From positions 29,282-93,281 of the forward strand of contig JAEURQ010000003.1 in the NCBI GenBank assembly GCA_016788425.1: a DNA stretch of 64,000 nt, read 5' to 3'. The translations under genes were made by a program, and so were the position numbers. Below, in pieces: positions 1 to 64,000 of this stretch (position 1 is the stretch's first letter; every line of letters begins with the position of its first letter). The notes beneath the pieces were generated by a model. That model saw only the letters and a list, made by a program, of their open reading frames with translations, did no database searches and had not been told where the DNA came from. This DNA comes from Chthonomonas sp. Lineage in GTDB: Bacteria > Armatimonadota > Fimbriimonadia > Fimbriimonadales > Fimbriimonadaceae.

Positions 1-14
1 TTGCCATCACCACG

Positions 15-935
15 ATGGCCCTGGTGTTGCTTTTCGACCCCAAAGGAAACTCGCTTACGGGCGCGCCTTCGTTTTGGCTGGGCATCAGCCAGCTGGTCCT
101 CATGGCGATTTCCGTCACGAGTCTGGTGCTCGTTTCGATTGCCGCCGGTAGCCCTGTTCGTGCGTTGCTGGCGGCGTTCATCTTCTCGGTCGTGCCTCTC
201 GCGGTGTACACAATTCCGGCCAAGCCGTTTGGCATCGGCTACATCACCTCGCCGACGGCCCTCTTCGGGGCGGTGTTCGGGCTGGTGTTTTACAACATCA
301 TTGCGCTGGCGACGAGCCTCGCGGTGATGATCCATATCAACTCCAAGCGCACGGAGGCCCTGACGGCCAACCAACCCGACGTGCTCGACCAAGAGATCGG
401 TCGCCTGCAAGAGAGCCTTAGCCCGCCTTCGCGGCGGATCTGCGTGATGGACGTGGACGCCTACCAAAGCTCACGGATGAAGCAAGAAAACGACCCCTTT
501 GAATCCGAATGGAGCTTCCGCGAGTACCAGGCGATGATCAGCCGGGTGGTGGCCCGATACCTCGGGGTGGTGCACTCCACCGCTGGCGACGGCGCGATTG
601 TCGGGTTCCCCACCAGCGCGGATGCGCTGCGCGCGAGCATCGCCTTACAAGCCGAAATCGCGGTGTTCAACGTGCGCGTCAACCGGCTGAATGTGCCGTT
701 CCGCATCCGCATTGGACTGCACACCGGGCAGGTTCAGGGCAGCCTCGACGAGATTCAGTTCACCGAGGTGATTGACGTGGCCGCGCACGTGCAGAAAGCC
801 GTGCCCGTAGGAACAATTGGCGTGACGAATCGCACCATGGAGCACCTCGACCAGCACATGTTTTCGGCGGCGGGCATGAAAGTTGACGGTTACGATGTTT
901 ACGTGGTGGATCACGTGAGAGGGCCGCGCCCCTGA
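15..935 (+). CDS. Membrane-anchored class III adenylate/guanylate cyclase domain protein (5' end may lie beyond window edge)
   Basis: The N-terminal ~105 aa form 3-4 hydrophobic helices. The C-terminal part has the cyclase homology domain pattern (CVMDVDAY, AGDGAIVGFP, FRIRIGLHTGQV, VIDVAAHV). The frame stays open back to nt 3. Confidence 0.75.
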   Translation: MALVLLFDPKGNSLTGAPSFWLGISQLVLMAISVTSLVLVSIAAGSPVRALLAAFIFSVVPLAVYTIPAKPFGIGYITSPTALFGAVFGLVFYNIIALATSLAVMIHINSKRTEALTANQPDVLDQEIGRLQESLSPPSRRICVMDVDAYQSSRMKQENDPFESEWSFREYQAMISRVVARYLGVVHSTAGDGAIVGFPTSADALRASIALQAEIAVFNVRVNRLNVPFRIRIGLHTGQVQGSLDEIQFTEVIDVAAHVQKAVPVGTIGVTNRTMEHLDQHMFSAAGMKVDGYDVYVVDHVRGPRP

Positions 936-1576
936 GAGTTCTCGACCTCGGGCGGCTCGGCTACCGCGAGGCATGGGATCGCCAGCTCGCCATCCACGAA
1001 GAGGTTGTCGAGGGCGCGGAGGACTGCCTGATCTTGGTTGAGCATCCGCCGGTGCTTACGCTTGGCGCTAACTTTCACGCTTCAAACCTATTGTTTTCGG
1101 AAGAGCAGTACGCCGCCCGCGGGATTGATGTAGTGACCACCGATCGTGGCGGCGACGTGACCTACCACGGCCCCGGTCAACTCGTCATCTATCCCATTTT
1201 TGACCTGCGCCGACACGGGCGCGACGTCCACAAATGGATGCGCGACCTGGAGGAGACCATGCTGTTGACGCTGGCTCATTGGGGAATCGAGGGGCGGCGG
1301 GTGCCGCCGCATTCCGGCGCGTGGGTCGGCGATCTCAAGGTCGCCGCCATCGGCGTCAAGATCAGGAAATGGGTAAGTTTGCACGGCTTAGCCTTAAACT
1401 GTGACGCCGATCTCGCGGCATTTGGACTGATCATTCCTTGCGGGATTCAAGGCTTCGGCGTGGCCTCGGTTTCGGGGTTAGTTGGCCGGGCCGTCACCAT
1501 TGAGGAAGCCAAGCCGGTGGTCGTCTCAGCGTTCCACCAAGTCTTCGAGCCGTCCGCCCGGCACGCCGACCGGTAG
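932..1576 (+). CDS. lipB: Octanoyltransferase LipB (lipoyl(octanoyl) transferase)
   Basis: Motifs RGGDVTYHGPGQLVIYPI, KVAAIGVKI and PCGI are present. The conserved N-terminus RVLDLGRLGYREAWDRQ is encoded upstream of the first ATG/GTG/TTG (TTG 1034). The only plausible start is CTG 932, which overlaps the cyclase stop (CTGA). The 3' end is firm; the start is inferred. Confidence 0.85.
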   Translation: MRVLDLGRLGYREAWDRQLAIHEEVVEGAEDCLILVEHPPVLTLGANFHASNLLFSEEQYAARGIDVVTTDRGGDVTYHGPGQLVIYPIFDLRRHGRDVHKWMRDLEETMLLTLAHWGIEGRRVPPHSGAWVGDLKVAAIGVKIRKWVSLHGLALNCDADLAAFGLIIPCGIQGFGVASVSGLVGRAVTIEEAKPVVVSAFHQVFEPSARHADR

Positions 1577-2272
1577 GGCTGGCGTCACGCCCGTGGTTAC
1601 CAGAAAGGTGGGGCAGCCTGCCGCTTCGCCCGCCGCGATATCGGTGTCCAAGCGATCTCCTACGCACAGCACGTCGTTGGGCGCAAGCCCCATGTCGGCG
1701 CACAGGGCCAGCACGCCCGCCGGATCCGGCTTGCCGTAGGCTCTCGCTGTGCAACCGGTGCAGGCTTCCAGAGCCGCGACGATCGCGCCCGCCCCCGGCG
1801 CGAGCCGCCCGCCTTCCAGCGGGAATGTCGTGTCGCGATTCGTGGCGATCAGCTCTGCGCCGCCGCGCACCGCCTGCAGAGCCCGATCCAGCCAGTCGTA
1901 GCTGAACTGGCGACAAATTCCGGCGACGACCACCTGAGCGTCGCCGGGTTCGCAGCTGACGATCCCCTGCCGGGCGAGCACCTCCACCAGCCCTGCTTCG
2001 CCGACCACGAAGACGCGCTCAACGCCTGCGGCGGCCAGTGCATCGGCCGTTACCGTGCCGCTCGTGGCGATCTCGGCGGGCGCAAATTCAAACCCCATGT
2101 GGGCCAGCTTCGCGGCCACGGATTCCGGTGTGGCCGAGGAGTTGTTTGTAAGGCACCGCATGGGCACGCCCCGATCGCGCAGAGTTTGCACCACGTGGGC
2201 CGCGCGGGGAATTGGCTCCGACCCGCGATACAGCGTGCCGTCGAGATCGAAAATGACGCCGCGCCAGCTCAT
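1526..2272 (-). CDS. HAD-superfamily (NagD-like, subfamily IIA) sugar phosphatase
   Basis: HAD motifs are present: VIFDLDGTLY (motif I), TNNS, GKP and VGDRLDTDI. I trimmed the long ORF to the ATG at 2272, which overlaps the upstream gene's stop (ATGA). Confidence 0.85.
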   Translation of the reverse strand: MSWRGVIFDLDGTLYRGSEPIPRAAHVVQTLRDRGVPMRCLTNNSSATPESVAAKLAHMGFEFAPAEIATSGTVTADALAAAGVERVFVVGEAGLVEVLARQGIVSCEPGDAQVVVAGICRQFSYDWLDRALQAVRGGAELIATNRDTTFPLEGGRLAPGAGAIVAALEACTGCTARAYGKPDPAGVLALCADMGLAPNDVLCVGDRLDTDIAAGEAAGCPTFLVTTGVTPALPVGVPGGRLEDLVER

Positions 2273-3252
2273 TTGTCGCGGTGAACGACGTAGTGCGCGA
2301 AGCCGGTGAGGAAGTCGAGCTCCGCCGAGGGCGGCAAATCGGCAATCGCGGCGCGAGCGTGGTTCACATGCTCCAGAGCGAGGGCCTCTACTTCGGCGAA
2401 ACAACCGCGCTGATCCATCCAGCTCACGATCATCCGCACCTCGTCGTCGTTCGCGCTCCCGCCAAACTTGCTCGCGGCAAACTCGGTCTCCTCGGCGGTC
2501 AGCTTCTCGCGAAGAATCAGCAGGGGCAAGGTCGCGCAACCTTCGTGGAAGTCGGTGGCGACGGGCTTGCCCGTCACCTCGGGCTTGCCGCGATAGTCGA
2601 GGAGATCATCCGCGATTTGGAACGCTAGTCCGATGTGATGCCCGTAGGTCGCCAACGCGGTTCGGGTCGGCAAGTCTGCGCCGGCCGACATCGCGCCGAG
2701 TTCGCAGCACAGCTGAACAAGCACAGCGGTCTTCAGCCGCAAAATCTCCATGTGATCATCGCGCGTCAGTTCAAAATCGCCGCGGACTTCCACCTCGCGA
2801 GCCTCGCCCTCAGCGAGATCAATGACGGCTTGACTGACCAGGCGAATGATGTCGAGGTCGCCATCTTCGGCGAGCAACGCCATGGAGCGAGCGAGCAGCA
2901 CGTCGCCGCTGAGGATGGCCGGCGTGTTGCCGAACACCCGCGCCGCCGTCGGACGACCGCGTCGCAGGTCGGCGTTGTCAATCACGTCGTCGTGGATGAG
3001 CGTGGCCATGTGAACCATCTCGAGCACCGCGCTGAGCAACACGGCCCGCTCAACCGAGATGGCGCCGGCGGCTCGCGCCGAGGTCAACACAAGCGCAGGC
3101 CGCAGTCGCTTTCCACCCGAGGTAAGCGTGTGGTGCAGCACCTGATGAACCACCGCCACCTTGGATTCCAGGCGGCTTAGAAGCTCGGCTTCCACCAGCG
3201 CGAGGTCGCCCTGCACGCGGTCCAAAAGCGCGGCGCTCGGTAGCGGTTTCAC
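2269..3252 (-). CDS. Long-chain polyprenyl diphosphate synthase (IspB/HepT-type)
   Basis: Both aspartate-rich motifs are present: LIHDDVIDNADLRRGRPT and QIADDLLD. GTG 3252 overlaps the ubiE stop (GTGA). The alternative start is ATG 3276. Confidence 0.9.
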   Translation of the reverse strand: MKPLPSAALLDRVQGDLALVEAELLSRLESKVAVVHQVLHHTLTSGGKRLRPALVLTSARAAGAISVERAVLLSAVLEMVHMATLIHDDVIDNADLRRGRPTAARVFGNTPAILSGDVLLARSMALLAEDGDLDIIRLVSQAVIDLAEGEAREVEVRGDFELTRDDHMEILRLKTAVLVQLCCELGAMSAGADLPTRTALATYGHHIGLAFQIADDLLDYRGKPEVTGKPVATDFHEGCATLPLLILREKLTAEETEFAASKFGGSANDDEVRMIVSWMDQRGCFAEVEALALEHVNHARAAIADLPPSAELDFLTGFAHYVVHRDK

Positions 3253-3968
3253 GCTTTGCGCCCCCAATGAATGCAAATGTTGCCCATAAACAAATCCTGC
3301 ATGCGCACGTCAACGAACCCGGCCCGCTCCATGCTCGCGCGCAGCCCCTCGCGATCCAAAAATCGTGCCGTTGATTCCGGTAGATACGTGTAGGCCTCGC
3401 GCTTGCGGAAGATCGCGCCGAGCACCGGCAGCACAATCTTGTTGACCACAAAACTGCCGACTCGGGCCAGCGGGTTGCGCGGGCGCGCCATGTCTACGCT
3501 GACGAACGTGCCACCGCTTTGCAGCACGCGAAACGCCTCGCGATGGGCGGCGTCAATGTCGGGCACGTTGCGGATGCCCCAACCGACCGTCACGCCTCGG
3601 AACAGATTGTCCGCCAGCGGCAGGTTGGTCGCATCACCCAAAACGAGCGTCGCCGCGGGGTCTTTGGGTTGCGATTGGGCGAGCATCGGCTCGCAAAAGT
3701 CGAGCGCAGTGATCGCCCCGCCAGGGCCGACCTTCTCGCGGAGAATCGGCAGAAAATCGCCCGTGCCGCAGCACATGTCGAGCACGGCATCGCCGGGGCG
3801 CAGGTCGAGTTTGGCCGCCGCGAGCCGACGCCATTTGTGGTGTTGGCGCAGCGACATAATGCCGTTCAGCATGTCGTAGCGCGGCGCAATATCCGCGAAC
3901 ATCTGCTGTACGCGGACTCGTTTGTCCTCGCCTTTTGCTTCCCAAATTGCCGGTTCCGAACCCGCCAT
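3249..3968 (-). CDS. ubiE: Demethylmenaquinone/ubiquinone C-methyltransferase (UbiE/MenG)
   Basis: Motifs FADIAPRYDMLNGIMSLRQHHKWRR and the SAM-binding LDMCCGTGD are present. The ORF was trimmed to the internal ATG at 3968; the upstream extension is R/P-rich junk. Confidence 0.85.
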   Translation of the reverse strand: MAGSEPAIWEAKGEDKRVRVQQMFADIAPRYDMLNGIMSLRQHHKWRRLAAAKLDLRPGDAVLDMCCGTGDFLPILREKVGPGGAITALDFCEPMLAQSQPKDPAATLVLGDATNLPLADNLFRGVTVGWGIRNVPDIDAAHREAFRVLQSGGTFVSVDMARPRNPLARVGSFVVNKIVLPVLGAIFRKREAYTYLPESTARFLDREGLRASMERAGFVDVRMQDLFMGNICIHWGRKA

Positions 3969-4069
3969 CAAGTGTATTTTACCGCACTTTCCAATGTTTT
4001 CAGAATAAAGTGAAAACTCGTCACCGCACGCAAAAAAGTTCCCGAGGCAATGCTCGGGAACCCTTGTTA

Positions 4070-5272
4070 TTAGTTGGTGAAGTCCAGCGCCCAGACTCGC
4101 ACGAGGCGATCCAGACCGGCGGCGCAGAGGCGCGAACCATCGGGGCTGAACGCAATCGCCGAGAGCGGTTGTTGGCTGGCGTTGATCTTGACGTGGTTTT
4201 GGCCTTGCAGCACGTTCCACAGTCCGACGCTACCATCGCGCGAGACGCTGCCCAGCAGCATGCCGTTGGGGTGAAACGCCATCGCTTCGACCGGCTTTTC
4301 GTGGCCGAAGAAGGTCTTGATGTGAATCATGTCCGACAGGCGGAAAATGCGGATTGAAAGGTCAACCGCAGCCACCGCCATGTAAGCCGAATCCGGGCTA
4401 AAGGCGATGCACGAGACCGTCGAGCGGATCGCGGCGAAGGTGTGCAGTTCTTGCCCACTAATGCCCGACCACAGCTTCACGGTCGCGTCGGCGGAACCGG
4501 TCGCCACAAAGCGATTGTCCGGCGACCACGCGACGGCGGTCACCGACTGCGTGTGCGAAGTCCCGGCAAAAACGGCGTCGCCGCTCTTGGTGCGACACAC
4601 CTGCAAGGTGTGATACACGGAACCCATGGCCACGCTGGTGCCGTCACCCGAAACGCCCACGCAGCTCACCCACTCCAGCGGGTTGTTGCGCCAGCTTTCG
4701 ATGCGCTCGCCATCGAGCGTCCACACGGAAACCACGCTTTCGCTGCTTCCAGCGGCCACCACGCGGTCCTTATCGAGGGCTTGCACGGTGCTGACCACGC
4801 CACCTTCGAGCTTGACCTTGCGCATCACTTCGAACGACTTCGGATCCCACCAAATGACTTCGTTATCGAAGCTGCTGGTGACCATGCGGCTACTGTCCGG
4901 AGCAAAGCTGACGGCGTAAATCGGGGTGCGGTGACCCTTAAGGCGCTCCAGCAGGCGAATGTTAAGGCGGTTCGCCTCTTCGTATTGACGCTTGTCTTCG
5001 CTCGCTTCCTTGGTCGCGGCCGGCGGATTGAGCACTTGGTCGTACTCTTGGCGGCGGACCGGATCGATGAGAGTTTGGTAAGCCGAGTTGATTTCGGCCA
5101 TGCGCTCGTGGGCCTTCGGATCATCGCTGATGTCCGGGTGGCACTCGCGAGCGAGCTTGCGGTAAGCCGTCTTGAGAGTGGACGGCTTGGCGTTCTTTTC
5201 AACGCCCAGAATTTCGTAAAGGGTAGGCACGATTGTTATCCAATTATGTAAGGCGGGGACCTCAAATTTCAA
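4070..5272 (-). CDS. J-domain (DnaJ N-terminal) protein fused to a WD40 beta-propeller
   Basis: J-domain: YEILGVEKNA...AYRKLARECHPD...AYQTLIDPVRRQEYD. The rest is about 7 WD-like repeats (..SFAPDS.., ..VAWSPDN..GSADATVKLW, ..IAFSPDS.., VRVW). GTG 5230 (MPTLYEILGV) is a likely alternative start. Confidence 0.85.
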   Translation of the reverse strand: MKFEVPALHNWITIVPTLYEILGVEKNAKPSTLKTAYRKLARECHPDISDDPKAHERMAEINSAYQTLIDPVRRQEYDQVLNPPAATKEASEDKRQYEEANRLNIRLLERLKGHRTPIYAVSFAPDSSRMVTSSFDNEVIWWDPKSFEVMRKVKLEGGVVSTVQALDKDRVVAAGSSESVVSVWTLDGERIESWRNNPLEWVSCVGVSGDGTSVAMGSVYHTLQVCRTKSGDAVFAGTSHTQSVTAVAWSPDNRFVATGSADATVKLWSGISGQELHTFAAIRSTVSCIAFSPDSAYMAVAAVDLSIRIFRLSDMIHIKTFFGHEKPVEAMAFHPNGMLLGSVSRDGSVGLWNVLQGQNHVKINASQQPLSAIAFSPDGSRLCAAGLDRLVRVWALDFTN

Positions 5273-5320
5273 CGTTTTGAAGGAGAACGTAGTTCCTTCT
5301 TACACAAATACCAGGGCCCT

Positions 5321-6121
5321 TTATCGCCTTAGCAGTCCCGAGTCCCGAAGAAAATTAAGCACCACCTGTCTCCTCGTCATATATTTCTCTTCGAGTCGCC
5401 GCCCGCTCCTCGCGGACCAGGTGACGCTTGGGTCTTGCTTTTCAGACGCAAAAAACGCCGCCATTCGTTCATCGTAATCGCCGATTCCCGCCTCCGCGTC
5501 GTACCGGTCGCGGAACCAGATGCGGTCTTGCGACAGGCGCGGCTTCACCGCCGCCGGTTTGGCCGGGTCCGGATAGCCAATGCACAGCCCAAACACGCCG
5601 AACAGCCCGCTCGGCATACCCAACAGCTGCGCGATGGCGACGGGGTTGTTGCGGAGCGCGCCGATGTAGCACACGCCCAAGCCCAGACACTCCGCCGCCA
5701 CAACCATGCGCTCGGCGGCGAGCGCGGCATCCACCACGCCCATCAAAAAATAGTCGGCATAGTCCAGCGAGTCGGCGGAAATCTCCAACTCAGCCAGCTT
5801 GTGCCGCAGCCGATGATGATCCACGAAGAACCCGAAGAACCAGGGCGCCAGAGCGACCTGTCGCTGATTGCTGCAGTGCTCGTTGACCTGCGCGCGGAGA
5901 TCGGGGTCTTCAATGCTAACCACCGAATACAGTTGCAAATTGCTGCTGGTGCTCGCGCTTTGCGCCGCGGCCACCAGACCCGCGATGAGCTCCTCGGAGA
6001 CCGGTCGCCCGAGGTCAAAGTCGCGCACCGAGCGGTGCTGCAAAAAGTCGGCGAGCCCGTCAATCGCCGGCGCTTCCGCCGACCCATAACGGGCTCGCCA
6101 CAGTTCTGAAAACTCGGACAA
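5321..6121 (-). CDS. NfsA-like oxygen-insensitive NAD(P)H nitroreductase
   Basis: HRSVRDF...AAQSASTSSNLQLYSVVSIED fits the nitroreductase family pattern, and the length is typical at 266 aa. Confidence 0.8.
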   Translation of the reverse strand: MSEFSELWRARYGSAEAPAIDGLADFLQHRSVRDFDLGRPVSEELIAGLVAAAQSASTSSNLQLYSVVSIEDPDLRAQVNEHCSNQRQVALAPWFFGFFVDHHRLRHKLAELEISADSLDYADYFLMGVVDAALAAERMVVAAECLGLGVCYIGALRNNPVAIAQLLGMPSGLFGVFGLCIGYPDPAKPAAVKPRLSQDRIWFRDRYDAEAGIGDYDERMAAFFASEKQDPSVTWSARSGRRLEEKYMTRRQVVLNFLRDSGLLRR

Positions 6122-6123
6122 CG

Positions 6124-6627
6124 TTACTTTTTGACGACGATTTTCATCGTCTTGATGGTGTCGCCACGCTGGACCTTCATGATGACATCCATGCCCTTGG
6201 TGACCTTGCCGAGCACGGCGTAGTTGCCGTTGAGGAACTCGCTATCCTTGGTCACGACAAAGAGTTGGCAGTCGCCGCCGACTTTGCTGCCCGTCGAGGC
6301 AATGCCGACGACGCCCTTCTTGAAACCAACCTTGCTGGCTTCGAACGGCATTTGCTTGCCCGATCCGCCTCCGCCAACGTCCAGGCTCTTGCGGCTACCG
6401 GGATCGCCCCACTGCACGACCCAATCTTCCACCCGGTGGAAACGGATGCCGTCGTAGAACTTCTTCTTAACCAGTTCGCCGACGTGAGCCGCCGTCTTCG
6501 GCGAGCCCTTGGTGTCCACTTCGATGGTGAACGACTTGCCATTGGTAAACGTGACAACGTATTGAGTGGCGGCCATAGCGGCAGCGCCAACGAGGGTGAG
6601 ACATGAAGCGATGAGGGCACGATTCAT
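6124..6627 (-). CDS. Secreted cyclophilin-type peptidyl-prolyl cis-trans isomerase
   Basis: N-terminal signal peptide (LIASCLTLVGAAAMA). Cyclophilin core pattern FHRVEDWVVQWGDP...LNGNYAVLGKV. Confidence 0.85.
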   Translation of the reverse strand: MNRALIASCLTLVGAAAMAATQYVVTFTNGKSFTIEVDTKGSPKTAAHVGELVKKKFYDGIRFHRVEDWVVQWGDPGSRKSLDVGGGGSGKQMPFEASKVGFKKGVVGIASTGSKVGGDCQLFVVTKDSEFLNGNYAVLGKVTKGMDVIMKVQRGDTIKTMKIVVKK

Positions 6628-6646
6628 GCCCTCATCTTACCGCTTG

Positions 6647-7987
6647 TTACTTCAGCGGCTTGGTTAAGGTGGCGTCGGTCGAGAAGTCCTTGCGCCACTT
6701 CATGCGGCGGACGATCTCGCTTTCAAATTCGCTCAGGTCCATGACGTCGGTCAGGGCTTCGCGCTCACTGATGTCGGTCAGAACGCCTTCCAGCGATCGG
6801 ATGTTGCCCGTGTTGACCTTGCGATCCATGAGCGTGGCCATGCCGACTTCCGAGCGCACAATATCGCTCACGCGGACGGTTTCGGCGCGACCCTTGACCG
6901 TGACCTTGACGCGGTCGTCGCCGGGGTAGAAACGTTGATACGCCGTGCGCAGCTGCTGCACGCGATAAGAATCGCTGACGCGACCGGCGCGAACGAAAAT
7001 GGCGGTCAAGCGCTTGTCGTCAATAATCTGCATCGCCGCGGCCGATCCGTTTACGATCTCGCCGCTCTTGATGTTCACGGCATTGAGCATGGTGTCGCTG
7101 ACATCAATGCCTTTGCTCTTGAAATCTCGATCAAACGTAAACGGGTCGCTGCCCTTACAATCGGCGAGCAGTTCGCCAAGCGAGCCCGCGCCCTCGCTGA
7201 GGCACGCAAACTGGATAAACCCAGCCGAAACGTAGCCGGTGTCGTACGTGTTGATGCTGTCGAAGCCGCCTTCCAGCGGGCTAATTGCGTTCATCACGCG
7301 CTGCACGCTCATGTTCAGGCGCGCTTGGCGATACAGCCGATTGACTTCCTCGTTCGGAATCTCGGTGATGCTCGTGCCTCCCGAGGAGACGCCGCCGGCG
7401 AAACGATAGTACGAGTAGGTCGAGCGGACGGAGACGTTGTCTTCAAACGCGACATTCACCTTGTCGTCAAATGTGATGGTGTGAAGCTTCGGCTCCACCG
7501 CCGAAGCGAACATCGGCACGCTCTCCATTTGCAAAAGCAAATCGCCAGGGATGTCGCCAGGATGCGGGACATTGTCAATCTGGGCGGGGAGGTTTTTGCC
7601 GTTCTTTTCGCGGCAGACCAAAGCGGCTTGGTAGCGGTCGTAGTCAATCTTGGCCTTCACCCACTGTTCCCAGGTTTGTTGGGCGGGGGTTTTGACACCG
7701 GCATCTTGGGTCGGCGAGACCTTGCCGCTAAAGCCCTTGATCTTGGCGTACTTGTGCAGCCACTGCGAACCTTCGGGGGTCAGGCGGACTTGCCAGCGTC
7801 CCATGCGCTGCGCCTTGGGGCTATTGGTCACTTCGTAACGAGCCTGGGTGCGCCAGTACTCCTGCACCGAGGCAGCTTCGGACCGGCTGTAGCTCGCGCT
7901 CGCGAGCGACGTAGCCAGAAGGATCAGACAAGAATTCCAAAGACGAGTCGCCATAGTGGGAGGATCGGCAGAGTGGTCCGCCGCCAT
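6647..7987 (-). CDS. Secreted hypothetical protein, possibly with a lysozyme-like fold in the C-terminal half
   Basis: A signal peptide starts at the internal Met (MATRLWNSCLILLATSLASA; alternative start 7954). The motif SPLEGGFDSINTYDTGYVSAGFIQF resembles the Glu-x8-Asp..G..S.G..Q core of lysozyme/chitosanase-type folds, but only weakly. Confidence 0.6.
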   Translation of the reverse strand: MAADHSADPPTMATRLWNSCLILLATSLASASYSRSEAASVQEYWRTQARYEVTNSPKAQRMGRWQVRLTPEGSQWLHKYAKIKGFSGKVSPTQDAGVKTPAQQTWEQWVKAKIDYDRYQAALVCREKNGKNLPAQIDNVPHPGDIPGDLLLQMESVPMFASAVEPKLHTITFDDKVNVAFEDNVSVRSTYSYYRFAGGVSSGGTSITEIPNEEVNRLYRQARLNMSVQRVMNAISPLEGGFDSINTYDTGYVSAGFIQFACLSEGAGSLGELLADCKGSDPFTFDRDFKSKGIDVSDTMLNAVNIKSGEIVNGSAAAMQIIDDKRLTAIFVRAGRVSDSYRVQQLRTAYQRFYPGDDRVKVTVKGRAETVRVSDIVRSEVGMATLMDRKVNTGNIRSLEGVLTDISEREALTDVMDLSEFESEIVRRMKWRKDFSTDATLTKPLK

Positions 7988-8022
7988 TAGGCCTATTCCA
8001 AGGAATCTATCATAATCTCCTT

Positions 8023-9003
8023 GTGAATTTCACTGATGTCACCATTATTGGTGGCGGTCCGGTCGGACTTTTTGCTGCTTTTTACGCTGGACTGCGCGGT
8101 ATGAGCGTGCGCATTGTGGATAGCTTGCCCGAGTTGGGCGGCCAGCTCACCGCGCTGTATCCCGAAAAGTATGTGTTCGACATGCCCGGATTCCCGAAGG
8201 TGCTCGCCAAGGACCTCGCCCGGGACATGATCGCGCAAGGCATCCAGTTCAACCCGGAAATCTGCCTCGAAGAAACCGCCGAACACCTGGAATCCGTGCC
8301 GGGCGGCTACGTGATTCGCACCGCCAAGGGCACCGAGCTCCCGACCCGGACGATCATCATTGCTGCGGGCGCTGGCGCGTTCTCGCCGACCAAAATCGGG
8401 GCGGCGGGCGAGGAAGATTTCGTCGGACACGGCCTCAGCTACGGCGTGCGCGACAAGAGCGTGTTCGCCGGGAAGGAAGTCGCCATTATCGGCGGCGGCG
8501 ACAGCGCATTTGACTGGTGCTGGGAGCTGCGCGACATCGCCAAGTCGGTCAGTCTCATTCACCGTCGCGACCAGTTTCGCGCCCACGAGGAAACCGTTGC
8601 CAAGGTCCAGGCGAGCGGGGTCAACTTCATTTTGTGGACTCAGGTCAAGGAGGTTTGCGGCAACGGCGTCGTGCAAAAACTCGTCCTGGAGAACTCGCAA
8701 ACCAAGGAGCAAAGCGAACTCGCCGCCGACGCGGTGATCGTGAATATCGGGTTCAAGTCGAGCCTTGGCCCAATCAAGGATTGGGGGCTCACCATCGAGA
8801 AAAACCAGATCATCGTGGACCACCTTTACGAAACCAATCTGCCGGGCATTTTCGCGGTCGGCGACGTCTGCAACTTCGAGGGCAAACTCAAGCTCATTGC
8901 GACCGGCGTAGGCGAGGCGGCAACCGCCGTTTGCATCGCCAAGACGCGACTAGACCCGGAAGCAAAACTGTTTCCGGGCCATAGTTCCGATCGCGATCTT
9001 TAG
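8023..9003 (+). CDS. Ferredoxin-NADP+ reductase, thioredoxin-reductase-like (YumC type)
   Basis: N-terminal FAD site TIIGGGPVGLFAA, then GGQLTALYPEKYVFDMPGFPKV, a second GGGDSA dinucleotide site, and a C-terminal GDV...KLIATG. Confidence 0.9.
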   Translation: MNFTDVTIIGGGPVGLFAAFYAGLRGMSVRIVDSLPELGGQLTALYPEKYVFDMPGFPKVLAKDLARDMIAQGIQFNPEICLEETAEHLESVPGGYVIRTAKGTELPTRTIIIAAGAGAFSPTKIGAAGEEDFVGHGLSYGVRDKSVFAGKEVAIIGGGDSAFDWCWELRDIAKSVSLIHRRDQFRAHEETVAKVQASGVNFILWTQVKEVCGNGVVQKLVLENSQTKEQSELAADAVIVNIGFKSSLGPIKDWGLTIEKNQIIVDHLYETNLPGIFAVGDVCNFEGKLKLIATGVGEAATAVCIAKTRLDPEAKLFPGHSSDRDL

Positions 9004-12000
9004 TCTGCCTTTGGCTTCCCAATTAGGCGGCCGCTGATCCATCGCGTGACCTTGCCGATGCCCTCGCTCAGGTCGTCGAGAATCGTGTACGAACACGGAA
9101 TCACGAGAAGCGTGAGGATGGTCGAGAGCGTGATCCCGCCGATGATGGTGATGCCCAGCGTTTCGCGGAACTCACTGCCGCGACCCACGGCCAGGGCGAC
9201 CGGCAGCATACCGAGCACGACGGCCATCGAGGTCATCATGATCGGGCGCAGACGAGTCGGGCCTGCTTCCACCAACGCATCATGGCGGTTTTTGCCCCGC
9301 TCACGTAGCGTGTTGGTGTAGTCAACCAGCAGAATCGCGTTCTTACCGACCAAGCCCACGAGCGTGATAATCCCGATGAATGACACGATGTTCATCGCCT
9401 TATCGGTGAGCACCAGCGCGAGCAACGCCCCGACCAACGCTTGCGGCTGAGCCAGCTGAATGATGAGCGGGTACAGCAGGTTGTTGTACAAACTCGCCAG
9501 CAGCAGGTACACCAGCAGGAAGCCGATCCCGAGCGCGCCGAGCAGATAGCCCATTTCTCGAGACTGAGCGTCGGCTTGACCCAGATTTTGCTGGCGGATG
9601 CTTGCCGGAACAAGGTTCTCCTTCTTCAGCCAGGCGTCAATTTCGCTCTGGACGGAACCGGCGGCGAAGCCCGGCAACAGGTTTGTTTCGACCCGGATTT
9701 CCTCGGCCCGGTTGCGGCGCTCGATCTTGTCGGGCGCACGACCCCGCGTCAAGGTCGTCACGTCGGAGACAAACACCGGCGTGCCCCGCACAAAACGAAC
9801 AGGCGCCTGCGCGATGATCTCCGGGTTATTGCGGTCTTCGGGTGACATCTGGACGCGGATTTTGTACTCCTTGCCCAGCACACGGAAGCGCGCGTTGTCA
9901 TCGCCCTCGTACAAGGTTCTCATCGAACTTGCTACTTCCGCCGGAGTGACGCCGAAGTCCGCCATGCGGGTGCGGTCCGGAATCGCGCGAATTTCGGGCT
10001 TGCCAGCGCGACCACTCGTTTGCGGGCTAATGACGCCCTTGATAGCGCCCGCGGCCAGACCTTCGCGAATCTTGTCGGTCACGCGCGTAAGCTCGGCCCG
10101 ATCATCGCCGCTGAACGACATCTGGATCGGCGCGCCGAACCCGAACCCGCTCACGGTGCTGTAGCGAACGGTCGCGCCGGGAATCTTGCCCGTCGCTTCC
10201 ATCAAGTCGGCGGAAACCGAAACGTCCGTTTTCGTTCGAAGCCTTTCCTTATGCTTCACCCAGAACATCACGCTGTCGAGCAAGGCGCGCTTTTCGAACA
10301 GCGTGGCTTGCACGGCGCCAAGGTTGGTGCCGACTGAACCCGCTTCAAAAGCCCCGCCACCGCGCGTTCCCACGCGACCGATCGTGTACTTCACGTCGGG
10401 GTGCTTCATCACCACTTGCTCAACCTGAGCGACGACCTTTTCGGTCTCGGCCAGGCTTGCGCCAGGCGGCAACTCAATCGAGGCGGTCACCTGACCGGCG
10501 TCCGAGGTCGGAGCGAATTCGAAGTTGAAAATATTCCCCTTCTTGTAATCCTTGGCGTACCAGTTCCCCGCTAGCGCCATGAAAATGAGGAAGACCGAGA
10601 AACCGGCGATGCCAATGAGGTTGTTCCAAACCGGTCGCCGCAGGCGAATCAAGTTGATGATGAACGCCACCACGCCAATTTGGACGATCATCATCATTGG
10701 TCCTTGCGTCACCGCGGCAATCGCCGCCTTCTTGTCGGGCGCAAACCCGCCGCCAATGAACATAAACAGCCCGATGAGGACCACAAAGCCCGAGATGAAC
10801 ACGAACCAGCGATGCTGCAGCGACCACTCCAGGGCGCGGCGATAGACGTTTTCGAACTTCGTGAACGTGCGCTCAAAAGCTTGGGCAAAGCGACCCTTCG
10901 GGTGCTCCACGTCCTCGCCCTTGCGATACCAGCGCGAGGCGAGCATCGGCGTGACGGTGAACGACACGAACAGCGACAGCAGAACCGCGACCACGAAGCC
11001 GATGCCGAGCGGTCGGAAGAACTGCCCGACGATGCCACCCATGGTGGCCACAGGAATGAAGACGACGACGTCGGCAAAGGTGATGGCGAGCGCGGCCAGA
11101 CCGATTTCGGCCCGACCATTGATCGCCGCTTCCACCGGCTCTTCGCCCATCTTAAGGTGGCGATAGATGTTTTCCAGAACGACGATCGCGTCATCCACCA
11201 GAACGCCAATGGCGAGCGAAAGCGCCAGCAGCGACATGTTGTTGAGCGTGAACCCAAACAGCTGCATCACCGGGAACGTCGCCATCAGACAGATCGGGAT
11301 GGCGAGCGCGACGATGAGCGTTCCGCGCCAGTCGTGGAGGAACAGATACACGATCATCGTGACCAGCAAGATGCCGATCACGAGCGTGAGTTGAAGGTCG
11401 AACAGCGATTCGCTGATGCGCGTCGCCACGTTTTGGGTGACCACAAACTCAACCGGAAACGCGTTCTGCAACTGCTCGGTCAGTGCCAGCGCGCCCTTGG
11501 CAATCTCAATCGCGTTGCCTTCCTTGATCTTTTGAATCGTGATGACGACCGAGTCGTTGCCATCGAGTCGGCTCCAACCGCGGCGCTCTTCGACCGTGTC
11601 TTTGACCTCCGCAAGATCGCCGAGACGCACGACTTGCCCTTCGCCGGTTTGCGAACTCGGGTCGTTCACCTTCAAGCGCATGTCGCGGATTTCATCCACG
11701 GTGGCAAACTCGCCCTGCATGCGCACGGTGAGTTCTTGGCCGTTGTTCTCCACCCGACCACTCGGAATGTTGAGCGTCGCCGAACGAATAGCGTTGGTGA
11801 CCTCGGTAATGCCCACCTTGTAAGCGAGCAAGGCGTCCTTACGCAGGAGAATCTGAATCTCGCGCACGTCGCCACCGCTGACCGTGGCCGCGGCTACGCC
11901 CGGAATCTGTCCAAAGCGGTCCTTAATCTTGTCGTCAATGAGGTCACGCAGTTCTTGCGTGCTGAGCGTCTTCGACTTCACCCCCAAGGTAAGCACGGCG

Positions 12001-12410
12001 CTTGATCCCGCATCCACCTTGCTAACGGTCGGTCGCAGCGCGGCTTCCGGCAGGTTGGGAATGACCGTATCCACCTTCGCCCGCACGTCGTTGAGCGCGG
12101 CATCCATGTCGGTGCCGATGTTAAAGTTAAGCGTAACGAGGCTGATGCCTTCCTGAGCGAGCGCGGTGACTTGGTACACCCCGTTGACGCCGGAAATCGC
12201 TTCTTCCACCGGACGCGAAATGAGCGTGTTCAGCTCTTCCGGACCGGCCCCCGGGTAAGCGGTGCTCACCGTCACGACGCCAAAAGAAACTTCCGGATTT
12301 TCTTCCACCCGCATGCTGGTGACCGACCGATAGCCCATGAAAAAGGCGGCGAACATCAGCATGAAGATGAACACCGGTCGGGTAATCGCGACCTTGGTGA
12401 TGTTGTTCAT
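9000..12410 (-). CDS. RND efflux transporter, inner-membrane subunit (AcrB/HAE1-like), 1136 aa
   Basis: Typical RND N-terminus (ITRPVFIFML...), the VLVDDAIVVLENI motif and a duplicated 6-TM/periplasmic-loop architecture. It lies in an operon with MFP and TolC genes. Confidence 0.95.
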   Translation of the reverse strand: MNNITKVAITRPVFIFMLMFAAFFMGYRSVTSMRVEENPEVSFGVVTVSTAYPGAGPEELNTLISRPVEEAISGVNGVYQVTALAQEGISLVTLNFNIGTDMDAALNDVRAKVDTVIPNLPEAALRPTVSKVDAGSSAVLTLGVKSKTLSTQELRDLIDDKIKDRFGQIPGVAAATVSGGDVREIQILLRKDALLAYKVGITEVTNAIRSATLNIPSGRVENNGQELTVRMQGEFATVDEIRDMRLKVNDPSSQTGEGQVVRLGDLAEVKDTVEERRGWSRLDGNDSVVITIQKIKEGNAIEIAKGALALTEQLQNAFPVEFVVTQNVATRISESLFDLQLTLVIGILLVTMIVYLFLHDWRGTLIVALAIPICLMATFPVMQLFGFTLNNMSLLALSLAIGVLVDDAIVVLENIYRHLKMGEEPVEAAINGRAEIGLAALAITFADVVVFIPVATMGGIVGQFFRPLGIGFVVAVLLSLFVSFTVTPMLASRWYRKGEDVEHPKGRFAQAFERTFTKFENVYRRALEWSLQHRWFVFISGFVVLIGLFMFIGGGFAPDKKAAIAAVTQGPMMMIVQIGVVAFIINLIRLRRPVWNNLIGIAGFSVFLIFMALAGNWYAKDYKKGNIFNFEFAPTSDAGQVTASIELPPGASLAETEKVVAQVEQVVMKHPDVKYTIGRVGTRGGGAFEAGSVGTNLGAVQATLFEKRALLDSVMFWVKHKERLRTKTDVSVSADLMEATGKIPGATVRYSTVSGFGFGAPIQMSFSGDDRAELTRVTDKIREGLAAGAIKGVISPQTSGRAGKPEIRAIPDRTRMADFGVTPAEVASSMRTLYEGDDNARFRVLGKEYKIRVQMSPEDRNNPEIIAQAPVRFVRGTPVFVSDVTTLTRGRAPDKIERRNRAEEIRVETNLLPGFAAGSVQSEIDAWLKKENLVPASIRQQNLGQADAQSREMGYLLGALGIGFLLVYLLLASLYNNLLYPLIIQLAQPQALVGALLALVLTDKAMNIVSFIGIITLVGLVGKNAILLVDYTNTLRERGKNRHDALVEAGPTRLRPIMMTSMAVVLGMLPVALAVGRGSEFRETLGITIIGGITLSTILTLLVIPCSYTILDDLSEGIGKVTRWISGRLIGKPKAD

Positions 12411-12413
12411 TCT

Positions 12414-13856
12414 TTACTTCTTCGCCTCGGCGAGCCGAACCTTGGCCTTGTCGGCGAGTTCTTCATGCCCCACCACAATCACGTCGGCGGTCTTGTCTAC
12501 GCCCGCGACTTCGATCACATCCTTGGTTTCCAGGCCAGTTGTGACGGTGACTCGCTTGGCGGCGTCGCCCTCCTTGATCATCACGTACTTGCCCTTGCTA
12601 TCGCTGAGCACGACCGTCTTCGGCAGCACCGTTGCGCCACTCACGACGCGCGTTTCGATCTGACCGCGAGCGAACATGCCCGGCTTCACCTCGGGGGTGA
12701 TGGCGAGCAAACCGATGCGAACCTTAAAGATGCGGCCCACGCTGTTGGCGCTGGGGCTAACCGAGCGAACCGTGCCGATGAACGTGCGGCCTGCGAGAGA
12801 GTCCATCCGCACCGTTACCGAGCGTCCGACTTGCACTTCGCCGAGCTTGAGTTCGGGGACGTCACCCTCGAAGAAGCTGCCTCCTCCGCCGACCATCTTG
12901 GCAAACACGGTGCCCGGCCCGAGGTAGGTGCCCACCGGTACCGGCGAGCCCTGAATCTGGCCGCTAAACGGCGCTTTGATCATGGTGCTCGCAAGGTCCA
13001 CCTGGCCGAGGTTGACCGATTCCTGCGCGCTTTCCACGGCGGCGCGGGCGGCATCGACTCGCATTTGAAGCTGCGGGTCAAGCTGTTTGGCGGCTTGCGC
13101 TTGGCGAAGACCTTCTTCAGCCGCACGAACCTGTTGTTCCGCAATCGCGATGTCCTCGGGCCGAGCGCCGGTTTGCTGCATTCGCTGCATTTCGAGCACT
13201 TGCTCGTAGCCGCTCAGCGCCTGCGCATACGCCGTTTCGTACTGCTCGACCTCTTGCTTGCTCACCGCGCCTTCTTTGTACAGATTGCGGAATCGCTCCA
13301 GCGTCTTCTTGGCGTTCTCCATCGCGGTGCGCGCCGCATCTACTTGCGCTTGCACCTGACGGCGTTGCTCACTTCGATCACCGGCGCGGACTCGTCGCAG
13401 CGAAGCCTTCGCTTGGTCGAGTTGCGCTTGCGCCGCGCGAACGCTCGCGGTGGAGCGATTCGGGCTGACGCGGGCATCGGTCAGTGCCTGGGCCAGCTGC
13501 GCCTGTGCGGAGCGGAGTCCGGCCAAAGCCTGGCGGTAGCGCACCGTGGATTGGTTGGTGTCCTGCCGAGCAATCACTTGCCCGGCTCGGACGAAATCAC
13601 CATCCTTGACGTAGCTCGCGACGATTCGGCCCGGCACCTCGGCGGCGATCATGGCTTCTTCGCTGGTGACGATTTGGCCGGTGACCTCGAAGGTTTCGGC
13701 GAGATCGCGCACGGTGGGCTTGGCCACTTGGACCGGCACCACGACATCCTGCGCAAACTTCTGCACGCGTTCGGACTGCTTTTGCGCATCGCGATTGACG
13801 CACCCGCCCATCAGGGCAAGCGCGATTAACGGAGTAATGAGATGAGAGGATTTCAC
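12414..13856 (-). CDS. RND efflux periplasmic adaptor (membrane fusion protein, HlyD family)
   Basis: Lipoprotein-like N-terminus (ALALMGGC), a long coiled-coil hairpin and a beta-barrel C-terminal part. Its GTG start overlaps the TolC stop. Confidence 0.9.
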   Translation of the reverse strand: MKSSHLITPLIALALMGGCVNRDAQKQSERVQKFAQDVVVPVQVAKPTVRDLAETFEVTGQIVTSEEAMIAAEVPGRIVASYVKDGDFVRAGQVIARQDTNQSTVRYRQALAGLRSAQAQLAQALTDARVSPNRSTASVRAAQAQLDQAKASLRRVRAGDRSEQRRQVQAQVDAARTAMENAKKTLERFRNLYKEGAVSKQEVEQYETAYAQALSGYEQVLEMQRMQQTGARPEDIAIAEQQVRAAEEGLRQAQAAKQLDPQLQMRVDAARAAVESAQESVNLGQVDLASTMIKAPFSGQIQGSPVPVGTYLGPGTVFAKMVGGGGSFFEGDVPELKLGEVQVGRSVTVRMDSLAGRTFIGTVRSVSPSANSVGRIFKVRIGLLAITPEVKPGMFARGQIETRVVSGATVLPKTVVLSDSKGKYVMIKEGDAAKRVTVTTGLETKDVIEVAGVDKTADVIVVGHEELADKAKVRLAEAKK

Positions 13857-15145
13857 GGTGTGGTCAGGGTTTTCTTGGCCGGGGATCCGGTGCGGATCGT
13901 GTACTCGTCGTTGCCGACCGCCTTTTGCAGGGCGGCGACGGCTACCAAATAGTCGTAGTTGGCTTGCGCCAGTCGGGCGCGGGCCGCGGTGAGGCTATCT
14001 TGCGCGGCGATGACATCCAGCAGGATGCCGAGATCGTTGGCGAATCTCACCTCGGCGAGGCGATACGCCTCGCGGGCGACCGTCAAGCCTTCTTCGGTGA
14101 TCGCGACCTGTGCGCTTGCGTTCTTGAGATTCTGCAGCGCGACGTGGACCTCCAGGCTCACACCTTCGCGGAGTTGCAGCAGTTGAATCCGGAGCGATTC
14201 GGTGTCGCGGCGAGCCGCGGCGACTCGCGCCTTGGTCACCCCGCCATCAAAGATCGGGTAGCTCACGCTCACGCCGAGCGTCGTTTGCGAGGCCGGGCTG
14301 AAGGAGTTCGGATTGAGGTTGCGCGACTGTTGCAGTTGCACGCCCATGGATGGTTTCAGGCTGTTGCCGGCCACCTTCTCCTGGACTTCGAGGAGGCTCA
14401 CCCGATTCTTCAGGGAGCGGATTTCAGCCCGTTCGCGATCGGCTGCCATCTTGAGTTCGGGTTCGCTGGTGTTGACCTCGGCGATTTCTTGCACGGGCTG
14501 GAGCGTCCATTGCTGCTCAAGCGGCTCGCGCATGGCATTGTTCAACGCGGCGAGCGCCAGATTGCGGCTGAGCTGGGCTTGATCGTATTGCAGGCGCGCT
14601 TGTTGCAGGTCGCTCTCCAAACGCGTGAGGTCGAACTTGCTGAGCACGCCCTGGGTGTTCTTGAGGCGGGCGTCATTCGCGCGCTTTTCGGCGGCGCGCA
14701 GAGTGGACTCGCGAATCTGCAGCACCCAATCGGTCTGGATCAACCGGAAGTACGCCACCTTGATGTCGTAGCGAGTTGTGTTGCGCGTGGCTTCGACGTT
14801 CTCGCGTTGCGCGGCGAGCGCGTATTCCGCCGATCGAACGGCGAGTCGCACCAAACCGCTGATGTCAATCCCGATGCTTGCCGTGGCCGTAAGCGAGTTG
14901 CTCCAGTCCGGCGTAAAGGCGTTGCTGCCATCGAGCACCCGGCGACTACTTCCGCCGAGCGTCAGCGAAGGTCCGCTGGAAGCCTTGGCCGCACGGAGGT
15001 TGTCGCGATTCTTCACCGCTTCGTTCTGCGCAATCTGGATCGCGAGGCTCCTTTTTTCGCCGCGAGCGACGGCATCTTCCAGTGTAAGAATCGGCGCTTG
15101 AACTTGCACTAATGCGGCAAGCACGGCACTCAGCGCAAACGTCAT
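13853..15145 (-). CDS. TolC-family outer membrane efflux protein
   Basis: Signal peptide, two-fold repeat of helix/strand segments, and operon context with MFP and RND. Confidence 0.85.
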   Translation of the reverse strand: MTFALSAVLAALVQVQAPILTLEDAVARGEKRSLAIQIAQNEAVKNRDNLRAAKASSGPSLTLGGSSRRVLDGSNAFTPDWSNSLTATASIGIDISGLVRLAVRSAEYALAAQRENVEATRNTTRYDIKVAYFRLIQTDWVLQIRESTLRAAEKRANDARLKNTQGVLSKFDLTRLESDLQQARLQYDQAQLSRNLALAALNNAMREPLEQQWTLQPVQEIAEVNTSEPELKMAADRERAEIRSLKNRVSLLEVQEKVAGNSLKPSMGVQLQQSRNLNPNSFSPASQTTLGVSVSYPIFDGGVTKARVAAARRDTESLRIQLLQLREGVSLEVHVALQNLKNASAQVAITEEGLTVAREAYRLAEVRFANDLGILLDVIAAQDSLTAARARLAQANYDYLVAVAALQKAVGNDEYTIRTGSPAKKTLTTP

Positions 15146-15402
15146 TCCGCATCCTCCACGGCCTTCGCTTGTTCAACTTGAGCGCGGAATTCATCCATAA
15201 ATCGGTGCATGTGCTCGATCTTGGTGATCACCACCGCGTCCCACGCGATGTGCCGCATCACCAGGAGCTTGTCGCCGGGCTTAAAGTCGAGCTGCTCGCG
15301 CGCCTCGGCGGGAATGACGACTTGGCCCCTTTCGCCGACGGTCACGGCGCCGTAAAAGCAGTCGTTGATGTTAGGCGGGCGCGATGACCCGGAATCAGAC
15401 AT
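15142..15402 (-). CDS. AbrB/MazE/SpoVT-family DNA-binding protein (first gene of efflux operon)
   Basis: VTVGERGQVVIPAEAREQLDFKPGDKLLV is the swapped-hairpin AbrB-type motif. There is a 4-nt overlap with the tolC-like gene. Confidence 0.8.
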   Translation of the reverse strand: MSDSGSSRPPNINDCFYGAVTVGERGQVVIPAEAREQLDFKPGDKLLVMRHIAWDAVVITKIEHMHRFMDEFRAQVEQAKAVEDAE

Positions 15403-15450
15403 GTCTCCATTTTACACAAAGTATGAAAAGTATGCAACGCCCAACATTAG

Positions 15451-15487
15451 GAAAAAATAAACCCCGCCGCAAAATACGACGGGGTTC
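15451..15487 (-). terminator. Rho-independent terminator after the Cys-rich small gene
   Basis: On the minus strand: AACCCCG-N13-CGGGGTT followed by TATTTTTTCC. Confidence 0.7.
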
Positions 15488-15508
15488 GGCGGGCGGTGCC
15501 CGCGACGA

Positions 15509-15841
15509 TTACATTCGAACCTTGCTCGTGACCACTTGAACGGCGCTGACGTCCAGGTACTTGGCCATCAGATCGGTGCGACCCTTGTCGGCCGAACCAG
15601 CGCAACCGAAGAAGAAGTACTTGCCACCGGCGAAGACCTTGAACTTGGCGCTTTCGCCCTTGGCGTTGCAGCAACCCTTGGCCATCTTTGCGACGGGCTT
15701 GGCCTTGGTCGAGGTGCAGCAGGCTTCTTGCTTGGCGGCCTTGGCCACCTTGCCTTCACCGGCGCAACAAGCGCCGCCTTGCTGACCGGCGATCGCGAGG
15801 CCGGCGGTTACGATTGAAACGAGTGCAATGAGAGTTTTCAT
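15509..15841 (-). CDS. Small exported Cys-rich, Lys/Ala-rich protein with three CC doublets, possibly metal-binding
   Basis: Signal peptide MKTLIALVSIVTAGLAIAG. CC doublets sit at residues 25-26, 41-42 and 57-58. The tail GGKYFFFGCAGSADKGRTDLMAKYL loosely resembles YHS/TRASH-type domains. An AGGA Shine-Dalgarno sits 7 nt upstream, and the gene starts 20 nt after the metK stop. Confidence 0.6.
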   Translation of the reverse strand: MKTLIALVSIVTAGLAIAGQQGGACCAGEGKVAKAAKQEACCTSTKAKPVAKMAKGCCNAKGESAKFKVFAGGKYFFFGCAGSADKGRTDLMAKYLDVSAVQVVTSKVRM

Positions 15842-15861
15842 GACGTTGTCCTAAATGATCC

Positions 15862-17025
15862 TTAGTTGAGTGAGGTTCCCACTAAATTAAACGCCGAGCG
15901 CAGGTCGGCGGCCGAAGTCGTTTGTTCCCAGCTGAACGCATCGTTGCCAAAGTGGCCGTTCTTGGCGGTCGGCAGATACTTCTGCGACTTGAGCGCCAGC
16001 TCCTTGGCGATACCCGCGGGAGACATATCGAAGCGATCGCGAACGACCTTCTCAATGGTTTCCGGGTCCACCTTTTCGCTGCCGAAGCAGTCGATGTTGA
16101 TGCTCACCGGTTGGGCGACGCCGATGGCGTAAGCCAAGGCAATCTGCACCTTGTCGGCGAGGCCCGCCGCGACAATGTTCTTGGCGATGTATCGGCACAT
16201 GTAAGCCGCCGAGCGGTCCACCTTGGTGGGGTCCTTGCCGCTAAACGCGCCGCCGCCGTGCGGGCACATGCCACCGTAGGTATCCACGATGATCTTGCGA
16301 CCGGTCACGCCGGTGTCGCCTTGCGGTCCGCCAATCACGAAGATGCCGGTCGGGTTGATGTGGCGAATGATGTCGCCGTCCACGTAGTTGCTGTACTCGC
16401 GCAGCGTCGGGGCGATGACGTATTCCTCGACGATCTCCTTGACGCCAGCGAGGTCGAGCTTCGGCGAGTGTTGCGTGGAAAGCACGATCGTGTCAATGCG
16501 CTTCGGCAAGCCGTTCTCGTAAATTACGCTGACTTGGCTCTTGGCGTCGGGGCGCAAACCAAGGCTCTTGTGATCCTTGCGAACCGCGGCAATGCGACGC
16601 GTCATCGCGTGGGCAATGCTCACGGGCAGGGGCATCAGTTCCTTGGTTTCGGTGGTCGCGAGACCAAACATCATGCCTTGGTCGCCGGCGCCGCCGGTGT
16701 CCACGCCGACCGCGATGTCCTTCGATTGCTCTTGGATCGCGACCATGACGCCGCACGTGTTGCCATCGAGGCCCAGTTCGGTGTCGGTGTAGCCGACTTC
16801 GTTGATCGTGTCGCGCACCGTTTTCGCGATGTCTACGTAGCCATCCACGGTGACTTCCCCGGCGACCACGGCGAGGCCGCGGGTCAGCAGGGTTTCAATG
16901 GCGACACGAGCGTTCGGATCCTGGGCGAGACACTCGTCAAGTAAGGCGTCAGAAATCTGATCCGCCAGCTTGTCGGGGTGGCCTTCGCTCACAGATTCGG
17001 ACGTGAATACACCAAATTTGCTCAT
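15862..17025 (-). CDS. metK: S-adenosylmethionine synthetase
   Basis: [42 protein letters not shown]. Confidence 0.97.
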
Positions 17026-17051
17026 CTTTTCAACTCAAAATTGTACCCGGC

Positions 17052-18170
17052 TTAGTTCAAAAACGACTTGATTGCGTTGACGACGCGCACCTGGTCGGCT
17101 TCGCCCAAGGTCGGCCAAATCGGGAGGCTGATGACCTCGGTCGAAAGCTGGTCGCTCACCGGCAACGGACCGTGCTCGGCGTTGAGATAAACCGGCAATT
17201 TATGCAGGGCAACCGGGTAGTAAATCATCGTGCTGATGCCCTCGGCGTCAAGCGCCTTTTGCAGCTCGTCGCGCTTGCCGCCCATCACGCGGATCGTGTA
17301 CTGGTGGAACACGTGCGTGGCGTAATCGGCGGTTTCCGGCGCGATCACCTGGTCGAAACCTTGGAACAGATCGTAGTAGCGCGCGGCCACTTGGCGACGA
17401 CCTTCGTTCCAGGTGTTGATGTGCCGCAGCTTCACGCGGAGAATCGCCGCTTGCAGCTCGTCGAGTCGCGAGTTCACGCCGACGCGCTCGTTGAAGTACT
17501 TCTTCTTCGCGCCGTGGACGCGCATCATGCGCACGTGGTCGGCCATCTCGTCGTCGTTGGTGGTGTAAAGGCCGCCGTCACCAAACGCGCCCAGATTCTT
17601 GCTCGGGAAGAAGCTGAACGCCCCGGCGTCGCCGATGGTGCCCGTTTGCTGACCGCGGTAAGCCGCGCCGAACGATTGGGCGCAGTCTTCGAGGATCATC
17701 AAGTTGTGCTTCTTCGCGAGGTCCATCAGCGGCTGCATGTCCACCGATTGGCCGTACAGGTGCACCGGCAAAATCGCCTTCGTGCGCTCATTGATGCGCG
17801 ATTCGACTTGGGTGATGTCCAGGTTGTAGGTCACCGGGTCAATGTCCACGAAGATCGGGGTCGCGCGGAAGTGGCTGATCGCCTCGCCCGTGGCGAAGAA
17901 CGTAAACGGCGTCGTGATGACCTCGTCGCCCGGCTTGAGTCCCATGGCCGAACAACCCAAGATCAGCGCGTCGGTACCGCTGTTGAGGCCAAGCGCGTGC
18001 TTGACGCCCAGGAACTCGGCGACTTCTTGCTCGAACGCCTTGACGTTCGGGCCCATGATGAAGTGGGTAGAGTCGAGCACGCCATCAATTGCGGCGCGAA
18101 GCTCCTCGCGAATGGACGCAATTTCGGGCTTGAGGTCAAGAATGGGAATCTTGGTGACGGTAGCGGACAT
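17052..18170 (-). CDS. DegT/DnrJ/EryC1/StrS-family PLP-dependent sugar aminotransferase
   Basis: Family pattern FEQEVAEFLGVKHALGLNSGTDAL..., FSFFPSKNLGAFGDGG (PLP lysine region), and YPVALHKLPVY. Confidence 0.9.
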   Translation of the reverse strand: MSATVTKIPILDLKPEIASIREELRAAIDGVLDSTHFIMGPNVKAFEQEVAEFLGVKHALGLNSGTDALILGCSAMGLKPGDEVITTPFTFFATGEAISHFRATPIFVDIDPVTYNLDITQVESRINERTKAILPVHLYGQSVDMQPLMDLAKKHNLMILEDCAQSFGAAYRGQQTGTIGDAGAFSFFPSKNLGAFGDGGLYTTNDDEMADHVRMMRVHGAKKKYFNERVGVNSRLDELQAAILRVKLRHINTWNEGRRQVAARYYDLFQGFDQVIAPETADYATHVFHQYTIRVMGGKRDELQKALDAEGISTMIYYPVALHKLPVYLNAEHGPLPVSDQLSTEVISLPIWPTLGEADQVRVVNAIKSFLN

Positions 18171-18196
18171 ACCCGCTAGTTTACCGGACCCGCGCC

Positions 18197-19255
18197 TTAC
18201 GGCCGGAACAGATACTTAATTCCGTTGCCGGATTGCAGGTCGGCGAACACCTGCTCGGCGTCGGCGATCTCGCGCTGACCGCTGATGACGGCCTCGATGT
18301 GGAAGTTCGGATCGAGCAACCACTCACGCGCGGTTTGCACGGCCCGCGTCCCAAAGTGGAACGGGCTCAGAATCGTGATTTGCTGATAGTGCAGATGCTG
18401 CGTGTCGAACGCCGCGTGAGTCCCCGCCGGACAGCCGCCGAACAGCATCACTCGCCCGCCGCGACGCGCGTAGTGAATGCTCGACTGCCACACCTCGACG
18501 TTGCCGGTGCACTCGATGACGACGTCGTAGCCGCGCCCGAGCGAGTGCGGCACGTCGCTCACGTGCAAGGGTCGCGCGCCGAGCTGTTCGCCGACGGCGA
18601 GACGCCGCTTATTGCGCCCGGCCAGCGTCACATCGTGAATCCCGAGTTGCCGCAACGCGGCGACAAACATCAGGCCAATCGCGCCGGGGCCAATAATCAA
18701 AACGCGGGTGTAGGGCATCAGCGACCCGAGTTCCAGGATGCCCTGGGCCACACAGGCGAGCGGTTCGAGCAGCGCCGCGCGGGCAAAGCTCACGCTGGCG
18801 GGTTTTTCAAACACGTTGAGTCGGGCGATGTGCGCCGGAATCAGCAGGTATTCGGCGTAACTGCCCAGCACCTTGGTTTCCATGATGCGCTCGCACAGGT
18901 TCTCCTGATTGCTCTCGCACCAAAAACAGGTTTGGCACGGCGCGGAGTGGACACCCATCACATCGGTGCCGATCGCAAACGGCGCGCCTTCGCCCACGGC
19001 AACCACCGTGCCGCTGTACTCGTGGCCAAAAATCCCGGGCATCGGAATCTGGGGATGGCCGCGCAAGTAAGCCTTAAGGTCGGTGCCGCACGTCGTGGCG
19101 GCGCGCACGCGGATGAGGATTTCGCCGGGGCCAGGCAAAGGGACATCAACCTCGCACACCCGCAAAAGGCCGGGCTCTTCCAACACAAGCGCCGACATTT
19201 TCTGACCCACGACGGGCGAGATGGCGGCGGGTTGAGAGGATTCCGGCTGACCCAT
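18197..19255 (-). CDS. Zinc-dependent medium-chain alcohol/polyol dehydrogenase
   Basis: GHEYSGTVVAVGEG, structural zinc cysteines (CQTCFWCESNQENLC), and the Rossmann site IIGPGAIGL. Alternative start ATG 19198 (MSALVLEEPG). Confidence 0.85.
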   Translation of the reverse strand: MGQPESSQPAAISPVVGQKMSALVLEEPGLLRVCEVDVPLPGPGEILIRVRAATTCGTDLKAYLRGHPQIPMPGIFGHEYSGTVVAVGEGAPFAIGTDVMGVHSAPCQTCFWCESNQENLCERIMETKVLGSYAEYLLIPAHIARLNVFEKPASVSFARAALLEPLACVAQGILELGSLMPYTRVLIIGPGAIGLMFVAALRQLGIHDVTLAGRNKRRLAVGEQLGARPLHVSDVPHSLGRGYDVVIECTGNVEVWQSSIHYARRGGRVMLFGGCPAGTHAAFDTQHLHYQQITILSPFHFGTRAVQTAREWLLDPNFHIEAVISGQREIADAEQVFADLQSGNGIKYLFRP

Positions 19256-19556
19256 AACTTGAAGGTTCTACGGCACTGATCAACCGATCAGCATCGACGT
19301 GGGGAATTATACTCAGCCCGGCTCGGGCCGATTTTTCGGCGAAGCCATCAATTTTTAGGTTCTTTCGCTTATAACTGTCACATGCGTTCCGTTTTAGTTT
19401 GCGAGGCCTGAGTTCCCAGTACCCGCCTGGTTTCACACAACCGAGTAGGTCGGATGTCGGCCCTTTCATATGAGGTTTGAGAGCACAGTGACTATGGACG
19501 CTCCAGGAACTTTTTGACAAAATGTCCCCACTTCAAGTTCTCCCTGCGTGAAGCAG

Positions 19557-19565
19557 TGATACAAT
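19557..19565 (+). promoter_or_regulatory. Possible extended -10 element (TGaTACAAT) in front of the toxin island
   Basis: TGATACAAT ends 9 nt upstream of ATG 19575. I saw no convincing -35. If it is used, the mRNA would be nearly leaderless. Confidence 0.25.
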
Positions 19566-19574
19566 GAAAGGACT

Positions 19575-20078
19575 ATGGCGAGTAATCTCCGCCGGGTGCG
19601 AAGGGACTTCGTTGTTCCAGTCGCGGTAGAGCCGAAGCGATTCACACGGATCGATGATCCTAAACTTGCGCTTGAGGTTGCTGCCCGTCGTGAGAAGAAC
19701 AATCTCTCCGCAATACGTTCCGGGTTGCCTGCCGTCGGCTCAAAACTAGTCAATCGATACGGATTGGAGTTTGAAGTTGAGAGCCATGTCCACGTGCCGA
19801 CTGCGAACTCAGTCCAAAGATGGCGTGAAGGCAGTCAATCCGATGCCGACCTGTTCCCCAGCATCATCCCTCAAAATCTCAGCGCGAAGCTAACAAGCTT
19901 TGTTGCAGCGGTGGATCGTTGCACAACCAAGACACTTCTGGTCCTTGATACGATGCCCTATGCCCGCAGAGACTCGGGAGTCCCCGAAGGTCATTGGGTT
20001 GATACGATTGGGAACGGCGGAGCCAACCTGCTCTTCATTGATGCCGCTCAGATTCATGAAAACCCACTTTGCCCATGA
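19575..20078 (+). CDS. Hypothetical protein; probable N-terminal part of the downstream zincin/RHS-tip toxin gene, split by a frameshift
   Basis: The translation looks protein-like up to ...GGANLLFIDAAQIHENPLCP*. The +1 frame takes over from about 20056 with THFAHEIGHLW. No signal peptide. Confidence 0.5.
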   Translation: MASNLRRVRRDFVVPVAVEPKRFTRIDDPKLALEVAARREKNNLSAIRSGLPAVGSKLVNRYGLEFEVESHVHVPTANSVQRWREGSQSDADLFPSIIPQNLSAKLTSFVAAVDRCTTKTLLVLDTMPYARRDSGVPEGHWVDTIGNGGANLLFIDAAQIHENPLCP

Positions 20079-21537
20079 GATCGGCCACCTTTGGGTCCAG
20101 TATGTAGACCAGGCTGAAGATGAGCGAGTGATGGAGGACGTGAGCGATCCCGCCCGCTTGCATCAGCTTAGTTTCGTGCAGTCGTTCGTGACCGACCTTC
20201 GAGTCAATCAGATCATCGCGGAGAAGGGTTTCGATGTTTCGGTGATCTTCGAGGACCAGGCGGCGAGCATCGCATCACTAGGCAGGGCGATTGAAGCTGG
20301 ATATCGACCAGAGAACTCACGCGAAGGGGTCTTCATGGCACTGGCCCTAGCCGCTCAGATTCTCGAGGAACGGAGCACGAGCAAAAACGAACTTGCCAAG
20401 CTGGAAGACACCTTGGAGAAGGTCACTCGCCTTGACCCTGAACTTGCGCGCTTGGCTACGGGCTTCGCTGATGCAGTTGTCCGATATGGTTACGAAACCA
20501 AAAGTCAGATTCGATCCTCAATTGATGAATGCCTGAAACTCGCATTCGACTACTCGGGCGACGGAATCGACCTAGAGCGAGACTTGGTGATCCCACCAAT
20601 CTCTGAACCCGACTTTGACAAATATCCACAGTGGATTGAGGGTGCCTCGCCGCAAATGAAGTGCGAGGTGGGCCGGATCATGGCTCGGGAAGATATTCCC
20701 GACGGCTCAACGTGGTCTATATCGCCAGGGCCAGTCAACGCCAGCCTACTCTCCTTTGAGCTACCCGACGGAACGATTAGTGGGCCATGGACACTTGAAC
20801 ACTCGCAAACCTTTGCGACAGACATAGATAACATCCGGCGAATAAATGAAATGAATCGTCAAAACAGAGAACGACAAATGAAACACCCAACCAACGGAAT
20901 GCCAAACTTTCCTGGCCAACCCCGCCGATTTTATATGACAGGCATGGCCAGGTTTCTGACCCGCGTTCGAGAAGCAGAATGGCTTGGCGGAGAGCATCCG
21001 TATGCCTACGCCATGAACAACCCGGTGACTTACACCGATCCGAGTGGGAACAAACCCTGCTTAAACATCGACAAGGACTGCGCAAAATTCGGTGTTCCAT
21101 TCTCAGGATTTCAATCGATTGCAGAATCAGCCTGCAAAAATCTAGTTGACTGTTGGAAGGACAAGAAATGTAAGTCAGAGTTACAGGCTTGCCTGGACAA
21201 GATAGGTTGCTCGTCTGGACTCTTAGGGGATATGGTCAAGAAATGTGATGGAACTCACTGCGTTGATGTCTGGTGTTGTAAACCTGGTTGCTGTGGTTGC
21301 GAGAGCGACGGCTCTAACTTCGCACTCACGAAGAAGGGTACCTTTTACTACAATTGCGGAATAAACCTGTGTCAATCGTTCGGATCGTTAACTCATGCAA
21401 ATCAAATCGCCACTTTTTTGCATGAAGTTTCTCATTGTAGCGGCACCGATGACATTGACGGAACACTTTCCCAAAAATGCAGTGCTCAAGACGTAGAGGC
21501 ATGCATCTCTGTCGTATTCAAAAGGAACCGGCGATGA
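20056..21537 (+). CDS. Polymorphic-toxin-like protein: HExxH zincin motif, helical linker, RHS-core tip motif, Cys-rich HExxH C-terminal tail
   Basis: FAHEIGHLW sits at the N-terminus. RRFYMTGMARFLTRVREAEWLGGEHPYAYAMNNPVTYTDPSGN matches the terminal RHS/YD core pattern. The 160-aa tail has about 22 Cys and FLHEVSHC. The track ORF starts at 19900, but that extension reads as out-of-frame junk. Confidence 0.7.
   Translation: MKTHFAHEIGHLWVQYVDQAEDERVMEDVSDPARLHQLSFVQSFVTDLRVNQIIAEKGFDVSVIFEDQAASIASLGRAIEAGYRPENSREGVFMALALAAQILEERSTSKNELAKLEDTLEKVTRLDPELARLATGFADAVVRYGYETKSQIRSSIDECLKLAFDYSGDGIDLERDLVIPPISEPDFDKYPQWIEGASPQMKCEVGRIMAREDIPDGSTWSISPGPVNASLLSFELPDGTISGPWTLEHSQTFATDIDNIRRINEMNRQNRERQMKHPTNGMPNFPGQPRRFYMTGMARFLTRVREAEWLGGEHPYAYAMNNPVTYTDPSGNKPCLNIDKDCAKFGVPFSGFQSIAESACKNLVDCWKDKKCKSELQACLDKIGCSSGLLGDMVKKCDGTHCVDVWCCKPGCCGCESDGSNFALTKKGTFYYNCGINLCQSFGSLTHANQIATFLHEVSHCSGTDDIDGTLSQKCSAQDVEACISVVFKRNRR
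20857..21050 (+). repeat. Direct repeat copy 1 (pre-toxin tip region of main toxin gene)
   Basis: Aligns by eye with 21881-22077. It contains a 58-nt perfectly identical run (20909-20966 = 21936-21993). Confidence 0.9.
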
Positions 21538-21866
21538 ACAAAACTAACAAAATTGCGTTTTCCGTCGGCAGTGTTCTACTTGCGTCGGTATTGGTTCCTA
21601 CCCTTATCCCTCAAACATTCAGAGTGTACCACACGTTCTCACTTCCAGTATACTTTAACGGTGCGAAAGTCAAGCGGTACGGAGTGTCGCACCTGCACAG
21701 CCAGGTTTTTGTGTCCTATTCAAACCACACCTGCGGCTCCATCTTTACCGGCCGAAGTTTCGTGACCGTTGTAGACGATAACGGTGAAGAGAAAACATAC
21801 TACAGTTGGAAACTTTACCGCACACCAAACCCAGAACGCACCCGACTCACTCTCAGGTTTGAATGA
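21534..21866 (+). CDS. Putative cognate immunity protein 1 (small, N-terminal membrane helix)
   Basis: The ATG overlaps the toxin stop (ATGA), with an AAGGA Shine-Dalgarno 7 nt upstream. N-terminus MNKTNKIAFSVGSVLLASVLVPTLI. The call rests on position directly downstream of the toxin tail. Confidence 0.55.
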   Translation: MNKTNKIAFSVGSVLLASVLVPTLIPQTFRVYHTFSLPVYFNGAKVKRYGVSHLHSQVFVSYSNHTCGSIFTGRSFVTVVDDNGEEKTYYSWKLYRTPNPERTRLTLRFE

Positions 21867-22543
21867 GGATCGAAGTGCCACGTCAAAACAGGAAGCGATT
21901 ATTGAAACACCAGACGATCAACGGAATGCCAAACATTCCTGGCCAACCCCGCCGATTTTATATGACAGGCATGGCCAGGTTTCTGACCCGCGTCCGAGAA
22001 GCCGAATGGCTCGGCGGTGAGCACCCCTATGCCTACGCGATGAACAATCCGGTGACCTACACTGACCCAGGTGGGAATCAGCCCAAGCGGGAAGGTGTTG
22101 CCTTCGCTCCCGGATACTGGAACAGCCCGTCTGTTCAGCCGTATAACAATTGTACGAACTACGCTTACAATCGGCCCTGCACCAGATTTTATGATCCAGG
22201 AAACACAGGTGATATACTCAATCCGGATGGGACATTTAGCTGCCACAAGATTATCTCTGGGGCATTGCGCGATGGCCTGAAGTGGCCAAATCCTCGCAAG
22301 TACAAGTCCGGTTGTGGCAAAGGCTGGCACAAGGTGTGTGTTTATGTCAGCAACTCAATTCCTGATTATCATTGGTACAGACAGGATGAGACCGGATATT
22401 GGTCAAACAAGCCCGGACAAACCCCTGCTGTGAACTGCCAATTCGGAACGAATATCCCGATAACAAATCCGGAGAAAGACGCCGATCAACGATCTTACAC
22501 GAAGAAATGTGGATGCTTATGCGCGCCGAACAAGTGGTGGTAG
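21863..22543 (+). CDS. Orphan toxin cassette: duplicated RHS-tip block fused to a different Cys/His (papain-fold-like?) tail
   Basis: NGMPNIPGQPRRFYMTGMARFLTRVREAEWLGGEHPYAYAMNNPVTYTDPGGN differs at 2 of 53 residues from copy 1. The tail has NNCTNYAY ... DYHWYRQDETGYWSNKPG. Its own ATG overlaps the upstream stop (ATGA). Confidence 0.65.
   Translation: MRIEVPRQNRKRLLKHQTINGMPNIPGQPRRFYMTGMARFLTRVREAEWLGGEHPYAYAMNNPVTYTDPGGNQPKREGVAFAPGYWNSPSVQPYNNCTNYAYNRPCTRFYDPGNTGDILNPDGTFSCHKIISGALRDGLKWPNPRKYKSGCGKGWHKVCVYVSNSIPDYHWYRQDETGYWSNKPGQTPAVNCQFGTNIPITNPEKDADQRSYTKKCGCLCAPNKWW
21881..22077 (+). repeat. Direct repeat copy 2 (pre-toxin tip region of orphan cassette)
   Basis: See copy 1. There is a 3-nt indel near the 5' end. 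Downstream of the identical core I counted 13 mismatches, mostly at third codon positions. Confidence 0.9.
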
Positions 22544-23034
22544 CGCTTGTCGCGTGCCTTCTCATGTGCGGAGGTTGCAAAACGCAAACGGCAAGCAAAC
22601 ATACCATTGATAACCGAACAAGTCGCCGAACAAATCCTCTTGCAAGTAAAGCGTTCGATTACGATCACATTCCGGAAACCATCGAATCGCCTTTAGGCAA
22701 GTTAAGACTACTAACGATCGCCGAAAACCAAAGAGCCATCGATGATTGGGTGAAGTCGTTTCCGCTTCCCGCCAGGACATTTAAAGGAACTGTGCAAGGC
22801 AATCCAGAAGAGTCCTTTGTTGTGGTCGCTTATATTTCCAAATCGGGCTTTGCTTCATGGAATGTACATTTGTTTAGAAATGACCCGAATGGTCGCTGGC
22901 GTTGCTTGCTTTTCGTATCTGGACTGAATTTCGCCAAACCCGGTACGCGCATTTCAAGCGGGATGATGCCTGATACGAAGACGATTGTGCTGAAGGACGA
23001 GCGCAACAATGAGGTGGCTCGCTTCCCACTTTAA
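22507..23034 (+). CDS. Putative cognate immunity protein 2 (exported or lipoprotein-like)
   Basis: In-frame ATGs at 22507, 22513 and 22519 overlap the end of the orphan toxin. N-terminus MRAEQVVVALVACLLMCGGCKTQ is a signal/anchor with Cys. The call rests on position. Confidence 0.55.
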   Translation: MWMLMRAEQVVVALVACLLMCGGCKTQTASKHTIDNRTSRRTNPLASKAFDYDHIPETIESPLGKLRLLTIAENQRAIDDWVKSFPLPARTFKGTVQGNPEESFVVVAYISKSGFASWNVHLFRNDPNGRWRCLLFVSGLNFAKPGTRISSGMMPDTKTIVLKDERNNEVARFPL

Positions 23035-23142
23035 GTGGTCTTCCCCTGCGATTCGAAGTCTGGGAAGAATTCTTGCCCGGACCCGAACCCTGGTCGTAAT
23101 CGGCGCTTTGCTCGTACTGCGACGCCGACGTTAGACCCGTTC

Positions 23143-23157
23143 TGAACACATTGTTCA
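23143..23157. promoter_or_regulatory. Perfect 6-3-6 palindrome TGAACAcatTGTTCA upstream of the MFS gene (possible operator)
   Basis: Read directly from the sequence. It lies 36 nt upstream of ATG 23193, and a TACACT -10-like hexamer follows at 23179-23184. Confidence 0.3.
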
Positions 23158-23192
23158 ACCGAGGGCGGGCGCAGGGCGTACACTAGAGTGGA

Positions 23193-24455
23193 ATGCCCGA
23201 CGGCCGGCCCTCCATATGGAAAAATCCCGCGGCGGTGCGTTTGCTCCTCATCGCCTTGCTGGCCGAGACTGCCTTCGCCACGCTAAACCTGGCCTCGATG
23301 CCGCACTACCTGCGCTCGGATCGCCTGTTTAGCCCGGGCATGATCGCCATTATCATGGCCAGTTTTATGCTCGCGGAGGCCGTGCTCAAAAGCCCGCTCG
23401 GCCACCTTGCCGACCGCGTGGGTTGTCGCCGCTTGCTGGTCATCGCGCCGCTTCTGAGCGCGGGCAGCGCTGTGCTGACGATCCTCGCGCCACGCACCGG
23501 CACCAGCCTCGATGTCGCCGTCATGATCGGCTTGCGGCTGGTGGATGGCGCGGCGGCGGCCATGATCTGGCCGGCGATGTTCAGCGCCATGGGCGAGACG
23601 AGCGACCAGGACCTGCAGCAAGAATCGCTGAGCCTGCTGAACAGCTGCTACTTCGTGGGCATTGCCCTCGCGTTCCCGATCTCGGGGTTCATCAATCAGC
23701 TGTTCGGCGCGACCGCGCGCGGTGTCATCGGCCAGTACGCGCCGAGCTTCTTGCTTGCGTTCGTCATGTTTGTCGCCTGCGCGGTGGTCGCCGCGACCTC
23801 GACTCTGCCGCAGAAAGTAGCTCATCACGAGGACCCGAGTCATGAGCCGGGCAACCTGCTCGACGCGTTCCGCCGCATTCCGCAGTTCATGATCATGGGG
23901 GCCGTGGTTTTTGTGGCGCTCGGCCTGCCGATGACGATCATCCAGTTTTTCGCCAAGGACCAGCTGAAGCTCAGCCAAGCCGGATTTGGCGCGTTGGTGC
24001 TGCCCGGCGCCATCGCCATGGCCCTGCTGAGCGCGCCCATCAGCAAGCTCGGCAAGCGCCTCGGCACGGCCACGAGCGTCCACCTGGGGCTCGCGATTTG
24101 CCTCAGCGGCATGATCGTCATCGCTCTCGGCCAGTTCATTCCAGCTTTGCGCACGCTGCTCGCATTCGGCATTGCGGGCTTGCCGCTCGGACTCGGATTC
24201 CTGCTCGCGATCCCCGCGTGGTACACCAGCGTCAGCGAGGTAGACCCCGCCCGACGCGGCAGCAACATCGGCGCGGTGATGGCCGCGCAAGGGCTCGGCG
24301 CGATTGTTGGCGGCATCATCGGCGGCAAAATCTATGGGCTGGGCTCGGCCTACGGGCCGTTCATTCTGTGCGCCATCGCCCTGGCCGTGAGTCTTGCCCT
24401 CAGCTATCGCCTGATTCCCCCACCCCCCAAAGCGCAACCCGAAATCGAAAGCTAA
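23193..24455 (+). CDS. MFS transporter
   Basis: About 12 hydrophobic segments and the MFS loop motif GHLADRVGCRRLL between TM2 and TM3. Confidence 0.85.
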   Translation: MPDGRPSIWKNPAAVRLLLIALLAETAFATLNLASMPHYLRSDRLFSPGMIAIIMASFMLAEAVLKSPLGHLADRVGCRRLLVIAPLLSAGSAVLTILAPRTGTSLDVAVMIGLRLVDGAAAAMIWPAMFSAMGETSDQDLQQESLSLLNSCYFVGIALAFPISGFINQLFGATARGVIGQYAPSFLLAFVMFVACAVVAATSTLPQKVAHHEDPSHEPGNLLDAFRRIPQFMIMGAVVFVALGLPMTIIQFFAKDQLKLSQAGFGALVLPGAIAMALLSAPISKLGKRLGTATSVHLGLAICLSGMIVIALGQFIPALRTLLAFGIAGLPLGLGFLLAIPAWYTSVSEVDPARRGSNIGAVMAAQGLGAIVGGIIGGKIYGLGSAYGPFILCAIALAVSLALSYRLIPPPPKAQPEIES

Positions 24456-24485
24456 CCGCCTGCCTCCGGTAAACTTACAGGCACT

Positions 24486-25496
24486 ATGGCAGTCCGCATT
24501 GGTATTAACGGGTTTGGTCGTATTGGCCGCCTTTCGCTCCGCACCCTGCTCGCCCGCTACAAGGGCCAGTTCGACGTTGTGGCCGTCAACGACCTGACCG
24601 ACTGCCGCACAAACGCGTACCTGTTTAAGTACGACTCGGTGTACGGACCCTTCGCCGGCCAAGTCGAGAACGACGACAAGTCGATCACCGTAGATGGCGA
24701 CAAGATCACCGTGTTTGCCCAGACAGATCCGGCTCAGATTCCCTGGGGCGAAATGGGCTGCGATATCGTGATCGAAGCCACCGGCCGCTTTACCGACGCC
24801 AACCTGGCCGTGGCCCACAAAACAGGCGGCGCAAAGAAGGTCATTATCTCGGCTCCCGCCAAAAACGAAGACGTGACGATTGTGCTCGGCGTGAACGACA
24901 ACATGTACGATCCGGCCAACCACCACGTGATTTCCAACGCGTCGTGCACCACCAACGGCCTCGCGCCGGTCGCCAAGATTCTGCACGAGAAGTTCGGCAT
25001 CGAAAAGGGCCTGCTGACCACGGTCCACGCCTATACCAACTCGCAAAGCACGGTGGACACCGCCAAGAAGGATTTGCGCGACAGCCGAGCCGCCGCGGAG
25101 AACATCGTCCCGAGTTCGACCGGCGCGGCCAAGGCCGTTGGCTTGGTCATTCCCGAGCTTAAGGGCAAGTTCACCGGCATGGCGTTCCGCGTGCCAACTC
25201 CGACCGTTTCGGTCGTGGACTTCACCGCGATTCTTGGCAAGGAAACCTCGCCCGAGGAGATCAATGCGGCCGTGAAATCGTACGCCGACGGTCCGATGAA
25301 GGGCATCCTGCGCTACTCCGATGAAGAGCTGGTCTCGAGCGATCTGAAGGGCGACGCGCATAGCAGCATCTTCAGCGCGGTGGACACCATCGGCATGGGC
25401 AACTTCGTCAAGGTCGTCTCGTGGTACGACAACGAGTGGGGCTACAGCTGCCGTATCGCCGATCTCGTGAAGTTCATCAGCGACAAGGGCCTGTAA
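24486..25496 (+). CDS. gap: Glyceraldehyde-3-phosphate dehydrogenase
   Basis: IGINGFGRIGR, the active site SNASCTTN, and WYDNEWGYS. Confidence 0.97.
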   Translation: MAVRIGINGFGRIGRLSLRTLLARYKGQFDVVAVNDLTDCRTNAYLFKYDSVYGPFAGQVENDDKSITVDGDKITVFAQTDPAQIPWGEMGCDIVIEATGRFTDANLAVAHKTGGAKKVIISAPAKNEDVTIVLGVNDNMYDPANHHVISNASCTTNGLAPVAKILHEKFGIEKGLLTTVHAYTNSQSTVDTAKKDLRDSRAAAENIVPSSTGAAKAVGLVIPELKGKFTGMAFRVPTPTVSVVDFTAILGKETSPEEINAAVKSYADGPMKGILRYSDEELVSSDLKGDAHSSIFSAVDTIGMGNFVKVVSWYDNEWGYSCRIADLVKFISDKGL

Positions 25497-25508
25497 GCCA
25501 AACCTCGA

Positions 25509-25539
25509 CCCCCGCGGCTGATTACCGCGGGGGTTTTTT
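25509..25539 (+). terminator. Rho-independent terminator of gap
   Basis: CCCCCGCGG-ctgatta-CCGCGGGGG followed by TTTTTT. Confidence 0.85.
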
Positions 25540-25608
25540 CGTCGGTAAAGTTGCGGGGGTCGCGCTGCACAGCTGGAGAACCAACGCTCGTTCTAGTACA
25601 CTGATAGG

Positions 25609-26937
25609 GTGAATCTGAAGTCGCTCTCCCTTGTCCTTGGCGCTCTGAGCCTTGGCGCAAGCGCCATGGCCGCCGACCTTTGGATGTGCTCCAACAACGG
25701 CATTCAGCGCATCGTTACGCTCAGCCCGGTGGATGGCAGCGTGGTGGACCAAAACTTCATCACGATGAGCGGCGTGTCGTCCGGACTTATTGCCCGCTGC
25801 GCAACGCAGATTGACGACCGCATCTACATGTCGGTGACCGCCAACAATGTCGTGCAGGTGTACACGCTCGACGGCGTTTTGGTGAACAGCATCACGGTCG
25901 CCACGCCGAATGGAATTCGCTACATCAATGGCGAAGTTTATGTGTGCAGCGGTGGCACGCCCAAGCAGGTCATTCGCATGACGAAATCCGGCTTGGTGCT
26001 CGGCAGTTTCACGGTTCCCGACAGCCCCATGGATGTGATCCAGGTTGGCAGCGAACTCCGCGTTTCGATCTACAACGCGAGCCAAACCACAAACATTTCG
26101 GCGATTCAACGCTACTCGTTGACCGGGATCGATCTCGGCGCTCTCTACACCAACATCGCCGGTCCGCAACAGATTCAACCGCTGAGCAACGGCAACCTGC
26201 TGGTGGGCGGGTTTGTCCAAACCGGCACCCGACCCAGCGGCATCTACGACATCACGTCGGCGGGCACGCTTGCCCCAGGATTGCCGAACCCGTTCGCCAT
26301 CGGTTGGAAGGTGCGCGGCGTGGCTCTGCTCGACACCGGCAACTACTTGATGACCAAGGCCGACGGCATTTTCCTTTACAATAAGGCGACCGACCTGGAG
26401 ACTTCGCTGACTACGGGTTCCGGCCACTTCATCAACCGTGTGAAGTACACGTCGGCCGACATCTCCGCGAACAACCCGGCGCTGACTGGCACCGATCGGC
26501 TCCGCAACGTGTTCGTCGAGCTTCGCGATACGTCGAACGGTAGCGTGGTGGCCAGCTTCACCAAGGTTGGTGGATTCGGCCCGGCCCTTAGCGCCACGGC
26601 GCGCACGTTTGCCAACAACGGCAACTACGACATCGCGATCCGATCCGAAGGCACTCTCTGGCGAATTCTCCGCAACCAGCCGTTCAACATCAACTCGGCG
26701 CTTAACGCGTCGGTGACGCTGGTCAGCGGCGACATCAAGGCGGACAACATCGTGGATATCGGCGACTACTCGCAACTGGCGATGGCGTTTGATGCGACTT
26801 CCGGCGACGCCAACTGGGCGACTCCCAACGGCGAAGGCATCGCTCCGCGCGACTGCGACCTGACCAATGACGGCTTTGTTGACATCGCCGACTACACCGT
26901 GCTCGCCGCCAACTTCGACGCCAGCGGGGACAACTAA
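25609..26937 (+). CDS. Secreted beta-propeller-like protein with two C-terminal dockerin/EF-hand-like repeats
   Basis: Signal peptide LSLVLGALSLGASAMA. Repeated strand-rich segments. The C-terminus has GDIKADNIVDIGDYSQLAMAF and DLTNDGFVDIADYTVLAANF. Confidence 0.7.
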   Translation: MNLKSLSLVLGALSLGASAMAADLWMCSNNGIQRIVTLSPVDGSVVDQNFITMSGVSSGLIARCATQIDDRIYMSVTANNVVQVYTLDGVLVNSITVATPNGIRYINGEVYVCSGGTPKQVIRMTKSGLVLGSFTVPDSPMDVIQVGSELRVSIYNASQTTNISAIQRYSLTGIDLGALYTNIAGPQQIQPLSNGNLLVGGFVQTGTRPSGIYDITSAGTLAPGLPNPFAIGWKVRGVALLDTGNYLMTKADGIFLYNKATDLETSLTTGSGHFINRVKYTSADISANNPALTGTDRLRNVFVELRDTSNGSVVASFTKVGGFGPALSATARTFANNGNYDIAIRSEGTLWRILRNQPFNINSALNASVTLVSGDIKADNIVDIGDYSQLAMAFDATSGDANWATPNGEGIAPRDCDLTNDGFVDIADYTVLAANFDASGDN

Positions 26938-26940
26938 GCT

Positions 26941-27621
26941 CTGATCAAGAAGGCGGTTGTTTTACTGAGCGGTGGCCTGGACAGCGCGACCGTGGCCGCG
27001 ATTGCGCGCGCCGAAGGCTTTTCCGTGCACGCCATGACGATGAGCTACGGCCAGCGCCATGCGGTGGAGATAGAGGCGGCCAAGCGCGTCGCCGCCGGGC
27101 TCGGCGTGGCCGACCATATCCTTGTGGACATCCCGCTCGCCCAGTGGGGCGGTTCGGCGCTGACCGCCGATATCGCGGTGCCCAAGGGTCGCGACTCCGC
27201 GGAGATGGAGGCGAATATTCCGGTGACCTATGTTCCGGCGCGGAACACCGTGTTCCTTTCGTTTGCTTTGGGCTACGCCGAGGTCATCGGCGCGCGCGAC
27301 ATTTTCGCCGGGATGAACCAGGTGGACTACTCGGGCTATCCGGATTGTCGCCCGGAGTTTGTCGCCGCCTTTGAAAACCTGGCCAACCTCGCGACGAAGG
27401 CGGGCGTGGAGGGCGATCGGTTCCGCATTCACGCGCCGCTGATGAACATGGATAAGGCGCAGATTATTCGCCGCGGCGAGGAGCTTGGCGTGGACTTCGC
27501 CTGGACCCACAGCTGCTACGACCCGGGCCCCGATGGCCGCGCTTGCGGCGAATGCGATAGCTGCCTCATTCGCATTCGCGCATTCGCCGAGCTTGGCCGC
27601 ACCGATCCGGTGCTCGCATGA
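26941..27621 (+). CDS. queC: 7-cyano-7-deazaguanine synthase QueC
   Basis: The PP-loop [15 protein letters not shown] is encoded upstream of the first GTG (26992). The gene is in the same frame as the upstream gene and begins 1-2 codons after its TAA. The start is therefore CTG 26941 or ATC 26944. C-terminal zinc site CGECDSC. Confidence 0.9.
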
Positions 27622-28337
27622 CCCGGCTCAGCGAGTTTTTCACCTCAGTGCAGGGCGAGGGCATTTGGATGGGCGTACCGAGTACCTTTGTGCGATTCTC
27701 CGGCTGCAATCTGCGGTGCGTGTGGTGCGACACGCCCTATGCGAGCTGGGCGCCCGAGGGGCCGCCCGTGGCTCCGGAGGACATTGTGGCGCGGGTAAGG
27801 GCGGCGGGCATGAACCACGTGGTTCTCACGGGCGGCGAACCCATGCTGTTTGACGATTTGGAGGTGATCTGCCGATCGTTGGGTGACGCGGGCCACACGA
27901 TTACGATTGAAACCGCGGGCACGATTTTCCGCGACTTGCCCTGTGATCTCATGTCCATCAGCCCAAAGCTGAGCCACTCGACGCCGCGGGAGCGCCGACA
28001 CGCCGACCCGTCGGTGACCACGGAGTTAAGCGCGACCTGGCCGGAGCGGCATGAGCAGGAGCGGCTCCAAATTCCGGTGCTGTCGCAGTTGATTGAGAGC
28101 TACAACCACCAGCTAAAGTTCGTGGTCGCCAATCCAGGTGACCTTCAGGAGATTGAGGAGTTGCTTGCGCAGTTGCCCGCGGTCAGTCCCGACCGGGTGT
28201 TGCTGATGCCCGAGGGCCGCGACTCGGCCGCGCTCAACGCCAGTTTGCGCGGGCTCGTGCCGCTCGCAATGGCCCGCGGTTGGCGTCTTGCACCCCGACT
28301 GCACATCGACCTTTTTGGAGATGTAAGAGAAACGTAA
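27618..28337 (+). CDS. queE: 7-carboxy-7-deazaguanine synthase QueE (radical SAM)
   Basis: [36 protein letters not shown] overlap with queC. Confidence 0.9.
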
Positions 28338-28458
28338 GAACTTTTTTCAGAGAAGTGTCACACTTTAGCCGTCAAACGACAATAAGAAGCAAGATGCCTC
28401 GAAAGAAGGCAGCAGAAGTACGCTCCGAGAAATCGAAGCAAAACAGAGACACAACCTT

Positions 28459-28501
28459 GGCTTGTTCCGACTGACCTCTCCTGGAACAAGCCTATTTTTT
28501 T
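28459..28501 (+). terminator. Rho-independent terminator about 120 nt downstream of queE
   Basis: GGCTTGTTCC-N14-GGAACAAGCC followed by TATTTTTTT. Confidence 0.65.
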
Positions 28502-28522
28502 GCCTCAAGTACAATAGGTTTC

Positions 28523-28675
28523 GTGAAGAAGCAACCCTCCGCCACCCCGCTCACCGTGATCCTCGTGGTGGTTTTGCTGGCTTCTCTCTATCTGCTCTGG
28601 ATCCGTCCCATGCAATCTCCGCCGAAGGTCGAGGTCTCGTTTGAGCGATCCGTCCCCGCCGCAACCCCGAAATAA
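28523..28675 (+). CDS. Possible 50-aa single-pass membrane protein (below the ORF-track size cut-off)
   Basis: My translation is VKKQPSATPLTVILVVVLLASLYLLWIRPMQSPPKVEVSFERSVPAATPK*. It has GC-rich third codon positions like the genuine genes here and one clear TM helix. The Shine-Dalgarno is weak. Confidence 0.4.
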   Translation: MKKQPSATPLTVILVVVLLASLYLLWIRPMQSPPKVEVSFERSVPAATPK

Positions 28676-28695
28676 ATGGTCCTATTTCGGCGAAG

Positions 28696-28808
28696 GTACT
28701 TCCGCTATTTTCGACCCATTTGAGTAAGATTTGTGAGAATACTTTCATGAATCCGAAAATTGGGGCCAAAAGTACTTCCGCTATTTGGCAAAAAGCACTT
28801 CCGCTATT
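28696..28808 (+). repeat. Three same-orientation copies of G[T/C]ACTTCCGCTATT
   Basis: Copies are at 28696-28709, 28772-28785 and 28795-28808. The last two are 23 nt apart. They lie in the non-coding gap between convergent genes. Confidence 0.7.
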
Positions 28809-28844
28809 CTCGCGAAAGTGCCCTTACTTGCTTAGCTAGGTGGC

Positions 28845-30551
28845 CTACTCGGTGCGGGCCTTCGCTTCTTCGATGTCCAGGTTTGTCGGGATGCGGAACC
28901 AGAATGTCGAGCCCTTGCCGACTTCCGACTCGGCCCAGATTTTGCCGAAGTGGACTTCTTCCACCAAGTGCTTGACCAGGAAGAGGCCAAGGCCCGTGCC
29001 ATAGATCTTCCGGTTGTCGTCGTTGTTGACGCGGTGGAATCGTTCGAACACCTTGTTGATGTGCTCCTTCGGAATCCCCAGACCTTGGTCCTCGACGCCA
29101 ATGAGCATCGTGTCGCCGGGCTCCATCGTCGCGTGAATAATCACGTCGCCGCCGTTGGGCGCGTACTTAATCGCGTTGTTCAGCAGGTTCGTCAGGGCCT
29201 GGTCGAGCTTATCTTGGTCAGCCACGATCAGCGCCGGCAGTTCGTTCTGCACGTCCAGCTTGATCGTGTGCTTCGAGGTGGATTGCTGCTGCACCTTCAT
29301 CACCTTTTCGAGCAGGTCGCCCACGGAAACTTCGGTGTAGTTCGGCTTCAGCGATTCGCCCGCTTCGATGCGGCTCGTGTTGAGCAGGTCGTCAATAAGG
29401 CGGCGTAGGCGGTCGCACTCGTTCGTGACAATCGTCAAGAATTCACGGGTGTCGTCCTTGCTGTACAGATCGTCGTCAAGACCCTCGAGCAGCGTGCTGC
29501 TGAAGCCCTTGATGGCGGTGAGCGGCGTGCGGAGTTCGTGCGAGGCCATCGCCACAAACGTGCTCTTCATGCGCTCAATGTTCTTGATCTCGGTGACGTC
29601 GGTGAGAATGAGCACCACGCCGATTTCCTTGCCGTCTTCGCCGCGCACCTGCGCGCCTTGGACCTGGTAGATGCGGTCGCTGTTCTGCACCGAAACTTCA
29701 ATCTCAATGACTTGGCTTTCCTCGCCGCGACGGATCAGATCGATCAGCGCTTCGAGCTTGGGCTGGTTGCGCACGACTTCGGGGAATGGCTTGCCGGCAA
29801 CTTCGCCCGTGGTCGTGCCGAACATGGCGCGCGCCGAGCTGTTCATCTGGTTGATGCGTCCGTCCGAGCTCACGAGCATCAGGCCGGCGGACAGCGATTC
29901 GAACGTTTGGAGCAGCTCTTCGCGCTCTTCCACGACTTCGCGGTACAGCTGCAGGTTGGCGATAATCGAACCCACGTTCTTCGCCATGCGCTCCAGCAGT
30001 CGCACGTCTTCTTCGTTAAAATCTTCGCCGTGACGCTTGTTAAAGGCGTGCAACACGCCGATCATGCTGCGCTCGACGACGCGGTTTTCTTCGTCGCGCT
30101 TTTCGATGACGAGCGGCACGGTGATGGAATTCTGGGCACCGATCAGGGCGAAGTGGTCGTCCTCGCTGCGCTTGTCTTCGATCACGTTGTGAACGATCAG
30201 CGGCTCGCCCGAGCGGAATACTTCGCCGCTAATGCCGTGCGTGGCCCGAACCCGGAAGACGTCCAGGTGATCGTCGTCGATGTTGAACGCCGGAGGAATG
30301 CCAATGAGTTCACCGCGCTCGCGGTCAAAGAACATGATCGCAATCTTCTCGGCTTGCAGAATCATGGCGATCCGTTGCACGAGTCGTCGCAGCGTTGCCT
30401 CACCCTCAGTAATCGGGGTGGCGGCCTCCATCGTGCCCTCGGCACCACGAGCCTGTCCAGCTTGCGCGCGCAGTTGCGTGAGTTCAGCTTCGAGGGCGGC
30501 GACCTGTTTGCGCAGGCTCTCTAACTCTTGATTGGGGTCCATCACAGCCAT
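28845..30551 (-). CDS. Sensor histidine kinase, cytoplasmic, coiled-coil + GAF + PAS + HisKA + HATPase
   Basis: H-box MASHELRTPLTAIKG, N-box LLNNAIKYAP, G-boxes EDQGLGI and GTGLGLFLV. No TM segment and no adjacent response regulator. Confidence 0.9.
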   Translation of the reverse strand: MAVMDPNQELESLRKQVAALEAELTQLRAQAGQARGAEGTMEAATPITEGEATLRRLVQRIAMILQAEKIAIMFFDRERGELIGIPPAFNIDDDHLDVFRVRATHGISGEVFRSGEPLIVHNVIEDKRSEDDHFALIGAQNSITVPLVIEKRDEENRVVERSMIGVLHAFNKRHGEDFNEEDVRLLERMAKNVGSIIANLQLYREVVEEREELLQTFESLSAGLMLVSSDGRINQMNSSARAMFGTTTGEVAGKPFPEVVRNQPKLEALIDLIRRGEESQVIEIEVSVQNSDRIYQVQGAQVRGEDGKEIGVVLILTDVTEIKNIERMKSTFVAMASHELRTPLTAIKGFSSTLLEGLDDDLYSKDDTREFLTIVTNECDRLRRLIDDLLNTSRIEAGESLKPNYTEVSVGDLLEKVMKVQQQSTSKHTIKLDVQNELPALIVADQDKLDQALTNLLNNAIKYAPNGGDVIIHATMEPGDTMLIGVEDQGLGIPKEHINKVFERFHRVNNDDNRKIYGTGLGLFLVKHLVEEVHFGKIWAESEVGKGSTFWFRIPTNLDIEEAKARTE

Positions 30552-30655
30552 GTATCCAAACTGACCACCAGTGGGTCAGACATTGTCGCATTGTACCTAG
30601 CACGAGTCGGTTCGGGCGAAGCCCACGAAATGGAATCGGTCATAATGAGGCCCAG

Positions 30656-31321
30656 ATGGCGCACTTGGAGGAATTGCCGCTTTTTCCGCTGCATAGCGTC
30701 CTGTTCCCCTACTCGTCTCTTCATCTCAACGTATTTGAGGACCGATATCGCCAAATGATTCGGACCTGCCTAGAATTTGACCAACCTTTTGGCATCGTGC
30801 TGATTCGCAGTGGTCAGGAAGTAGGCGATCTCGCCGAGCCATTTTTGATCGGCACCGCCGTGCGCATCGCGAGCATGGAAGAACTGCCGGATGGTCGGCT
30901 CGATGTTCATGTCGAAGGCGAGCGCCGATTCCGCGTGCGGCGCCTCGACGAATCGCAGCCGTATCTGATCGGGCATGTGGAGCCCGTCGGCGAAGTCGAA
31001 GTCGAGAATCCGGTGCGCACCGAAGCTCTGATGGCGCGCGCCACGGAGCTGTTCCAAGACCTGATCCAGATGGAAATTGGGCGACGCGACTTTAACGTCG
31101 AGATCCGCGCGAGCCGCGACCCGAGCGTGCTGTCGTTCGTCATCGCCGGGTTTCTGCCGATGGAAAATCTCGACAAGCAACGCCTGCTCGAACTCACCGA
31201 CCCCGACGAGCGGCTTTCGATTTTGATCGGGGTGATGGAGAAATCGCTGGCGGATAGCATTCAGCCGAAGTTGCTGCGGGTGGGGATTGAGCACTTCCGC
31301 GACTGGGTCTGCGACAACTAA
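30656..31321 (+). CDS. Stand-alone LON N-terminal (substrate-binding, PUA-like) domain protein
   Basis: LPLFPLHSVLFPYSSLHLNVFEDRYRQMI is the typical start of the Lon N-domain family. About 220 aa with no AAA or protease part. Confidence 0.8.
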   Translation: MAHLEELPLFPLHSVLFPYSSLHLNVFEDRYRQMIRTCLEFDQPFGIVLIRSGQEVGDLAEPFLIGTAVRIASMEELPDGRLDVHVEGERRFRVRRLDESQPYLIGHVEPVGEVEVENPVRTEALMARATELFQDLIQMEIGRRDFNVEIRASRDPSVLSFVIAGFLPMENLDKQRLLELTDPDERLSILIGVMEKSLADSIQPKLLRVGIEHFRDWVCDN

Positions 31322-31713
31322 TTCAGGGCCACGACTTGATCGGAGGTGTTTAGCTTCGCCATCTCGCCGCGCCGGGCTTTGTGCCCCCATGCGGCAATCT
31401 TTGGCCAATTGCGGATGATTCGGGCCGCATCGTCATACAGCTTCTCATTTTTGGGCGACTGCCGAATGTAAATCGCCCGGCACCCATGCTTTCGCAACGC
31501 GGCTAGCTCAGCCTGGCGTCGTCGCTGATTCTGGTCCTTGCTAACGATGATCCATTCGCGGCGACCACATTCCGGGATCCATTCAAGGTCAGGCGTATCC
31601 GTGGCGAACTTATCACGGAGCGCAAAAATCTCAACGTCATCGGGCGGCACCAACTCTCGAAGCGCATTAACCACGCGAAACGAAATGTCGTTATCGAACA
31701 GAAACGTGACCAA
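31318..31713 (-). CDS. PIN-like (DUF5615/VapC45-like) putative toxin
   Basis: MVTFLFDNDISFRVVNALREL...IIVSKDQN fits the DUF5615-type pattern (acidic N-terminal strand, second acidic motif). It overlaps the upstream DUF433 gene by 23 nt. Confidence 0.65.
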   Translation of the reverse strand: MVTFLFDNDISFRVVNALRELVPPDDVEIFALRDKFATDTPDLEWIPECGRREWIIVSKDQNQRRRQAELAALRKHGCRAIYIRQSPKNEKLYDDAARIIRNWPKIAAWGHKARRGEMAKLNTSDQVVALN

Positions 31714-32362
31714 CTAAGCCTCGCTCAAACTCAACCGCATCCTTCACGGCATTGGCCGTAGTGCCGTAGAACCACGAAACTTGGGCCGGAGTTTCCCCCG
31801 CCAAAACCGCGCTTGCCAGCACAAAGGTATGCGTTCCCGAAGTGTCGTCAATCGGCTTGCCAAAGGCGCGCGTAGGAGTTACGAGAACCGCGTGACTGGC
31901 GCCAAGCGGACGCCACTCAGACGTAAAGTCGCCGAGGTGCACAAGCTGCTTGCCTAAGGTCGCGAACAGCACCGCCTGCCCCGAGAGCGCCCCGCGCCAC
32001 TCCTCGTTTTCTTTGGTCAACAGTTCACGCCCACCGACCGCGAAACGCTGCGTGGCGAACGGATAGTCCACGTCCCACTCGGAGCGGTACCGATTCGCGA
32101 CTTGCCGAATCAGGTCAAGCTTGATGCCGATGCGTCGAAACTCGCGCACGTACATCAACTCCACGAGGTCGCCAAAAGATAACGTTGGCTCAGCCTTTGG
32201 GGCAAGAACAGGCGAGTATTGCTTAGGTCCAGTGCGCAACTCTTGCACATATCCGCGCACCCACCGCCACAAAGTGGCCGATGGCGTGCGCAGCAATCGT
32301 GCCGCATCGCTGACCGAGTACAGTCCAATCCCTAGACTCTCTTCACGTTGATCCATAGCCAA
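31691..32362 (-). CDS. VapB45-like antitoxin: N-terminal HTH plus C-terminal DUF433
   Basis: HTH YSVSDAARLLRTPSATLWRWVRGY. The C-terminus AFGKPIDDTSGTHTFVLASAVLAGETPAQVSWFYGTTANAVKDAVEF fits the DUF433 pattern. Confidence 0.65.
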   Translation of the reverse strand: MAMDQREESLGIGLYSVSDAARLLRTPSATLWRWVRGYVQELRTGPKQYSPVLAPKAEPTLSFGDLVELMYVREFRRIGIKLDLIRQVANRYRSEWDVDYPFATQRFAVGGRELLTKENEEWRGALSGQAVLFATLGKQLVHLGDFTSEWRPLGASHAVLVTPTRAFGKPIDDTSGTHTFVLASAVLAGETPAQVSWFYGTTANAVKDAVEFERGLVGHVSVR

Positions 32363-32391
32363 AGTTTCGACGTCGCAAGTATACAGCGAAC

Positions 32392-33495
32392 TTACAAAAT
32401 CTCCGCCAAAACTTGATTACACAGCGGCCTTCCCGCCGCCGTCAGCACCAGTCGATCGCCCTCGCGGGCGACCCAATCCCGCGCCAACGCGCGCTCCACA
32501 CCCGCCGAATCCAGCGCGGGCTCGCTGGCCGCGACCCCGTCGTTCAAGCGCAACCCCAGCATCACCCGCTCAAAAGCCAGCATGTCGTCGGTTACGTCCT
32601 CGCCGTCGCAGCTGAGTTCGGCGCCCTGCTCCACCGCGTCGCAGTAGCGCTCGGGGTGCTTCATGTTCGTCGAGCGGCGTCGGCCAACGCGGCCCACTGC
32701 GCCCGGACCGTACCCGGCGTACTCCTCGGCGCGCCAATAGCAAAGGTTGTGCTGGCACTCACGACCCGGGCGGGCGAAGTTGCTGATCTCATACTGGCCG
32801 AGGCCATTTTCGTGCGCCACGCGGGCGGCCACCGACAGCATTTCCAAATGATCGTCCTCGCTCGGGAGGTTCAAGAGCCCGCGCCGATCGTAGCGATAAA
32901 ATCGCGTGTTGGCCTCAATCGTCAAGCCGTACAGGCTCAGGTGCTCAGGCCGAAGCAACATCGCCAGCTCAAGATTGTTCGCCCAGGCACGGGGCGTTTG
33001 ACCAGGCAACCCGAAAATCAGGTCGAGATTCAGATTGTCGAACCCCGCTTGGCGGGCCGCGAGCACCGCGCGACCAATGTCGCTGGCATCATGGACGCGG
33101 CCCAGGCGCATGAGGTCGCCGCTCGCGAAACTCTGCGCGCCGAGGCTCAGCCGGTTGAACCCCGCCTCACGCATCGCGGCAAACTTGGGCGTGTCCACTG
33201 TGCCGGGATTTCCTTCGCTAGTGATCTCACAGCCAGCCACGGGCGGATGCGTCGCCAACACCGCCGCCAGCAACCGACAAATCTGTTCGGACGACAAGAA
33301 CGTCGGCGTTCCGCCCCCAAAAAAGACCGTCTTCGCGGGCCGCCCCGCAATCGGCGAACTCAGAATCTCGCGTTCCATTGCTTGTACCGTGCGTTCGTGA
33401 ATGTCGCCCGTCATCGCGTAGCTATTGAAGTCGCAGTAGCCGCATTTGCTCGGGCAAAACGGCACGTGCACGTACACGGCAATCGGCTCAGCCAT
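32392..33495 (-). CDS. hemW: Radical SAM heme chaperone HemW (HemN-like, oxygen-independent coproporphyrinogen oxidase family)
   Basis: YVHVPFCPSKCGYCDFNS, GGGTPTF and a HemN C-terminal-type domain. Confidence 0.9.
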   Translation of the reverse strand: MAEPIAVYVHVPFCPSKCGYCDFNSYAMTGDIHERTVQAMEREILSSPIAGRPAKTVFFGGGTPTFLSSEQICRLLAAVLATHPPVAGCEITSEGNPGTVDTPKFAAMREAGFNRLSLGAQSFASGDLMRLGRVHDASDIGRAVLAARQAGFDNLNLDLIFGLPGQTPRAWANNLELAMLLRPEHLSLYGLTIEANTRFYRYDRRGLLNLPSEDDHLEMLSVAARVAHENGLGQYEISNFARPGRECQHNLCYWRAEEYAGYGPGAVGRVGRRRSTNMKHPERYCDAVEQGAELSCDGEDVTDDMLAFERVMLGLRLNDGVAASEPALDSAGVERALARDWVAREGDRLVLTAAGRPLCNQVLAEIL

Positions 33496-34141
33496 GGCCC
33501 ATCCGCCGCTCGGCTTCCTGCTCCAGCCGATTCATTTCGTCCTGCAATTGCTGTTTCAGCGCCAGCATTTCTTCGGCGGAGGCGGTGCGCGGAACCAGAA
33601 TCGGCTCCCCGAAAATCATGATCGCCCGCGAAAACAGCTTCGGCACCATGTAGCTGTCCCACGTTCCGATGAGCCAGCGCCGCGCCGCGCTGACACCGAC
33701 CGGCACAATCTCCGCGCCGCTCTTTTGGGCCATCGCGATGATGCCGTCCTGCACGATATGCGTCGGACCGCGCGGCCCGTCGGGCGTAAACGCCATCGTC
33801 TCGCCTTGTTTGAGCACGCGGATACTCTCGACGAGCACCTTGACCGCGCCGCGATTACTACTCCCACGGATGGTCTTGTAGCCGAACCGCGTGAAGATGC
33901 GATTCTGCATTTCGCCATCGCGGCTGGTGCTGATGATCGTCCACAACCCCTTATGCCGGAACAGGGTAGCGGCGATAAACGTGCGCCCATGCCAACCCGA
34001 GAAAATGCGTCCGCCCGGCTTGCCCTCGTACCGGTCGAGCCCCTCGACCGTGAGCCGAAGCGACATGCCGATGAGGCGCACCACCCAGTAAATCGGCGCG
34101 CTCAGCACGTAGGGCCGGACGGACCGCCACCACCGCTTCAT
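33488..34141 (-). CDS. DUF374-family lysophospholipid acyltransferase-like protein
   Basis: GWHGRTF...STSRDGEMQNRIFTRFGYKTIRGSSNRGAVK...AFTPDGPRGP. Confidence 0.8.
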   Translation of the reverse strand: MKRWWRSVRPYVLSAPIYWVVRLIGMSLRLTVEGLDRYEGKPGGRIFSGWHGRTFIAATLFRHKGLWTIISTSRDGEMQNRIFTRFGYKTIRGSSNRGAVKVLVESIRVLKQGETMAFTPDGPRGPTHIVQDGIIAMAQKSGAEIVPVGVSAARRWLIGTWDSYMVPKLFSRAIMIFGEPILVPRTASAEEMLALKQQLQDEMNRLEQEAERRMGHG

Positions 34142-35205
34142 GGCAACAGCCCCCGCGCGCGAGCGGTGCTCGTGGCGTCGTCCATCGGATAATCGCGAAG
34201 CAGCGTCTGGGCGAAATCGGGGTCAATGCTCGCCAGAGCAAGCAGCGCCTGCGGTCGCTGAGGATCATCCATTTCCTGCGCGACGCTGCGCAGCAACACT
34301 TCCGCCGCCTCGGGTTCGGACTCGCGCCATTCGTCGGCGAGGCGACAACGGCGCATGCTCGGCCACCGCTGCAGGCCGCCAATTTCGCCTAATCTCAGCG
34401 CGGCCCGCACCCGCGACTCGTGATCGCTCGAGCCCAACACTTGGATGAGCAGCTCGGATTCCTCGCGGGCGTGGCCGAGGTCGCGGTGCGCCTCGGCAAG
34501 CGCGACCTTCGCCCGCACGTCGCCGGGATGCTCCTTTAAGTGCTGCTCGGCGACCACCAGCGCGGCGCTTGGCCCCATCTGATTGATGCGATCGAGAACC
34601 TCGTGGCCAAATGCCAGCTTGTCGGCGGCCGGCAACCGCAGCAGCAACGCCAGCAGCAATCCGGCGAGCGCGCCACCGAGGTGAGCCCAATACGAAACGC
34701 CGCCGGGAATGTCGCCGAGCACAAAAAACGCGCCGACCACTTGCAGGGCCAGCCACAGGCCGACCACCATCGGCACCGTGACACTGACCCGCGGCGCAAG
34801 CGGCACCCGCACGCTAAAAAACCGCACGCTGGCGACCATGACCAGCCCCGCGATGGCGCCGCTCGCGCCCATTAGCGCGAGGTTGGTGGAGGAGGCTCCG
34901 GCCAACGCGACATGCGCAAGATTGCCGACGATCCCCGCAACAACAAACACGAGCACGGTTTTGGCGGGCCCGATGGTGAATTCCAGCGGCGGCCCGGCCG
35001 CCGCCAAAAACAGCATGTTGCCGAGCAGGTGAAACAGGTTCGCGTGGAGCAGAATCGAGCCCATCAGCGGCAAGCCCCACGGCTCGCGCGGACGGAATCC
35101 GAGGTGGTCAACCAGTTCGGGGCGCAAAAACACCGCCACCGCCGCGCCCAGCTGAAGCGCGATGAGCAGCAAGGTGGCAACGGGGATGCGCGCCCGGGAG
35201 GTCAC
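34138..35205 (-). CDS. Rhomboid-family intramembrane serine protease with C-terminal helical-repeat extension
   Basis: HANLFHLLGNMLFL, catalytic GASGAIAGL, and the AHLGGALAG histidine helix. 4-nt overlaps on both sides. Confidence 0.85.
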   Translation of the reverse strand: MTSRARIPVATLLLIALQLGAAVAVFLRPELVDHLGFRPREPWGLPLMGSILLHANLFHLLGNMLFLAAAGPPLEFTIGPAKTVLVFVVAGIVGNLAHVALAGASSTNLALMGASGAIAGLVMVASVRFFSVRVPLAPRVSVTVPMVVGLWLALQVVGAFFVLGDIPGGVSYWAHLGGALAGLLLALLLRLPAADKLAFGHEVLDRINQMGPSAALVVAEQHLKEHPGDVRAKVALAEAHRDLGHAREESELLIQVLGSSDHESRVRAALRLGEIGGLQRWPSMRRCRLADEWRESEPEAAEVLLRSVAQEMDDPQRPQALLALASIDPDFAQTLLRDYPMDDATSTARARGLLP

Positions 35206-35942
35206 AGCTTTTCGTAGACTGATTCTGGAATCTCGACGTTCGTGTAGGTTTCCTTCACGTCGTCCAGCTCTTCCAAAACATCCAACAACTTCGCCAATCG
35301 CAGCATGTCGTCTTCGCTGGGCGTGGCCATGTTGGTGGGCACGTAGGTCAGATAGCTTTCCTTCGGCGCCATGCCCGCTGCGCGCAGCCCTTCGGCCACC
35401 AGGTGCAGGTCTTTGCTTTCGGTGCGCACCAGGTAGACCTCATCTTCCACCACCACGTCTTCGGCGCCGGCTTCCAGCGCGGCCATGGTGACCGTCTCTT
35501 CATCGCCTGCGGTTTTGTCGAGCACGACTTCGCCCAGGTACTTGAACTGCCACATCACCGAGCCGTTTTCGCCGAGCGCGCAGCCGTTTTTGGTAAAGGC
35601 GTGGCGAAGGTCGGCCACGGTGCGGTTGCGGTTTTCGGAATAGCATTCGACAATAACCGCCGAGCCGCCAGGGCCACCGCCCTCGTAGGTGATTTCTTCG
35701 TAGTCGGCGCCTTCGATTTCGCCAGTTCCGCGCTGAATGGCGCGCTTGATGTTTTCGGCGGGAACGCCGCTGACGCGGGCGGTTTCGAGCACACTACGCA
35801 ACCTGGCGTTGAGGGCGGGATCGCCGCCGGACTTCGCCGCCATGATGATCTCGCGGCTAATTTTCGTGAAGAGCTTGCCGCGCAAGGCGTCCTGCTTGCC
35901 CTTGCGGTGCTGAATATTCTTCCATTTACTGTGGCCGGCCAT
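35202..35942 (-). CDS. yebC: YebC/PmpR-family transcriptional regulator
   Basis: MAGHSKWKNIQHRKGKQDALRGKLFTK... Confidence 0.95.
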   Translation of the reverse strand: MAGHSKWKNIQHRKGKQDALRGKLFTKISREIIMAAKSGGDPALNARLRSVLETARVSGVPAENIKRAIQRGTGEIEGADYEEITYEGGGPGGSAVIVECYSENRNRTVADLRHAFTKNGCALGENGSVMWQFKYLGEVVLDKTAGDEETVTMAALEAGAEDVVVEDEVYLVRTESKDLHLVAEGLRAAGMAPKESYLTYVPTNMATPSEDDMLRLAKLLDVLEELDDVKETYTNVEIPESVYEKL

Positions 35943-36048
35943 GCCTTATTTTGGCATGCAGAGCAACGGACCGCCCACACGTCTAATCAGGCAGATTGGA
36001 CTGGACAGTTCGAGATACTGGTCCGCGGTACCCCAGGAGCCCCCATCC

Positions 36049-36078
36049 AAAAAAGAACAAACCCCGCCGAAGCGGGGT
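36049..36078 (-). terminator. Rho-independent terminator of the flagellin gene
   Basis: On the minus strand: ACCCCGC-ttcg-GCGGGGT followed by TTGTTCTTTTTT. Confidence 0.75.
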
Positions 36079-36109
36079 CTGTCTGTCTTTCGCGGATGAA
36101 AGTGTTTCA

Positions 36110-37582
36110 TTAGCCTCGAAGCAGGTTGAGCACTGCTTGCGGAGACTGGTTGGCTTGCGCAAGGACCGAGAGGCCGCTTTGCTGCAGAATCTGGTACTTC
36201 GTGAAGACCGACATTTCTTCGGCCACGTCCACGTCTCGAATCGCGGATTCGCTGGCGGTCAAGTTTTCCTTGGCCACGGCAAGAGCGCGGTTGTTCGATT
36301 CCAGCACGTTTCGCATGAAGTTACCGATGGTGCCTCGGATTCCGGCAATGGTGCCGATCGCGGTTTCGATGGCGGCCATCGAAGCGTTGGTACCGGTGGC
36401 CGACGTGATGTCCAGACCCGAGAGGCCGAGACTTGCCGACGAGGTACTCGTGATCGAGAGTTGCGTCGTTTGGCCTGCGTTTGCCCCGATTTGGAACTGA
36501 GCCGCTCCAGCGTAGGCATAGCCGATTACGGTGTTGGCGGCAATGGCACCCACGCTACCCACCAGACTGAAGCGGTTACCCGCCGCGTCGGTGAGGGTCA
36601 AGCCATCATCCGAACCCCGAACCGTGAACTCCGACATAATGCCGCCGATGGAGATGTTGACGCCACCGTTGGCACCGCCTCCCCCAACGTTGGCACCACC
36701 CGTAAGGGTCGCGGTGCCGGCTGTGGCCTGAACCAGACCGCCGGTATCGCTAACGCTGACGTTGTTGCCGACCGAACCAAACTTGTTGGAGGTCAAGCGG
36801 AAGTTGAAGTTGCCGGAGCCGGCATCAATCAGTTCAGCCGTCACACCCATGTCGTTCGACTTGGCGTTGATGGAGTCGCGGAGCTGCGCATTGGTCATGC
36901 CGGCTGTCACATTCACCGTTACCCCGTTGATCGTGATCGAGCCAGTTGACCCCACTGCGGCGGCGAGTGCGGCGGACATACTGGCTGCGGCGACGGTTCG
37001 GGAACCATTGAGTGCAGCTTGGGCGGGCAGAGAGCTAATACCGCCGGTGCCGAGCGTGATGTTTCCGCTCTGAAGAATCGCCGAGGTGCCCAGCGTGCCG
37101 CCCAGGGTTAGCCCCGCGACCTTGCTGTGCGTCACCGACGCCTTCACACCGACGCTGCCGTCAAGCAGACGCTTCGTGCCGTAAGTGGTTTGAGACGTAA
37201 TTCGATCGATTGATTCGAGGATCGAATTGAACTGGTTTTGGTTGGCTTGCTTCTGTTCCGGCGACAGCGTGGCATCGTTACCATTGGCAACGGCCAAAGC
37301 GCGAGCATCGCGGAGCAGAGTGCTGACTTCGTTGAGCGCGCCTTCTGCCGTCTTGGCAAAGTTGGTGGCATCGCTGTTGTTCCGAAGAGCCTGGTCGAGG
37401 GCGCCGATTTGGGCGCGGAAGCCTTCTGAGATTTGCAGACCGGCGGGATCATCGGCCCCGCTGTTGATGCGCAGACCCGTCGAGAGTCGGCTCACCGATT
37501 TGCTATACATCTTGTTCGTGTCCCCGAGGTTTCGGAGAGTGTTCATCGACAGAAGGTTGGTATTAACGCGAAATGTAGACAT
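36110..37582 (-). CDS. fliC: Flagellin
   Basis: Conserved N-terminus (RVNTNLLSMNTLRNLG...LSTGLRINSGADDPAGLQISE), C-terminus (ILQQSGLSVLAQANQSPQAVLNLLRG), and a G/T/A/S-rich variable middle. Confidence 0.9.
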   Translation of the reverse strand: MSTFRVNTNLLSMNTLRNLGDTNKMYSKSVSRLSTGLRINSGADDPAGLQISEGFRAQIGALDQALRNNSDATNFAKTAEGALNEVSTLLRDARALAVANGNDATLSPEQKQANQNQFNSILESIDRITSQTTYGTKRLLDGSVGVKASVTHSKVAGLTLGGTLGTSAILQSGNITLGTGGISSLPAQAALNGSRTVAAASMSAALAAAVGSTGSITINGVTVNVTAGMTNAQLRDSINAKSNDMGVTAELIDAGSGNFNFRLTSNKFGSVGNNVSVSDTGGLVQATAGTATLTGGANVGGGGANGGVNISIGGIMSEFTVRGSDDGLTLTDAAGNRFSLVGSVGAIAANTVIGYAYAGAAQFQIGANAGQTTQLSITSTSSASLGLSGLDITSATGTNASMAAIETAIGTIAGIRGTIGNFMRNVLESNNRALAVAKENLTASESAIRDVDVAEEMSVFTKYQILQQSGLSVLAQANQSPQAVLNLLRG

Positions 37583-37640
37583 GATTTTCTTCCTTGAAGC
37601 CGGGACCCCTTTACGCCTTCCTGGCGGGACCTGATTCCGG
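37583..37640 (-). promoter_or_regulatory. Flagellin 5' leader with two GGA motifs (possible CsrA-type sites), one in a hairpin loop and one at the Shine-Dalgarno
   Basis: Minus-strand leader: ..caGGUCCCGCCAGGAAGGCGuaaagggGUCCCGgcuucAAGGAAGaaaaucAUG. CGCC/GGCG can pair around AGGAA, and the second GGA is the Shine-Dalgarno itself. Confidence 0.3.
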
Positions 37641-37906
37641 CTACATGAATCTCATTCCATTACTTTTGCGGGGATTAAACTAGTAAATATACTTGGATTT
37701 AAGCATTCTTACCAGGATTGCGAAAGGCCGGTAAATCGGCGGGCAATTGAACTGGCGCCGGTTTCTTCGGAGTTCGAGAGAAGAGCTAGCGAATCAATTT
37801 CGCGGCCCATGTTGCTATCAATGGAAAGCAGTGTAAGCTAGTGTCGACACGGCGGCGACGCATACCTGTGCGAATCCATCCGATGTCTGATTCGTTGAGG
37901 AGGTAG

Positions 37907-39124
37907 ATGGTGCCGAAGGTGTTGAATGGGAGTTCCCGACTGCTCGGGCTGGCGCTGGCGTTGTTTGCGGTTAGCTACACCCGCGCGCAGACTGTAGAGA
38001 TTGAGGGGCGATATTACAAATCGAGAAGCGACTATGACCTGAGAGCAGTCATTGGATACGAATGGAATGAGCTCGATCGCCGCATTGCCATCTTAGAGCA
38101 GAATTCCTTTAGCTTTGGCCGTCTCTCGAGTTTAAGCTCGTACCCGGAACATGGAAACTCCATGATCCGATATCAAACCGCGACCATATTCTTACAACTT
38201 AGAACCGGGAAGATCGTCGGCCTAAGCGAAGACAGGAGAGGTTCGAGGAGGTTGACCGAACGGATTGCTTGGGAGAAGCTGATGGGAATCTTGTCAGCTT
38301 CGGACTACAGCAGCGAGGGTCTCGTTCCTAGCGAACCCTGGCCGACAACACCTTTCCCGGAGTTTGATGAGAGGTTTGAAACCTTTGAAGTGCACTACCG
38401 TCGGAACGTTCCTGGAACGCCGTACCACTATCCGGGCGGATATCAAGTCGCCTTCTACACAAGTGACTCGACGATCTTCCATTTCAAACCACGCAAAGAG
38501 TTCGCGATCGAACCGTTTGCCGGCTCTTTAGCTCCGCTCGCCGAGCTTCAACCGGCGATTGTTCGTGAGGCGAGCCGTCACTTCGCTTGGAACGAGATCC
38601 GCGTGGTTCCCAACAAGACCGACTACGTGCGGATGCCCGCCTACTGGGAAGGGGCGAGCGAACGGATTAAGCGGCTGGCCAAGGCCGATATCGCCATTTT
38701 GCAGACGAGTTATCTGGTCACGCGAGCAGGAGAACCAAGCTCGACGCCGGGAGGCTGCATTGTGACGGTGGATGCCGTAACCGGCGAGGTGCTTTCCTCG
38801 ACCCTGCTCTCGAGCGGCGGCCCACCCGCCGCCAAGGCCACCGCCTTCAACCTCAAAGAGAATGTGGGTGTTGTCGAGGGCAAGGGGTTGGGGCGATTAA
38901 CCCTGACCAAGGACAAGCGTTTTGAGCCCGGCACCGCGGTCGTGCTCGCCCAGGGCCCGACCCTTGTCCGGGCCCAATACGATGCCAAACGCAACCTGCT
39001 TTGCTGGACAAGCGGCAAGGAGCGGCTCGTCGGAAAACCGAACAAGGCGCTCACCGCCGCTCTGAAACAAGCAACCGCAAAAAATAAGCGCGGATTCTTC
39101 GCTATAGTTGAAGCATGCCGCTGA
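37907..39124 (+). CDS. Secreted hypothetical protein
   Basis: Signal peptide LLGLALALFAVSYTRAQ. The 5' third is AT-richer. The segment CIVTVDAVTGEVLSS weakly resembles a PepSY motif. It overlaps the next gene by 10 nt. Confidence 0.6.
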   Translation: MVPKVLNGSSRLLGLALALFAVSYTRAQTVEIEGRYYKSRSDYDLRAVIGYEWNELDRRIAILEQNSFSFGRLSSLSSYPEHGNSMIRYQTATIFLQLRTGKIVGLSEDRRGSRRLTERIAWEKLMGILSASDYSSEGLVPSEPWPTTPFPEFDERFETFEVHYRRNVPGTPYHYPGGYQVAFYTSDSTIFHFKPRKEFAIEPFAGSLAPLAELQPAIVREASRHFAWNEIRVVPNKTDYVRMPAYWEGASERIKRLAKADIAILQTSYLVTRAGEPSSTPGGCIVTVDAVTGEVLSSTLLSSGGPPAAKATAFNLKENVGVVEGKGLGRLTLTKDKRFEPGTAVVLAQGPTLVRAQYDAKRNLLCWTSGKERLVGKPNKALTAALKQATAKNKRGFFAIVEACR

Positions 39125-40674
39125 TCAACCCGGTCGGGAGAAAGTCGTGGCGGGCGCGGATTGCGCTCGCCACGATCTATCTGATCCTGACCGTCGGCGC
39201 GGTGACCACCCTCTATCCGTTCCTGCTCATGGTCTCCACCGGCCTTAAGGGCATGACCGACCAGAGCACCTCGAACCTGGTGCCGACCTACCTGACGGAG
39301 AACAGCCAAGCGGCCATCGCCACGCCCGCGCCCGAGTCGCTGGCCGGCAAATACCTGGACGACAAGTACTTCGCCAACGTGAACCTCCGCGCGAGCATGG
39401 CCGGCGGGCCGACCGAGTTTGTGCCCGAATACGAGGCGTGGCTGCGGCGGCTCCCGGTCACGCAGTGGCACGCCGGGTTCCGTATCGCGCCGACCCAGGT
39501 CACCAGCCGCCTGGCCGAGCGATATCGAGCGTGGCTGCGCGAGCGCTTCGGGGATATTGACCGCCTGAACCGCGCTTACCTGGAAGAGAACTCCGCGTTT
39601 CAGGGCATCACCCCGCCGCAAGAGCGCCTCGACGTGCCCGGTTGGCGACCGCTGGCGAGCGCCAAGTGGCGCGACTGGCTGGAATTCAAAGCGACCCTCC
39701 CGGCCGAGTTCCGCGTCCCACTTCGGCTGGAGTTTCAGTGGCAGGAATTCTGGCGTGGTCGAACCGCGGCGCAGTGGAGCGAGGTGCCGCCCACCGTGCG
39801 GGGCGCGGCCACCGATTACAGCGGGCTCGTGTTCCCGCGCAAAGGTTCATCGCCCGAGAAAGCGGCGTTTCTGGCCAAGCAGTGGCCGGCCAACCTGCCC
39901 GATCTGGAGGCTAAATTCGTGGCCGACACGCCCGGGGCCAAGGGCATGCCCGTCGGCGCGTACGACCGGCACGTCATCGCCCGCGATGCGTCGCAGATTC
40001 GCGGTGAGTTCGCTGGACGCAACTACCGCTATGTGATTGACTACGTGTTGCTGCACGGGCGGGCCGTGCTCAACACCGTGATCTTCTGCTCGCTGGCGAT
40101 CTTGTTCCAGCTCACGGTCAACCCGCTGGCCGCTTACGCTTTATCGCGATTTCCGATCAAGTCCAGCGGCAAAATCTTGCTCTTTTTGCTCGCGACCATG
40201 GCGTTTCCGGCTGAGATCGCGCTGATTCCCTCGTTTTTGTTGCTGCGCGACCTGGGGCTACTCAACACGTTTTGGGCGCTGGTTTTGCCCGGCGCGGCCA
40301 GCGGCTACATGATCTTTTTGCTCAAGGGATTCTTCGATAGCTTGCCGCAAGAACTGTTCGAAGCGGGTCAGCTAGACGGCGCGCCGGAGCGCACCATGAT
40401 GTGGCGAATCGCCCTTCCGTTGAGCCGCCCGGTGCTCGGCTACGTGGCGTTGCTGGCGTTCATGGGGGCGTACAGCGCGTTCATTTTCGCGTTTCTGGTG
40501 TGCCAAGACCAAAGCAAGTGGACGCTCATGGTGTGGCTGTATCAGCTGCAGCTTTCCGCTCCGCGCGCCACGGTCATGGCCGCGCTGACGTTGGCGGCGT
40601 TGCCGACGCTGATTGTCTTTCTGGCGGCGCAACGCGTCATCATGCGCGGTATTGTGTTGCCAGGAGAACGCTGA
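39115..40674 (+). CDS. ABC transporter permease (MalG/carbohydrate-type) with a ~260-aa loop after TM1
   Basis: EAA-loop region AGQLDGAPERTMMWRIALPLSRP and 6 TM segments. No ATPase, binding protein or partner permease is adjacent. Confidence 0.8.
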   Translation: MPLINPVGRKSWRARIALATIYLILTVGAVTTLYPFLLMVSTGLKGMTDQSTSNLVPTYLTENSQAAIATPAPESLAGKYLDDKYFANVNLRASMAGGPTEFVPEYEAWLRRLPVTQWHAGFRIAPTQVTSRLAERYRAWLRERFGDIDRLNRAYLEENSAFQGITPPQERLDVPGWRPLASAKWRDWLEFKATLPAEFRVPLRLEFQWQEFWRGRTAAQWSEVPPTVRGAATDYSGLVFPRKGSSPEKAAFLAKQWPANLPDLEAKFVADTPGAKGMPVGAYDRHVIARDASQIRGEFAGRNYRYVIDYVLLHGRAVLNTVIFCSLAILFQLTVNPLAAYALSRFPIKSSGKILLFLLATMAFPAEIALIPSFLLLRDLGLLNTFWALVLPGAASGYMIFLLKGFFDSLPQELFEAGQLDGAPERTMMWRIALPLSRPVLGYVALLAFMGAYSAFIFAFLVCQDQSKWTLMVWLYQLQLSAPRATVMAALTLAALPTLIVFLAAQRVIMRGIVLPGER

Positions 40675-41645
40675 TGGATCAAGGCCGTTTTGTCGAAGGA
40701 AACCGCCCCGCGTGGCAGCGACTGCAAGAGCTCGTGAGTCGCGGTGCGGTCTCGCCCAAGAATCTCACCCAAGCCGAGCTCATCGAACTCGTCCGGCTTT
40801 ACCGCTCCACCTCGGCCGACTTCGCGGTGATCCAAAGCGAGGCGTCCAACCCCACGTTGCTGGGCGAAGTCAACCGATTGCTTCAAGAGGCGCACGCGAT
40901 CATCTATCGGCATCGGCAACCGCCGTTTGGCGAGGCACTCCGCAACTGCCTCAACCAGGTCGCCCGGGTCACGCGCCGCCGCGCCAAGTACATTCTCGTC
41001 GCCATCCTCATGTTCTTTATGGGCATCGGAGTTTCGGTCGCGGTGATGAAGTGGCGACCCGACCTGCATCAAGAAATCATTCCGCCGGAAATGCAGGAGA
41101 ACGTTGAAGCTTGGAAGAGCGGGTTGCACGATCCGCGGAGTTCGGGCGATGACGCCTTGATGTGGGGCTTTTACGCCTCGAACAACCCTCGCGTGGCGCT
41201 CATGTCTGGCGCGTTTGCCGCCGGCACATTTGGCTTCGGTACGTTCTATCTAATGTATACGAACGGCATCATGATGGGCGGGCTCGGCTACGAGATGCAA
41301 ACCGTCAACAAGCTTGGGTTCCTGCTCGCAAGCGTGAGTCCGCATGGCGCGAGCGAACTCGTGGGGATGTTTATCTCGGGCGCGGCGGGCCTGGTTATGG
41401 CGGTCGCGCTCATCAATCCTGGGCGGCGAAGTCGCCTGCAATCGCTGAAGCACGCGGCGCCCGACGCCATGATCCTGCTCGTGCAGAGCATGGTCATGAT
41501 GCTCATCGCGGCGCCGTTTGAGGCGTTCTTCAGCTTCGATCCGGGCGTGCCGTCGTCCGCCAAGGTGTTGGTCGGGGCAATTGTGCTGAGCGGTTGGCTC
41601 GTTTTTTGGACGCAGATGGGCCGCGAACCTGCCCCCGCAACTTAG
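40674..41645 (+). CDS. SpoIIM/DUF95-family integral membrane protein
   Basis: Trimmed to the ATG overlapping the permease stop (TGATG). It has an N-terminal soluble helical part followed by several TM helices (..PHGASELVGMFISGAAG..). Confidence 0.7.
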   Translation: MDQGRFVEGNRPAWQRLQELVSRGAVSPKNLTQAELIELVRLYRSTSADFAVIQSEASNPTLLGEVNRLLQEAHAIIYRHRQPPFGEALRNCLNQVARVTRRRAKYILVAILMFFMGIGVSVAVMKWRPDLHQEIIPPEMQENVEAWKSGLHDPRSSGDDALMWGFYASNNPRVALMSGAFAAGTFGFGTFYLMYTNGIMMGGLGYEMQTVNKLGFLLASVSPHGASELVGMFISGAAGLVMAVALINPGRRSRLQSLKHAAPDAMILLVQSMVMMLIAAPFEAFFSFDPGVPSSAKVLVGAIVLSGWLVFWTQMGREPAPAT

Positions 41646-41659
41646 GTTTAATTCAGGTC

Positions 41660-42577
41660 ATGCTCCTGCACTTTGGCGTCGAGACGATTCAGCCCGAATG
41701 GCCCGAGTCCATCGTCAGCATCGGCACCTTTGATGGCGTCCACTTTGGCCATCAAGACGTGCTGCGCCGCAACGTCGAGGCGAGCCGCGAGCACCTTTGT
41801 CCGAGCATTGTCGTGACGTTCGATCGCAACCCGAGCGCGGTGGTGCATCCCGAGCGTGCGCCGCTGAGCATCGCCAGCCTCAACGATAACATCCGTATGC
41901 TGTCGCGGCTCAACCTCTCGCTGTGCGTGATCCTCGAATTCGGCGCGGCTCTTTCCCGGATGAGCGCGCAAGAGTTTTTCGACCAGATTCTCATTCGCCG
42001 ACTGCGCGCTCGCAAGGTCGTGGTCGGCTACGATTTCGCGTTCGGCAACGGGCGTCAGGGCACCACCGACTGGCTGCGCGAACGCATTGAAACCGAGGTC
42101 GTGCCTCCCTTTGAGATTGATGGCGTGCGAGTAAGCAGCACCACCCTGCGCCAGTGCATCGCCGAGGGCCGCGTGGAGGAAGTCACGCGCCTGCGGGGGA
42201 CGCCCTTCGAGATGCCCGGCGTCGTCATTCGCGGCCAACAGCTCGGACGCACGATCGGGTTTCCCACGATCAACCTGGCCCGCTCGACCAACCAGATTGT
42301 GCCCGCCGACGGCGTGTACGCCGGCTTCTGTCGCTGCTCGCAAGGCGAGTTCCTCGCGGCTATCAGCATCGGCATGCGTCCGACCGTGGACGGCACCCAC
42401 CGCACCATCGAGGCGTTTCTGCTGGACTACCCCGGCGAATCGCTCTACGGCGAGAGTCTCTCGCTGGGGATTACTCACCGTCTGCGCGACGAATGGAAGT
42501 TCGAAACGTTGGAGAAAATGATCGATCAGATTCACTTGGACGTCGCGCAAACCCGGTCGCTCGGCATCCTCTCCTGA
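41660..42577 (+). CDS. ribF: Bifunctional riboflavin kinase / FMN adenylyltransferase
   Basis: SIGTFDGVHFGHQ, RIGFPTINL and FLLDY..DLYG-like motifs. Confidence 0.9.
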   Translation: MLLHFGVETIQPEWPESIVSIGTFDGVHFGHQDVLRRNVEASREHLCPSIVVTFDRNPSAVVHPERAPLSIASLNDNIRMLSRLNLSLCVILEFGAALSRMSAQEFFDQILIRRLRARKVVVGYDFAFGNGRQGTTDWLRERIETEVVPPFEIDGVRVSSTTLRQCIAEGRVEEVTRLRGTPFEMPGVVIRGQQLGRTIGFPTINLARSTNQIVPADGVYAGFCRCSQGEFLAAISIGMRPTVDGTHRTIEAFLLDYPGESLYGESLSLGITHRLRDEWKFETLEKMIDQIHLDVAQTRSLGILS

Positions 42578-42638
42578 AAATTAGGGAACTGCACCCTAGT
42601 AAGAATCCGGTCTAAACTAGTTAGCTTAGAGACCCTTT

Positions 42639-44429
42639 ATGCGTGCACGACGAGGATTGACTTCCGCCCTAGCCCTACTTGCCCTTGCGGCGGTGGCCGG
42701 AGCCCAAACCGCGATTATTCGCGAGGTGGTCGTGAACGGCAACCAGCGCATCAGCCGGGACGCGATCATCGCCGTGATGCGGATGCAAGCCGGCAAACCC
42801 TACATCGATTCCGACCGCGCCCGCGACATCGAAGCGATCATGGAGCTCGGCTTCTTCCGCGATGCCGACATCATCCCGCGCCAGATCAATGCGACCGATT
42901 GGCAGCTCAACGTCGAGATCAAGGAAAACCCGCTCGTCAAGGAGTTCCGCATCACCGGCAGCACGGTGTTTAAGACCGAAGAGATTTTGGCCGTCATCAA
43001 GCAGCCGGTCAACGAGGTTTTCAACCTCCGCAACATCGTGCCGACCGCCAACGCGATCCGCGAGCTTTACCAAAAGAAGGGGTACTTCGCCGAAGCTGAA
43101 ATCGCGCCTCTTGACGAATCGCCCGAGACGCTCGGCATCAACGTGGTCGAGCGCGCCGTGAAAGAAATCAAGATCACCAACCAAGGTAAGACCCGCCAAG
43201 GCGTGATCCGTCGCCTGCTGAAAACCAAGCCGGGAACCGCCTTTAACGAAGTCACCTGGGCGAACGACCGCCGCCGCATTGAAAGCACAACCTGGTTCAA
43301 GGAAATCGAAGCTGGCGTCGAGCCGACCGAAGAGATCGGTAAGTTCAACTTGCTACTCGACCTGAAAGAAGACAAGACCGGCCAGATCGCGTTTGGCGCG
43401 GCTCTGGACCCCAACTCGCGCCTTGCGGGTTCGGTCCGCTATTCCGACAGCAACTTCCGTGGCCAAGGCCAAACGGTGTCGTTCAACATGCAGCAGGACA
43501 CGGTCGGGACCGGCCTCTCCAGCAGCATCGACTACATTGACCCCTACTACCGCGACAGCGACACCCAACTTTCGATTCGCCTGTACAGCCGCATCGTGAA
43601 CTACTTCGCAGGCGCGGGCATCGGCACCGGCACCAACTCGCCAAACGACAAGCGCTTCGACGAGCGCCGCACCGGGGCGGGCATCTCGCTCTCGCGCACC
43701 ACCAAGGATATTTTCAGTTTTGGCTACGGCGTCAATTACGAAAAGATCAATACGATCAACCTTCGCAACGCCGACCCCGACGACTTCATTCAGCAAGACG
43801 GCGACCTGCTGACCTTCAGCTTCACCGGCGTGCGCGATCGCCGAGACGTGCCGCTTGCGCCCTCCGAAGGCGACTACGTGCGCGTGTCCATCGAACCGGC
43901 TTTCGCCAACATCTCCAAGATCGGCGGTAGCGTCGGCGGATTCAACGACCTGCTCGGTCGCAATAAGTTTGTCCGCTCAAACTTGGAATATAAGCTGTTC
44001 CTGAGCAAGCGGCCAGCGAAGGCCGAAGACCTACTTAAGCCGCGCAAGGTGCTCGCGCTGCGTGCCCGCTACGGCCTCATCGTCGGCACCCCGCCGTTCT
44101 TCGAGCAGCTGTTCCTTGGTGGCTCGGATTCGCTCCGCGGCTATCCCGACCAGCGGTTCTGGGGCAAGCAAAGTCTGCTGACCACGATTGAGTACCGGGT
44201 GCCGATCCAAAAGACGTTCAGCGTCATCGGCTTTGCCGACTACGGCGGAGCGTGGGGCGGATACGGCACCATTCGCGACTTCCAGCAATCGAATAAGCCC
44301 AATCTTAAGCTCGGCTATGGCGCGGGTGTCGCGTTCAACGTCGGGCCGCTCGGCAACATTCGCATCGACCTGGGCTTCGACGATCGCGGTCGCAACCGAA
44401 CCCACTTCTCAATCGGAGGAAGTTTCTAA
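42639..44429 (+). CDS. bamA: Outer membrane protein assembly factor BamA (Omp85 family; few POTRA domains)
   Basis: Signal peptide, POTRA-like repeats (IREVVVNGNQRIS.., VKEFRITGSTVF.., VKEIKITNQG..) and a C-terminal beta-barrel ending ..THFSIGGSF. Confidence 0.9.
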   Translation: MRARRGLTSALALLALAAVAGAQTAIIREVVVNGNQRISRDAIIAVMRMQAGKPYIDSDRARDIEAIMELGFFRDADIIPRQINATDWQLNVEIKENPLVKEFRITGSTVFKTEEILAVIKQPVNEVFNLRNIVPTANAIRELYQKKGYFAEAEIAPLDESPETLGINVVERAVKEIKITNQGKTRQGVIRRLLKTKPGTAFNEVTWANDRRRIESTTWFKEIEAGVEPTEEIGKFNLLLDLKEDKTGQIAFGAALDPNSRLAGSVRYSDSNFRGQGQTVSFNMQQDTVGTGLSSSIDYIDPYYRDSDTQLSIRLYSRIVNYFAGAGIGTGTNSPNDKRFDERRTGAGISLSRTTKDIFSFGYGVNYEKINTINLRNADPDDFIQQDGDLLTFSFTGVRDRRDVPLAPSEGDYVRVSIEPAFANISKIGGSVGGFNDLLGRNKFVRSNLEYKLFLSKRPAKAEDLLKPRKVLALRARYGLIVGTPPFFEQLFLGGSDSLRGYPDQRFWGKQSLLTTIEYRVPIQKTFSVIGFADYGGAWGGYGTIRDFQQSNKPNLKLGYGAGVAFNVGPLGNIRIDLGFDDRGRNRTHFSIGGSF

Positions 44430-44460
44430 ACCGCCCCGAGCGTCCAACACATACATTCTC

Positions 44461-45105
44461 ATGGAAATCAAATACAAGTTCAAATCGTGGAGCGGATGGA
44501 TTGTCGCCGCCGGGTTCGGCGCCGTGATGTTCGCCTCCGGTTTTCAGGCGGGGGCCGAGAAAACCGGCGTCGTTGACCTCAACACGGTGATTCAGCAAAG
44601 CAACTATGGTAAGTCGAGCACCGAGTCGCTGAACAACCAGCTCAAGGTCCGCCGCGCGCTGATTGACTTTGTGATGACCTACAAGGTGCTCACCCGCGAA
44701 CAAGCCGAGCGACTGCGCGAACTCTCGCTCAAGGCTCCGCAAACCGAGGACGACAAAAAGCAGGTCGAGAAGATTAAGGCGGACGTGATGGAAAGCGATC
44801 GCCGCCGCAACGAACTGAGCCAGAAGGCGAACCTCACCGAAGCCGACGCTGCCTTGCTGCGCGACTACTCTCAACGCGCCCTCGCGATGGAAGAGCTTGT
44901 CAACCGCTGGAGCCAGATATTCCAAGAAGACCTGGAAGACCTGCAAACCAAGGCTCGCGAGGACAGCATCACCAAGGCGAAGGCCGCGCTCAGCGCGGTG
45001 GCCAAGGCTGGCGCCTACACCGTCGTCATGGAATCGACCGTGGCTCCGTTCGGGGTGAACGACCTTACCGAGGCCGTGGTCACCAAGATGAACGCGACCA
45101 AGTAA
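44461..45105 (+). CDS. OmpH/Skp-family periplasmic chaperone
   Basis: Signal/anchor followed by a long coiled-coil (GVVDLNTVIQQSNYGK...). It lies directly after bamA. Trimmed from the track ORF. Confidence 0.8.
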   Translation: MEIKYKFKSWSGWIVAAGFGAVMFASGFQAGAEKTGVVDLNTVIQQSNYGKSSTESLNNQLKVRRALIDFVMTYKVLTREQAERLRELSLKAPQTEDDKKQVEKIKADVMESDRRRNELSQKANLTEADAALLRDYSQRALAMEELVNRWSQIFQEDLEDLQTKAREDSITKAKAALSAVAKAGAYTVVMESTVAPFGVNDLTEAVVTKMNATK

Positions 45106-45111
45106 CGCTCT

Positions 45112-46122
45112 ATGCGCTCGGCGGCTTTTGGGGGAGCGGCGCTGATCATCCTTTGGGGATGCTCGGCCCCGCCTCGCGAATTGCCCGCCGAGCGCGTTTT
45201 TGTGGCCTTTGCGGCCATTGAACGCCCGGTGCGGGTGGACGGTCCCCCGTTGGGGATCAGCCCGGGTTCGATTGCTGGCGAGAAGGGTTCCATTGGCGCT
45301 CTGCCGGGGCAAAGCATGTACGCACCCCGCGCCCTGGCCGAGGTCCGTCGCGCGGAAACCGCCCTCCAAGCGGCTCGGGTGCGCGGCTTCGACCAACTCC
45401 GTGAGGAGATCGAGCGCACCTTCCGCACTCGCGCCGAGCGACAGTTTGAATCGGAGCTGGGCCGCCTCGACGACGAGCGCGACCAGATTAACCGCGACGC
45501 GCTCGCCGAGATTCGCGACGAGTTCGATCGCCACGCGGAGGCACGGACGCCAATTCTCTACGACCTTTCGAAAAAGGCGGGCTACCCTGCCGAAACGCGC
45601 CGCTCGCAACGATTCCAGCGCACCCGGGAACTGATGTTCCCCAAACTCGACCAAGAGATTGAGGCGCTCCGCGCCGAGCTCTTGAAGGAGGACGCCATCT
45701 ACTTGGCGAACCGGGCGCGAATTCTGGGCCGAACCAAGCTGGAGATTGAGGAGGCCGAACAGGCCAACCAGAACCGCCGTCAAGAGCTTTTGGACCGATC
45801 GCAAGCCCAGGCTCGCGCGTTTTTGGCTCGGGCACTGGCCGAGTCGAAATCCACATCGCTGGATGCCGGCGATTTGCTGGAAGTGAACGAGCGAATTCCG
45901 CCCGCCGCGGGTGCGTCGCTCAACCTCCCGGCGCTGCGCGGCACCCCTCCCGCGGTCCCAGCGCCGCTCAAGGCCACGCGGCTCAGCATGGACGAGCTTC
46001 GCGATTTGGCCAAGATTTGGGCCGAAACCCGCAACTATGTGTTGGTCAATCAGAGGGGCGGGGCCAACGATGCCACAATTGAATTTAAGACATGGCTGAA
46101 AACCTATCAGGCTGGACCCTAG
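45112..46122 (+). CDS. Coiled-coil lipoprotein of unknown function (envelope cluster)
   Basis: Lipobox-like ALIILWGCS and a long Arg/Glu-rich helical region. It sits between skp and lpxD. Confidence 0.6.
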   Translation: MRSAAFGGAALIILWGCSAPPRELPAERVFVAFAAIERPVRVDGPPLGISPGSIAGEKGSIGALPGQSMYAPRALAEVRRAETALQAARVRGFDQLREEIERTFRTRAERQFESELGRLDDERDQINRDALAEIRDEFDRHAEARTPILYDLSKKAGYPAETRRSQRFQRTRELMFPKLDQEIEALRAELLKEDAIYLANRARILGRTKLEIEEAEQANQNRRQELLDRSQAQARAFLARALAESKSTSLDAGDLLEVNERIPPAAGASLNLPALRGTPPAVPAPLKATRLSMDELRDLAKIWAETRNYVLVNQRGGANDATIEFKTWLKTYQAGP

Positions 46123-47054
46123 GCGAGCTCGCGCAGATCCTCGGCGCGCGGCTTGAAGGCGATCCCGCTGTCGTCGTGGTCCGACCGGTGGAAGCGGGCA
46201 GCTCCGACCCGCAAGGCATCACCTTTGCCGAAGGCCCTAAGTTCTATGAGAGGGTGCGCGGCAGTAATGTCGGGGTTGTGATTCTCAGCGAAGAAGCGCC
46301 CGACCTCGGATTGCCGACCTTGCGCCTGGCGAATCCGCGGGTGGCATTTGGGCAGGTGCTCAACATGGCGCAGGCGGCGTGTCCGGTCGCCGTAGGGGTG
46401 CACCCGAGCGCGGTTGTGGACCCGAGCGCGAGGATTCATCCGGGCGCGCGCATCGGCGCGCAGGTGAGCGTGGGCCCCCGCTGCGTGGTTGGCGAAGGCA
46501 CCATCCTCTTCCCCAACGTCACCCTCGTGCAAGACGTCGTGATCGGCGCGCACTGCCAGATTCATAGCGGCGCGGTCATCGGTGCGCCCGGCTTTGGATA
46601 CGCATTTGATGGTCGCCATCACCAACCCATACCGCAGGTAGGCGGCGTGATCATCGAGGATCGTGTAGATATCGGCGCAAATACTTGCATTGATCGGGCG
46701 ACCGCCGGGAACACCGTGATCGGCGAGGGCACCAAGATTGATAACCTTTGCCAAATCGCCCACAACGTTCGGATTGGACAAAACACGGTCATCGCCGGCA
46801 TTTGCGCCCTCGCCGGATCGGTCACCATCGGCAATTACGTGGTGGTGGGCGGGCAGACAAGCTTTAAGGATCACGTGACCGTGGCCGACGGCGTCCAGAT
46901 TGGCGGCCGCACCGACGTGGCGAGCGACATCACCGAGCGCGGCGCGTATTGGGGCCCGCAGCAGTTGCCGATCAAGACCGCCTTGCGCGTGTCGGCGCTG
47001 ATGAAGCGCCTCCCCGAGCTTTTCGAGCGCCTCAAGGAGTTGGAACGCAAATGA
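46092..47054 (+). CDS. lpxD: UDP-3-O-acylglucosamine N-acyltransferase
   Basis: N-terminal LGELAQILGARLEGDP and hexapeptide repeats through the middle, with catalytic-region GFGY.. Confidence 0.9.
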   Translation: MAENLSGWTLGELAQILGARLEGDPAVVVVRPVEAGSSDPQGITFAEGPKFYERVRGSNVGVVILSEEAPDLGLPTLRLANPRVAFGQVLNMAQAACPVAVGVHPSAVVDPSARIHPGARIGAQVSVGPRCVVGEGTILFPNVTLVQDVVIGAHCQIHSGAVIGAPGFGYAFDGRHHQPIPQVGGVIIEDRVDIGANTCIDRATAGNTVIGEGTKIDNLCQIAHNVRIGQNTVIAGICALAGSVTIGNYVVVGGQTSFKDHVTVADGVQIGGRTDVASDITERGAYWGPQQLPIKTALRVSALMKRLPELFERLKELERK

Positions 47055-47854
47055 TTTTCCCGCGCCGCACCGTTTCCGCCGACGTCCGTGTGAGAGGCGA
47101 TGCCCTCCACGGCGGTCATCCGGCTGACGTTCGGGTTCACCCGGCCGAAGACGGCCTCTGGTTTCGCTACGGCGCGTACCGCGTGGAGGCGATTCCGGCG
47201 AACGTCACCGACACAAATCGCCGCACCAAGCTCGGCTCGATCAATACGATTGAGCATCTGATGAGCGCGCTAGCGATGCTCGGAATCACCGACGCGGACA
47301 TCGAGGTGAGCGGCGACGAACTTCCCGCCGCGGATGGTTGCGCCCTGCCCTACATCACGGCGTTACAAAGCGTGCTGGTTGATCTTCCGAGTCGCGAACG
47401 GCCCGACCTTTTCGCCCGGATTTGGGAGAAGAGCGACTCCAGCGAGATCGCCATCGCCGCGGGCGATGGTCACTGGCGGTACGAGTTTGTGGGGCCGGAG
47501 GGCCGCTTCCCCGGCCACCAAGTCTTTGAGTGCATGTTATCGCGGGAATCTTGCACGAACGAAATTGCTCCTGCCCGCACCACGGCCTTTGACTTCGAGG
47601 TCGAAATGGCGCGAGCGGCCGGCTTGGGCCTGGGGCTGACCGAAGAGTCTTGCCTCGTCCTCGGGCCGGAGGGTTACGTGAACCCGGCCAGGTTCCCCGA
47701 CGAGCCCGCGCGGCATAAATTGCTCGACCTCATCGGCGATCTTTGGCTCGCTCGCGTGCCGATCACGATGCTCAATGTCGATGCCAGCCGCTCGGGCCAC
47801 ACCGCCAACGTCGCCGCCGCCGCGCGCTTGGCGCAAGCAGTTCCGCTTACTTAA
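47051..47854 (+). CDS. lpxC: UDP-3-O-acyl-N-acetylglucosamine deacetylase
   Basis: NTIEHLMSALAMLGITDADIEVSGDELPAADG and HKLLDLIGDL...SGH. ATGA overlap with lpxD. Confidence 0.85.
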   Translation: MIFPRRTVSADVRVRGDALHGGHPADVRVHPAEDGLWFRYGAYRVEAIPANVTDTNRRTKLGSINTIEHLMSALAMLGITDADIEVSGDELPAADGCALPYITALQSVLVDLPSRERPDLFARIWEKSDSSEIAIAAGDGHWRYEFVGPEGRFPGHQVFECMLSRESCTNEIAPARTTAFDFEVEMARAAGLGLGLTEESCLVLGPEGYVNPARFPDEPARHKLLDLIGDLWLARVPITMLNVDASRSGHTANVAAAARLAQAVPLT

Positions 47855-50394
47855 CTGTCGATCTTGCGTTTGAGGTCGTCCAGAATTTGTAGCGCCTGAA
47901 TCGGCGTGATCGAATCGAGCGGAATCTCGCGGAGCTGGGTTACGACCGGCGATTCCGCCGCTTCAAAGAGGCTCAGTTGCAGCCGGTTTTGCGTGACCTG
48001 ACTCACCGCCGGTCGCGGCTCCGTGCTTTCGAGGTCGGCGAGAATATGCCCCGCGCGATCCAGGACGCTGGGCGGAACCCCCGCCATCCGCGCCACGTGA
48101 ATGCCGTAGCTCCGATCGGTGCCCCCCGGCAGCACGCGGTGAGTCCACACAATACTGTCGCCCACCTCGGCCACCGCGACGCGGAAGTTCGCGACGCCAC
48201 TCAGTTGTTCCGCGAGGATGTTCAGTTGGTGATAGTGCGTCGCAAACATCGTCTTGGCGCCGATCTCCACCAGCCGCTCAATGATCGCCCAAGCGATGGC
48301 CATACCGTCGAAGGTGCTGGTGCCGCGGCCCACCTCGTCGAGAACCACCAGGCTTCGGTCAGTCGCATGATTCAGGATGTACGCGCACTCGGTCATTTCG
48401 ACCATGAAGGTTGATTGCCCACTTGCAAGTTCATCTTTCGCACCGATTCTTGTAAACAACTGATCGTGAATGCTGAGCTTGGCTGAGCTGGCCGGCACGT
48501 AGCAACCGATCTGCGCCATTAGACAAATGAGTGCGTTTTGCCGCAGAAACGTGGACTTTCCGCTCATGTTCGGGCCGGTCAGAATGATCGTCCGGGTGCC
48601 TTCGGCGAGGGGCTCCAGCGAAACGCTGTTCGGCACGAAGTTGTCCGTGCCGGCCTCAACCACCGGGTGTCGCCCGTCAATGATCTCCAAGCAGTTGTCG
48701 TCAACCAGCTCGGGCCGCACATATCGGTGGGCAATGCTCACGCTCGCCAGCGAACACAGGACATCGAGCTCGGCGATGGCGCGGGCTGTGGCCAGCAAGG
48801 CCGGGGCTTCCGCCGCGACCTGCTCGCGCAACCGCTCGAACAGCGCGTGCTCGACCTCAATCGCCTTGTCGCCCGCGTCCAGTACGCGACTCTCGTGCTC
48901 CTTCAGCTCGGCGGTAATGTAGCGTTCGGCGTTGGCGGTGGTTTGCTTGCGGATGTAGGCGGGCGGCACTCGCTCGCTGTGCTGCTTCGGCACCTCGATG
49001 TAGTAGCCGAACACCGAGTTGTAACCGACCTTAAGCTGTTGAATCCCCGTCGCCGCGCGCTCAGCGGTCTCCATTTCGGCAATGAACGAGCGCCCGTCTC
49101 GGCCCAGCCGCCGCAGCTGATCGAGCTCCGCGTCATACTCATCGGCGATCACGCCGCCGTCGCGCAGCGTCAGCGGTGGCTCGGGCTGAATCGCGATATA
49201 AAGCTGCCGCGCAAGCTCAAAATGGTCGCCCATCGAACTCGCCACGCGCTGCAATCGGCCCAACGCAATCTGTTGCAAGGGCTTCAACACCTCGGGGAGC
49301 ACCTGCAGCGACGCGCGCAGATTAGCCAAGTCGCGCGGGCTAGCCAGGCGCGCCGAACACCGCGAGACCAGCCGCTCCAAGTCGCTGACTCGCTTGAGCT
49401 TTTCGCCGAGTTCTTCGCGGATCAAGGAGTTTTCAATGAGCCGCCGTACCGCCTCGTGGCGCGACTCGATCTCTGCGCGCGAGAGCAAGGGCTGGTCAAT
49501 CCAGCGGCGCAGCAGCCGCGCGCCCATGCCGGTGCGGGTGCGATCGAGTACGTCCAATAGAGTGTGCCGCCGCGAGCCGTCGGCGAGGTTTTGCGTGAGC
49601 TCCAGCGTGCGCCGACTGAAGGCGTCAATCCGCATGAACTCGTCCACCTGATAGGTCGAAATCGTTTCGATATGCGCCAGGTCAAGCCCGTTGCCCTTGG
49701 CGTACCGCAGCACCAACGCCGCCGCCATCACCGAAAGCGGCTCCCCTTCGAGGCCGAATCCGCTGAGCTGATGCACCCCCAAATGGGCCAAGAGCTCCTG
49801 CTCGGCGCGATCCGCGCGGACCGGCTCGACCTCAAAAAATCCGGTCACGCCTTCCAGAGCTTTCGCGCCGATGACCTCGGCGGGCTGTAGGCGGGCAAGC
49901 TCCTGACGCAGGGCTCCTTCGCCGGTGACTTCGGTGACCAAAAACTCGCCGGTGCTGGGTTCCAAAGTGGCGATGGCCCACTGCTCGCCATGCCCGGCGA
50001 GGCCGCACAAAAACGAAGGCTCGCCTTGATCCAGGTGCGAATCCTCCATCAACGTGCCCGGAGTCAAAACCCGGCGAACCTGCCGCCGAATCAGCCCCTT
50101 GGTCGTCTTCGGATCGTCAATCTGCTCGCAAATGCCGACGCGGTGACCAAGCGCCACCAGCCGAGTAAGGTACTTGTCAAAGGCGTGAAACGGTACTCCT
50201 GCCATCGCCACGCGGCCATTCGCGCCGTCCTCTTTGCCGGTCAGCGTGATCTCTAGGGCGCGGGCCGCGGTCTCGGCATCATCGCCGTAGAACTCGTAAA
50301 AGTCGCCCACGCGCATTGCGATCAGCGCCCCCGGATGCGCGGCTTTAGCATCAAAATACTGCCGCATCATGGGGGTCTGGGGGACGAAGCTCAC
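47851..50394 (-). CDS. mutS: DNA mismatch repair protein MutS
   Basis: TPMMRQYFDAKAAHPGALIAMRVGDFYEFYGDDAE, Walker A GPNMSGKST, and STFMVEM. The start is GTG 50394 or ATG 50370; the longer track ORF is an artefact. Confidence 0.95.
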   Translation of the reverse strand: MSFVPQTPMMRQYFDAKAAHPGALIAMRVGDFYEFYGDDAETAARALEITLTGKEDGANGRVAMAGVPFHAFDKYLTRLVALGHRVGICEQIDDPKTTKGLIRRQVRRVLTPGTLMEDSHLDQGEPSFLCGLAGHGEQWAIATLEPSTGEFLVTEVTGEGALRQELARLQPAEVIGAKALEGVTGFFEVEPVRADRAEQELLAHLGVHQLSGFGLEGEPLSVMAAALVLRYAKGNGLDLAHIETISTYQVDEFMRIDAFSRRTLELTQNLADGSRRHTLLDVLDRTRTGMGARLLRRWIDQPLLSRAEIESRHEAVRRLIENSLIREELGEKLKRVSDLERLVSRCSARLASPRDLANLRASLQVLPEVLKPLQQIALGRLQRVASSMGDHFELARQLYIAIQPEPPLTLRDGGVIADEYDAELDQLRRLGRDGRSFIAEMETAERAATGIQQLKVGYNSVFGYYIEVPKQHSERVPPAYIRKQTTANAERYITAELKEHESRVLDAGDKAIEVEHALFERLREQVAAEAPALLATARAIAELDVLCSLASVSIAHRYVRPELVDDNCLEIIDGRHPVVEAGTDNFVPNSVSLEPLAEGTRTIILTGPNMSGKSTFLRQNALICLMAQIGCYVPASSAKLSIHDQLFTRIGAKDELASGQSTFMVEMTECAYILNHATDRSLVVLDEVGRGTSTFDGMAIAWAIIERLVEIGAKTMFATHYHQLNILAEQLSGVANFRVAVAEVGDSIVWTHRVLPGGTDRSYGIHVARMAGVPPSVLDRAGHILADLESTEPRPAVSQVTQNRLQLSLFEAAESPVVTQLREIPLDSITPIQALQILDDLKRKIDS

Positions 50395-50430
50395 CCCCTG
50401 ATTGTAACTGAAAACGACTACAATCACCCC

Positions 50431-51360
50431 GTGATCTCCATCATCATGCCCAGCTATGGCCACGCCCGATTTGTCGGCGCGGCGGTGCGCTCGGTGCTGG
50501 CGCAAACCTTCACGGATTGGGAGCTCGTGATTGTGGACGATTGCAGCCCCGACCAGAGCCTGAGCGTGCTTCGCGAGTTCGACGATCCCCGGATTCGGCT
50601 GAGCGTGAACGAGCGTAACCTGGGCGCTTACGCCACCGAGCAGCGCGCCCTCGAAATGACTCGCCATGACCTGGTGGCCGTGCTCAACAGCGACGACCTT
50701 TGGTCGCCCGAGAAGCTAGCGGTTCAAGCCGCGGCTCTGCAAGAACATCCGGCGGCCAGCTTCTGCTTTGTGCGCGGCTGGGTGGTAGACGGCGACGGCA
50801 AGGTGGATGAAGCGGACGACGTGCATGGCGACTGGCCGGTTGGGCTCGCCGATTACCGCCCGTGGTTGGTGGTTGAAAACCGGATTCTCGCCAGCGGCGT
50901 GGTGTTCCGTCGCGCCGGATTGCGGTTCGCCACGAACGCGCACTATAGCGGCGATTGGATGGCGCTGCTCGAGGCCAGCAATCGCGGTCCGGGCATCGGC
51001 GTGGCCGATCGGCTGACTCAGTGGCGGATCCACGGCAGCAACAGCTTTACGCGCTCGCCGAAGCAGGTCGCCGAGGAGATCGCCGTGCGCGAGGCGATCC
51101 GCGCTCGCGATTGGCCCGCGGACTGCCGCGCCGGGCTTGGCCGCAACGCGCTGAACCTGTTCACCCTCTACTTGCAGACCGGCCAACGGGCCCGCGCGCT
51201 GGCTCTCGCCACTCAAGTCGTACGCACATATCCGGAAAAAGCGGTCGCTCTCCGCCGCGTGCTTCTGGGCTTCATGCCCCAGTCGGTGCTGCAAAAGCGC
51301 TTGCCTTGGACCGACTCGCTGGCGAACCTCCCCGCTGCCGGGCCATTTACGATCAACTAG
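50431..51360 (+). CDS. Family 2 glycosyltransferase
   Basis: VISIIMPSYGHARFVGAAVRSVLAQTFTDWELVIVDDCSPD and LNSDD. GTG 50431 was chosen because it gives the canonical GT2 N-terminus. Confidence 0.8.
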   Translation: MISIIMPSYGHARFVGAAVRSVLAQTFTDWELVIVDDCSPDQSLSVLREFDDPRIRLSVNERNLGAYATEQRALEMTRHDLVAVLNSDDLWSPEKLAVQAAALQEHPAASFCFVRGWVVDGDGKVDEADDVHGDWPVGLADYRPWLVVENRILASGVVFRRAGLRFATNAHYSGDWMALLEASNRGPGIGVADRLTQWRIHGSNSFTRSPKQVAEEIAVREAIRARDWPADCRAGLGRNALNLFTLYLQTGQRARALALATQVVRTYPEKAVALRRVLLGFMPQSVLQKRLPWTDSLANLPAAGPFTIN

Positions 51361-51418
51361 GCTTGGTTATTGTTATGGTCTGGAATCTGGAGCCCGCCGC
51401 TTCCAGTAGTCTAGGGTC

Positions 51419-53872
51419 ATGCGACGCACTCTGCTTCATGCCCTCGCTTTGTTGCCCCTCTCGGTCGCCTATGCGCAAACCACGCCCGCCGAAAAGCCCG
51501 CCGAGAAAAAGGAAGACGATGCCTACTCCAAAGCCGTTAAGGACTATAAAGCCGACGACGGAATGTTTAAGGTTTGGCGCAAAGATGAGACTTTGCTGTT
51601 CGAAATCCCGAAGGACAAGATGGGCCGTGCCTACCTGTGGGTGGGCGAACTCAAGGGCACCGCGGGCGGCGGTTACAGCGGCTCAGCGGCGTTCGAGCAA
51701 CTCGTCTCGTGGGAAGTCCGCGGCGACAAGGTGCTGCTCCGCTCCAAGGTCGTCAACATCAAGTCGCGACCGGGCACGCCGCTCGAACTCGGCACGAAAA
51801 TTTCCAACCTCGATCCGATCATCGCGACCTTCGATATCAAGGCGACCAGCCCGAGCGGCGCGGTCGTCATCGATGCCTCACGACTCTTTAAGCAGAGTCC
51901 GCCGGAGTTTAGCTTCGCCGGTGCCACCGGTGGCGGCGGGATGGATGGCAGCCGCTCGTTCCTGGATCGCGCGCTCAGCTTCCCGGAGAACATCAACGTA
52001 GAAGTTCTTGCGACCTTCGCCGGTGGCGGCGGCGGTGGCGGGTCCAACCCGTTTTCGCGCGCCGTGGCGCGCCCCAGCAGCACCTACGTGCTGCACCACA
52101 GCATCGTGCTGCTGCCCGAAAAGCCAATGATGGGCCGCATTGCCGATAGCCGAGTTGGTTACTTCACCAACAGCTTTACGGACTACGATGCGCCCAACAC
52201 GCAAGGCGTCCGCCAGTACGAATACATCACGCGCTACCGCCTGGAAAAGAAGGACCCCAAGGCCGCGATGAGCGAGCCGGTCAAGCCGATTGTTTACTAT
52301 CTCGCGCCGGAAATTCCGACCGAGTGGCGAGAAGCCTGCCGGCAAGGCGTCCAGGATTGGAACGTCGCCTTTGAGGCCGCTGGCTTCAAGAACGCGGTCA
52401 TCTGCAAAGACGCGCCCAACGACCCCGAGTGGACGCCGGAAGACGCCCGCTACAGCGTGATTCGCTGGGCGGCGCTGCCGATTGCCAACGCCATGGGCCC
52501 GAGCGTCACCGACCCGCGCAGCGGCGAGATTCTCAACGCCCACATCATCATGTGGCACGATATTCTCAAGCTGCAGCAGGAGTGGTACTTCGCGCAAGCC
52601 TCGGCCAGCGACCCCCGCGCCCGCCGATTGCCGTTCCCGAACGACCTGATGCACGAGCTAGTGCGATTCGTCGTCGCGCACGAAGTTGGCCACACGTTTG
52701 GCTTGCCGCACAACGGTAAGAGCAGCGCGATGATCCCGACCGAGTGGCTCCGCGACGCGAAGTGGACCGCCGACAACGGCACCTGCACCTCGATCATGGA
52801 CTACGCCCGATTCAACTATGTGGCGCAACCCGAGGACAAGGCGACCATGATTCCGCGGATCGGCAAGTACGACAAGTTCTCGATCAAGTGGGGCTACATG
52901 CCGATTGACAGCGCGCGCACGCCGTGGGACGAGCGCCCCGCCTTGGACAACCTGGCCGCCGCGCAAGTGACCGACCCGACCCTGCGGTTCTACGACAACT
53001 TCAGCAGTTCGGACCCGACCGCGCAATCGGAGGCGCTGGGATCGGACGCGGTGATCGCCTCGACTTATGGCGTGGCCAACCTCAAGCGCATGGTCTCGTA
53101 CGTGCTCCCGATGACGACTCGCCTCGGCGAGGACAACTCGGAGACCGCCCGCATCCACGGCGCGCTCGTCGAGCAAATGGGCAACTATGTCGGCCACGTG
53201 ATGGCCGTTGTGGGCGGCCAAGAAGTGATTGACTGGCGCTCGGGTCGCGGTGGCGAAACCTTCAACCCGGTGAGCCCCGAATACCAACGCCGCGCCGCCA
53301 AGTGGCTCATGAGCAACTTGCTGACCGCGCCGACCTGGCTGACGCCGAAGAGCATCATGGGCAAAATCAGCAACGATGGCGGCTACAGCCTGCAAAACTC
53401 GTTCCAAGCGCGCGCCATCTCCGGCTTGCTGCAAGATGGTCGCCTCAATCGCATGGTGATCAACGAGATGCGAACCGGGCCGGGCGCGTATCGCGTGGCC
53501 GACCTGATGAGCGACCTCTCCGCCGAAGTCTGGCGCGAACTCGCCACGCCGGCGGCGGCCTCGACGCCATTCCGTCGTCAGGTGCAGCGCACCTTTGTCA
53601 ATACGCTGGTGCTTAAGCTCGGCGGCCCGCCCTCGGAAATCCGTTCCAACACCCGCGTGCAGCTTGAAGCCTCGCGCGATGCGCTCAATGCGGTGCTGCC
53701 GCGCGTGACCGACAAGGCGATGGCGGCTCACTACCGCGATCTGGTGAAGCAGATTACGTTTGGTCTGAACAACCCGGACAAGGTGGCTCCGGCGGTCACA
53801 ACCGCACCCGCCGCGTTCCCGGGACGCGTTCGACTGCGCTGTGGTTGCGATCTAGAGCAAGCGTCGGAATAA
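51419..53872 (+). CDS. Secreted zinc-dependent metalloprotease (large DUF4953/DUF5117-type)
   Basis: Signal peptide LLHALALLPLSVAYA and VVAHEVGHTFGLPHN. Confidence 0.85.
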   Translation: MRRTLLHALALLPLSVAYAQTTPAEKPAEKKEDDAYSKAVKDYKADDGMFKVWRKDETLLFEIPKDKMGRAYLWVGELKGTAGGGYSGSAAFEQLVSWEVRGDKVLLRSKVVNIKSRPGTPLELGTKISNLDPIIATFDIKATSPSGAVVIDASRLFKQSPPEFSFAGATGGGGMDGSRSFLDRALSFPENINVEVLATFAGGGGGGGSNPFSRAVARPSSTYVLHHSIVLLPEKPMMGRIADSRVGYFTNSFTDYDAPNTQGVRQYEYITRYRLEKKDPKAAMSEPVKPIVYYLAPEIPTEWREACRQGVQDWNVAFEAAGFKNAVICKDAPNDPEWTPEDARYSVIRWAALPIANAMGPSVTDPRSGEILNAHIIMWHDILKLQQEWYFAQASASDPRARRLPFPNDLMHELVRFVVAHEVGHTFGLPHNGKSSAMIPTEWLRDAKWTADNGTCTSIMDYARFNYVAQPEDKATMIPRIGKYDKFSIKWGYMPIDSARTPWDERPALDNLAAAQVTDPTLRFYDNFSSSDPTAQSEALGSDAVIASTYGVANLKRMVSYVLPMTTRLGEDNSETARIHGALVEQMGNYVGHVMAVVGGQEVIDWRSGRGGETFNPVSPEYQRRAAKWLMSNLLTAPTWLTPKSIMGKISNDGGYSLQNSFQARAISGLLQDGRLNRMVINEMRTGPGAYRVADLMSDLSAEVWRELATPAAASTPFRRQVQRTFVNTLVLKLGGPPSEIRSNTRVQLEASRDALNAVLPRVTDKAMAAHYRDLVKQITFGLNNPDKVAPAVTTAPAAFPGRVRLRCGCDLEQASE

Positions 53873-54775
53873 GCCCTTGGGCAGATAGGTGGCTAGCCAC
53901 CGAACTCGGCTCCGCCAGCGACTTGGTTGCCGGCGGAGCGATTCTTTGTAAGCTCGGCGGCCGCCCGACGGATCGCCGTTGAGGGTGCGCACGGTGCCCA
54001 GGCAGGCCCAGTTGTGGGCGAGCGCTAGGTTGAGCGTAGCCTCGTCCAGGCCCATGCTCTCGTAGAGCCCGGTCTGGTCGAGAATGCGCTCGCGGAGCAT
54101 CTGGTCGTCGCGCCAAATGCGGTCAAGCTTCTTGCTGGCGTTGTTTTCGTGCCAGCGATAGTTGGTCAGCTTGTCATTGCAAAAGCCGATGTCCCAATGC
54201 TCGGCGATGCGCAACCACATGTCCCAGTCGCCGCTGCCAAAGTAGGCCGGATTGAATTCGCCGCACTGCTCAAAGCATTCGCGCCGGACCAGCACCGCCG
54301 AGGCGATGATCTTGTTGGCGTAGATCAGCGGGATGATTCCCTTGTCGGTTTGCGAGCGCGGGAAGTCGAATCCCAGCGGCGTGCCGGGCAAGGTCTCGCC
54401 GAGCGCCCCGATGAAGTCGCCGTTGGTATGCACGAGTCCCACGCGCGGCTCGGCCGCCAGCAGGTTCAGCTGCTGCTCAAGCTTGGTCGGCATCCACTCG
54501 TCGTCGTCGTTAAGAATCGCAATGAACTCGCCGTTGGCCAGCGCCAAACCTCGGTTGAGCGATCCGTACGTGCCGAGATTTTGGGCGTTGAACTCGAGGT
54601 GCCAGTCGGGACAGTTGGCGCGGAGCCAGTCGCGGGTGCCGTCGGTCGAGCCATCGTCCAGGCAGATGACCTCAAAGTCGATCATGGTCTGCGCGCGAAT
54701 GCTCTCCACCGCCACCGGCAGGTACGCCAAGTGGTTGTAGCACGTGAGCAAAACGCTAACTTTTGGCACGACCAT
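53852..54775 (-). CDS. Family 2 glycosyltransferase
   Basis: VSVLLTCYNHLAYLPVAVESIRAQT..FEVICLDDGSTDGT..ILNDDDEW. Confidence 0.85.
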   Translation of the reverse strand: MVVPKVSVLLTCYNHLAYLPVAVESIRAQTMIDFEVICLDDGSTDGTRDWLRANCPDWHLEFNAQNLGTYGSLNRGLALANGEFIAILNDDDEWMPTKLEQQLNLLAAEPRVGLVHTNGDFIGALGETLPGTPLGFDFPRSQTDKGIIPLIYANKIIASAVLVRRECFEQCGEFNPAYFGSGDWDMWLRIAEHWDIGFCNDKLTNYRWHENNASKKLDRIWRDDQMLRERILDQTGLYESMGLDEATLNLALAHNWACLGTVRTLNGDPSGGRRAYKESLRRQPSRWRSRVRWLATYLPKGLFRRLL

Positions 54776-54815
54776 GATTGTGGCACGCGCGTAGGAAGGG
54801 GTAGGTTAGAACAAC

Positions 54816-55778
54816 ATGAGCCACACCGATCTGTCTCGTCGCGCCGTACTAGGGTTGGGCCTTGCCGCCCCCCTGATGCCTCGTTTCGCGCTTGCCGCTG
54901 AGCCGCAAGCCAATACTTCGGTGCCCGCCGTGGCGGTCACTCGCACCACCCAGTTTGGCGAGTACACCATCACCACCGTGCAAGACGCCGCCATGCGCAT
55001 GAGCGTCGAGCAGTCGCCGTTCGCGGCCAAGACCAAGCCCGAAGAACTGCGCAAGATTTTGGCCGCCAACAAACTGCGCACCGACCAAGTGGGGCTCGAC
55101 GTGAACGTGCTGATCATGCAGAAGGGGAAAGACGTTCTGCTCATTGATGGCGGTACGGGCCAAAAGCTCATGCCTGCGCTGGCCCAGCTGGGCATTAAGC
55201 CCGAAATGGTGGGCGCAATCGCCCTGACGCACGCCCATGGCGACCACTACAACGGCTTGCTCAAGGATGGCAAGTCGGCGTTCCCGAACGCCACAATCTT
55301 CGTGCCCGAAGCCGAATACGCCTTTTGGACCGCCGCGCAGCCGGAGATGCCCAAGAGCATGATGGACGTGAACGACCGCCGAGGCGTGATCGCCGGGGCC
55401 CAAAGCTGCTTCAACATCCTGAAGCCGCAAATCCGCACGATTGCGGGCGACAAGGAATGGGGCACAGGCATTGCGTTCATGCCGATGCCCGGCCACACTC
55501 CGGGCCACGCCGGGGTGCGGATCAGCTCGGGTAAGGAGACCATGATTCACTGGGCCGACCTTTGCCATCACGCCGCGATCATCGTGCAAAACCCGAACAT
55601 TCAGGTGAAGTTCGACACCGATCCCGTGGCGTCGGCCGACATGCGCCGCAAGATGTTCGACCAGTTCGCGAAGGAAGGCTATCGCATCATGGGCTCGCAC
55701 ATGCCGTTCCCCGGATTTGGGCGCATCCTCAAGTCCGGCAAGAGTTTCCGTTGGGAAATTGAACCCTGGGTTCAGTAA
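54816..55778 (+). CDS. Exported MBL-fold metallo-hydrolase (Tat-type signal)
   Basis: SRRAVLGLGLAAPLMPRFALA; LTHAHGDHYNG; GHTPGH. Confidence 0.85.
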   Translation: MSHTDLSRRAVLGLGLAAPLMPRFALAAEPQANTSVPAVAVTRTTQFGEYTITTVQDAAMRMSVEQSPFAAKTKPEELRKILAANKLRTDQVGLDVNVLIMQKGKDVLLIDGGTGQKLMPALAQLGIKPEMVGAIALTHAHGDHYNGLLKDGKSAFPNATIFVPEAEYAFWTAAQPEMPKSMMDVNDRRGVIAGAQSCFNILKPQIRTIAGDKEWGTGIAFMPMPGHTPGHAGVRISSGKETMIHWADLCHHAAIIVQNPNIQVKFDTDPVASADMRRKMFDQFAKEGYRIMGSHMPFPGFGRILKSGKSFRWEIEPWVQ

Positions 55779-55786
55779 CAAACCAA

Positions 55787-55827
55787 ACAAGCCCTGGCAA
55801 CCAACTTGCCAGGGCTTGTGTTTTTCT
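55787..55827. terminator. Strong hairpin between convergent MBL and pilC genes (bidirectional terminator)
   Basis: ACAAGCCCTGGCAA-ccaac-TTGCCAGGGCTTGT followed by GTTTTTCT on the plus strand. The minus strand is followed by TTTGGTTTG. Confidence 0.85.
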
Positions 55828-55839
55828 CCTAAAGACGAC

Positions 55840-57066
55840 TTAGGTGTCGTTACCCTGCGAGAGACCTTCGATAACCTTAATCAGCGGCAAGAACATCGCG
55901 ATAACGATGAAGCCGACGATAAAGCCAAGGACAACGATCATGATCGGTTCAAGCGCCGCGGTGAGCGAGGCCAGCGTGGCTTCCACTTCGCTTTCGTAGA
56001 AGTCGGCGATCTTTTGCAGCATGAAGTCGAGCGAGCCCGACTCTTCGCCGACCGCGATCATGTGCACGACCATCGGCGGGAACAAGCGCGAGGCTTCGAG
56101 CGGGTCGCCGATGCGGTCCCCTTCCCGAATCCGGGCGCGGGCTTCCAGCACGGCGTCCGACATAATCGAGTTGCCGATCGTCCCGGCCACGGTTTCCATG
56201 GCCTGCAGAATCGGAACCCCCGAAGTGAGCAGCGTGCCCATGGTGCGGCTAAAGCGCGCCATACAAATCTTGTGGTGCAGCTTGCCGAACACGGGCACTC
56301 TGAGCTTGCCCTTATCCGCGACGCGTCTCCCGAACCGGGTGCCCACAAAGAGCTTCCAGGCGAAGACAAACGCCGAAACAGAAATGATCAGGATCAGCCA
56401 GTTTTTCTTGAACACTTCCGAAAGGTCGATGAGGAATTTCGTCATCGCCGGGAAGTCGTCGGCCTTGAGGCCGATATCCAAGAAGAGCTGAGCGAACTGC
56501 GGCACAACCCAGCTGACCAAGAAGATGACGATGCCGGTGGCGGCGATCAAAACGAGGACCGGATAAGTGAGCGCCGATTTGACCTTGCGGCGCAGGGCGA
56601 CGTCGCCTTCCAAGAACGCGGAGAGTCGTTGCAGGGATTCCTCCAAAACCCCGCCGACTTCACCGGCGCGGATCAAACCGATGAACAGGTTGTTGAACGC
56701 GCGCGGGTGGCGTTGCATGGCGCGGGAAAGGCTTTCCCCACCTTCGACCCGTTGCCCGAGGTCAATGAGGATGCGCTTGAGCTTGGGGTCTTGCGATTGC
56801 CGACTCAAAACGTCCAGACAGCGGACGAGCGAGACGCCCGCGTCAACCATCGTGGAGAACTGACGACAGAAGACCGCGAGGTTGGACAGCTTGACCTTGC
56901 CCGACTTGGGGCCACGAGTCTTGCCGGCCTTGATGACCGTGACTTCCGTGATGGTAAAGCCTTGTTCCTCGAAGCGCTTTCTTAGTAGCTCTTCGCTTTC
57001 GGCCTCGGCCGTCCCCTTTTGGATCGAGCCGCTGGCATCCTTAAACGTGTAACCGTAAACTGGCAT
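55840..57066 (-). CDS. pilC: Type IV pilus platform protein PilC (GspF family)
   Basis: Two GspF repeats, 3 TM segments, and operon position after pilB-pilT. Confidence 0.9.
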   Translation of the reverse strand: MPVYGYTFKDASGSIQKGTAEAESEELLRKRFEEQGFTITEVTVIKAGKTRGPKSGKVKLSNLAVFCRQFSTMVDAGVSLVRCLDVLSRQSQDPKLKRILIDLGQRVEGGESLSRAMQRHPRAFNNLFIGLIRAGEVGGVLEESLQRLSAFLEGDVALRRKVKSALTYPVLVLIAATGIVIFLVSWVVPQFAQLFLDIGLKADDFPAMTKFLIDLSEVFKKNWLILIISVSAFVFAWKLFVGTRFGRRVADKGKLRVPVFGKLHHKICMARFSRTMGTLLTSGVPILQAMETVAGTIGNSIMSDAVLEARARIREGDRIGDPLEASRLFPPMVVHMIAVGEESGSLDFMLQKIADFYESEVEATLASLTAALEPIMIVVLGFIVGFIVIAMFLPLIKVIEGLSQGNDT

Positions 57067-57083
57067 GTCGTTCTATCTCTCTA

Positions 57084-58346
57084 TTATCTTCGGGGCGGAG
57101 GTCCGCCAGTTGGAGCACCTGGGCCGCCTTGGCCGGTGTTGATCATCTTCTTAAGCTCATCAATCTGCACGGCACGGCTAAGCGCTTCGTCCAGGGTGAT
57201 GATGCCCTTGAGGTAAAGGTCACGCAAACATTGGTCCATCGTGAACATGCCCAGCGAGGCGCTGGTTTGGATACTTGAAGGAATTTGGTGGGTCTTCCCT
57301 TCGCGAATCAGGTTCTTGATGGCGGGGCTGGCAATCATGACTTCGTTGGCCGGAATACGTCCCGGACCCGTGGCCCGCGGACATAGTTGTTGGGCGACGA
57401 TGGCCACGATATTGTTCGCCAGCTGAACACGGATTTGCTCCTGTTGGCTGGGCGGGAACACGTCAACGATCCGGTCAATGGACTCGGCGGCGTTGTTGGT
57501 GTGGAGCGTAGCAAAGACCAAGTGGCCGGTTTCCGCGGCGGTGATGGCCAGGGCGATCGTTTCGACGTCCCGCATTTCACCGACGAGTAGCACGTCCGGG
57601 TCTTCCCGGAGACAGGCGCGCAGAGCGTTGTTAAAGCTCTTGGTGTCAGCGCCAAGTTCGCGCTGATTCACCAGGCCCATCTTGTGCTGGTGCAGATATT
57701 CAATCGGGTCCTCAATCGTAATGATGTGGACCGGGCGATTGATGTTGATGTAGTTGATCATCGCCGCCAGCGAAGTGGACTTACCGGAACCGGTCGGGCC
57801 GGTGACGAGCACGAGGCCGCGCGGCTTATCGGTAATGGTCTCCAGGATCGGCGGGAGGTGCAGATCGCGAACCGTCGGAATCTTGCTCTGAATCAAGCGG
57901 AAAGCGGCGGCCACGGCCCCACGATCGCGGTAAAGGTTCACACGGAAGCGGGCGCGTCCCCGAGGCAGCGAATACGAAAAGTCAAGTTCGCAGGTCGTTT
58001 CGAAGCGCTGAATGTTTTCGTCCGAAATGATCTCGTACATCATGCGCTGGGTTTGCACCGCGCTGAACACTTCGTAGTTCAGACGCTTAAGCGTCCCGTC
58101 TTCGCGGATGATCGGCTCCGAACCGGCGCAGATGTGAAGGTCCGAGTTATTGCGATCAACAACGATGTTGAGGAGCTCGTCTATGTGGAGGTCTTCCAGC
58201 GACTTCGGCGGGCCGGTCCGATCAACAATCGGCGGACGACCGTCGCTGATGACGTCGTTGCCCGGTGCCTGGGGTTGGCCAATTTGAGGCGGCGCGGTCA
58301 TGCCCATTCCAGCGGGCGGCGGTACAGGATTGTTCGATTGTTGCAT
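57084..58346 (-). CDS. pilT: Type IV pilus retraction ATPase PilT, with Pro/Gly-rich terminal extensions
   Basis: Walker A GPTGSGKST; GEMRD..T; ATLHTNNAA; AIKNLIREGK (PilT signature). Confidence 0.9.
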   Translation of the reverse strand: MQQSNNPVPPPAGMGMTAPPQIGQPQAPGNDVISDGRPPIVDRTGPPKSLEDLHIDELLNIVVDRNNSDLHICAGSEPIIREDGTLKRLNYEVFSAVQTQRMMYEIISDENIQRFETTCELDFSYSLPRGRARFRVNLYRDRGAVAAAFRLIQSKIPTVRDLHLPPILETITDKPRGLVLVTGPTGSGKSTSLAAMINYININRPVHIITIEDPIEYLHQHKMGLVNQRELGADTKSFNNALRACLREDPDVLLVGEMRDVETIALAITAAETGHLVFATLHTNNAAESIDRIVDVFPPSQQEQIRVQLANNIVAIVAQQLCPRATGPGRIPANEVMIASPAIKNLIREGKTHQIPSSIQTSASLGMFTMDQCLRDLYLKGIITLDEALSRAVQIDELKKMINTGQGGPGAPTGGPPPRR

Positions 58347-58376
58347 CAGTTCAGTTTAGTTTCAAGTTGAGTTTGT

Positions 58377-60158
58377 TTAGAAGCCGGCGGTGAAGACAAC
58401 GCGCATGACTTCGTCGGGGGTCGTGACGCCTTGGAGGACCTTGGCGACGCCATCTTCGCGGAGTTCCTTCATGCCGTTGGCCTTGGCCGCGGCCTTGATA
58501 TCGGCGAGCGGGGCGCGGCGCACGATCAGCTCGGCGGTTTCGCCGTTGATGACCATAAGTTCGTGAATCCCCGATCGGCCCTTGTAGCCGGTCATTCGGT
58601 TGCTTTCGGCAGGCACGCCGCGGTACAGCGTCACTTCTCCATCGGGATCGGTGACATCAAAGCCAAATCGGCGCAGGTCAATCTGCTTGACGACGTACGG
58701 TTCCTTGTTGTCCTGGTCAATGCGTCGCGCCAGTCGTTGGGCGAGAATCCCGATGACGGTCGCGGCGATGAGGTAAGGCTCGACGCCCATGTCCACCATA
58801 CGAAGGGTGGCCGACGGAGCGTCGTTCGTGTGAAGCGTGGACAAGACCAAGTGGCCCGTAAGCGAGGATTCGATCGCGATTTCCGCGGTTTCCAAGTCAC
58901 GCATTTCACCGACCATGATGATGTCAGGGTCTTGTCGGAGGAAGGCGCGCAGAGCGGTCGAGAAGGTCAGACCCGCCTTTCGGTTCATTTGAACCTGGGC
59001 GATCCCGCCAATTTGGTACTCCACGGGGTCTTCGGCGGTCACGATGTTGACGCCAACCGTGTTCAGTTTGTTGAGGACCGAGTACAGGGTCGTCGTTTTC
59101 CCGGAACCCGTCGGGCCGGTACAAAGGAACATGCCGTTCGGCTGGGAACAAAGCTCTTCGATCTTGGCTTGGTTCTCGGGCAAGAAGCCGAGTTTTTCCA
59201 AACCGATTTGGGTGCTGGACTTGTCCAGAACCCGCATAACGACTTTTTCGCCAAACGGAGTGGGGATCGTGCTGACGCGGAGATCGTACTCCTTGCCGGC
59301 GTTTCGAACTTCGATACGACCGTCTTGCGGAACGCGTCGCTCGGCGATGTTCATGTCGGCCATGATCTTGAGACGCGAGATGAGCGGTGCCTGGAGATTC
59401 TTAGGCACGGTCATGGCTTCCATCAAAACCCCGTCAATGCGGTAGCGAACGCGGACCCCGCGTTGCTGCGGCTCGACGTGGACGTCCGAGCCTCGGTCTA
59501 CGATGGCTTGTTGAATGAGGGCGTTGGCCAATTTGATAATCGGCGCGGCCTCGGCCATCTTTTCGGACTCGCTGTCCGAAGTGGGGTCGCCATCGGTTTC
59601 CGAGCCACGGTTGACGCCGGCTTCGGCCATGAGCTTGCGCATGTCCATGCTCGTGGCGTCTTTGTCGGCGGGCGCCGCCGCGGGCGTGGGGGCGGCGGCC
59701 GGTGTGGCGTTTTGCGCCATCGAGCCGCTGTAATACTTTCGCAGGGCGTCTTCGATTGCGCCGGGAACGGCGACCACCGGTAAGACCCGACAACCCGAGG
59801 AGGCAGTGACGTCGTCAATCGCCTGCAGGTTGTTGATATTGGCCATCGCCAGGTAAAGCGTCGTGCCATCTTTACGCACCGGCACCACACTGTGGAGCTT
59901 CGCCAGGCGCTCGGGCACCGAGGCAATGGTCGAGCTATCAACGCTGACCTTATCCAGGTCGGCAAACGGAATGCCGCGCTCTTGAGCTTGGGCTTCCAGA
60001 ATGTGGCGCTCGGCGGCAAACCCTAACGTCAGGACCACGCGGCCCAAATCGGTTTGGTTGGTTTGCTTGGCGACGGTCATCGCCTCTTGCACTTGCGCTT
60101 CCGTGATGTAGCCCTTTTGCTGCAGATACTGCAAAAACGGCATTCGCGGCGCTGCCAC
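58377..60158 (-). CDS. pilB: Type IV pilus assembly ATPase PilB (GspE family)
   Basis: N-terminal MshEN-type domain, Walker A GPTGSGKTT, GEMRDLETA, STLHTNDA. Confidence 0.9.
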   Translation of the reverse strand: MAAPRMPFLQYLQQKGYITEAQVQEAMTVAKQTNQTDLGRVVLTLGFAAERHILEAQAQERGIPFADLDKVSVDSSTIASVPERLAKLHSVVPVRKDGTTLYLAMANINNLQAIDDVTASSGCRVLPVVAVPGAIEDALRKYYSGSMAQNATPAAAPTPAAAPADKDATSMDMRKLMAEAGVNRGSETDGDPTSDSESEKMAEAAPIIKLANALIQQAIVDRGSDVHVEPQQRGVRVRYRIDGVLMEAMTVPKNLQAPLISRLKIMADMNIAERRVPQDGRIEVRNAGKEYDLRVSTIPTPFGEKVVMRVLDKSSTQIGLEKLGFLPENQAKIEELCSQPNGMFLCTGPTGSGKTTTLYSVLNKLNTVGVNIVTAEDPVEYQIGGIAQVQMNRKAGLTFSTALRAFLRQDPDIIMVGEMRDLETAEIAIESSLTGHLVLSTLHTNDAPSATLRMVDMGVEPYLIAATVIGILAQRLARRIDQDNKEPYVVKQIDLRRFGFDVTDPDGEVTLYRGVPAESNRMTGYKGRSGIHELMVINGETAELIVRRAPLADIKAAAKANGMKELREDGVAKVLQGVTTPDEVMRVVFTAGF

Positions 60159-60342
60159 TAGCTCTTAACCCCACTCAAGAAAGTCCCGGCCACCACTAAT
60201 CCCATGATCATGAAGTCAACGTCATCCCATCTGAAATGGGAATTCCCAAACAGATTTTCGCATTTTAGACCGAACTGAGAAATTTCGTCCAGACTGCCTG
60301 CATGGTGGGACGAGGAAAATCCTTCTAAACGTTCAGAAAAAA

Positions 60343-61584
60343 CTAGCGATCGATCGGAAAACCATTCGGATCGAAGTTGGGATCCAGGTTTGGCCCCGGA
60401 GAATAGCTGACGCTCCTGGCGTTTTTACGGGCCTGATCCTGCGCCACAAAGAACGCAATGGTCCCCACCAGAATGAGTGCGAGAAGCACCGCAATAAGCA
60501 CCTTCCAGAAGCTCACGGGGGCTTCGCCCTGCACTTCCCCAGTTTGCCCGTTGACCACAATCCGGAACGGCTTGCCCCGATAGCGGTAGCCGCCCGTGTA
60601 GACCGGCAGCAGAATGTGCTTGAACGAATTGTTGTTGTAATCGGTGGATTTGCTCAGCACGCGCTGCTCGTCGCCGCCGATGTCGTAGCGGATGGCCTCA
60701 TAGATATGGGGTTCCATCGCCTCGCGGGCGCGCTCCCAGCCCATCGGCAGGTCCACGTCGTAGCGCAAGGCTTGGAACCCGACGAGAAAACTTGATTGGT
60801 AGGGCGTGATCTCGCGGAGTTGCCATGTGCTGAGCAGCTGCGAGTAGCGCGCGTCGGTCATGTTCGGGTCTCGCTTCTCGCCCTCGCGAGCCGGAGCTTG
60901 CCCGACCGTCCGCGCGGCCAGCACCAGCACGTCGTCGAAGCCCACGTCTACCACGCCGGTGGCCGGATACCAGTGCGTGCGCATCACTTGGCGGGTCTGC
61001 GAGTTGCCCTCGCTGTCGGTGTAAGACTCGGTTTCCCAGTAGTGCTCGCCGCGCATGCCCGAGTAGCTGCTCGTGGTTTGCGAATCGAACGTCCAAAACG
61101 GCACGTAAAAGCCGCGCAATTTGCCTTCGCGAAGCGCAAGCTTCCGCAGGTCGTTGGGCGCCCAGAACCGCGAGCCAAGCCATTTTTGCACGCTCGCCCG
61201 GCTTTGCAACTCGGTGATTTGGAACGGCATGACGCCTTGCGGTTTGATGCGCACAAGGGGCGTGTTCTCCACCACCACCTTGCTCCCGCAGAACGGACAT
61301 TCGTCGGATTGCTTTTTCTCGGGGACGCTGAACTCAGCGCCGCATCCGCGGCAGCGCAGGGATTGGCCGACGTTGTCAACGTACTCCTGCTCCAAGCGCC
61401 CCATCTCGAAGAAGTGCTCCAGCGGCATCTCTTCGATGGCCGAAACTTCGACGCGAATGGCCTGCTCATGCCCGCAGTAGGGGCACTTCAGGTTTGTGGA
61501 GCCGGGCTTGAATTCAAGATCGGCCCCACATTGTTGGCACTTATAGTGTTCGACCTGCGCCGAATCCGCAACCGTGGATGACAC
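60343..61584 (-). CDS. Double zinc-ribbon, C-terminally membrane-anchored protein (YdjG-like?)
   Basis: Two CxxC...CxxC units: CQQCGADLEF..CPYCGHE and CRGCGAEFSV..CPFCGS. One TM helix lies near the C-terminus (FWKVLIAVLLALILVGTIAFFV). It starts 4 nt downstream of the SPFH gene. Confidence 0.7.
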   Translation of the reverse strand: MSSTVADSAQVEHYKCQQCGADLEFKPGSTNLKCPYCGHEQAIRVEVSAIEEMPLEHFFEMGRLEQEYVDNVGQSLRCRGCGAEFSVPEKKQSDECPFCGSKVVVENTPLVRIKPQGVMPFQITELQSRASVQKWLGSRFWAPNDLRKLALREGKLRGFYVPFWTFDSQTTSSYSGMRGEHYWETESYTDSEGNSQTRQVMRTHWYPATGVVDVGFDDVLVLAARTVGQAPAREGEKRDPNMTDARYSQLLSTWQLREITPYQSSFLVGFQALRYDVDLPMGWERAREAMEPHIYEAIRYDIGGDEQRVLSKSTDYNNNSFKHILLPVYTGGYRYRGKPFRIVVNGQTGEVQGEAPVSFWKVLIAVLLALILVGTIAFFVAQDQARKNARSVSYSPGPNLDPNFDPNGFPIDR

Positions 61585-61587
61585 CGT

Positions 61588-62646
61588 TTACTGTTGAGGA
61601 ACCGGCGGCGGAGTTTGCGTCAGCTTGGCGGCGAGGGCCGGCACGTTCTTGGCGGCGGTCCACTCGGCCATGCCGGGCGACCACACGAGCGTGTCGGCGG
61701 TGAGCGCCGGAAGTTGATCCAAGGTGAACGGGCCTTGCTGTTGCCCGTTGACGGCCACGTGATATTGCGCCGCGGTTGGCACCGCCGGCGGAGTCGCGGC
61801 TTGCTGAGCCATGGTTTGGCCAATGGCCGCGCCGACGCCCATGCCGATGCCCGCCGCACCGAGACCGCCCGGATTTTCCGCAGCTTTCTCCATCGCGTTG
61901 GCGGCTTGATATTGGGTGTAGTTCTGCAGATTGCCGATGGCGCCCATTGCGCCGCGCTTGTCAATCGCCTTCTCCACTTCTTCCGGCAGCGAGACGCTTT
62001 CCAGGCGGAAGCTGAGAAGTTCCACGCCGATTTCGGCAAGGTCGTTCTTGAGCTTGCCAACCATACCTTCACCGATTTCGGTGAACTTCGTGGCGAGGTC
62101 GAGCACCGGGATTTGGGCCGTGGCCAGGCTTTCCGTCATGCTGCTGACGATCTGGTTACGAAGGTGATCGCTCACCTCGTCCACCGTAAACTGCCAGTCG
62201 GTCCCCGCGATTTCCTTGAGGAATCGGGTGGCATCCGAAACGCGCATGGCATAGGTGCCAAAGGCGCGCAGACGGACCGCGCCAAACTCGGGGTCGCGCA
62301 TCATGATCGGGCTCGCCGTGCCCCACTTGAGGTCGGTAAACCGCTTGGTGTTGACGAAATAGACTTCAGCCTTAAACGGGCTGTTGAAGCCGTACTTCCA
62401 GCCCTTGAGGGTGCTGAGCAGGGGCAGGTTCTCGGTTGTGAGCGTGTACATGCCCGGCGTAAACACGTCGGCGATTTGGCCCTCGTTGACGAAAACCGCG
62501 AGTTGCGACTCGCGAACGGTCAGCTTCGCGCCGTTCTTAATCTCGTTGTTGTGCCGCTCAAAGCGATAGACGATCGTGTCTTGAGTGTCATCGAGCCACT
62601 CGATAATGTCGATAAACTCGCCGCGAATCTTGTCAAAGAGTCCCAT
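61588..62646 (-). CDS. SPFH/band-7 (YdjI-like, COG4260-type) protein with C-terminal GYF_2-like domain
   Basis: MGLFDKIRGEFIDIIEW...VRESQLAVFVNEGQIADVFTPGMYTL is the characteristic N-terminus of this SPFH subgroup. The C-terminus YHVAVNGQQQGPFTLDQL...VWSPGMAEWTAAKNVPAL fits GYF_2. Confidence 0.8.
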   Translation of the reverse strand: MGLFDKIRGEFIDIIEWLDDTQDTIVYRFERHNNEIKNGAKLTVRESQLAVFVNEGQIADVFTPGMYTLTTENLPLLSTLKGWKYGFNSPFKAEVYFVNTKRFTDLKWGTASPIMMRDPEFGAVRLRAFGTYAMRVSDATRFLKEIAGTDWQFTVDEVSDHLRNQIVSSMTESLATAQIPVLDLATKFTEIGEGMVGKLKNDLAEIGVELLSFRLESVSLPEEVEKAIDKRGAMGAIGNLQNYTQYQAANAMEKAAENPGGLGAAGIGMGVGAAIGQTMAQQAATPPAVPTAAQYHVAVNGQQQGPFTLDQLPALTADTLVWSPGMAEWTAAKNVPALAAKLTQTPPPVPQQ

Positions 62647-62685
62647 TTTTCTGTTATCCCTACGGAGATAGTAACACTCCGGTTG

Positions 62686-63762
62686 CTATTTTGTGTTCAG
62701 GCGAGGCGTGAAATCCGTATTTGGACCCACTTGTCGGCAGTAGGCGGCCATGAGGCGCGCGCAGTTCTCGACGTCGGTCAGGCTCAGCAACTCGCACGGC
62801 GTGTGCATGTAGCGCAAGGCCACACCCAAGATGCCCACTGCCATGCCGTCGCGATTCAGCTGCATGGCATTGCCGTCCGTGCCAGTACCGCCGGCTTCTA
62901 CATCCACTTGGTACGGAATGTCTTCCTTCGCCGCGCCATCGCGGAGCATTTGAAACACGACCGGGCTGGCGTTGGCCCCGCGCATGACGCTTGGACCCTT
63001 GCCGAGATCGAGCTGGCCGTAGCGCGATTTGCTAAGGCCGGGATAGTCAATCGCGTGGTTGACGTCGACCGCCAAACCTGATTGCGCGTTGATCGCGTGC
63101 GCCGAGGTGCGCGCCCCGCGCAACCCGATTTCTTCTTGCACGGTCGCGACGGCGTAGACACCAACGTTCGGGTCGAGTCCGCCGTCCTCTTTAAGCAATC
63201 GCAGCGCCTCGGCGACGCAGAACGAACCCATTTTGTTGTCGAACCCGCGCGCGGTCGCGCGGTCACCGAGCAGCGTTTGGAACTCCCATTGGAAGGTCGC
63301 CACATCGCCCAGCGAAATCAGGGCTTCGGCTTCGGCGCGGGTTGCGGCGCCGATGTCGATCCACATATCCTTGACTTCGGGCTTCTTCTTGCGCTCTTCT
63401 TCTTCCAATAGGTGGATTGCTTTGCGGCCGATGACGCCCGCCACGCGCTCGGACCCGTGCACCCACACCCGCTGCCCGACAATGATCGAGCTGTCTTGGC
63501 CACCGATGGTTTTGAAGTAGAGCATGCCGGCATCGTCAATGTAATGGATGATAAAGCCGATCTCGTCCATGTGCCCGGCGAGCATAATCTTCATCTCGGC
63601 GCCCGGGTTCAGCACGGCCCAGGTGTTACCGTGCGAGTCGGTGTGATGAGCGTCGGCAAACGACGTGTAGTTGCGGTAGATTTCCGCCGCCCGTTGCTCG
63701 TAGCCACTGGGCGAAGGACAGTTCACGATGTCAGTGAGAAATTGAAGAGACTCGGCTCGCAT
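62686..63762 (-). CDS. M42-family metallo-aminopeptidase (FrvX/PepA-type)
   Basis: SPSGYE, AGHMDEIGF, QEEIGLRGA, D..H.P. Confidence 0.9.
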   Translation of the reverse strand: MRAESLQFLTDIVNCPSPSGYEQRAAEIYRNYTSFADAHHTDSHGNTWAVLNPGAEMKIMLAGHMDEIGFIIHYIDDAGMLYFKTIGGQDSSIIVGQRVWVHGSERVAGVIGRKAIHLLEEEERKKKPEVKDMWIDIGAATRAEAEALISLGDVATFQWEFQTLLGDRATARGFDNKMGSFCVAEALRLLKEDGGLDPNVGVYAVATVQEEIGLRGARTSAHAINAQSGLAVDVNHAIDYPGLSKSRYGQLDLGKGPSVMRGANASPVVFQMLRDGAAKEDIPYQVDVEAGGTGTDGNAMQLNRDGMAVGILGVALRYMHTPCELLSLTDVENCARLMAAYCRQVGPNTDFTPRLNTK

Positions 63763-63835
63763 GACAGGAGTCTACCGATGGCGCGCAGCCCGAGTTCCCA
63801 GCCTTGTACCGGAGAAGTGCCATAATTGAAGCGAA

Positions 63836-64000
63836 ATGAGTGACGGAAGCGCCACTGGCATGTTCATCTCCGAGACCCACACCGACGCGGCCATTTGGCA
63901 GTTTCGCGTGAGCAAGATGTTGCTGGAGGGCAAGACCGAGTACCAGACCTATCAGATCTGCGAAATCCCGCGGTTCGGGAAATCGCTCTTTTTGGATTAC
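63836..64000 (+). CDS. Spermidine synthase-like (polyamine aminopropyltransferase), 5' fragment cut by window edge
   Basis: My translation is MSDGSATGMFISETHTDAAIWQFRVSKMLLEGKTEYQTYQICEIPRFGKSLFLDY. The pattern ..SEYQ.i.i.e...fGk.L.LDg is typical of the SpeE N-terminus. Confidence 0.6.
   Translation, partial: MSDGSATGMFISETHTDAAIWQFRVSKMLLEGKTEYQTYQICEIPRFGKSLFLDY

Follow-up and report, generated by a model that had tools for sequence, protein, structure and literature searches.

A probable polymorphic toxin/immunity locus with a zincin-motif N-domain and Rhs-type tips in Armatimonadota

Comparison with described toxin systems

The closest described systems include the Rhs/YD-repeat toxins (T6SS Rhs proteins, WapA and TcC of the Tc toxins), in which the C-terminal toxins vary, immunity genes lie downstream, and orphan tip-plus-toxin cassettes share the junction DNA. 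The family considered here shows all of these features; furthermore, its pre-toxin junction is homologous to the final ~42 residues of the RHS-associated core, and its tip retains the second DPxG motif with the catalytic aspartate (motifs as defined in PMC8636562). Unlike Rhs toxins, the family has no YD-repeat cocoon, no first canonical DPxGL motif of Rhs autoproteolysis (family consensus FLTxVRLAExLGGE; definition in PMC8636562), no PAAR, VgrG or TcB, and no signal peptide, and its tip scores below the TIGR03696 cut-off, covering only half of that model.

The PVC-metallopeptidase (DUF4157) eCIS toxins likewise place a zincin-like HExxH domain N-terminal to highly variable toxins, and a Sec signal is found neither in them nor in the family; the PVC peptidase is predicted to release the toxin, some PVC architectures also include RHS elements, and, of the known eCIS toxins, 88% are encoded no more than ten genes from the operon (PMC3482391, PMC11297309). 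In contrast, the family domain spans ~440 aa as against ~80 aa and has the signature HExxHxxxQ..ED rather than the HExxHxxQ-E of PVC, PF13699 is not matched at E<=1 by the window protein or at E<=0.1 by 23 members, and no eCIS genes occur near any of 12 family loci. Immunity genes are always present in the family, whereas many PVC toxins lack them. MafB (DUF1020), CdiA (TPS), LXG and MIX/FIX toxins share with the family a family-specific N-terminal region, interchangeable toxins, cognate immunity and orphans (PMC4436062). However, Pfam and NCBIfam detected none of these domains here, and each of them goes with an established export route (Sec, T5SS, T7SS, T6SS), whereas the family N-domain is not. 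Colicins and S-type pyocins likewise have no signal peptide, are built from a modular head plus an exchangeable killing domain, and are followed immediately by their immunity gene, but no lysis gene is recognisable in the locus studied here, profile and fold searches show no similarity to their translocation or receptor domains, and the HExxH and Rhs tip of the family have no counterpart there.

The island and its interrupted lead gene

The locus forms a low-GC island (Table 1) in the window, i.e. the whole 64-kb stretch of DNA that was analysed, between a Zn-dependent alcohol dehydrogenase gene upstream and an MFS transporter gene downstream. An earlier note had described this setting, five plus-strand ORFs and an AT-rich composition; all the ORFs are found (ORF B from 19900/20056), and a sliding-window profile bears out the composition. 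G+C is 0.46-0.55 inside the island and 0.58-0.68 on both sides, which makes it the deepest dip of the window, and the lowest values lie in the tails and small ORFs (0.46-0.50), with 0.52-0.55 in the conserved N-part. No tRNA, flanking repeat or above-chance promoter signal occurs at the left edge, and a search for sigma-70-type promoters gave nothing significant for the island. Loci elsewhere occupy different housekeeping sites and have the toxin as their sole common protein family, which together with the G+C dip argues for a foreign origin of the island.

Table 1. Features of the island, in window coordinates
Feature	Position	Strand	Remarks
Low-GC island	~19.2-23.1 kb	all ORFs +	400-nt G+C windows
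Upstream intergenic region, left edge of island	19256..19574	.	G+C 0.62 to 0.52
ORF A, 167 aa (JNJ45_07505)	19575..20078	+	contiguous with ORF B in 600-780-aa homologues
ORF B, 493 aa from ATG 20056 (JNJ45_07510)	20056..21537	+
Frameshift site, A-run	20059..20062	+	DNA alignment with loci L001, L003, L005, L006, L002
HEIGH zincin motif, H167/E168/H171 of restored protein	20074..20088	+	invariant in alignments
Junction repeat copy 1	20848..21057	+	40 nt at 75% + 166 nt at 90%
Rhs-type tip copy 1, RFYMTGMARFLTRVREAEWLGGEHPYAYAMNNPVTYTDPSGN	20926..21051	+	TIGR03696
Toxin tail 1, 161 aa, cysteine-rich	21052..21534	+	LHEVSHC (HExxH-like) motif
ORF C, 110 aa, candidate immunity protein 1	21534..21866	+	signal peptide or TM anchor
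ORF D, 226 aa (JNJ45_07515), orphan cassette	21863..22543	+
Junction repeat copy 2	21872..22084	+	pairs with copy 1
Rhs-type tip copy 2	21953-22078		inside ORF D
Toxin tail 2	22079-22540	+	C-terminal part of ORF D
ORF E, 171 aa (JNJ45_07520), candidate immunity protein 2	22519..23034	+

The family comprises 162-289 clusters at 50% identity, nearly all from Armatimonadota, and the continuous order of N-domain, linker, tip and tail is shared by more than 100 full-length members from many genomes. Comparison with them indicates that ORFs A and B are the two halves of a single ~653-aa gene cut by a 1-nt insertion: 73 homologues span both ORFs, all aligned homologues read without interruption through ...IHETHFAHEIGH..., and the window has four A where five homologous loci have three (CATGAAAACCCAC versus CATG-AAACCCAC). 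ORF A holds the first ~163 residues of the ancestral toxin, then five out-of-frame codons and TGA; ORF B contains what is left of the N-domain together with the Rhs-type tip and tail 1. The 167-aa ORF had been taken for a gene of its own, a view refuted by the homologues and the DNA alignment, which identify it as the N-terminal third of the toxin, severed by the frameshift. As a single gene has been split, the zincin motif, thought to open a ~490-aa protein, does not lie at the N-terminus but at residue ~167 of ~653. Both the lesion and the exact ORF A product recur on at least 13 contigs, which come from 9 sequencing runs, and the Logan contigs are 99.98-100% identical to the window.

Given the frameshift this copy may do nothing, and the lead toxin in this strain is probably inactive. 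The chances lie slightly in favour of a decaying relic here, in which the lead toxin is a pseudogene, the orphan has no delivery domain, and only the two immunity genes would be useful, if anything, by protecting against the toxins of related strains. The fixation of the frameshift in a strain seen in 9 runs is consistent with decay, as are the position of the cut, just before the zincin active-site helix and thus between it and the β-sheet, and the retention of only 30 residues before the tip of the orphan. However, ORF B is free of further stops or frameshifts over 493 codons, and the ATG exactly at the junction (20056) makes a two-piece protein conceivable. Moreover, decay would be a condition of this copy alone; it says nothing against the system being a polymorphic toxin/immunity locus.

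Conserved N-domain and tip, exchangeable tails

The ~440-aa N-domain is conserved in each family member with an invariant HExxH; the HEIGH motif is invariant in 23 and in 63 aligned homologues, and so are D156, E162, D182 and R184. The AF2 model of homologue P0001 (pLDDT >90 for residues ~25-430) is alpha/beta plus helical; a zincin-like alpha/beta module, in which an E/D follows the HExxH at a distance of 10 residues, is accompanied by a helical bundle and a small beta module. The lead gene N-terminus is short and non-hydrophobic, and a disordered linker connects the N-domain to the tip. Other than a Reprolysin_3 match at the level of the motif (Pfam, E 0.036), the N-domain matches nothing in Pfam or NCBIfam and no fold in the PDB, and profile searches of the window protein and members gave no peptidase family, so that a possible peptidase activity is suggested by motif conservation only.

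The block that follows, which the earlier note had likened to the tip of RHS/YD cores, matches TIGR03696 (E 1.4e-6; profile positions 35-75/76 of 76) with 28.7 bits against a cut-off of 32.5 bits. The tip is ~42 aa long, with R, Y, G, G and P invariant across the family. In the PDB even the best matches of its profile are weak (E 0.1-2.5); of the seven molecules concerned, however, six are of Rhs/YD type (TccC3, YenC2, Tse5, teneurin-like), at or near the C-terminal end of the Rhs core. These comparisons support homology of the block to the C-terminal half of the RHS-associated core. YD repeats or RHS_repeat were matched neither in the island nor in any member, and the alpha/beta plus helical P0001 model likewise contains none. 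The second tip copy that had been reported is present (protein starts at nt 20926 and 21953) and lies in a direct DNA repeat (20892-21057 versus 21919-22084) whose copies share 90% identity over 166 nt and 75% over the 40 nt before. This identity is far beyond chance. Cassette exchange is predicted to use the repeat as its tract of homology; position 20938, within the first copy, is a break point in five independent assemblies. ORF D consists of a 30-aa N-domain remnant, the second tip and tail 2. Orphan cassettes also occur in L005, L007 and L011, the sequence upstream of orphan tips is homologous to the zincin-family N-domain and not to an Rhs shell, and the L007 orphan tail is the L006 lead tail (97% identical).

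The cysteine-rich tail described after the tip of ORF B is present. It has no Pfam or other family match and its type is found elsewhere only in P0001, while an LHExx(H/G)xC motif is common to several tail types (alignment A1). For tail 2, the invariant C (NNCxNY) and D-Y-H-W-Y-R in a family with six relatives, one of them with a different Rhs-like tip, suggest a papain-like Cys/His enzyme; its structure model is poor (pLDDT 67), the fold search was uninformative, and neither window tail belongs to a recognised family. Across 102 full-length members the tails (~156 aa) contain 8.4% Cys versus 1.2% in the N-part and fall into 48 unrelated clusters. By comparison, those recognised are predicted envelope-directed or established polymorphic-toxin domains, namely Ntox44 (1.9e-12), Ntox16 (1.6e-10), DPBB_1 lytic transglycosylase (three cases), SLT, NAGPA and PLA2. 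Tail swapping is independent of N-domain relatedness: none of 8 pairs with N-parts at least 90% identical shares a tail, 3 of 46 at 80-90% do, and related tails also occur on N-parts merely 25-30% identical.

The small ORFs co-vary with the tail. L001 and the L005 orphan have tails 64% identical and downstream ORFs 40% identical (E 1.6e-28), and L003 and L006 have values of 87% and 77%. All 16 toxin or orphan modules of 12 loci have, at -40 to +110 nt downstream, an ORF whose N-terminus is hydrophobic and of signal-peptide, TM or lipobox-like type. In the island, ORF C carries MNKTNKIAFSVGSVLLASVLVPTLI as its N-terminal signal peptide or TM anchor (maximum 15-residue Kyte-Doolittle hydrophobicity 2.42) and is coupled by an ATGA overlap to the ORF B stop, the ORF D ATG overlaps the ORF C stop in the same way, and ORF E, with the lipoprotein-like signal MRAEQVVVALVACLLMCGGC (maximum 2.69), overlaps the end of ORF D by 25 nt; neither C nor E matches a Pfam or NCBIfam family. 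Comparison of loci shows that tail-plus-immunity cassettes are exchanged via recombination in the conserved tip and junction. The arrangement recognised earlier, of a lead gene, an orphan tip-plus-tail cassette and two small exported ORFs, is that of a polymorphic toxin system, and in homologous loci N-parts and tips are kept, tails are swapped and downstream ORFs match the tail. As to the toxins themselves, none of 81 N-termini reaches a hydrophobicity of 1.8 (maximum 1.34), arguing against signal peptides. Tail swapping, co-varying small ORFs and the lack of a signal peptide therefore make the polymorphic-toxin reading, drawn from sequence comparison, well supported.

Delivery and alternative readings

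As had been stated, no YD shell, PAAR, VgrG, LXG/WXG or TPS is present in the island (Pfam, NCBIfam) or in 20 large flanking ORFs, and neither the window nor the 10 kb on either side of any of 12 loci contains a T6SS, CIS, TPS or LXG apparatus. In the Fimbriimonas ginsengisoli genome T2SS, some T4SS genes and TatC are the only ones reported (PMC4072686); this analysis and the lack of apparatus near the loci leave an injection-type route without positive support. No evidence was found for the N-domain as a mediator of export.

In our view the island is likely to be a polymorphic toxin/immunity locus that was acquired horizontally and belongs to an unnamed family largely confined to Armatimonadota. 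The ancestral ~653-aa lead protein would comprise its N-terminus, the zincin-bearing N-domain, the linker, the tip, which would be left over from the final YD repeat and the cleavage motif of an Rhs protein, and a ~160-aa cysteine-rich toxin. The gene order would run from the lead toxin through its translationally coupled exported immunity protein to a displaced orphan tip-plus-toxin and the exported immunity protein of the orphan. The pro-toxin would be made in the cytoplasm with its tail kept reduced and would exit without Sec or Tat by a machine encoded elsewhere, for which a contact-dependent injection-type system is a tentative best guess. The zincin domain and/or the retained DPxG aspartate might then release the tail, which would fold oxidatively and attack the envelope of a neighbour without the matching immunity protein.

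It is rather unlikely that the protein is instead a diffusible colicin/pyocin-like bacteriocin, released by lysis or leakage without any secretion machine, with the N-domain serving receptor binding and import into the target periplasm and the disulfide-rich tail as a stable extracellular warhead. The absence of signal peptides and of secretion genes close to any locus, the immunity gene immediately downstream and the cysteine content of the tails would fit, small cysteine-rich domains being typical of extracellular proteins. Against this stand the missing lysis or release gene and sigma-70-type promoter, the dissimilarity of the N-domain to colicin and pyocin domains, and the invariant HExxH, for which the colicin scheme has no role. 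A toxin-antitoxin or abortive-infection module that acts inside the cell and is not exported at all would account for a toxin without signal peptide followed by a small neutralising gene, but is very improbable given the exported or membrane-type N-termini of the 16 downstream ORFs, the peptidoglycan- and lipid-degrading enzymes among the tails, and a cysteine content ill-suited to the cytoplasm. Equally improbable, and already contradicted by the architecture shared by more than 100 full-length members, the absence of YD repeats from all of them and orphan remnants derived from the zincin-family N-domain, is a truncated classical Rhs gene whose ordinary orphans lie by chance downstream of an unrelated zincin gene, despite the JGI label 'RHS repeat-associated protein' on homologues, the TIGR03696 match and the commonness of orphan Rhs C-termini (PMC7043789).

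For the family, a polymorphic toxin/immunity system of this kind may represent an undescribed delivery architecture. In the present strain, the locus may be mainly a store of immunity genes together with a spare cassette.

Exchangeable tails, matched partners and the Rhs-type tip

A search with the joined products of ORF A and ORF B (653 aa) recovered 73 homologous proteins of ~380-785 aa, most of them 600-780 aa, and in an exhaustive profile search the family numbered 162 representatives of 50%-identity clusters at E<=1e-30, rising to 289 when the threshold was relaxed to E<=1e-10. The named carriers are Fimbriimonadaceae, Fimbriimonas, Chthonomonas, Chthonomonadaceae and other Armatimonadota. 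Pattern-pre-filtered scans yielded at least 11 loci from genomes and at least 10 from metagenomes, and no relatives were found among IMG/VR viral contigs, GenBank phages or PLSDB plasmids. Members also occur in MAGs labelled 'Methanoregulaceae archaeon' (L015, JADZEW010000001.1) and 'Cryobacterium sp.' (P0209); these archaeal- and actinobacterial-labelled members most likely represent binning contamination by Armatimonadota contigs, or otherwise rare horizontal transfer.

Comparison of the family shows a head-tip-tail organisation of the polymorphic-toxin kind, whose cassettes are exchanged at the tip and the junction. When the tails of 102 full-length members were cut after the tip and clustered by blastp (E<=1e-5, single linkage), they fell into 48 unrelated types with a median length of 156 aa and a Cys content of 8.4%, as against 1.2% in the N-part. 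A tail is shared by none of the eight pairs of proteins whose N-parts are at least 90% identical and by three of the 46 pairs at 80-90%; conversely, tails that are 35-58% identical are found on N-parts of just 25-30% identity. Tail identity is thus uncoupled from head identity. The recognisable tails comprise Ntox44, Ntox16, three DPBB_1 lytic transglycosylases, SLT, NAGPA and phospholipase A2, i.e. established polymorphic-toxin domains and envelope-degrading enzymes, and by homology some of the tails are predicted to be toxic.

Neither of the two window tails matches a known family. Tail 1 has an LHExx(H/G)xC motif common to several other tail types, a weak hint at a small metallopeptidase. 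Tail 2 is one of six members of a family in which the NNCxNY and DYHWYR motifs are invariant, and one relative sits behind a different Rhs-like tip. Its AlphaFold2 model (7 sequences) is mediocre (pLDDT 67, and <50 around the putative catalytic Cys) and was uninformative in Foldseek; hence it is the invariant C...DYHWYR pattern that suggests a papain-like Cys/His hydrolase.

A small ORF (61-327 aa) lies downstream of the toxin or orphan in 16 of 16 modules from 12 loci, at a spacing of -40 to +110 nt. These ORFs have strongly hydrophobic N-termini (15-residue Kyte-Doolittle maximum 1.7-3.4), indicating a signal peptide, lipobox or TM anchor; a hydrophobic N-terminus is seen in 0 of 81 toxins (maximum 1.34, median 0.46). 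The Ntox44 tails of locus L001 and the L005 orphan are 64% identical and their respective downstream ORFs 40% (E 1.6e-28); between L003 and L006 the tails are 87% and the downstream ORFs 77% identical; and L007 carries, as its orphan tail, the one found in the lead gene of L006 (97%). The downstream ORFs are homologous solely where the tails are, tracking the tail and not the locus, and are predicted to be protective immunity proteins that co-vary with the toxin domain. By this comparison every tail type comes with a matched exported partner, and some tails are envelope-directed. Orphan cassettes are present in the window, L005, L007 and L011, with 30-120 residues left of the N-domain. The window orphan shares its junction DNA with the lead gene as a direct repeat (Table), and at the protein level the conserved tip block is encoded twice in the window. 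Swapped tails, which the earlier note had proposed to look for behind conserved tips in related loci, together with tail-matched downstream ORFs and orphans sharing the junction, lend good support to its reading of a polymorphic-toxin locus.

The 42-aa tip block matches TIGR03696 (Rhs_assc_core) at E 1.4e-6, at profile positions 35-76 of 76 alone; in nine proteins the tip scores 18.8-29.4 bits (E down to 8e-7), all under the curated cut-off of 32.5. Homology of the tip to the C-terminal half of the RHS-associated core is credible. Searched against the PDB, the family profile gave weak matches (E 0.1-2.5) to TccC3, YenC2, Tse5, two teneurin-like proteins and EbhA. The last is unrelated and aligns to another part of the profile; the Rhs/YD matches map to the C-terminal end of the Rhs core or close to it, and for Tse5 and one teneurin-like entry the match is with the extreme end of the deposited chain. 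Cleavage of Rhs proteins takes place after two DPxGL motifs set 17 residues apart, the second of which contains the catalytic Asp (PMC8636562). The second motif is retained here (D489, P490 and G492 in at least 90% of sequences), and TxVR(L/E)AE stands in place of the first. RHS_repeat or YD matches number 0 in 23+10 members, and the AlphaFold2 model is alpha/beta zincin-like with additional helices, with no YD cocoon. Since neither profile search nor model reveals a YD-repeat shell, the label 'shell-less RHS tip', under which the block was first described, is a fitting and accurate one.

The N-domain and the route of export

The AlphaFold2 model of P0001, the closest homologue, was built on a 63-sequence alignment and reaches pLDDT >90 at residues ~25-430 (Table). 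H167, E168, H171, D156, E162, D182 and R184 are invariant across the 63 sequences, and E181/D182, conserved as well, would be candidates for the third ligand of a zincin. None of the Pfam, NCBIfam or PHROG families matches the N-domain, whether of the window protein or of 33 homologues; a family-profile search found no PDB match for it, and Foldseek against the PDB returned nothing significant (best DPP3, E 0.18). Only BFVD supplied a fold match, to a single uncharacterised viral protein of 229 aa (E 9.7e-6, target TM 0.71), which is uninformative on function, and a profile built from just the zincin sub-domain did not reach any protein beyond the toxin family. As no significant family, sequence or PDB fold match was obtained, the zincin assignment is plausible from motif and topology, and the peptidase activity putative. 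The profile searches by which the earlier note had proposed to place the five ORFs bore out the Rhs tip at sub-threshold scores and gave no family for the N-domain, the window tails or the small ORFs; apart from this tip and motif-level noise, Pfam, NCBIfam and PHROGs matched nothing in the five ORFs and their homologues. Divergent members (P0124-P0149) carry an extra ~100-aa helical N-terminal module (...AKKLLKxxRxxDPxA...LxDAQLxIAREYGFxSWxxL...) and 2-3 (I/V)PDxFGRLPGDPxYNT linker repeats ahead of the tip, neither with a Pfam or NCBIfam match.

Features of the window, by nucleotide position, and of the toxin, by residue in the AlphaFold2 model of P0001
Feature	Position	Strand	Remark
RND efflux pump	9000-13856		AcrB-like protein and membrane-fusion protein
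Gene pair in OEP-metK gap	~15140-15830 (L017 1568-2267)		86-aa MazE-antitoxin-like gene (PF04014) and 110-aa ORF without family; G+C slightly down, 0.58
ORF A	19575-20078	+	split lead toxin gene, first part
ORF B	20056-21537	+	split lead toxin gene, second part; ends in tail 1
ORF C	21534-21866	+	candidate immunity protein 1
ORF D	21863-22543	+	orphan tip and tail 2
ORF E	22519-23034	+	candidate immunity protein 2
Direct DNA repeat	20892-21057 and 21919-22084		166 nt, 90% identical; preceded by 40 nt at 75%
Second, smaller G+C dip	28340-28840		0.50-0.53; intergenic, between QueE-like radical-SAM gene and GAF-PAS histidine kinase
Flagellin gene	36110-37582	-	Flagellin_N and Flagellin_C
Omp85-superfamily protein	42639-44429	+	596 aa; POTRA domains, including ShlB-type POTRA_2; 20 kb from toxin
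DUF5118-DUF5117-DUF4953 Met-zincin	51419-53872	+	817 aa; no relation to the toxin's zincin module
Type IV pilus / T2SS-like set	55840-60158	-	PilC (T2SSF), PilT-like, PilB-like (T2SSE with MshEN domain)
Mixed beta-sheet	strands between residues 57 and 155		AlphaFold2 model
HExxH helix	residues 162-177		AlphaFold2 model; comes after strands 120-155
Long helical bundle	residues 192-336		AlphaFold2 model
Small three-stranded module	residues 379-407		AlphaFold2 model
Disordered linker	residues 436-450		AlphaFold2 model
Tip and tail	C-terminal of linker		AlphaFold2 prediction poor

The locus had been described as lacking a recognisable delivery module, and this holds: no trafficking domain (Pfam, NCBIfam) was detected in the window protein or the homologues examined, and no T6SS, CIS or TPS component among the other large ORFs of the window, which encode MutS, a DUF4953 zincin, an Omp85/POTRA protein, flagellin and PilB/PilT/PilC. 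Sheath, tube and baseplate genes of an eCIS were likewise absent from the window and from the 10 kb on either side of 12 loci. The toxin loci are located at unrelated housekeeping sites; the L001 toxin adjoins a serine recombinase, relaxase and TraG element, an integrase lies near the P0001 gene, and in L002 (CP129494.1) the toxin gene is directly downstream of pilMNOPQ/secretin. All-against-all clustering of the neighbour genes gave no family in common but the toxin itself, and the pilMNOPQ adjacency, the sole secretion-related neighbour seen, is probably a coincidence.

Other envelope genes were encountered in these neighborhoods. An RND efflux pump (AcrB-like and membrane-fusion proteins) lies within ~10 kb of the toxin in three of 12 loci (L009, L013 and the window), probably reflecting conserved synteny among related genomes and not a functional link. 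The Omp85-superfamily protein of the window may be either a paralogue of BamA/TamA or a transporter of the TpsB type, and in L005 a patatin-Omp85 gene is located ~6 kb upstream of the toxin. That the organism is diderm is shown by its OEP and Omp85 genes. The Fimbriimonas ginsengisoli genome was reported to contain a T2SS, some T4SS genes and TatC only (PMC4072686). A candidate Tat signal in 'RRVRRDFVVPVAV' was rejected, its hydrophobic stretch being just 7 residues and not conserved.

We tentatively entertain export of the pro-toxin by an injection-type machine encoded elsewhere. Its cysteine-rich tail would stay reduced and harmless in the producer cytoplasm, the pro-toxin would leave through that machine without Sec or Tat, and the linker or tip would be cut by the HExxH domain and/or D489; the released tail would then oxidise and act in the target envelope unless bound by the membrane-anchored immunity protein. 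The main rival for the export step is a colicin-like bacteriocin released by lysis, and export by lysis or diffusion is a somewhat doubtful prospect. That the N-domain is the hallmark of an undescribed Sec-independent export and release of envelope-directed toxins in Armatimonadota seems rather unlikely, and a new dedicated route for the export step itself distinctly so; along such a route the N-domain might act as an export/uptake module in its own right, or else as a loading tag for a machine so far unrecognised in this phylum.

The window locus and its interrupted lead gene

All the ORFs first reported for the window were found, on the + strand, as were the described Zn-dehydrogenase and MFS flanks: upstream lie an RND efflux trio, MetK, a DegT aminotransferase and the Zn-dependent alcohol dehydrogenase, all part of a housekeeping flank, and downstream the MFS transporter and GAPDH. 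The AT-richer island noticed between them is equally evident in a sliding-window profile (400-nt windows), in which G+C dips to 0.46-0.55 across ~19.2-23.1 kb versus 0.58-0.68 in both flanks, the lowest trough of the full 64-kb window. ORFs A, B, D and E are annotated by NCBI as hypothetical proteins (JNJ45_07505, JNJ45_07510, JNJ45_07515 and JNJ45_07520). The genes are translationally coupled, with ATGA overlaps at B/C (21534-21537) and C/D (21863-21866) and a 25-nt D/E overlap. Promoter and terminator scans of the locus gave signals at chance level only, and neither an Rfam match nor a tRNA was found in searches of the window. Elsewhere in it, the smaller G+C dip has no credible ORF or Rfam match, the PF04014 gene and the adjacent 110-aa ORF may form a small toxin-antitoxin pair, and the flagellin gene points to a motile lineage within the Armatimonadota; Fimbriimonas ginsengisoli has been described as non-motile (PMC4072686).

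Full-length homologues cover both ORF halves without a break; the best of them, P0001, spans 100% of the 653-aa query at 82% identity, and the read-through ...LLFIDAAQIHETHFAHEIGHLW... is present in all aligned homologues. In a DNA alignment the window reads CATGAAAACCCAC versus CATG-AAACCCAC in five related loci, i.e. one extra A in the A-run at 20059-20062. The uninterrupted homologues and this single extra A show one gene, not two: the 167-aa ORF, initially taken for a gene of its own, is instead the N-terminal ~163 residues of the toxin severed by the extra A, and the HExxH motif (20074-20088), thought to open the protein, sits at residue ~167. The exact 167-aa product recurs on at least 13 contigs, which come from nine different SRA runs and are 99.98-100% identical to the window. 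The lesion is therefore no assembly error of the MAG and is fixed in a widely sampled strain.

ORF B is otherwise free of lesions and has an ATG right at the A/B junction, which points to recent inactivation or to a tolerated two-piece protein. We lean towards a pseudogene as the state of the lead gene in this strain. Programmed frameshifting, for which a +1 shift on a 4-A run (GAA-A-ACC) would be required, is unlikely; none of the aligned homologues depends on one. With its lead gene interrupted, the locus would probably serve the window strain as an immunity store and spare cassette. Five independent Logan assemblies of the same strain (L017-L021) all stop at 20938, within the repeated tip/junction, a shared break that suggests either an assembly-graph branch from the intragenomic repeat or strain-level tail variation. 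A minor lesson for annotation is that JNJ45_07505 and JNJ45_07510, both listed as 'hypothetical proteins', belong to a single frameshifted gene.

Relation to known systems and significance

With polymorphic toxin systems (sensu Zhang/Aravind 2012) the family shares a constant N-region, interchangeable C-terminal domains, a co-varying downstream gene and orphan cassettes with a common junction; it differs in having no N-terminal domain that assigns the toxin to a known secretion route. Unlike Rhs/YD-repeat toxins it lacks the YD-repeat beta-cocoon, scores below the TIGR03696 cut-off and has one of the two DPxGL motifs. It also differs from T6SS effectors, since no PAAR, VgrG, Hcp, MIX or FIX marker or neighbouring vgrG, hcp or adaptor gene was found. 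The nearest functional analogy is the PVC-metallopeptidase (DUF4157), a zincin that precedes variable toxins; these have no Sec signals, are loaded into contractile injection systems and are predicted to be released by the peptidase (PMC3482391; PMC11297309). The zincin-headed family may work in the same way. However, it is not a demonstrable member, given that searches with PF13699 (DUF4157) gave no match to the window protein (E<=1) or to any of 23 members (E<=0.1), that the signature HExxHxxQ-E (PMC3482391) becomes HExGHxWxQYVxxxED here with the Q one position later, that the N-domain is five times the size of DUF4157, and that no eCIS genes lie nearby.

What is new is a class-defining head domain with a vestigial Rhs junction; the polymorphic-toxin organisation itself was already known. 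The family adds a new polymorphic-toxin class, with a head lacking a curated family or solved fold, in a poorly studied and hard-to-culture phylum, and a catalogue of ~48 or more tail types, mostly unannotated and disulfide-rich, each paired with an exported candidate immunity protein. An Rhs junction without a cocoon also separates two usually confounded roles, that of shell plug or autoprotease and that of recombination or cleavage junction. A new delivery architecture is possible: if the N-domain proves to be the hallmark of a new export route, the Rhs junction would be able to function as an autonomous cleavage and recombination module without a YD cocoon, and diderm bacteria outside Proteobacteria would have an extra mode of secretion or delivery.
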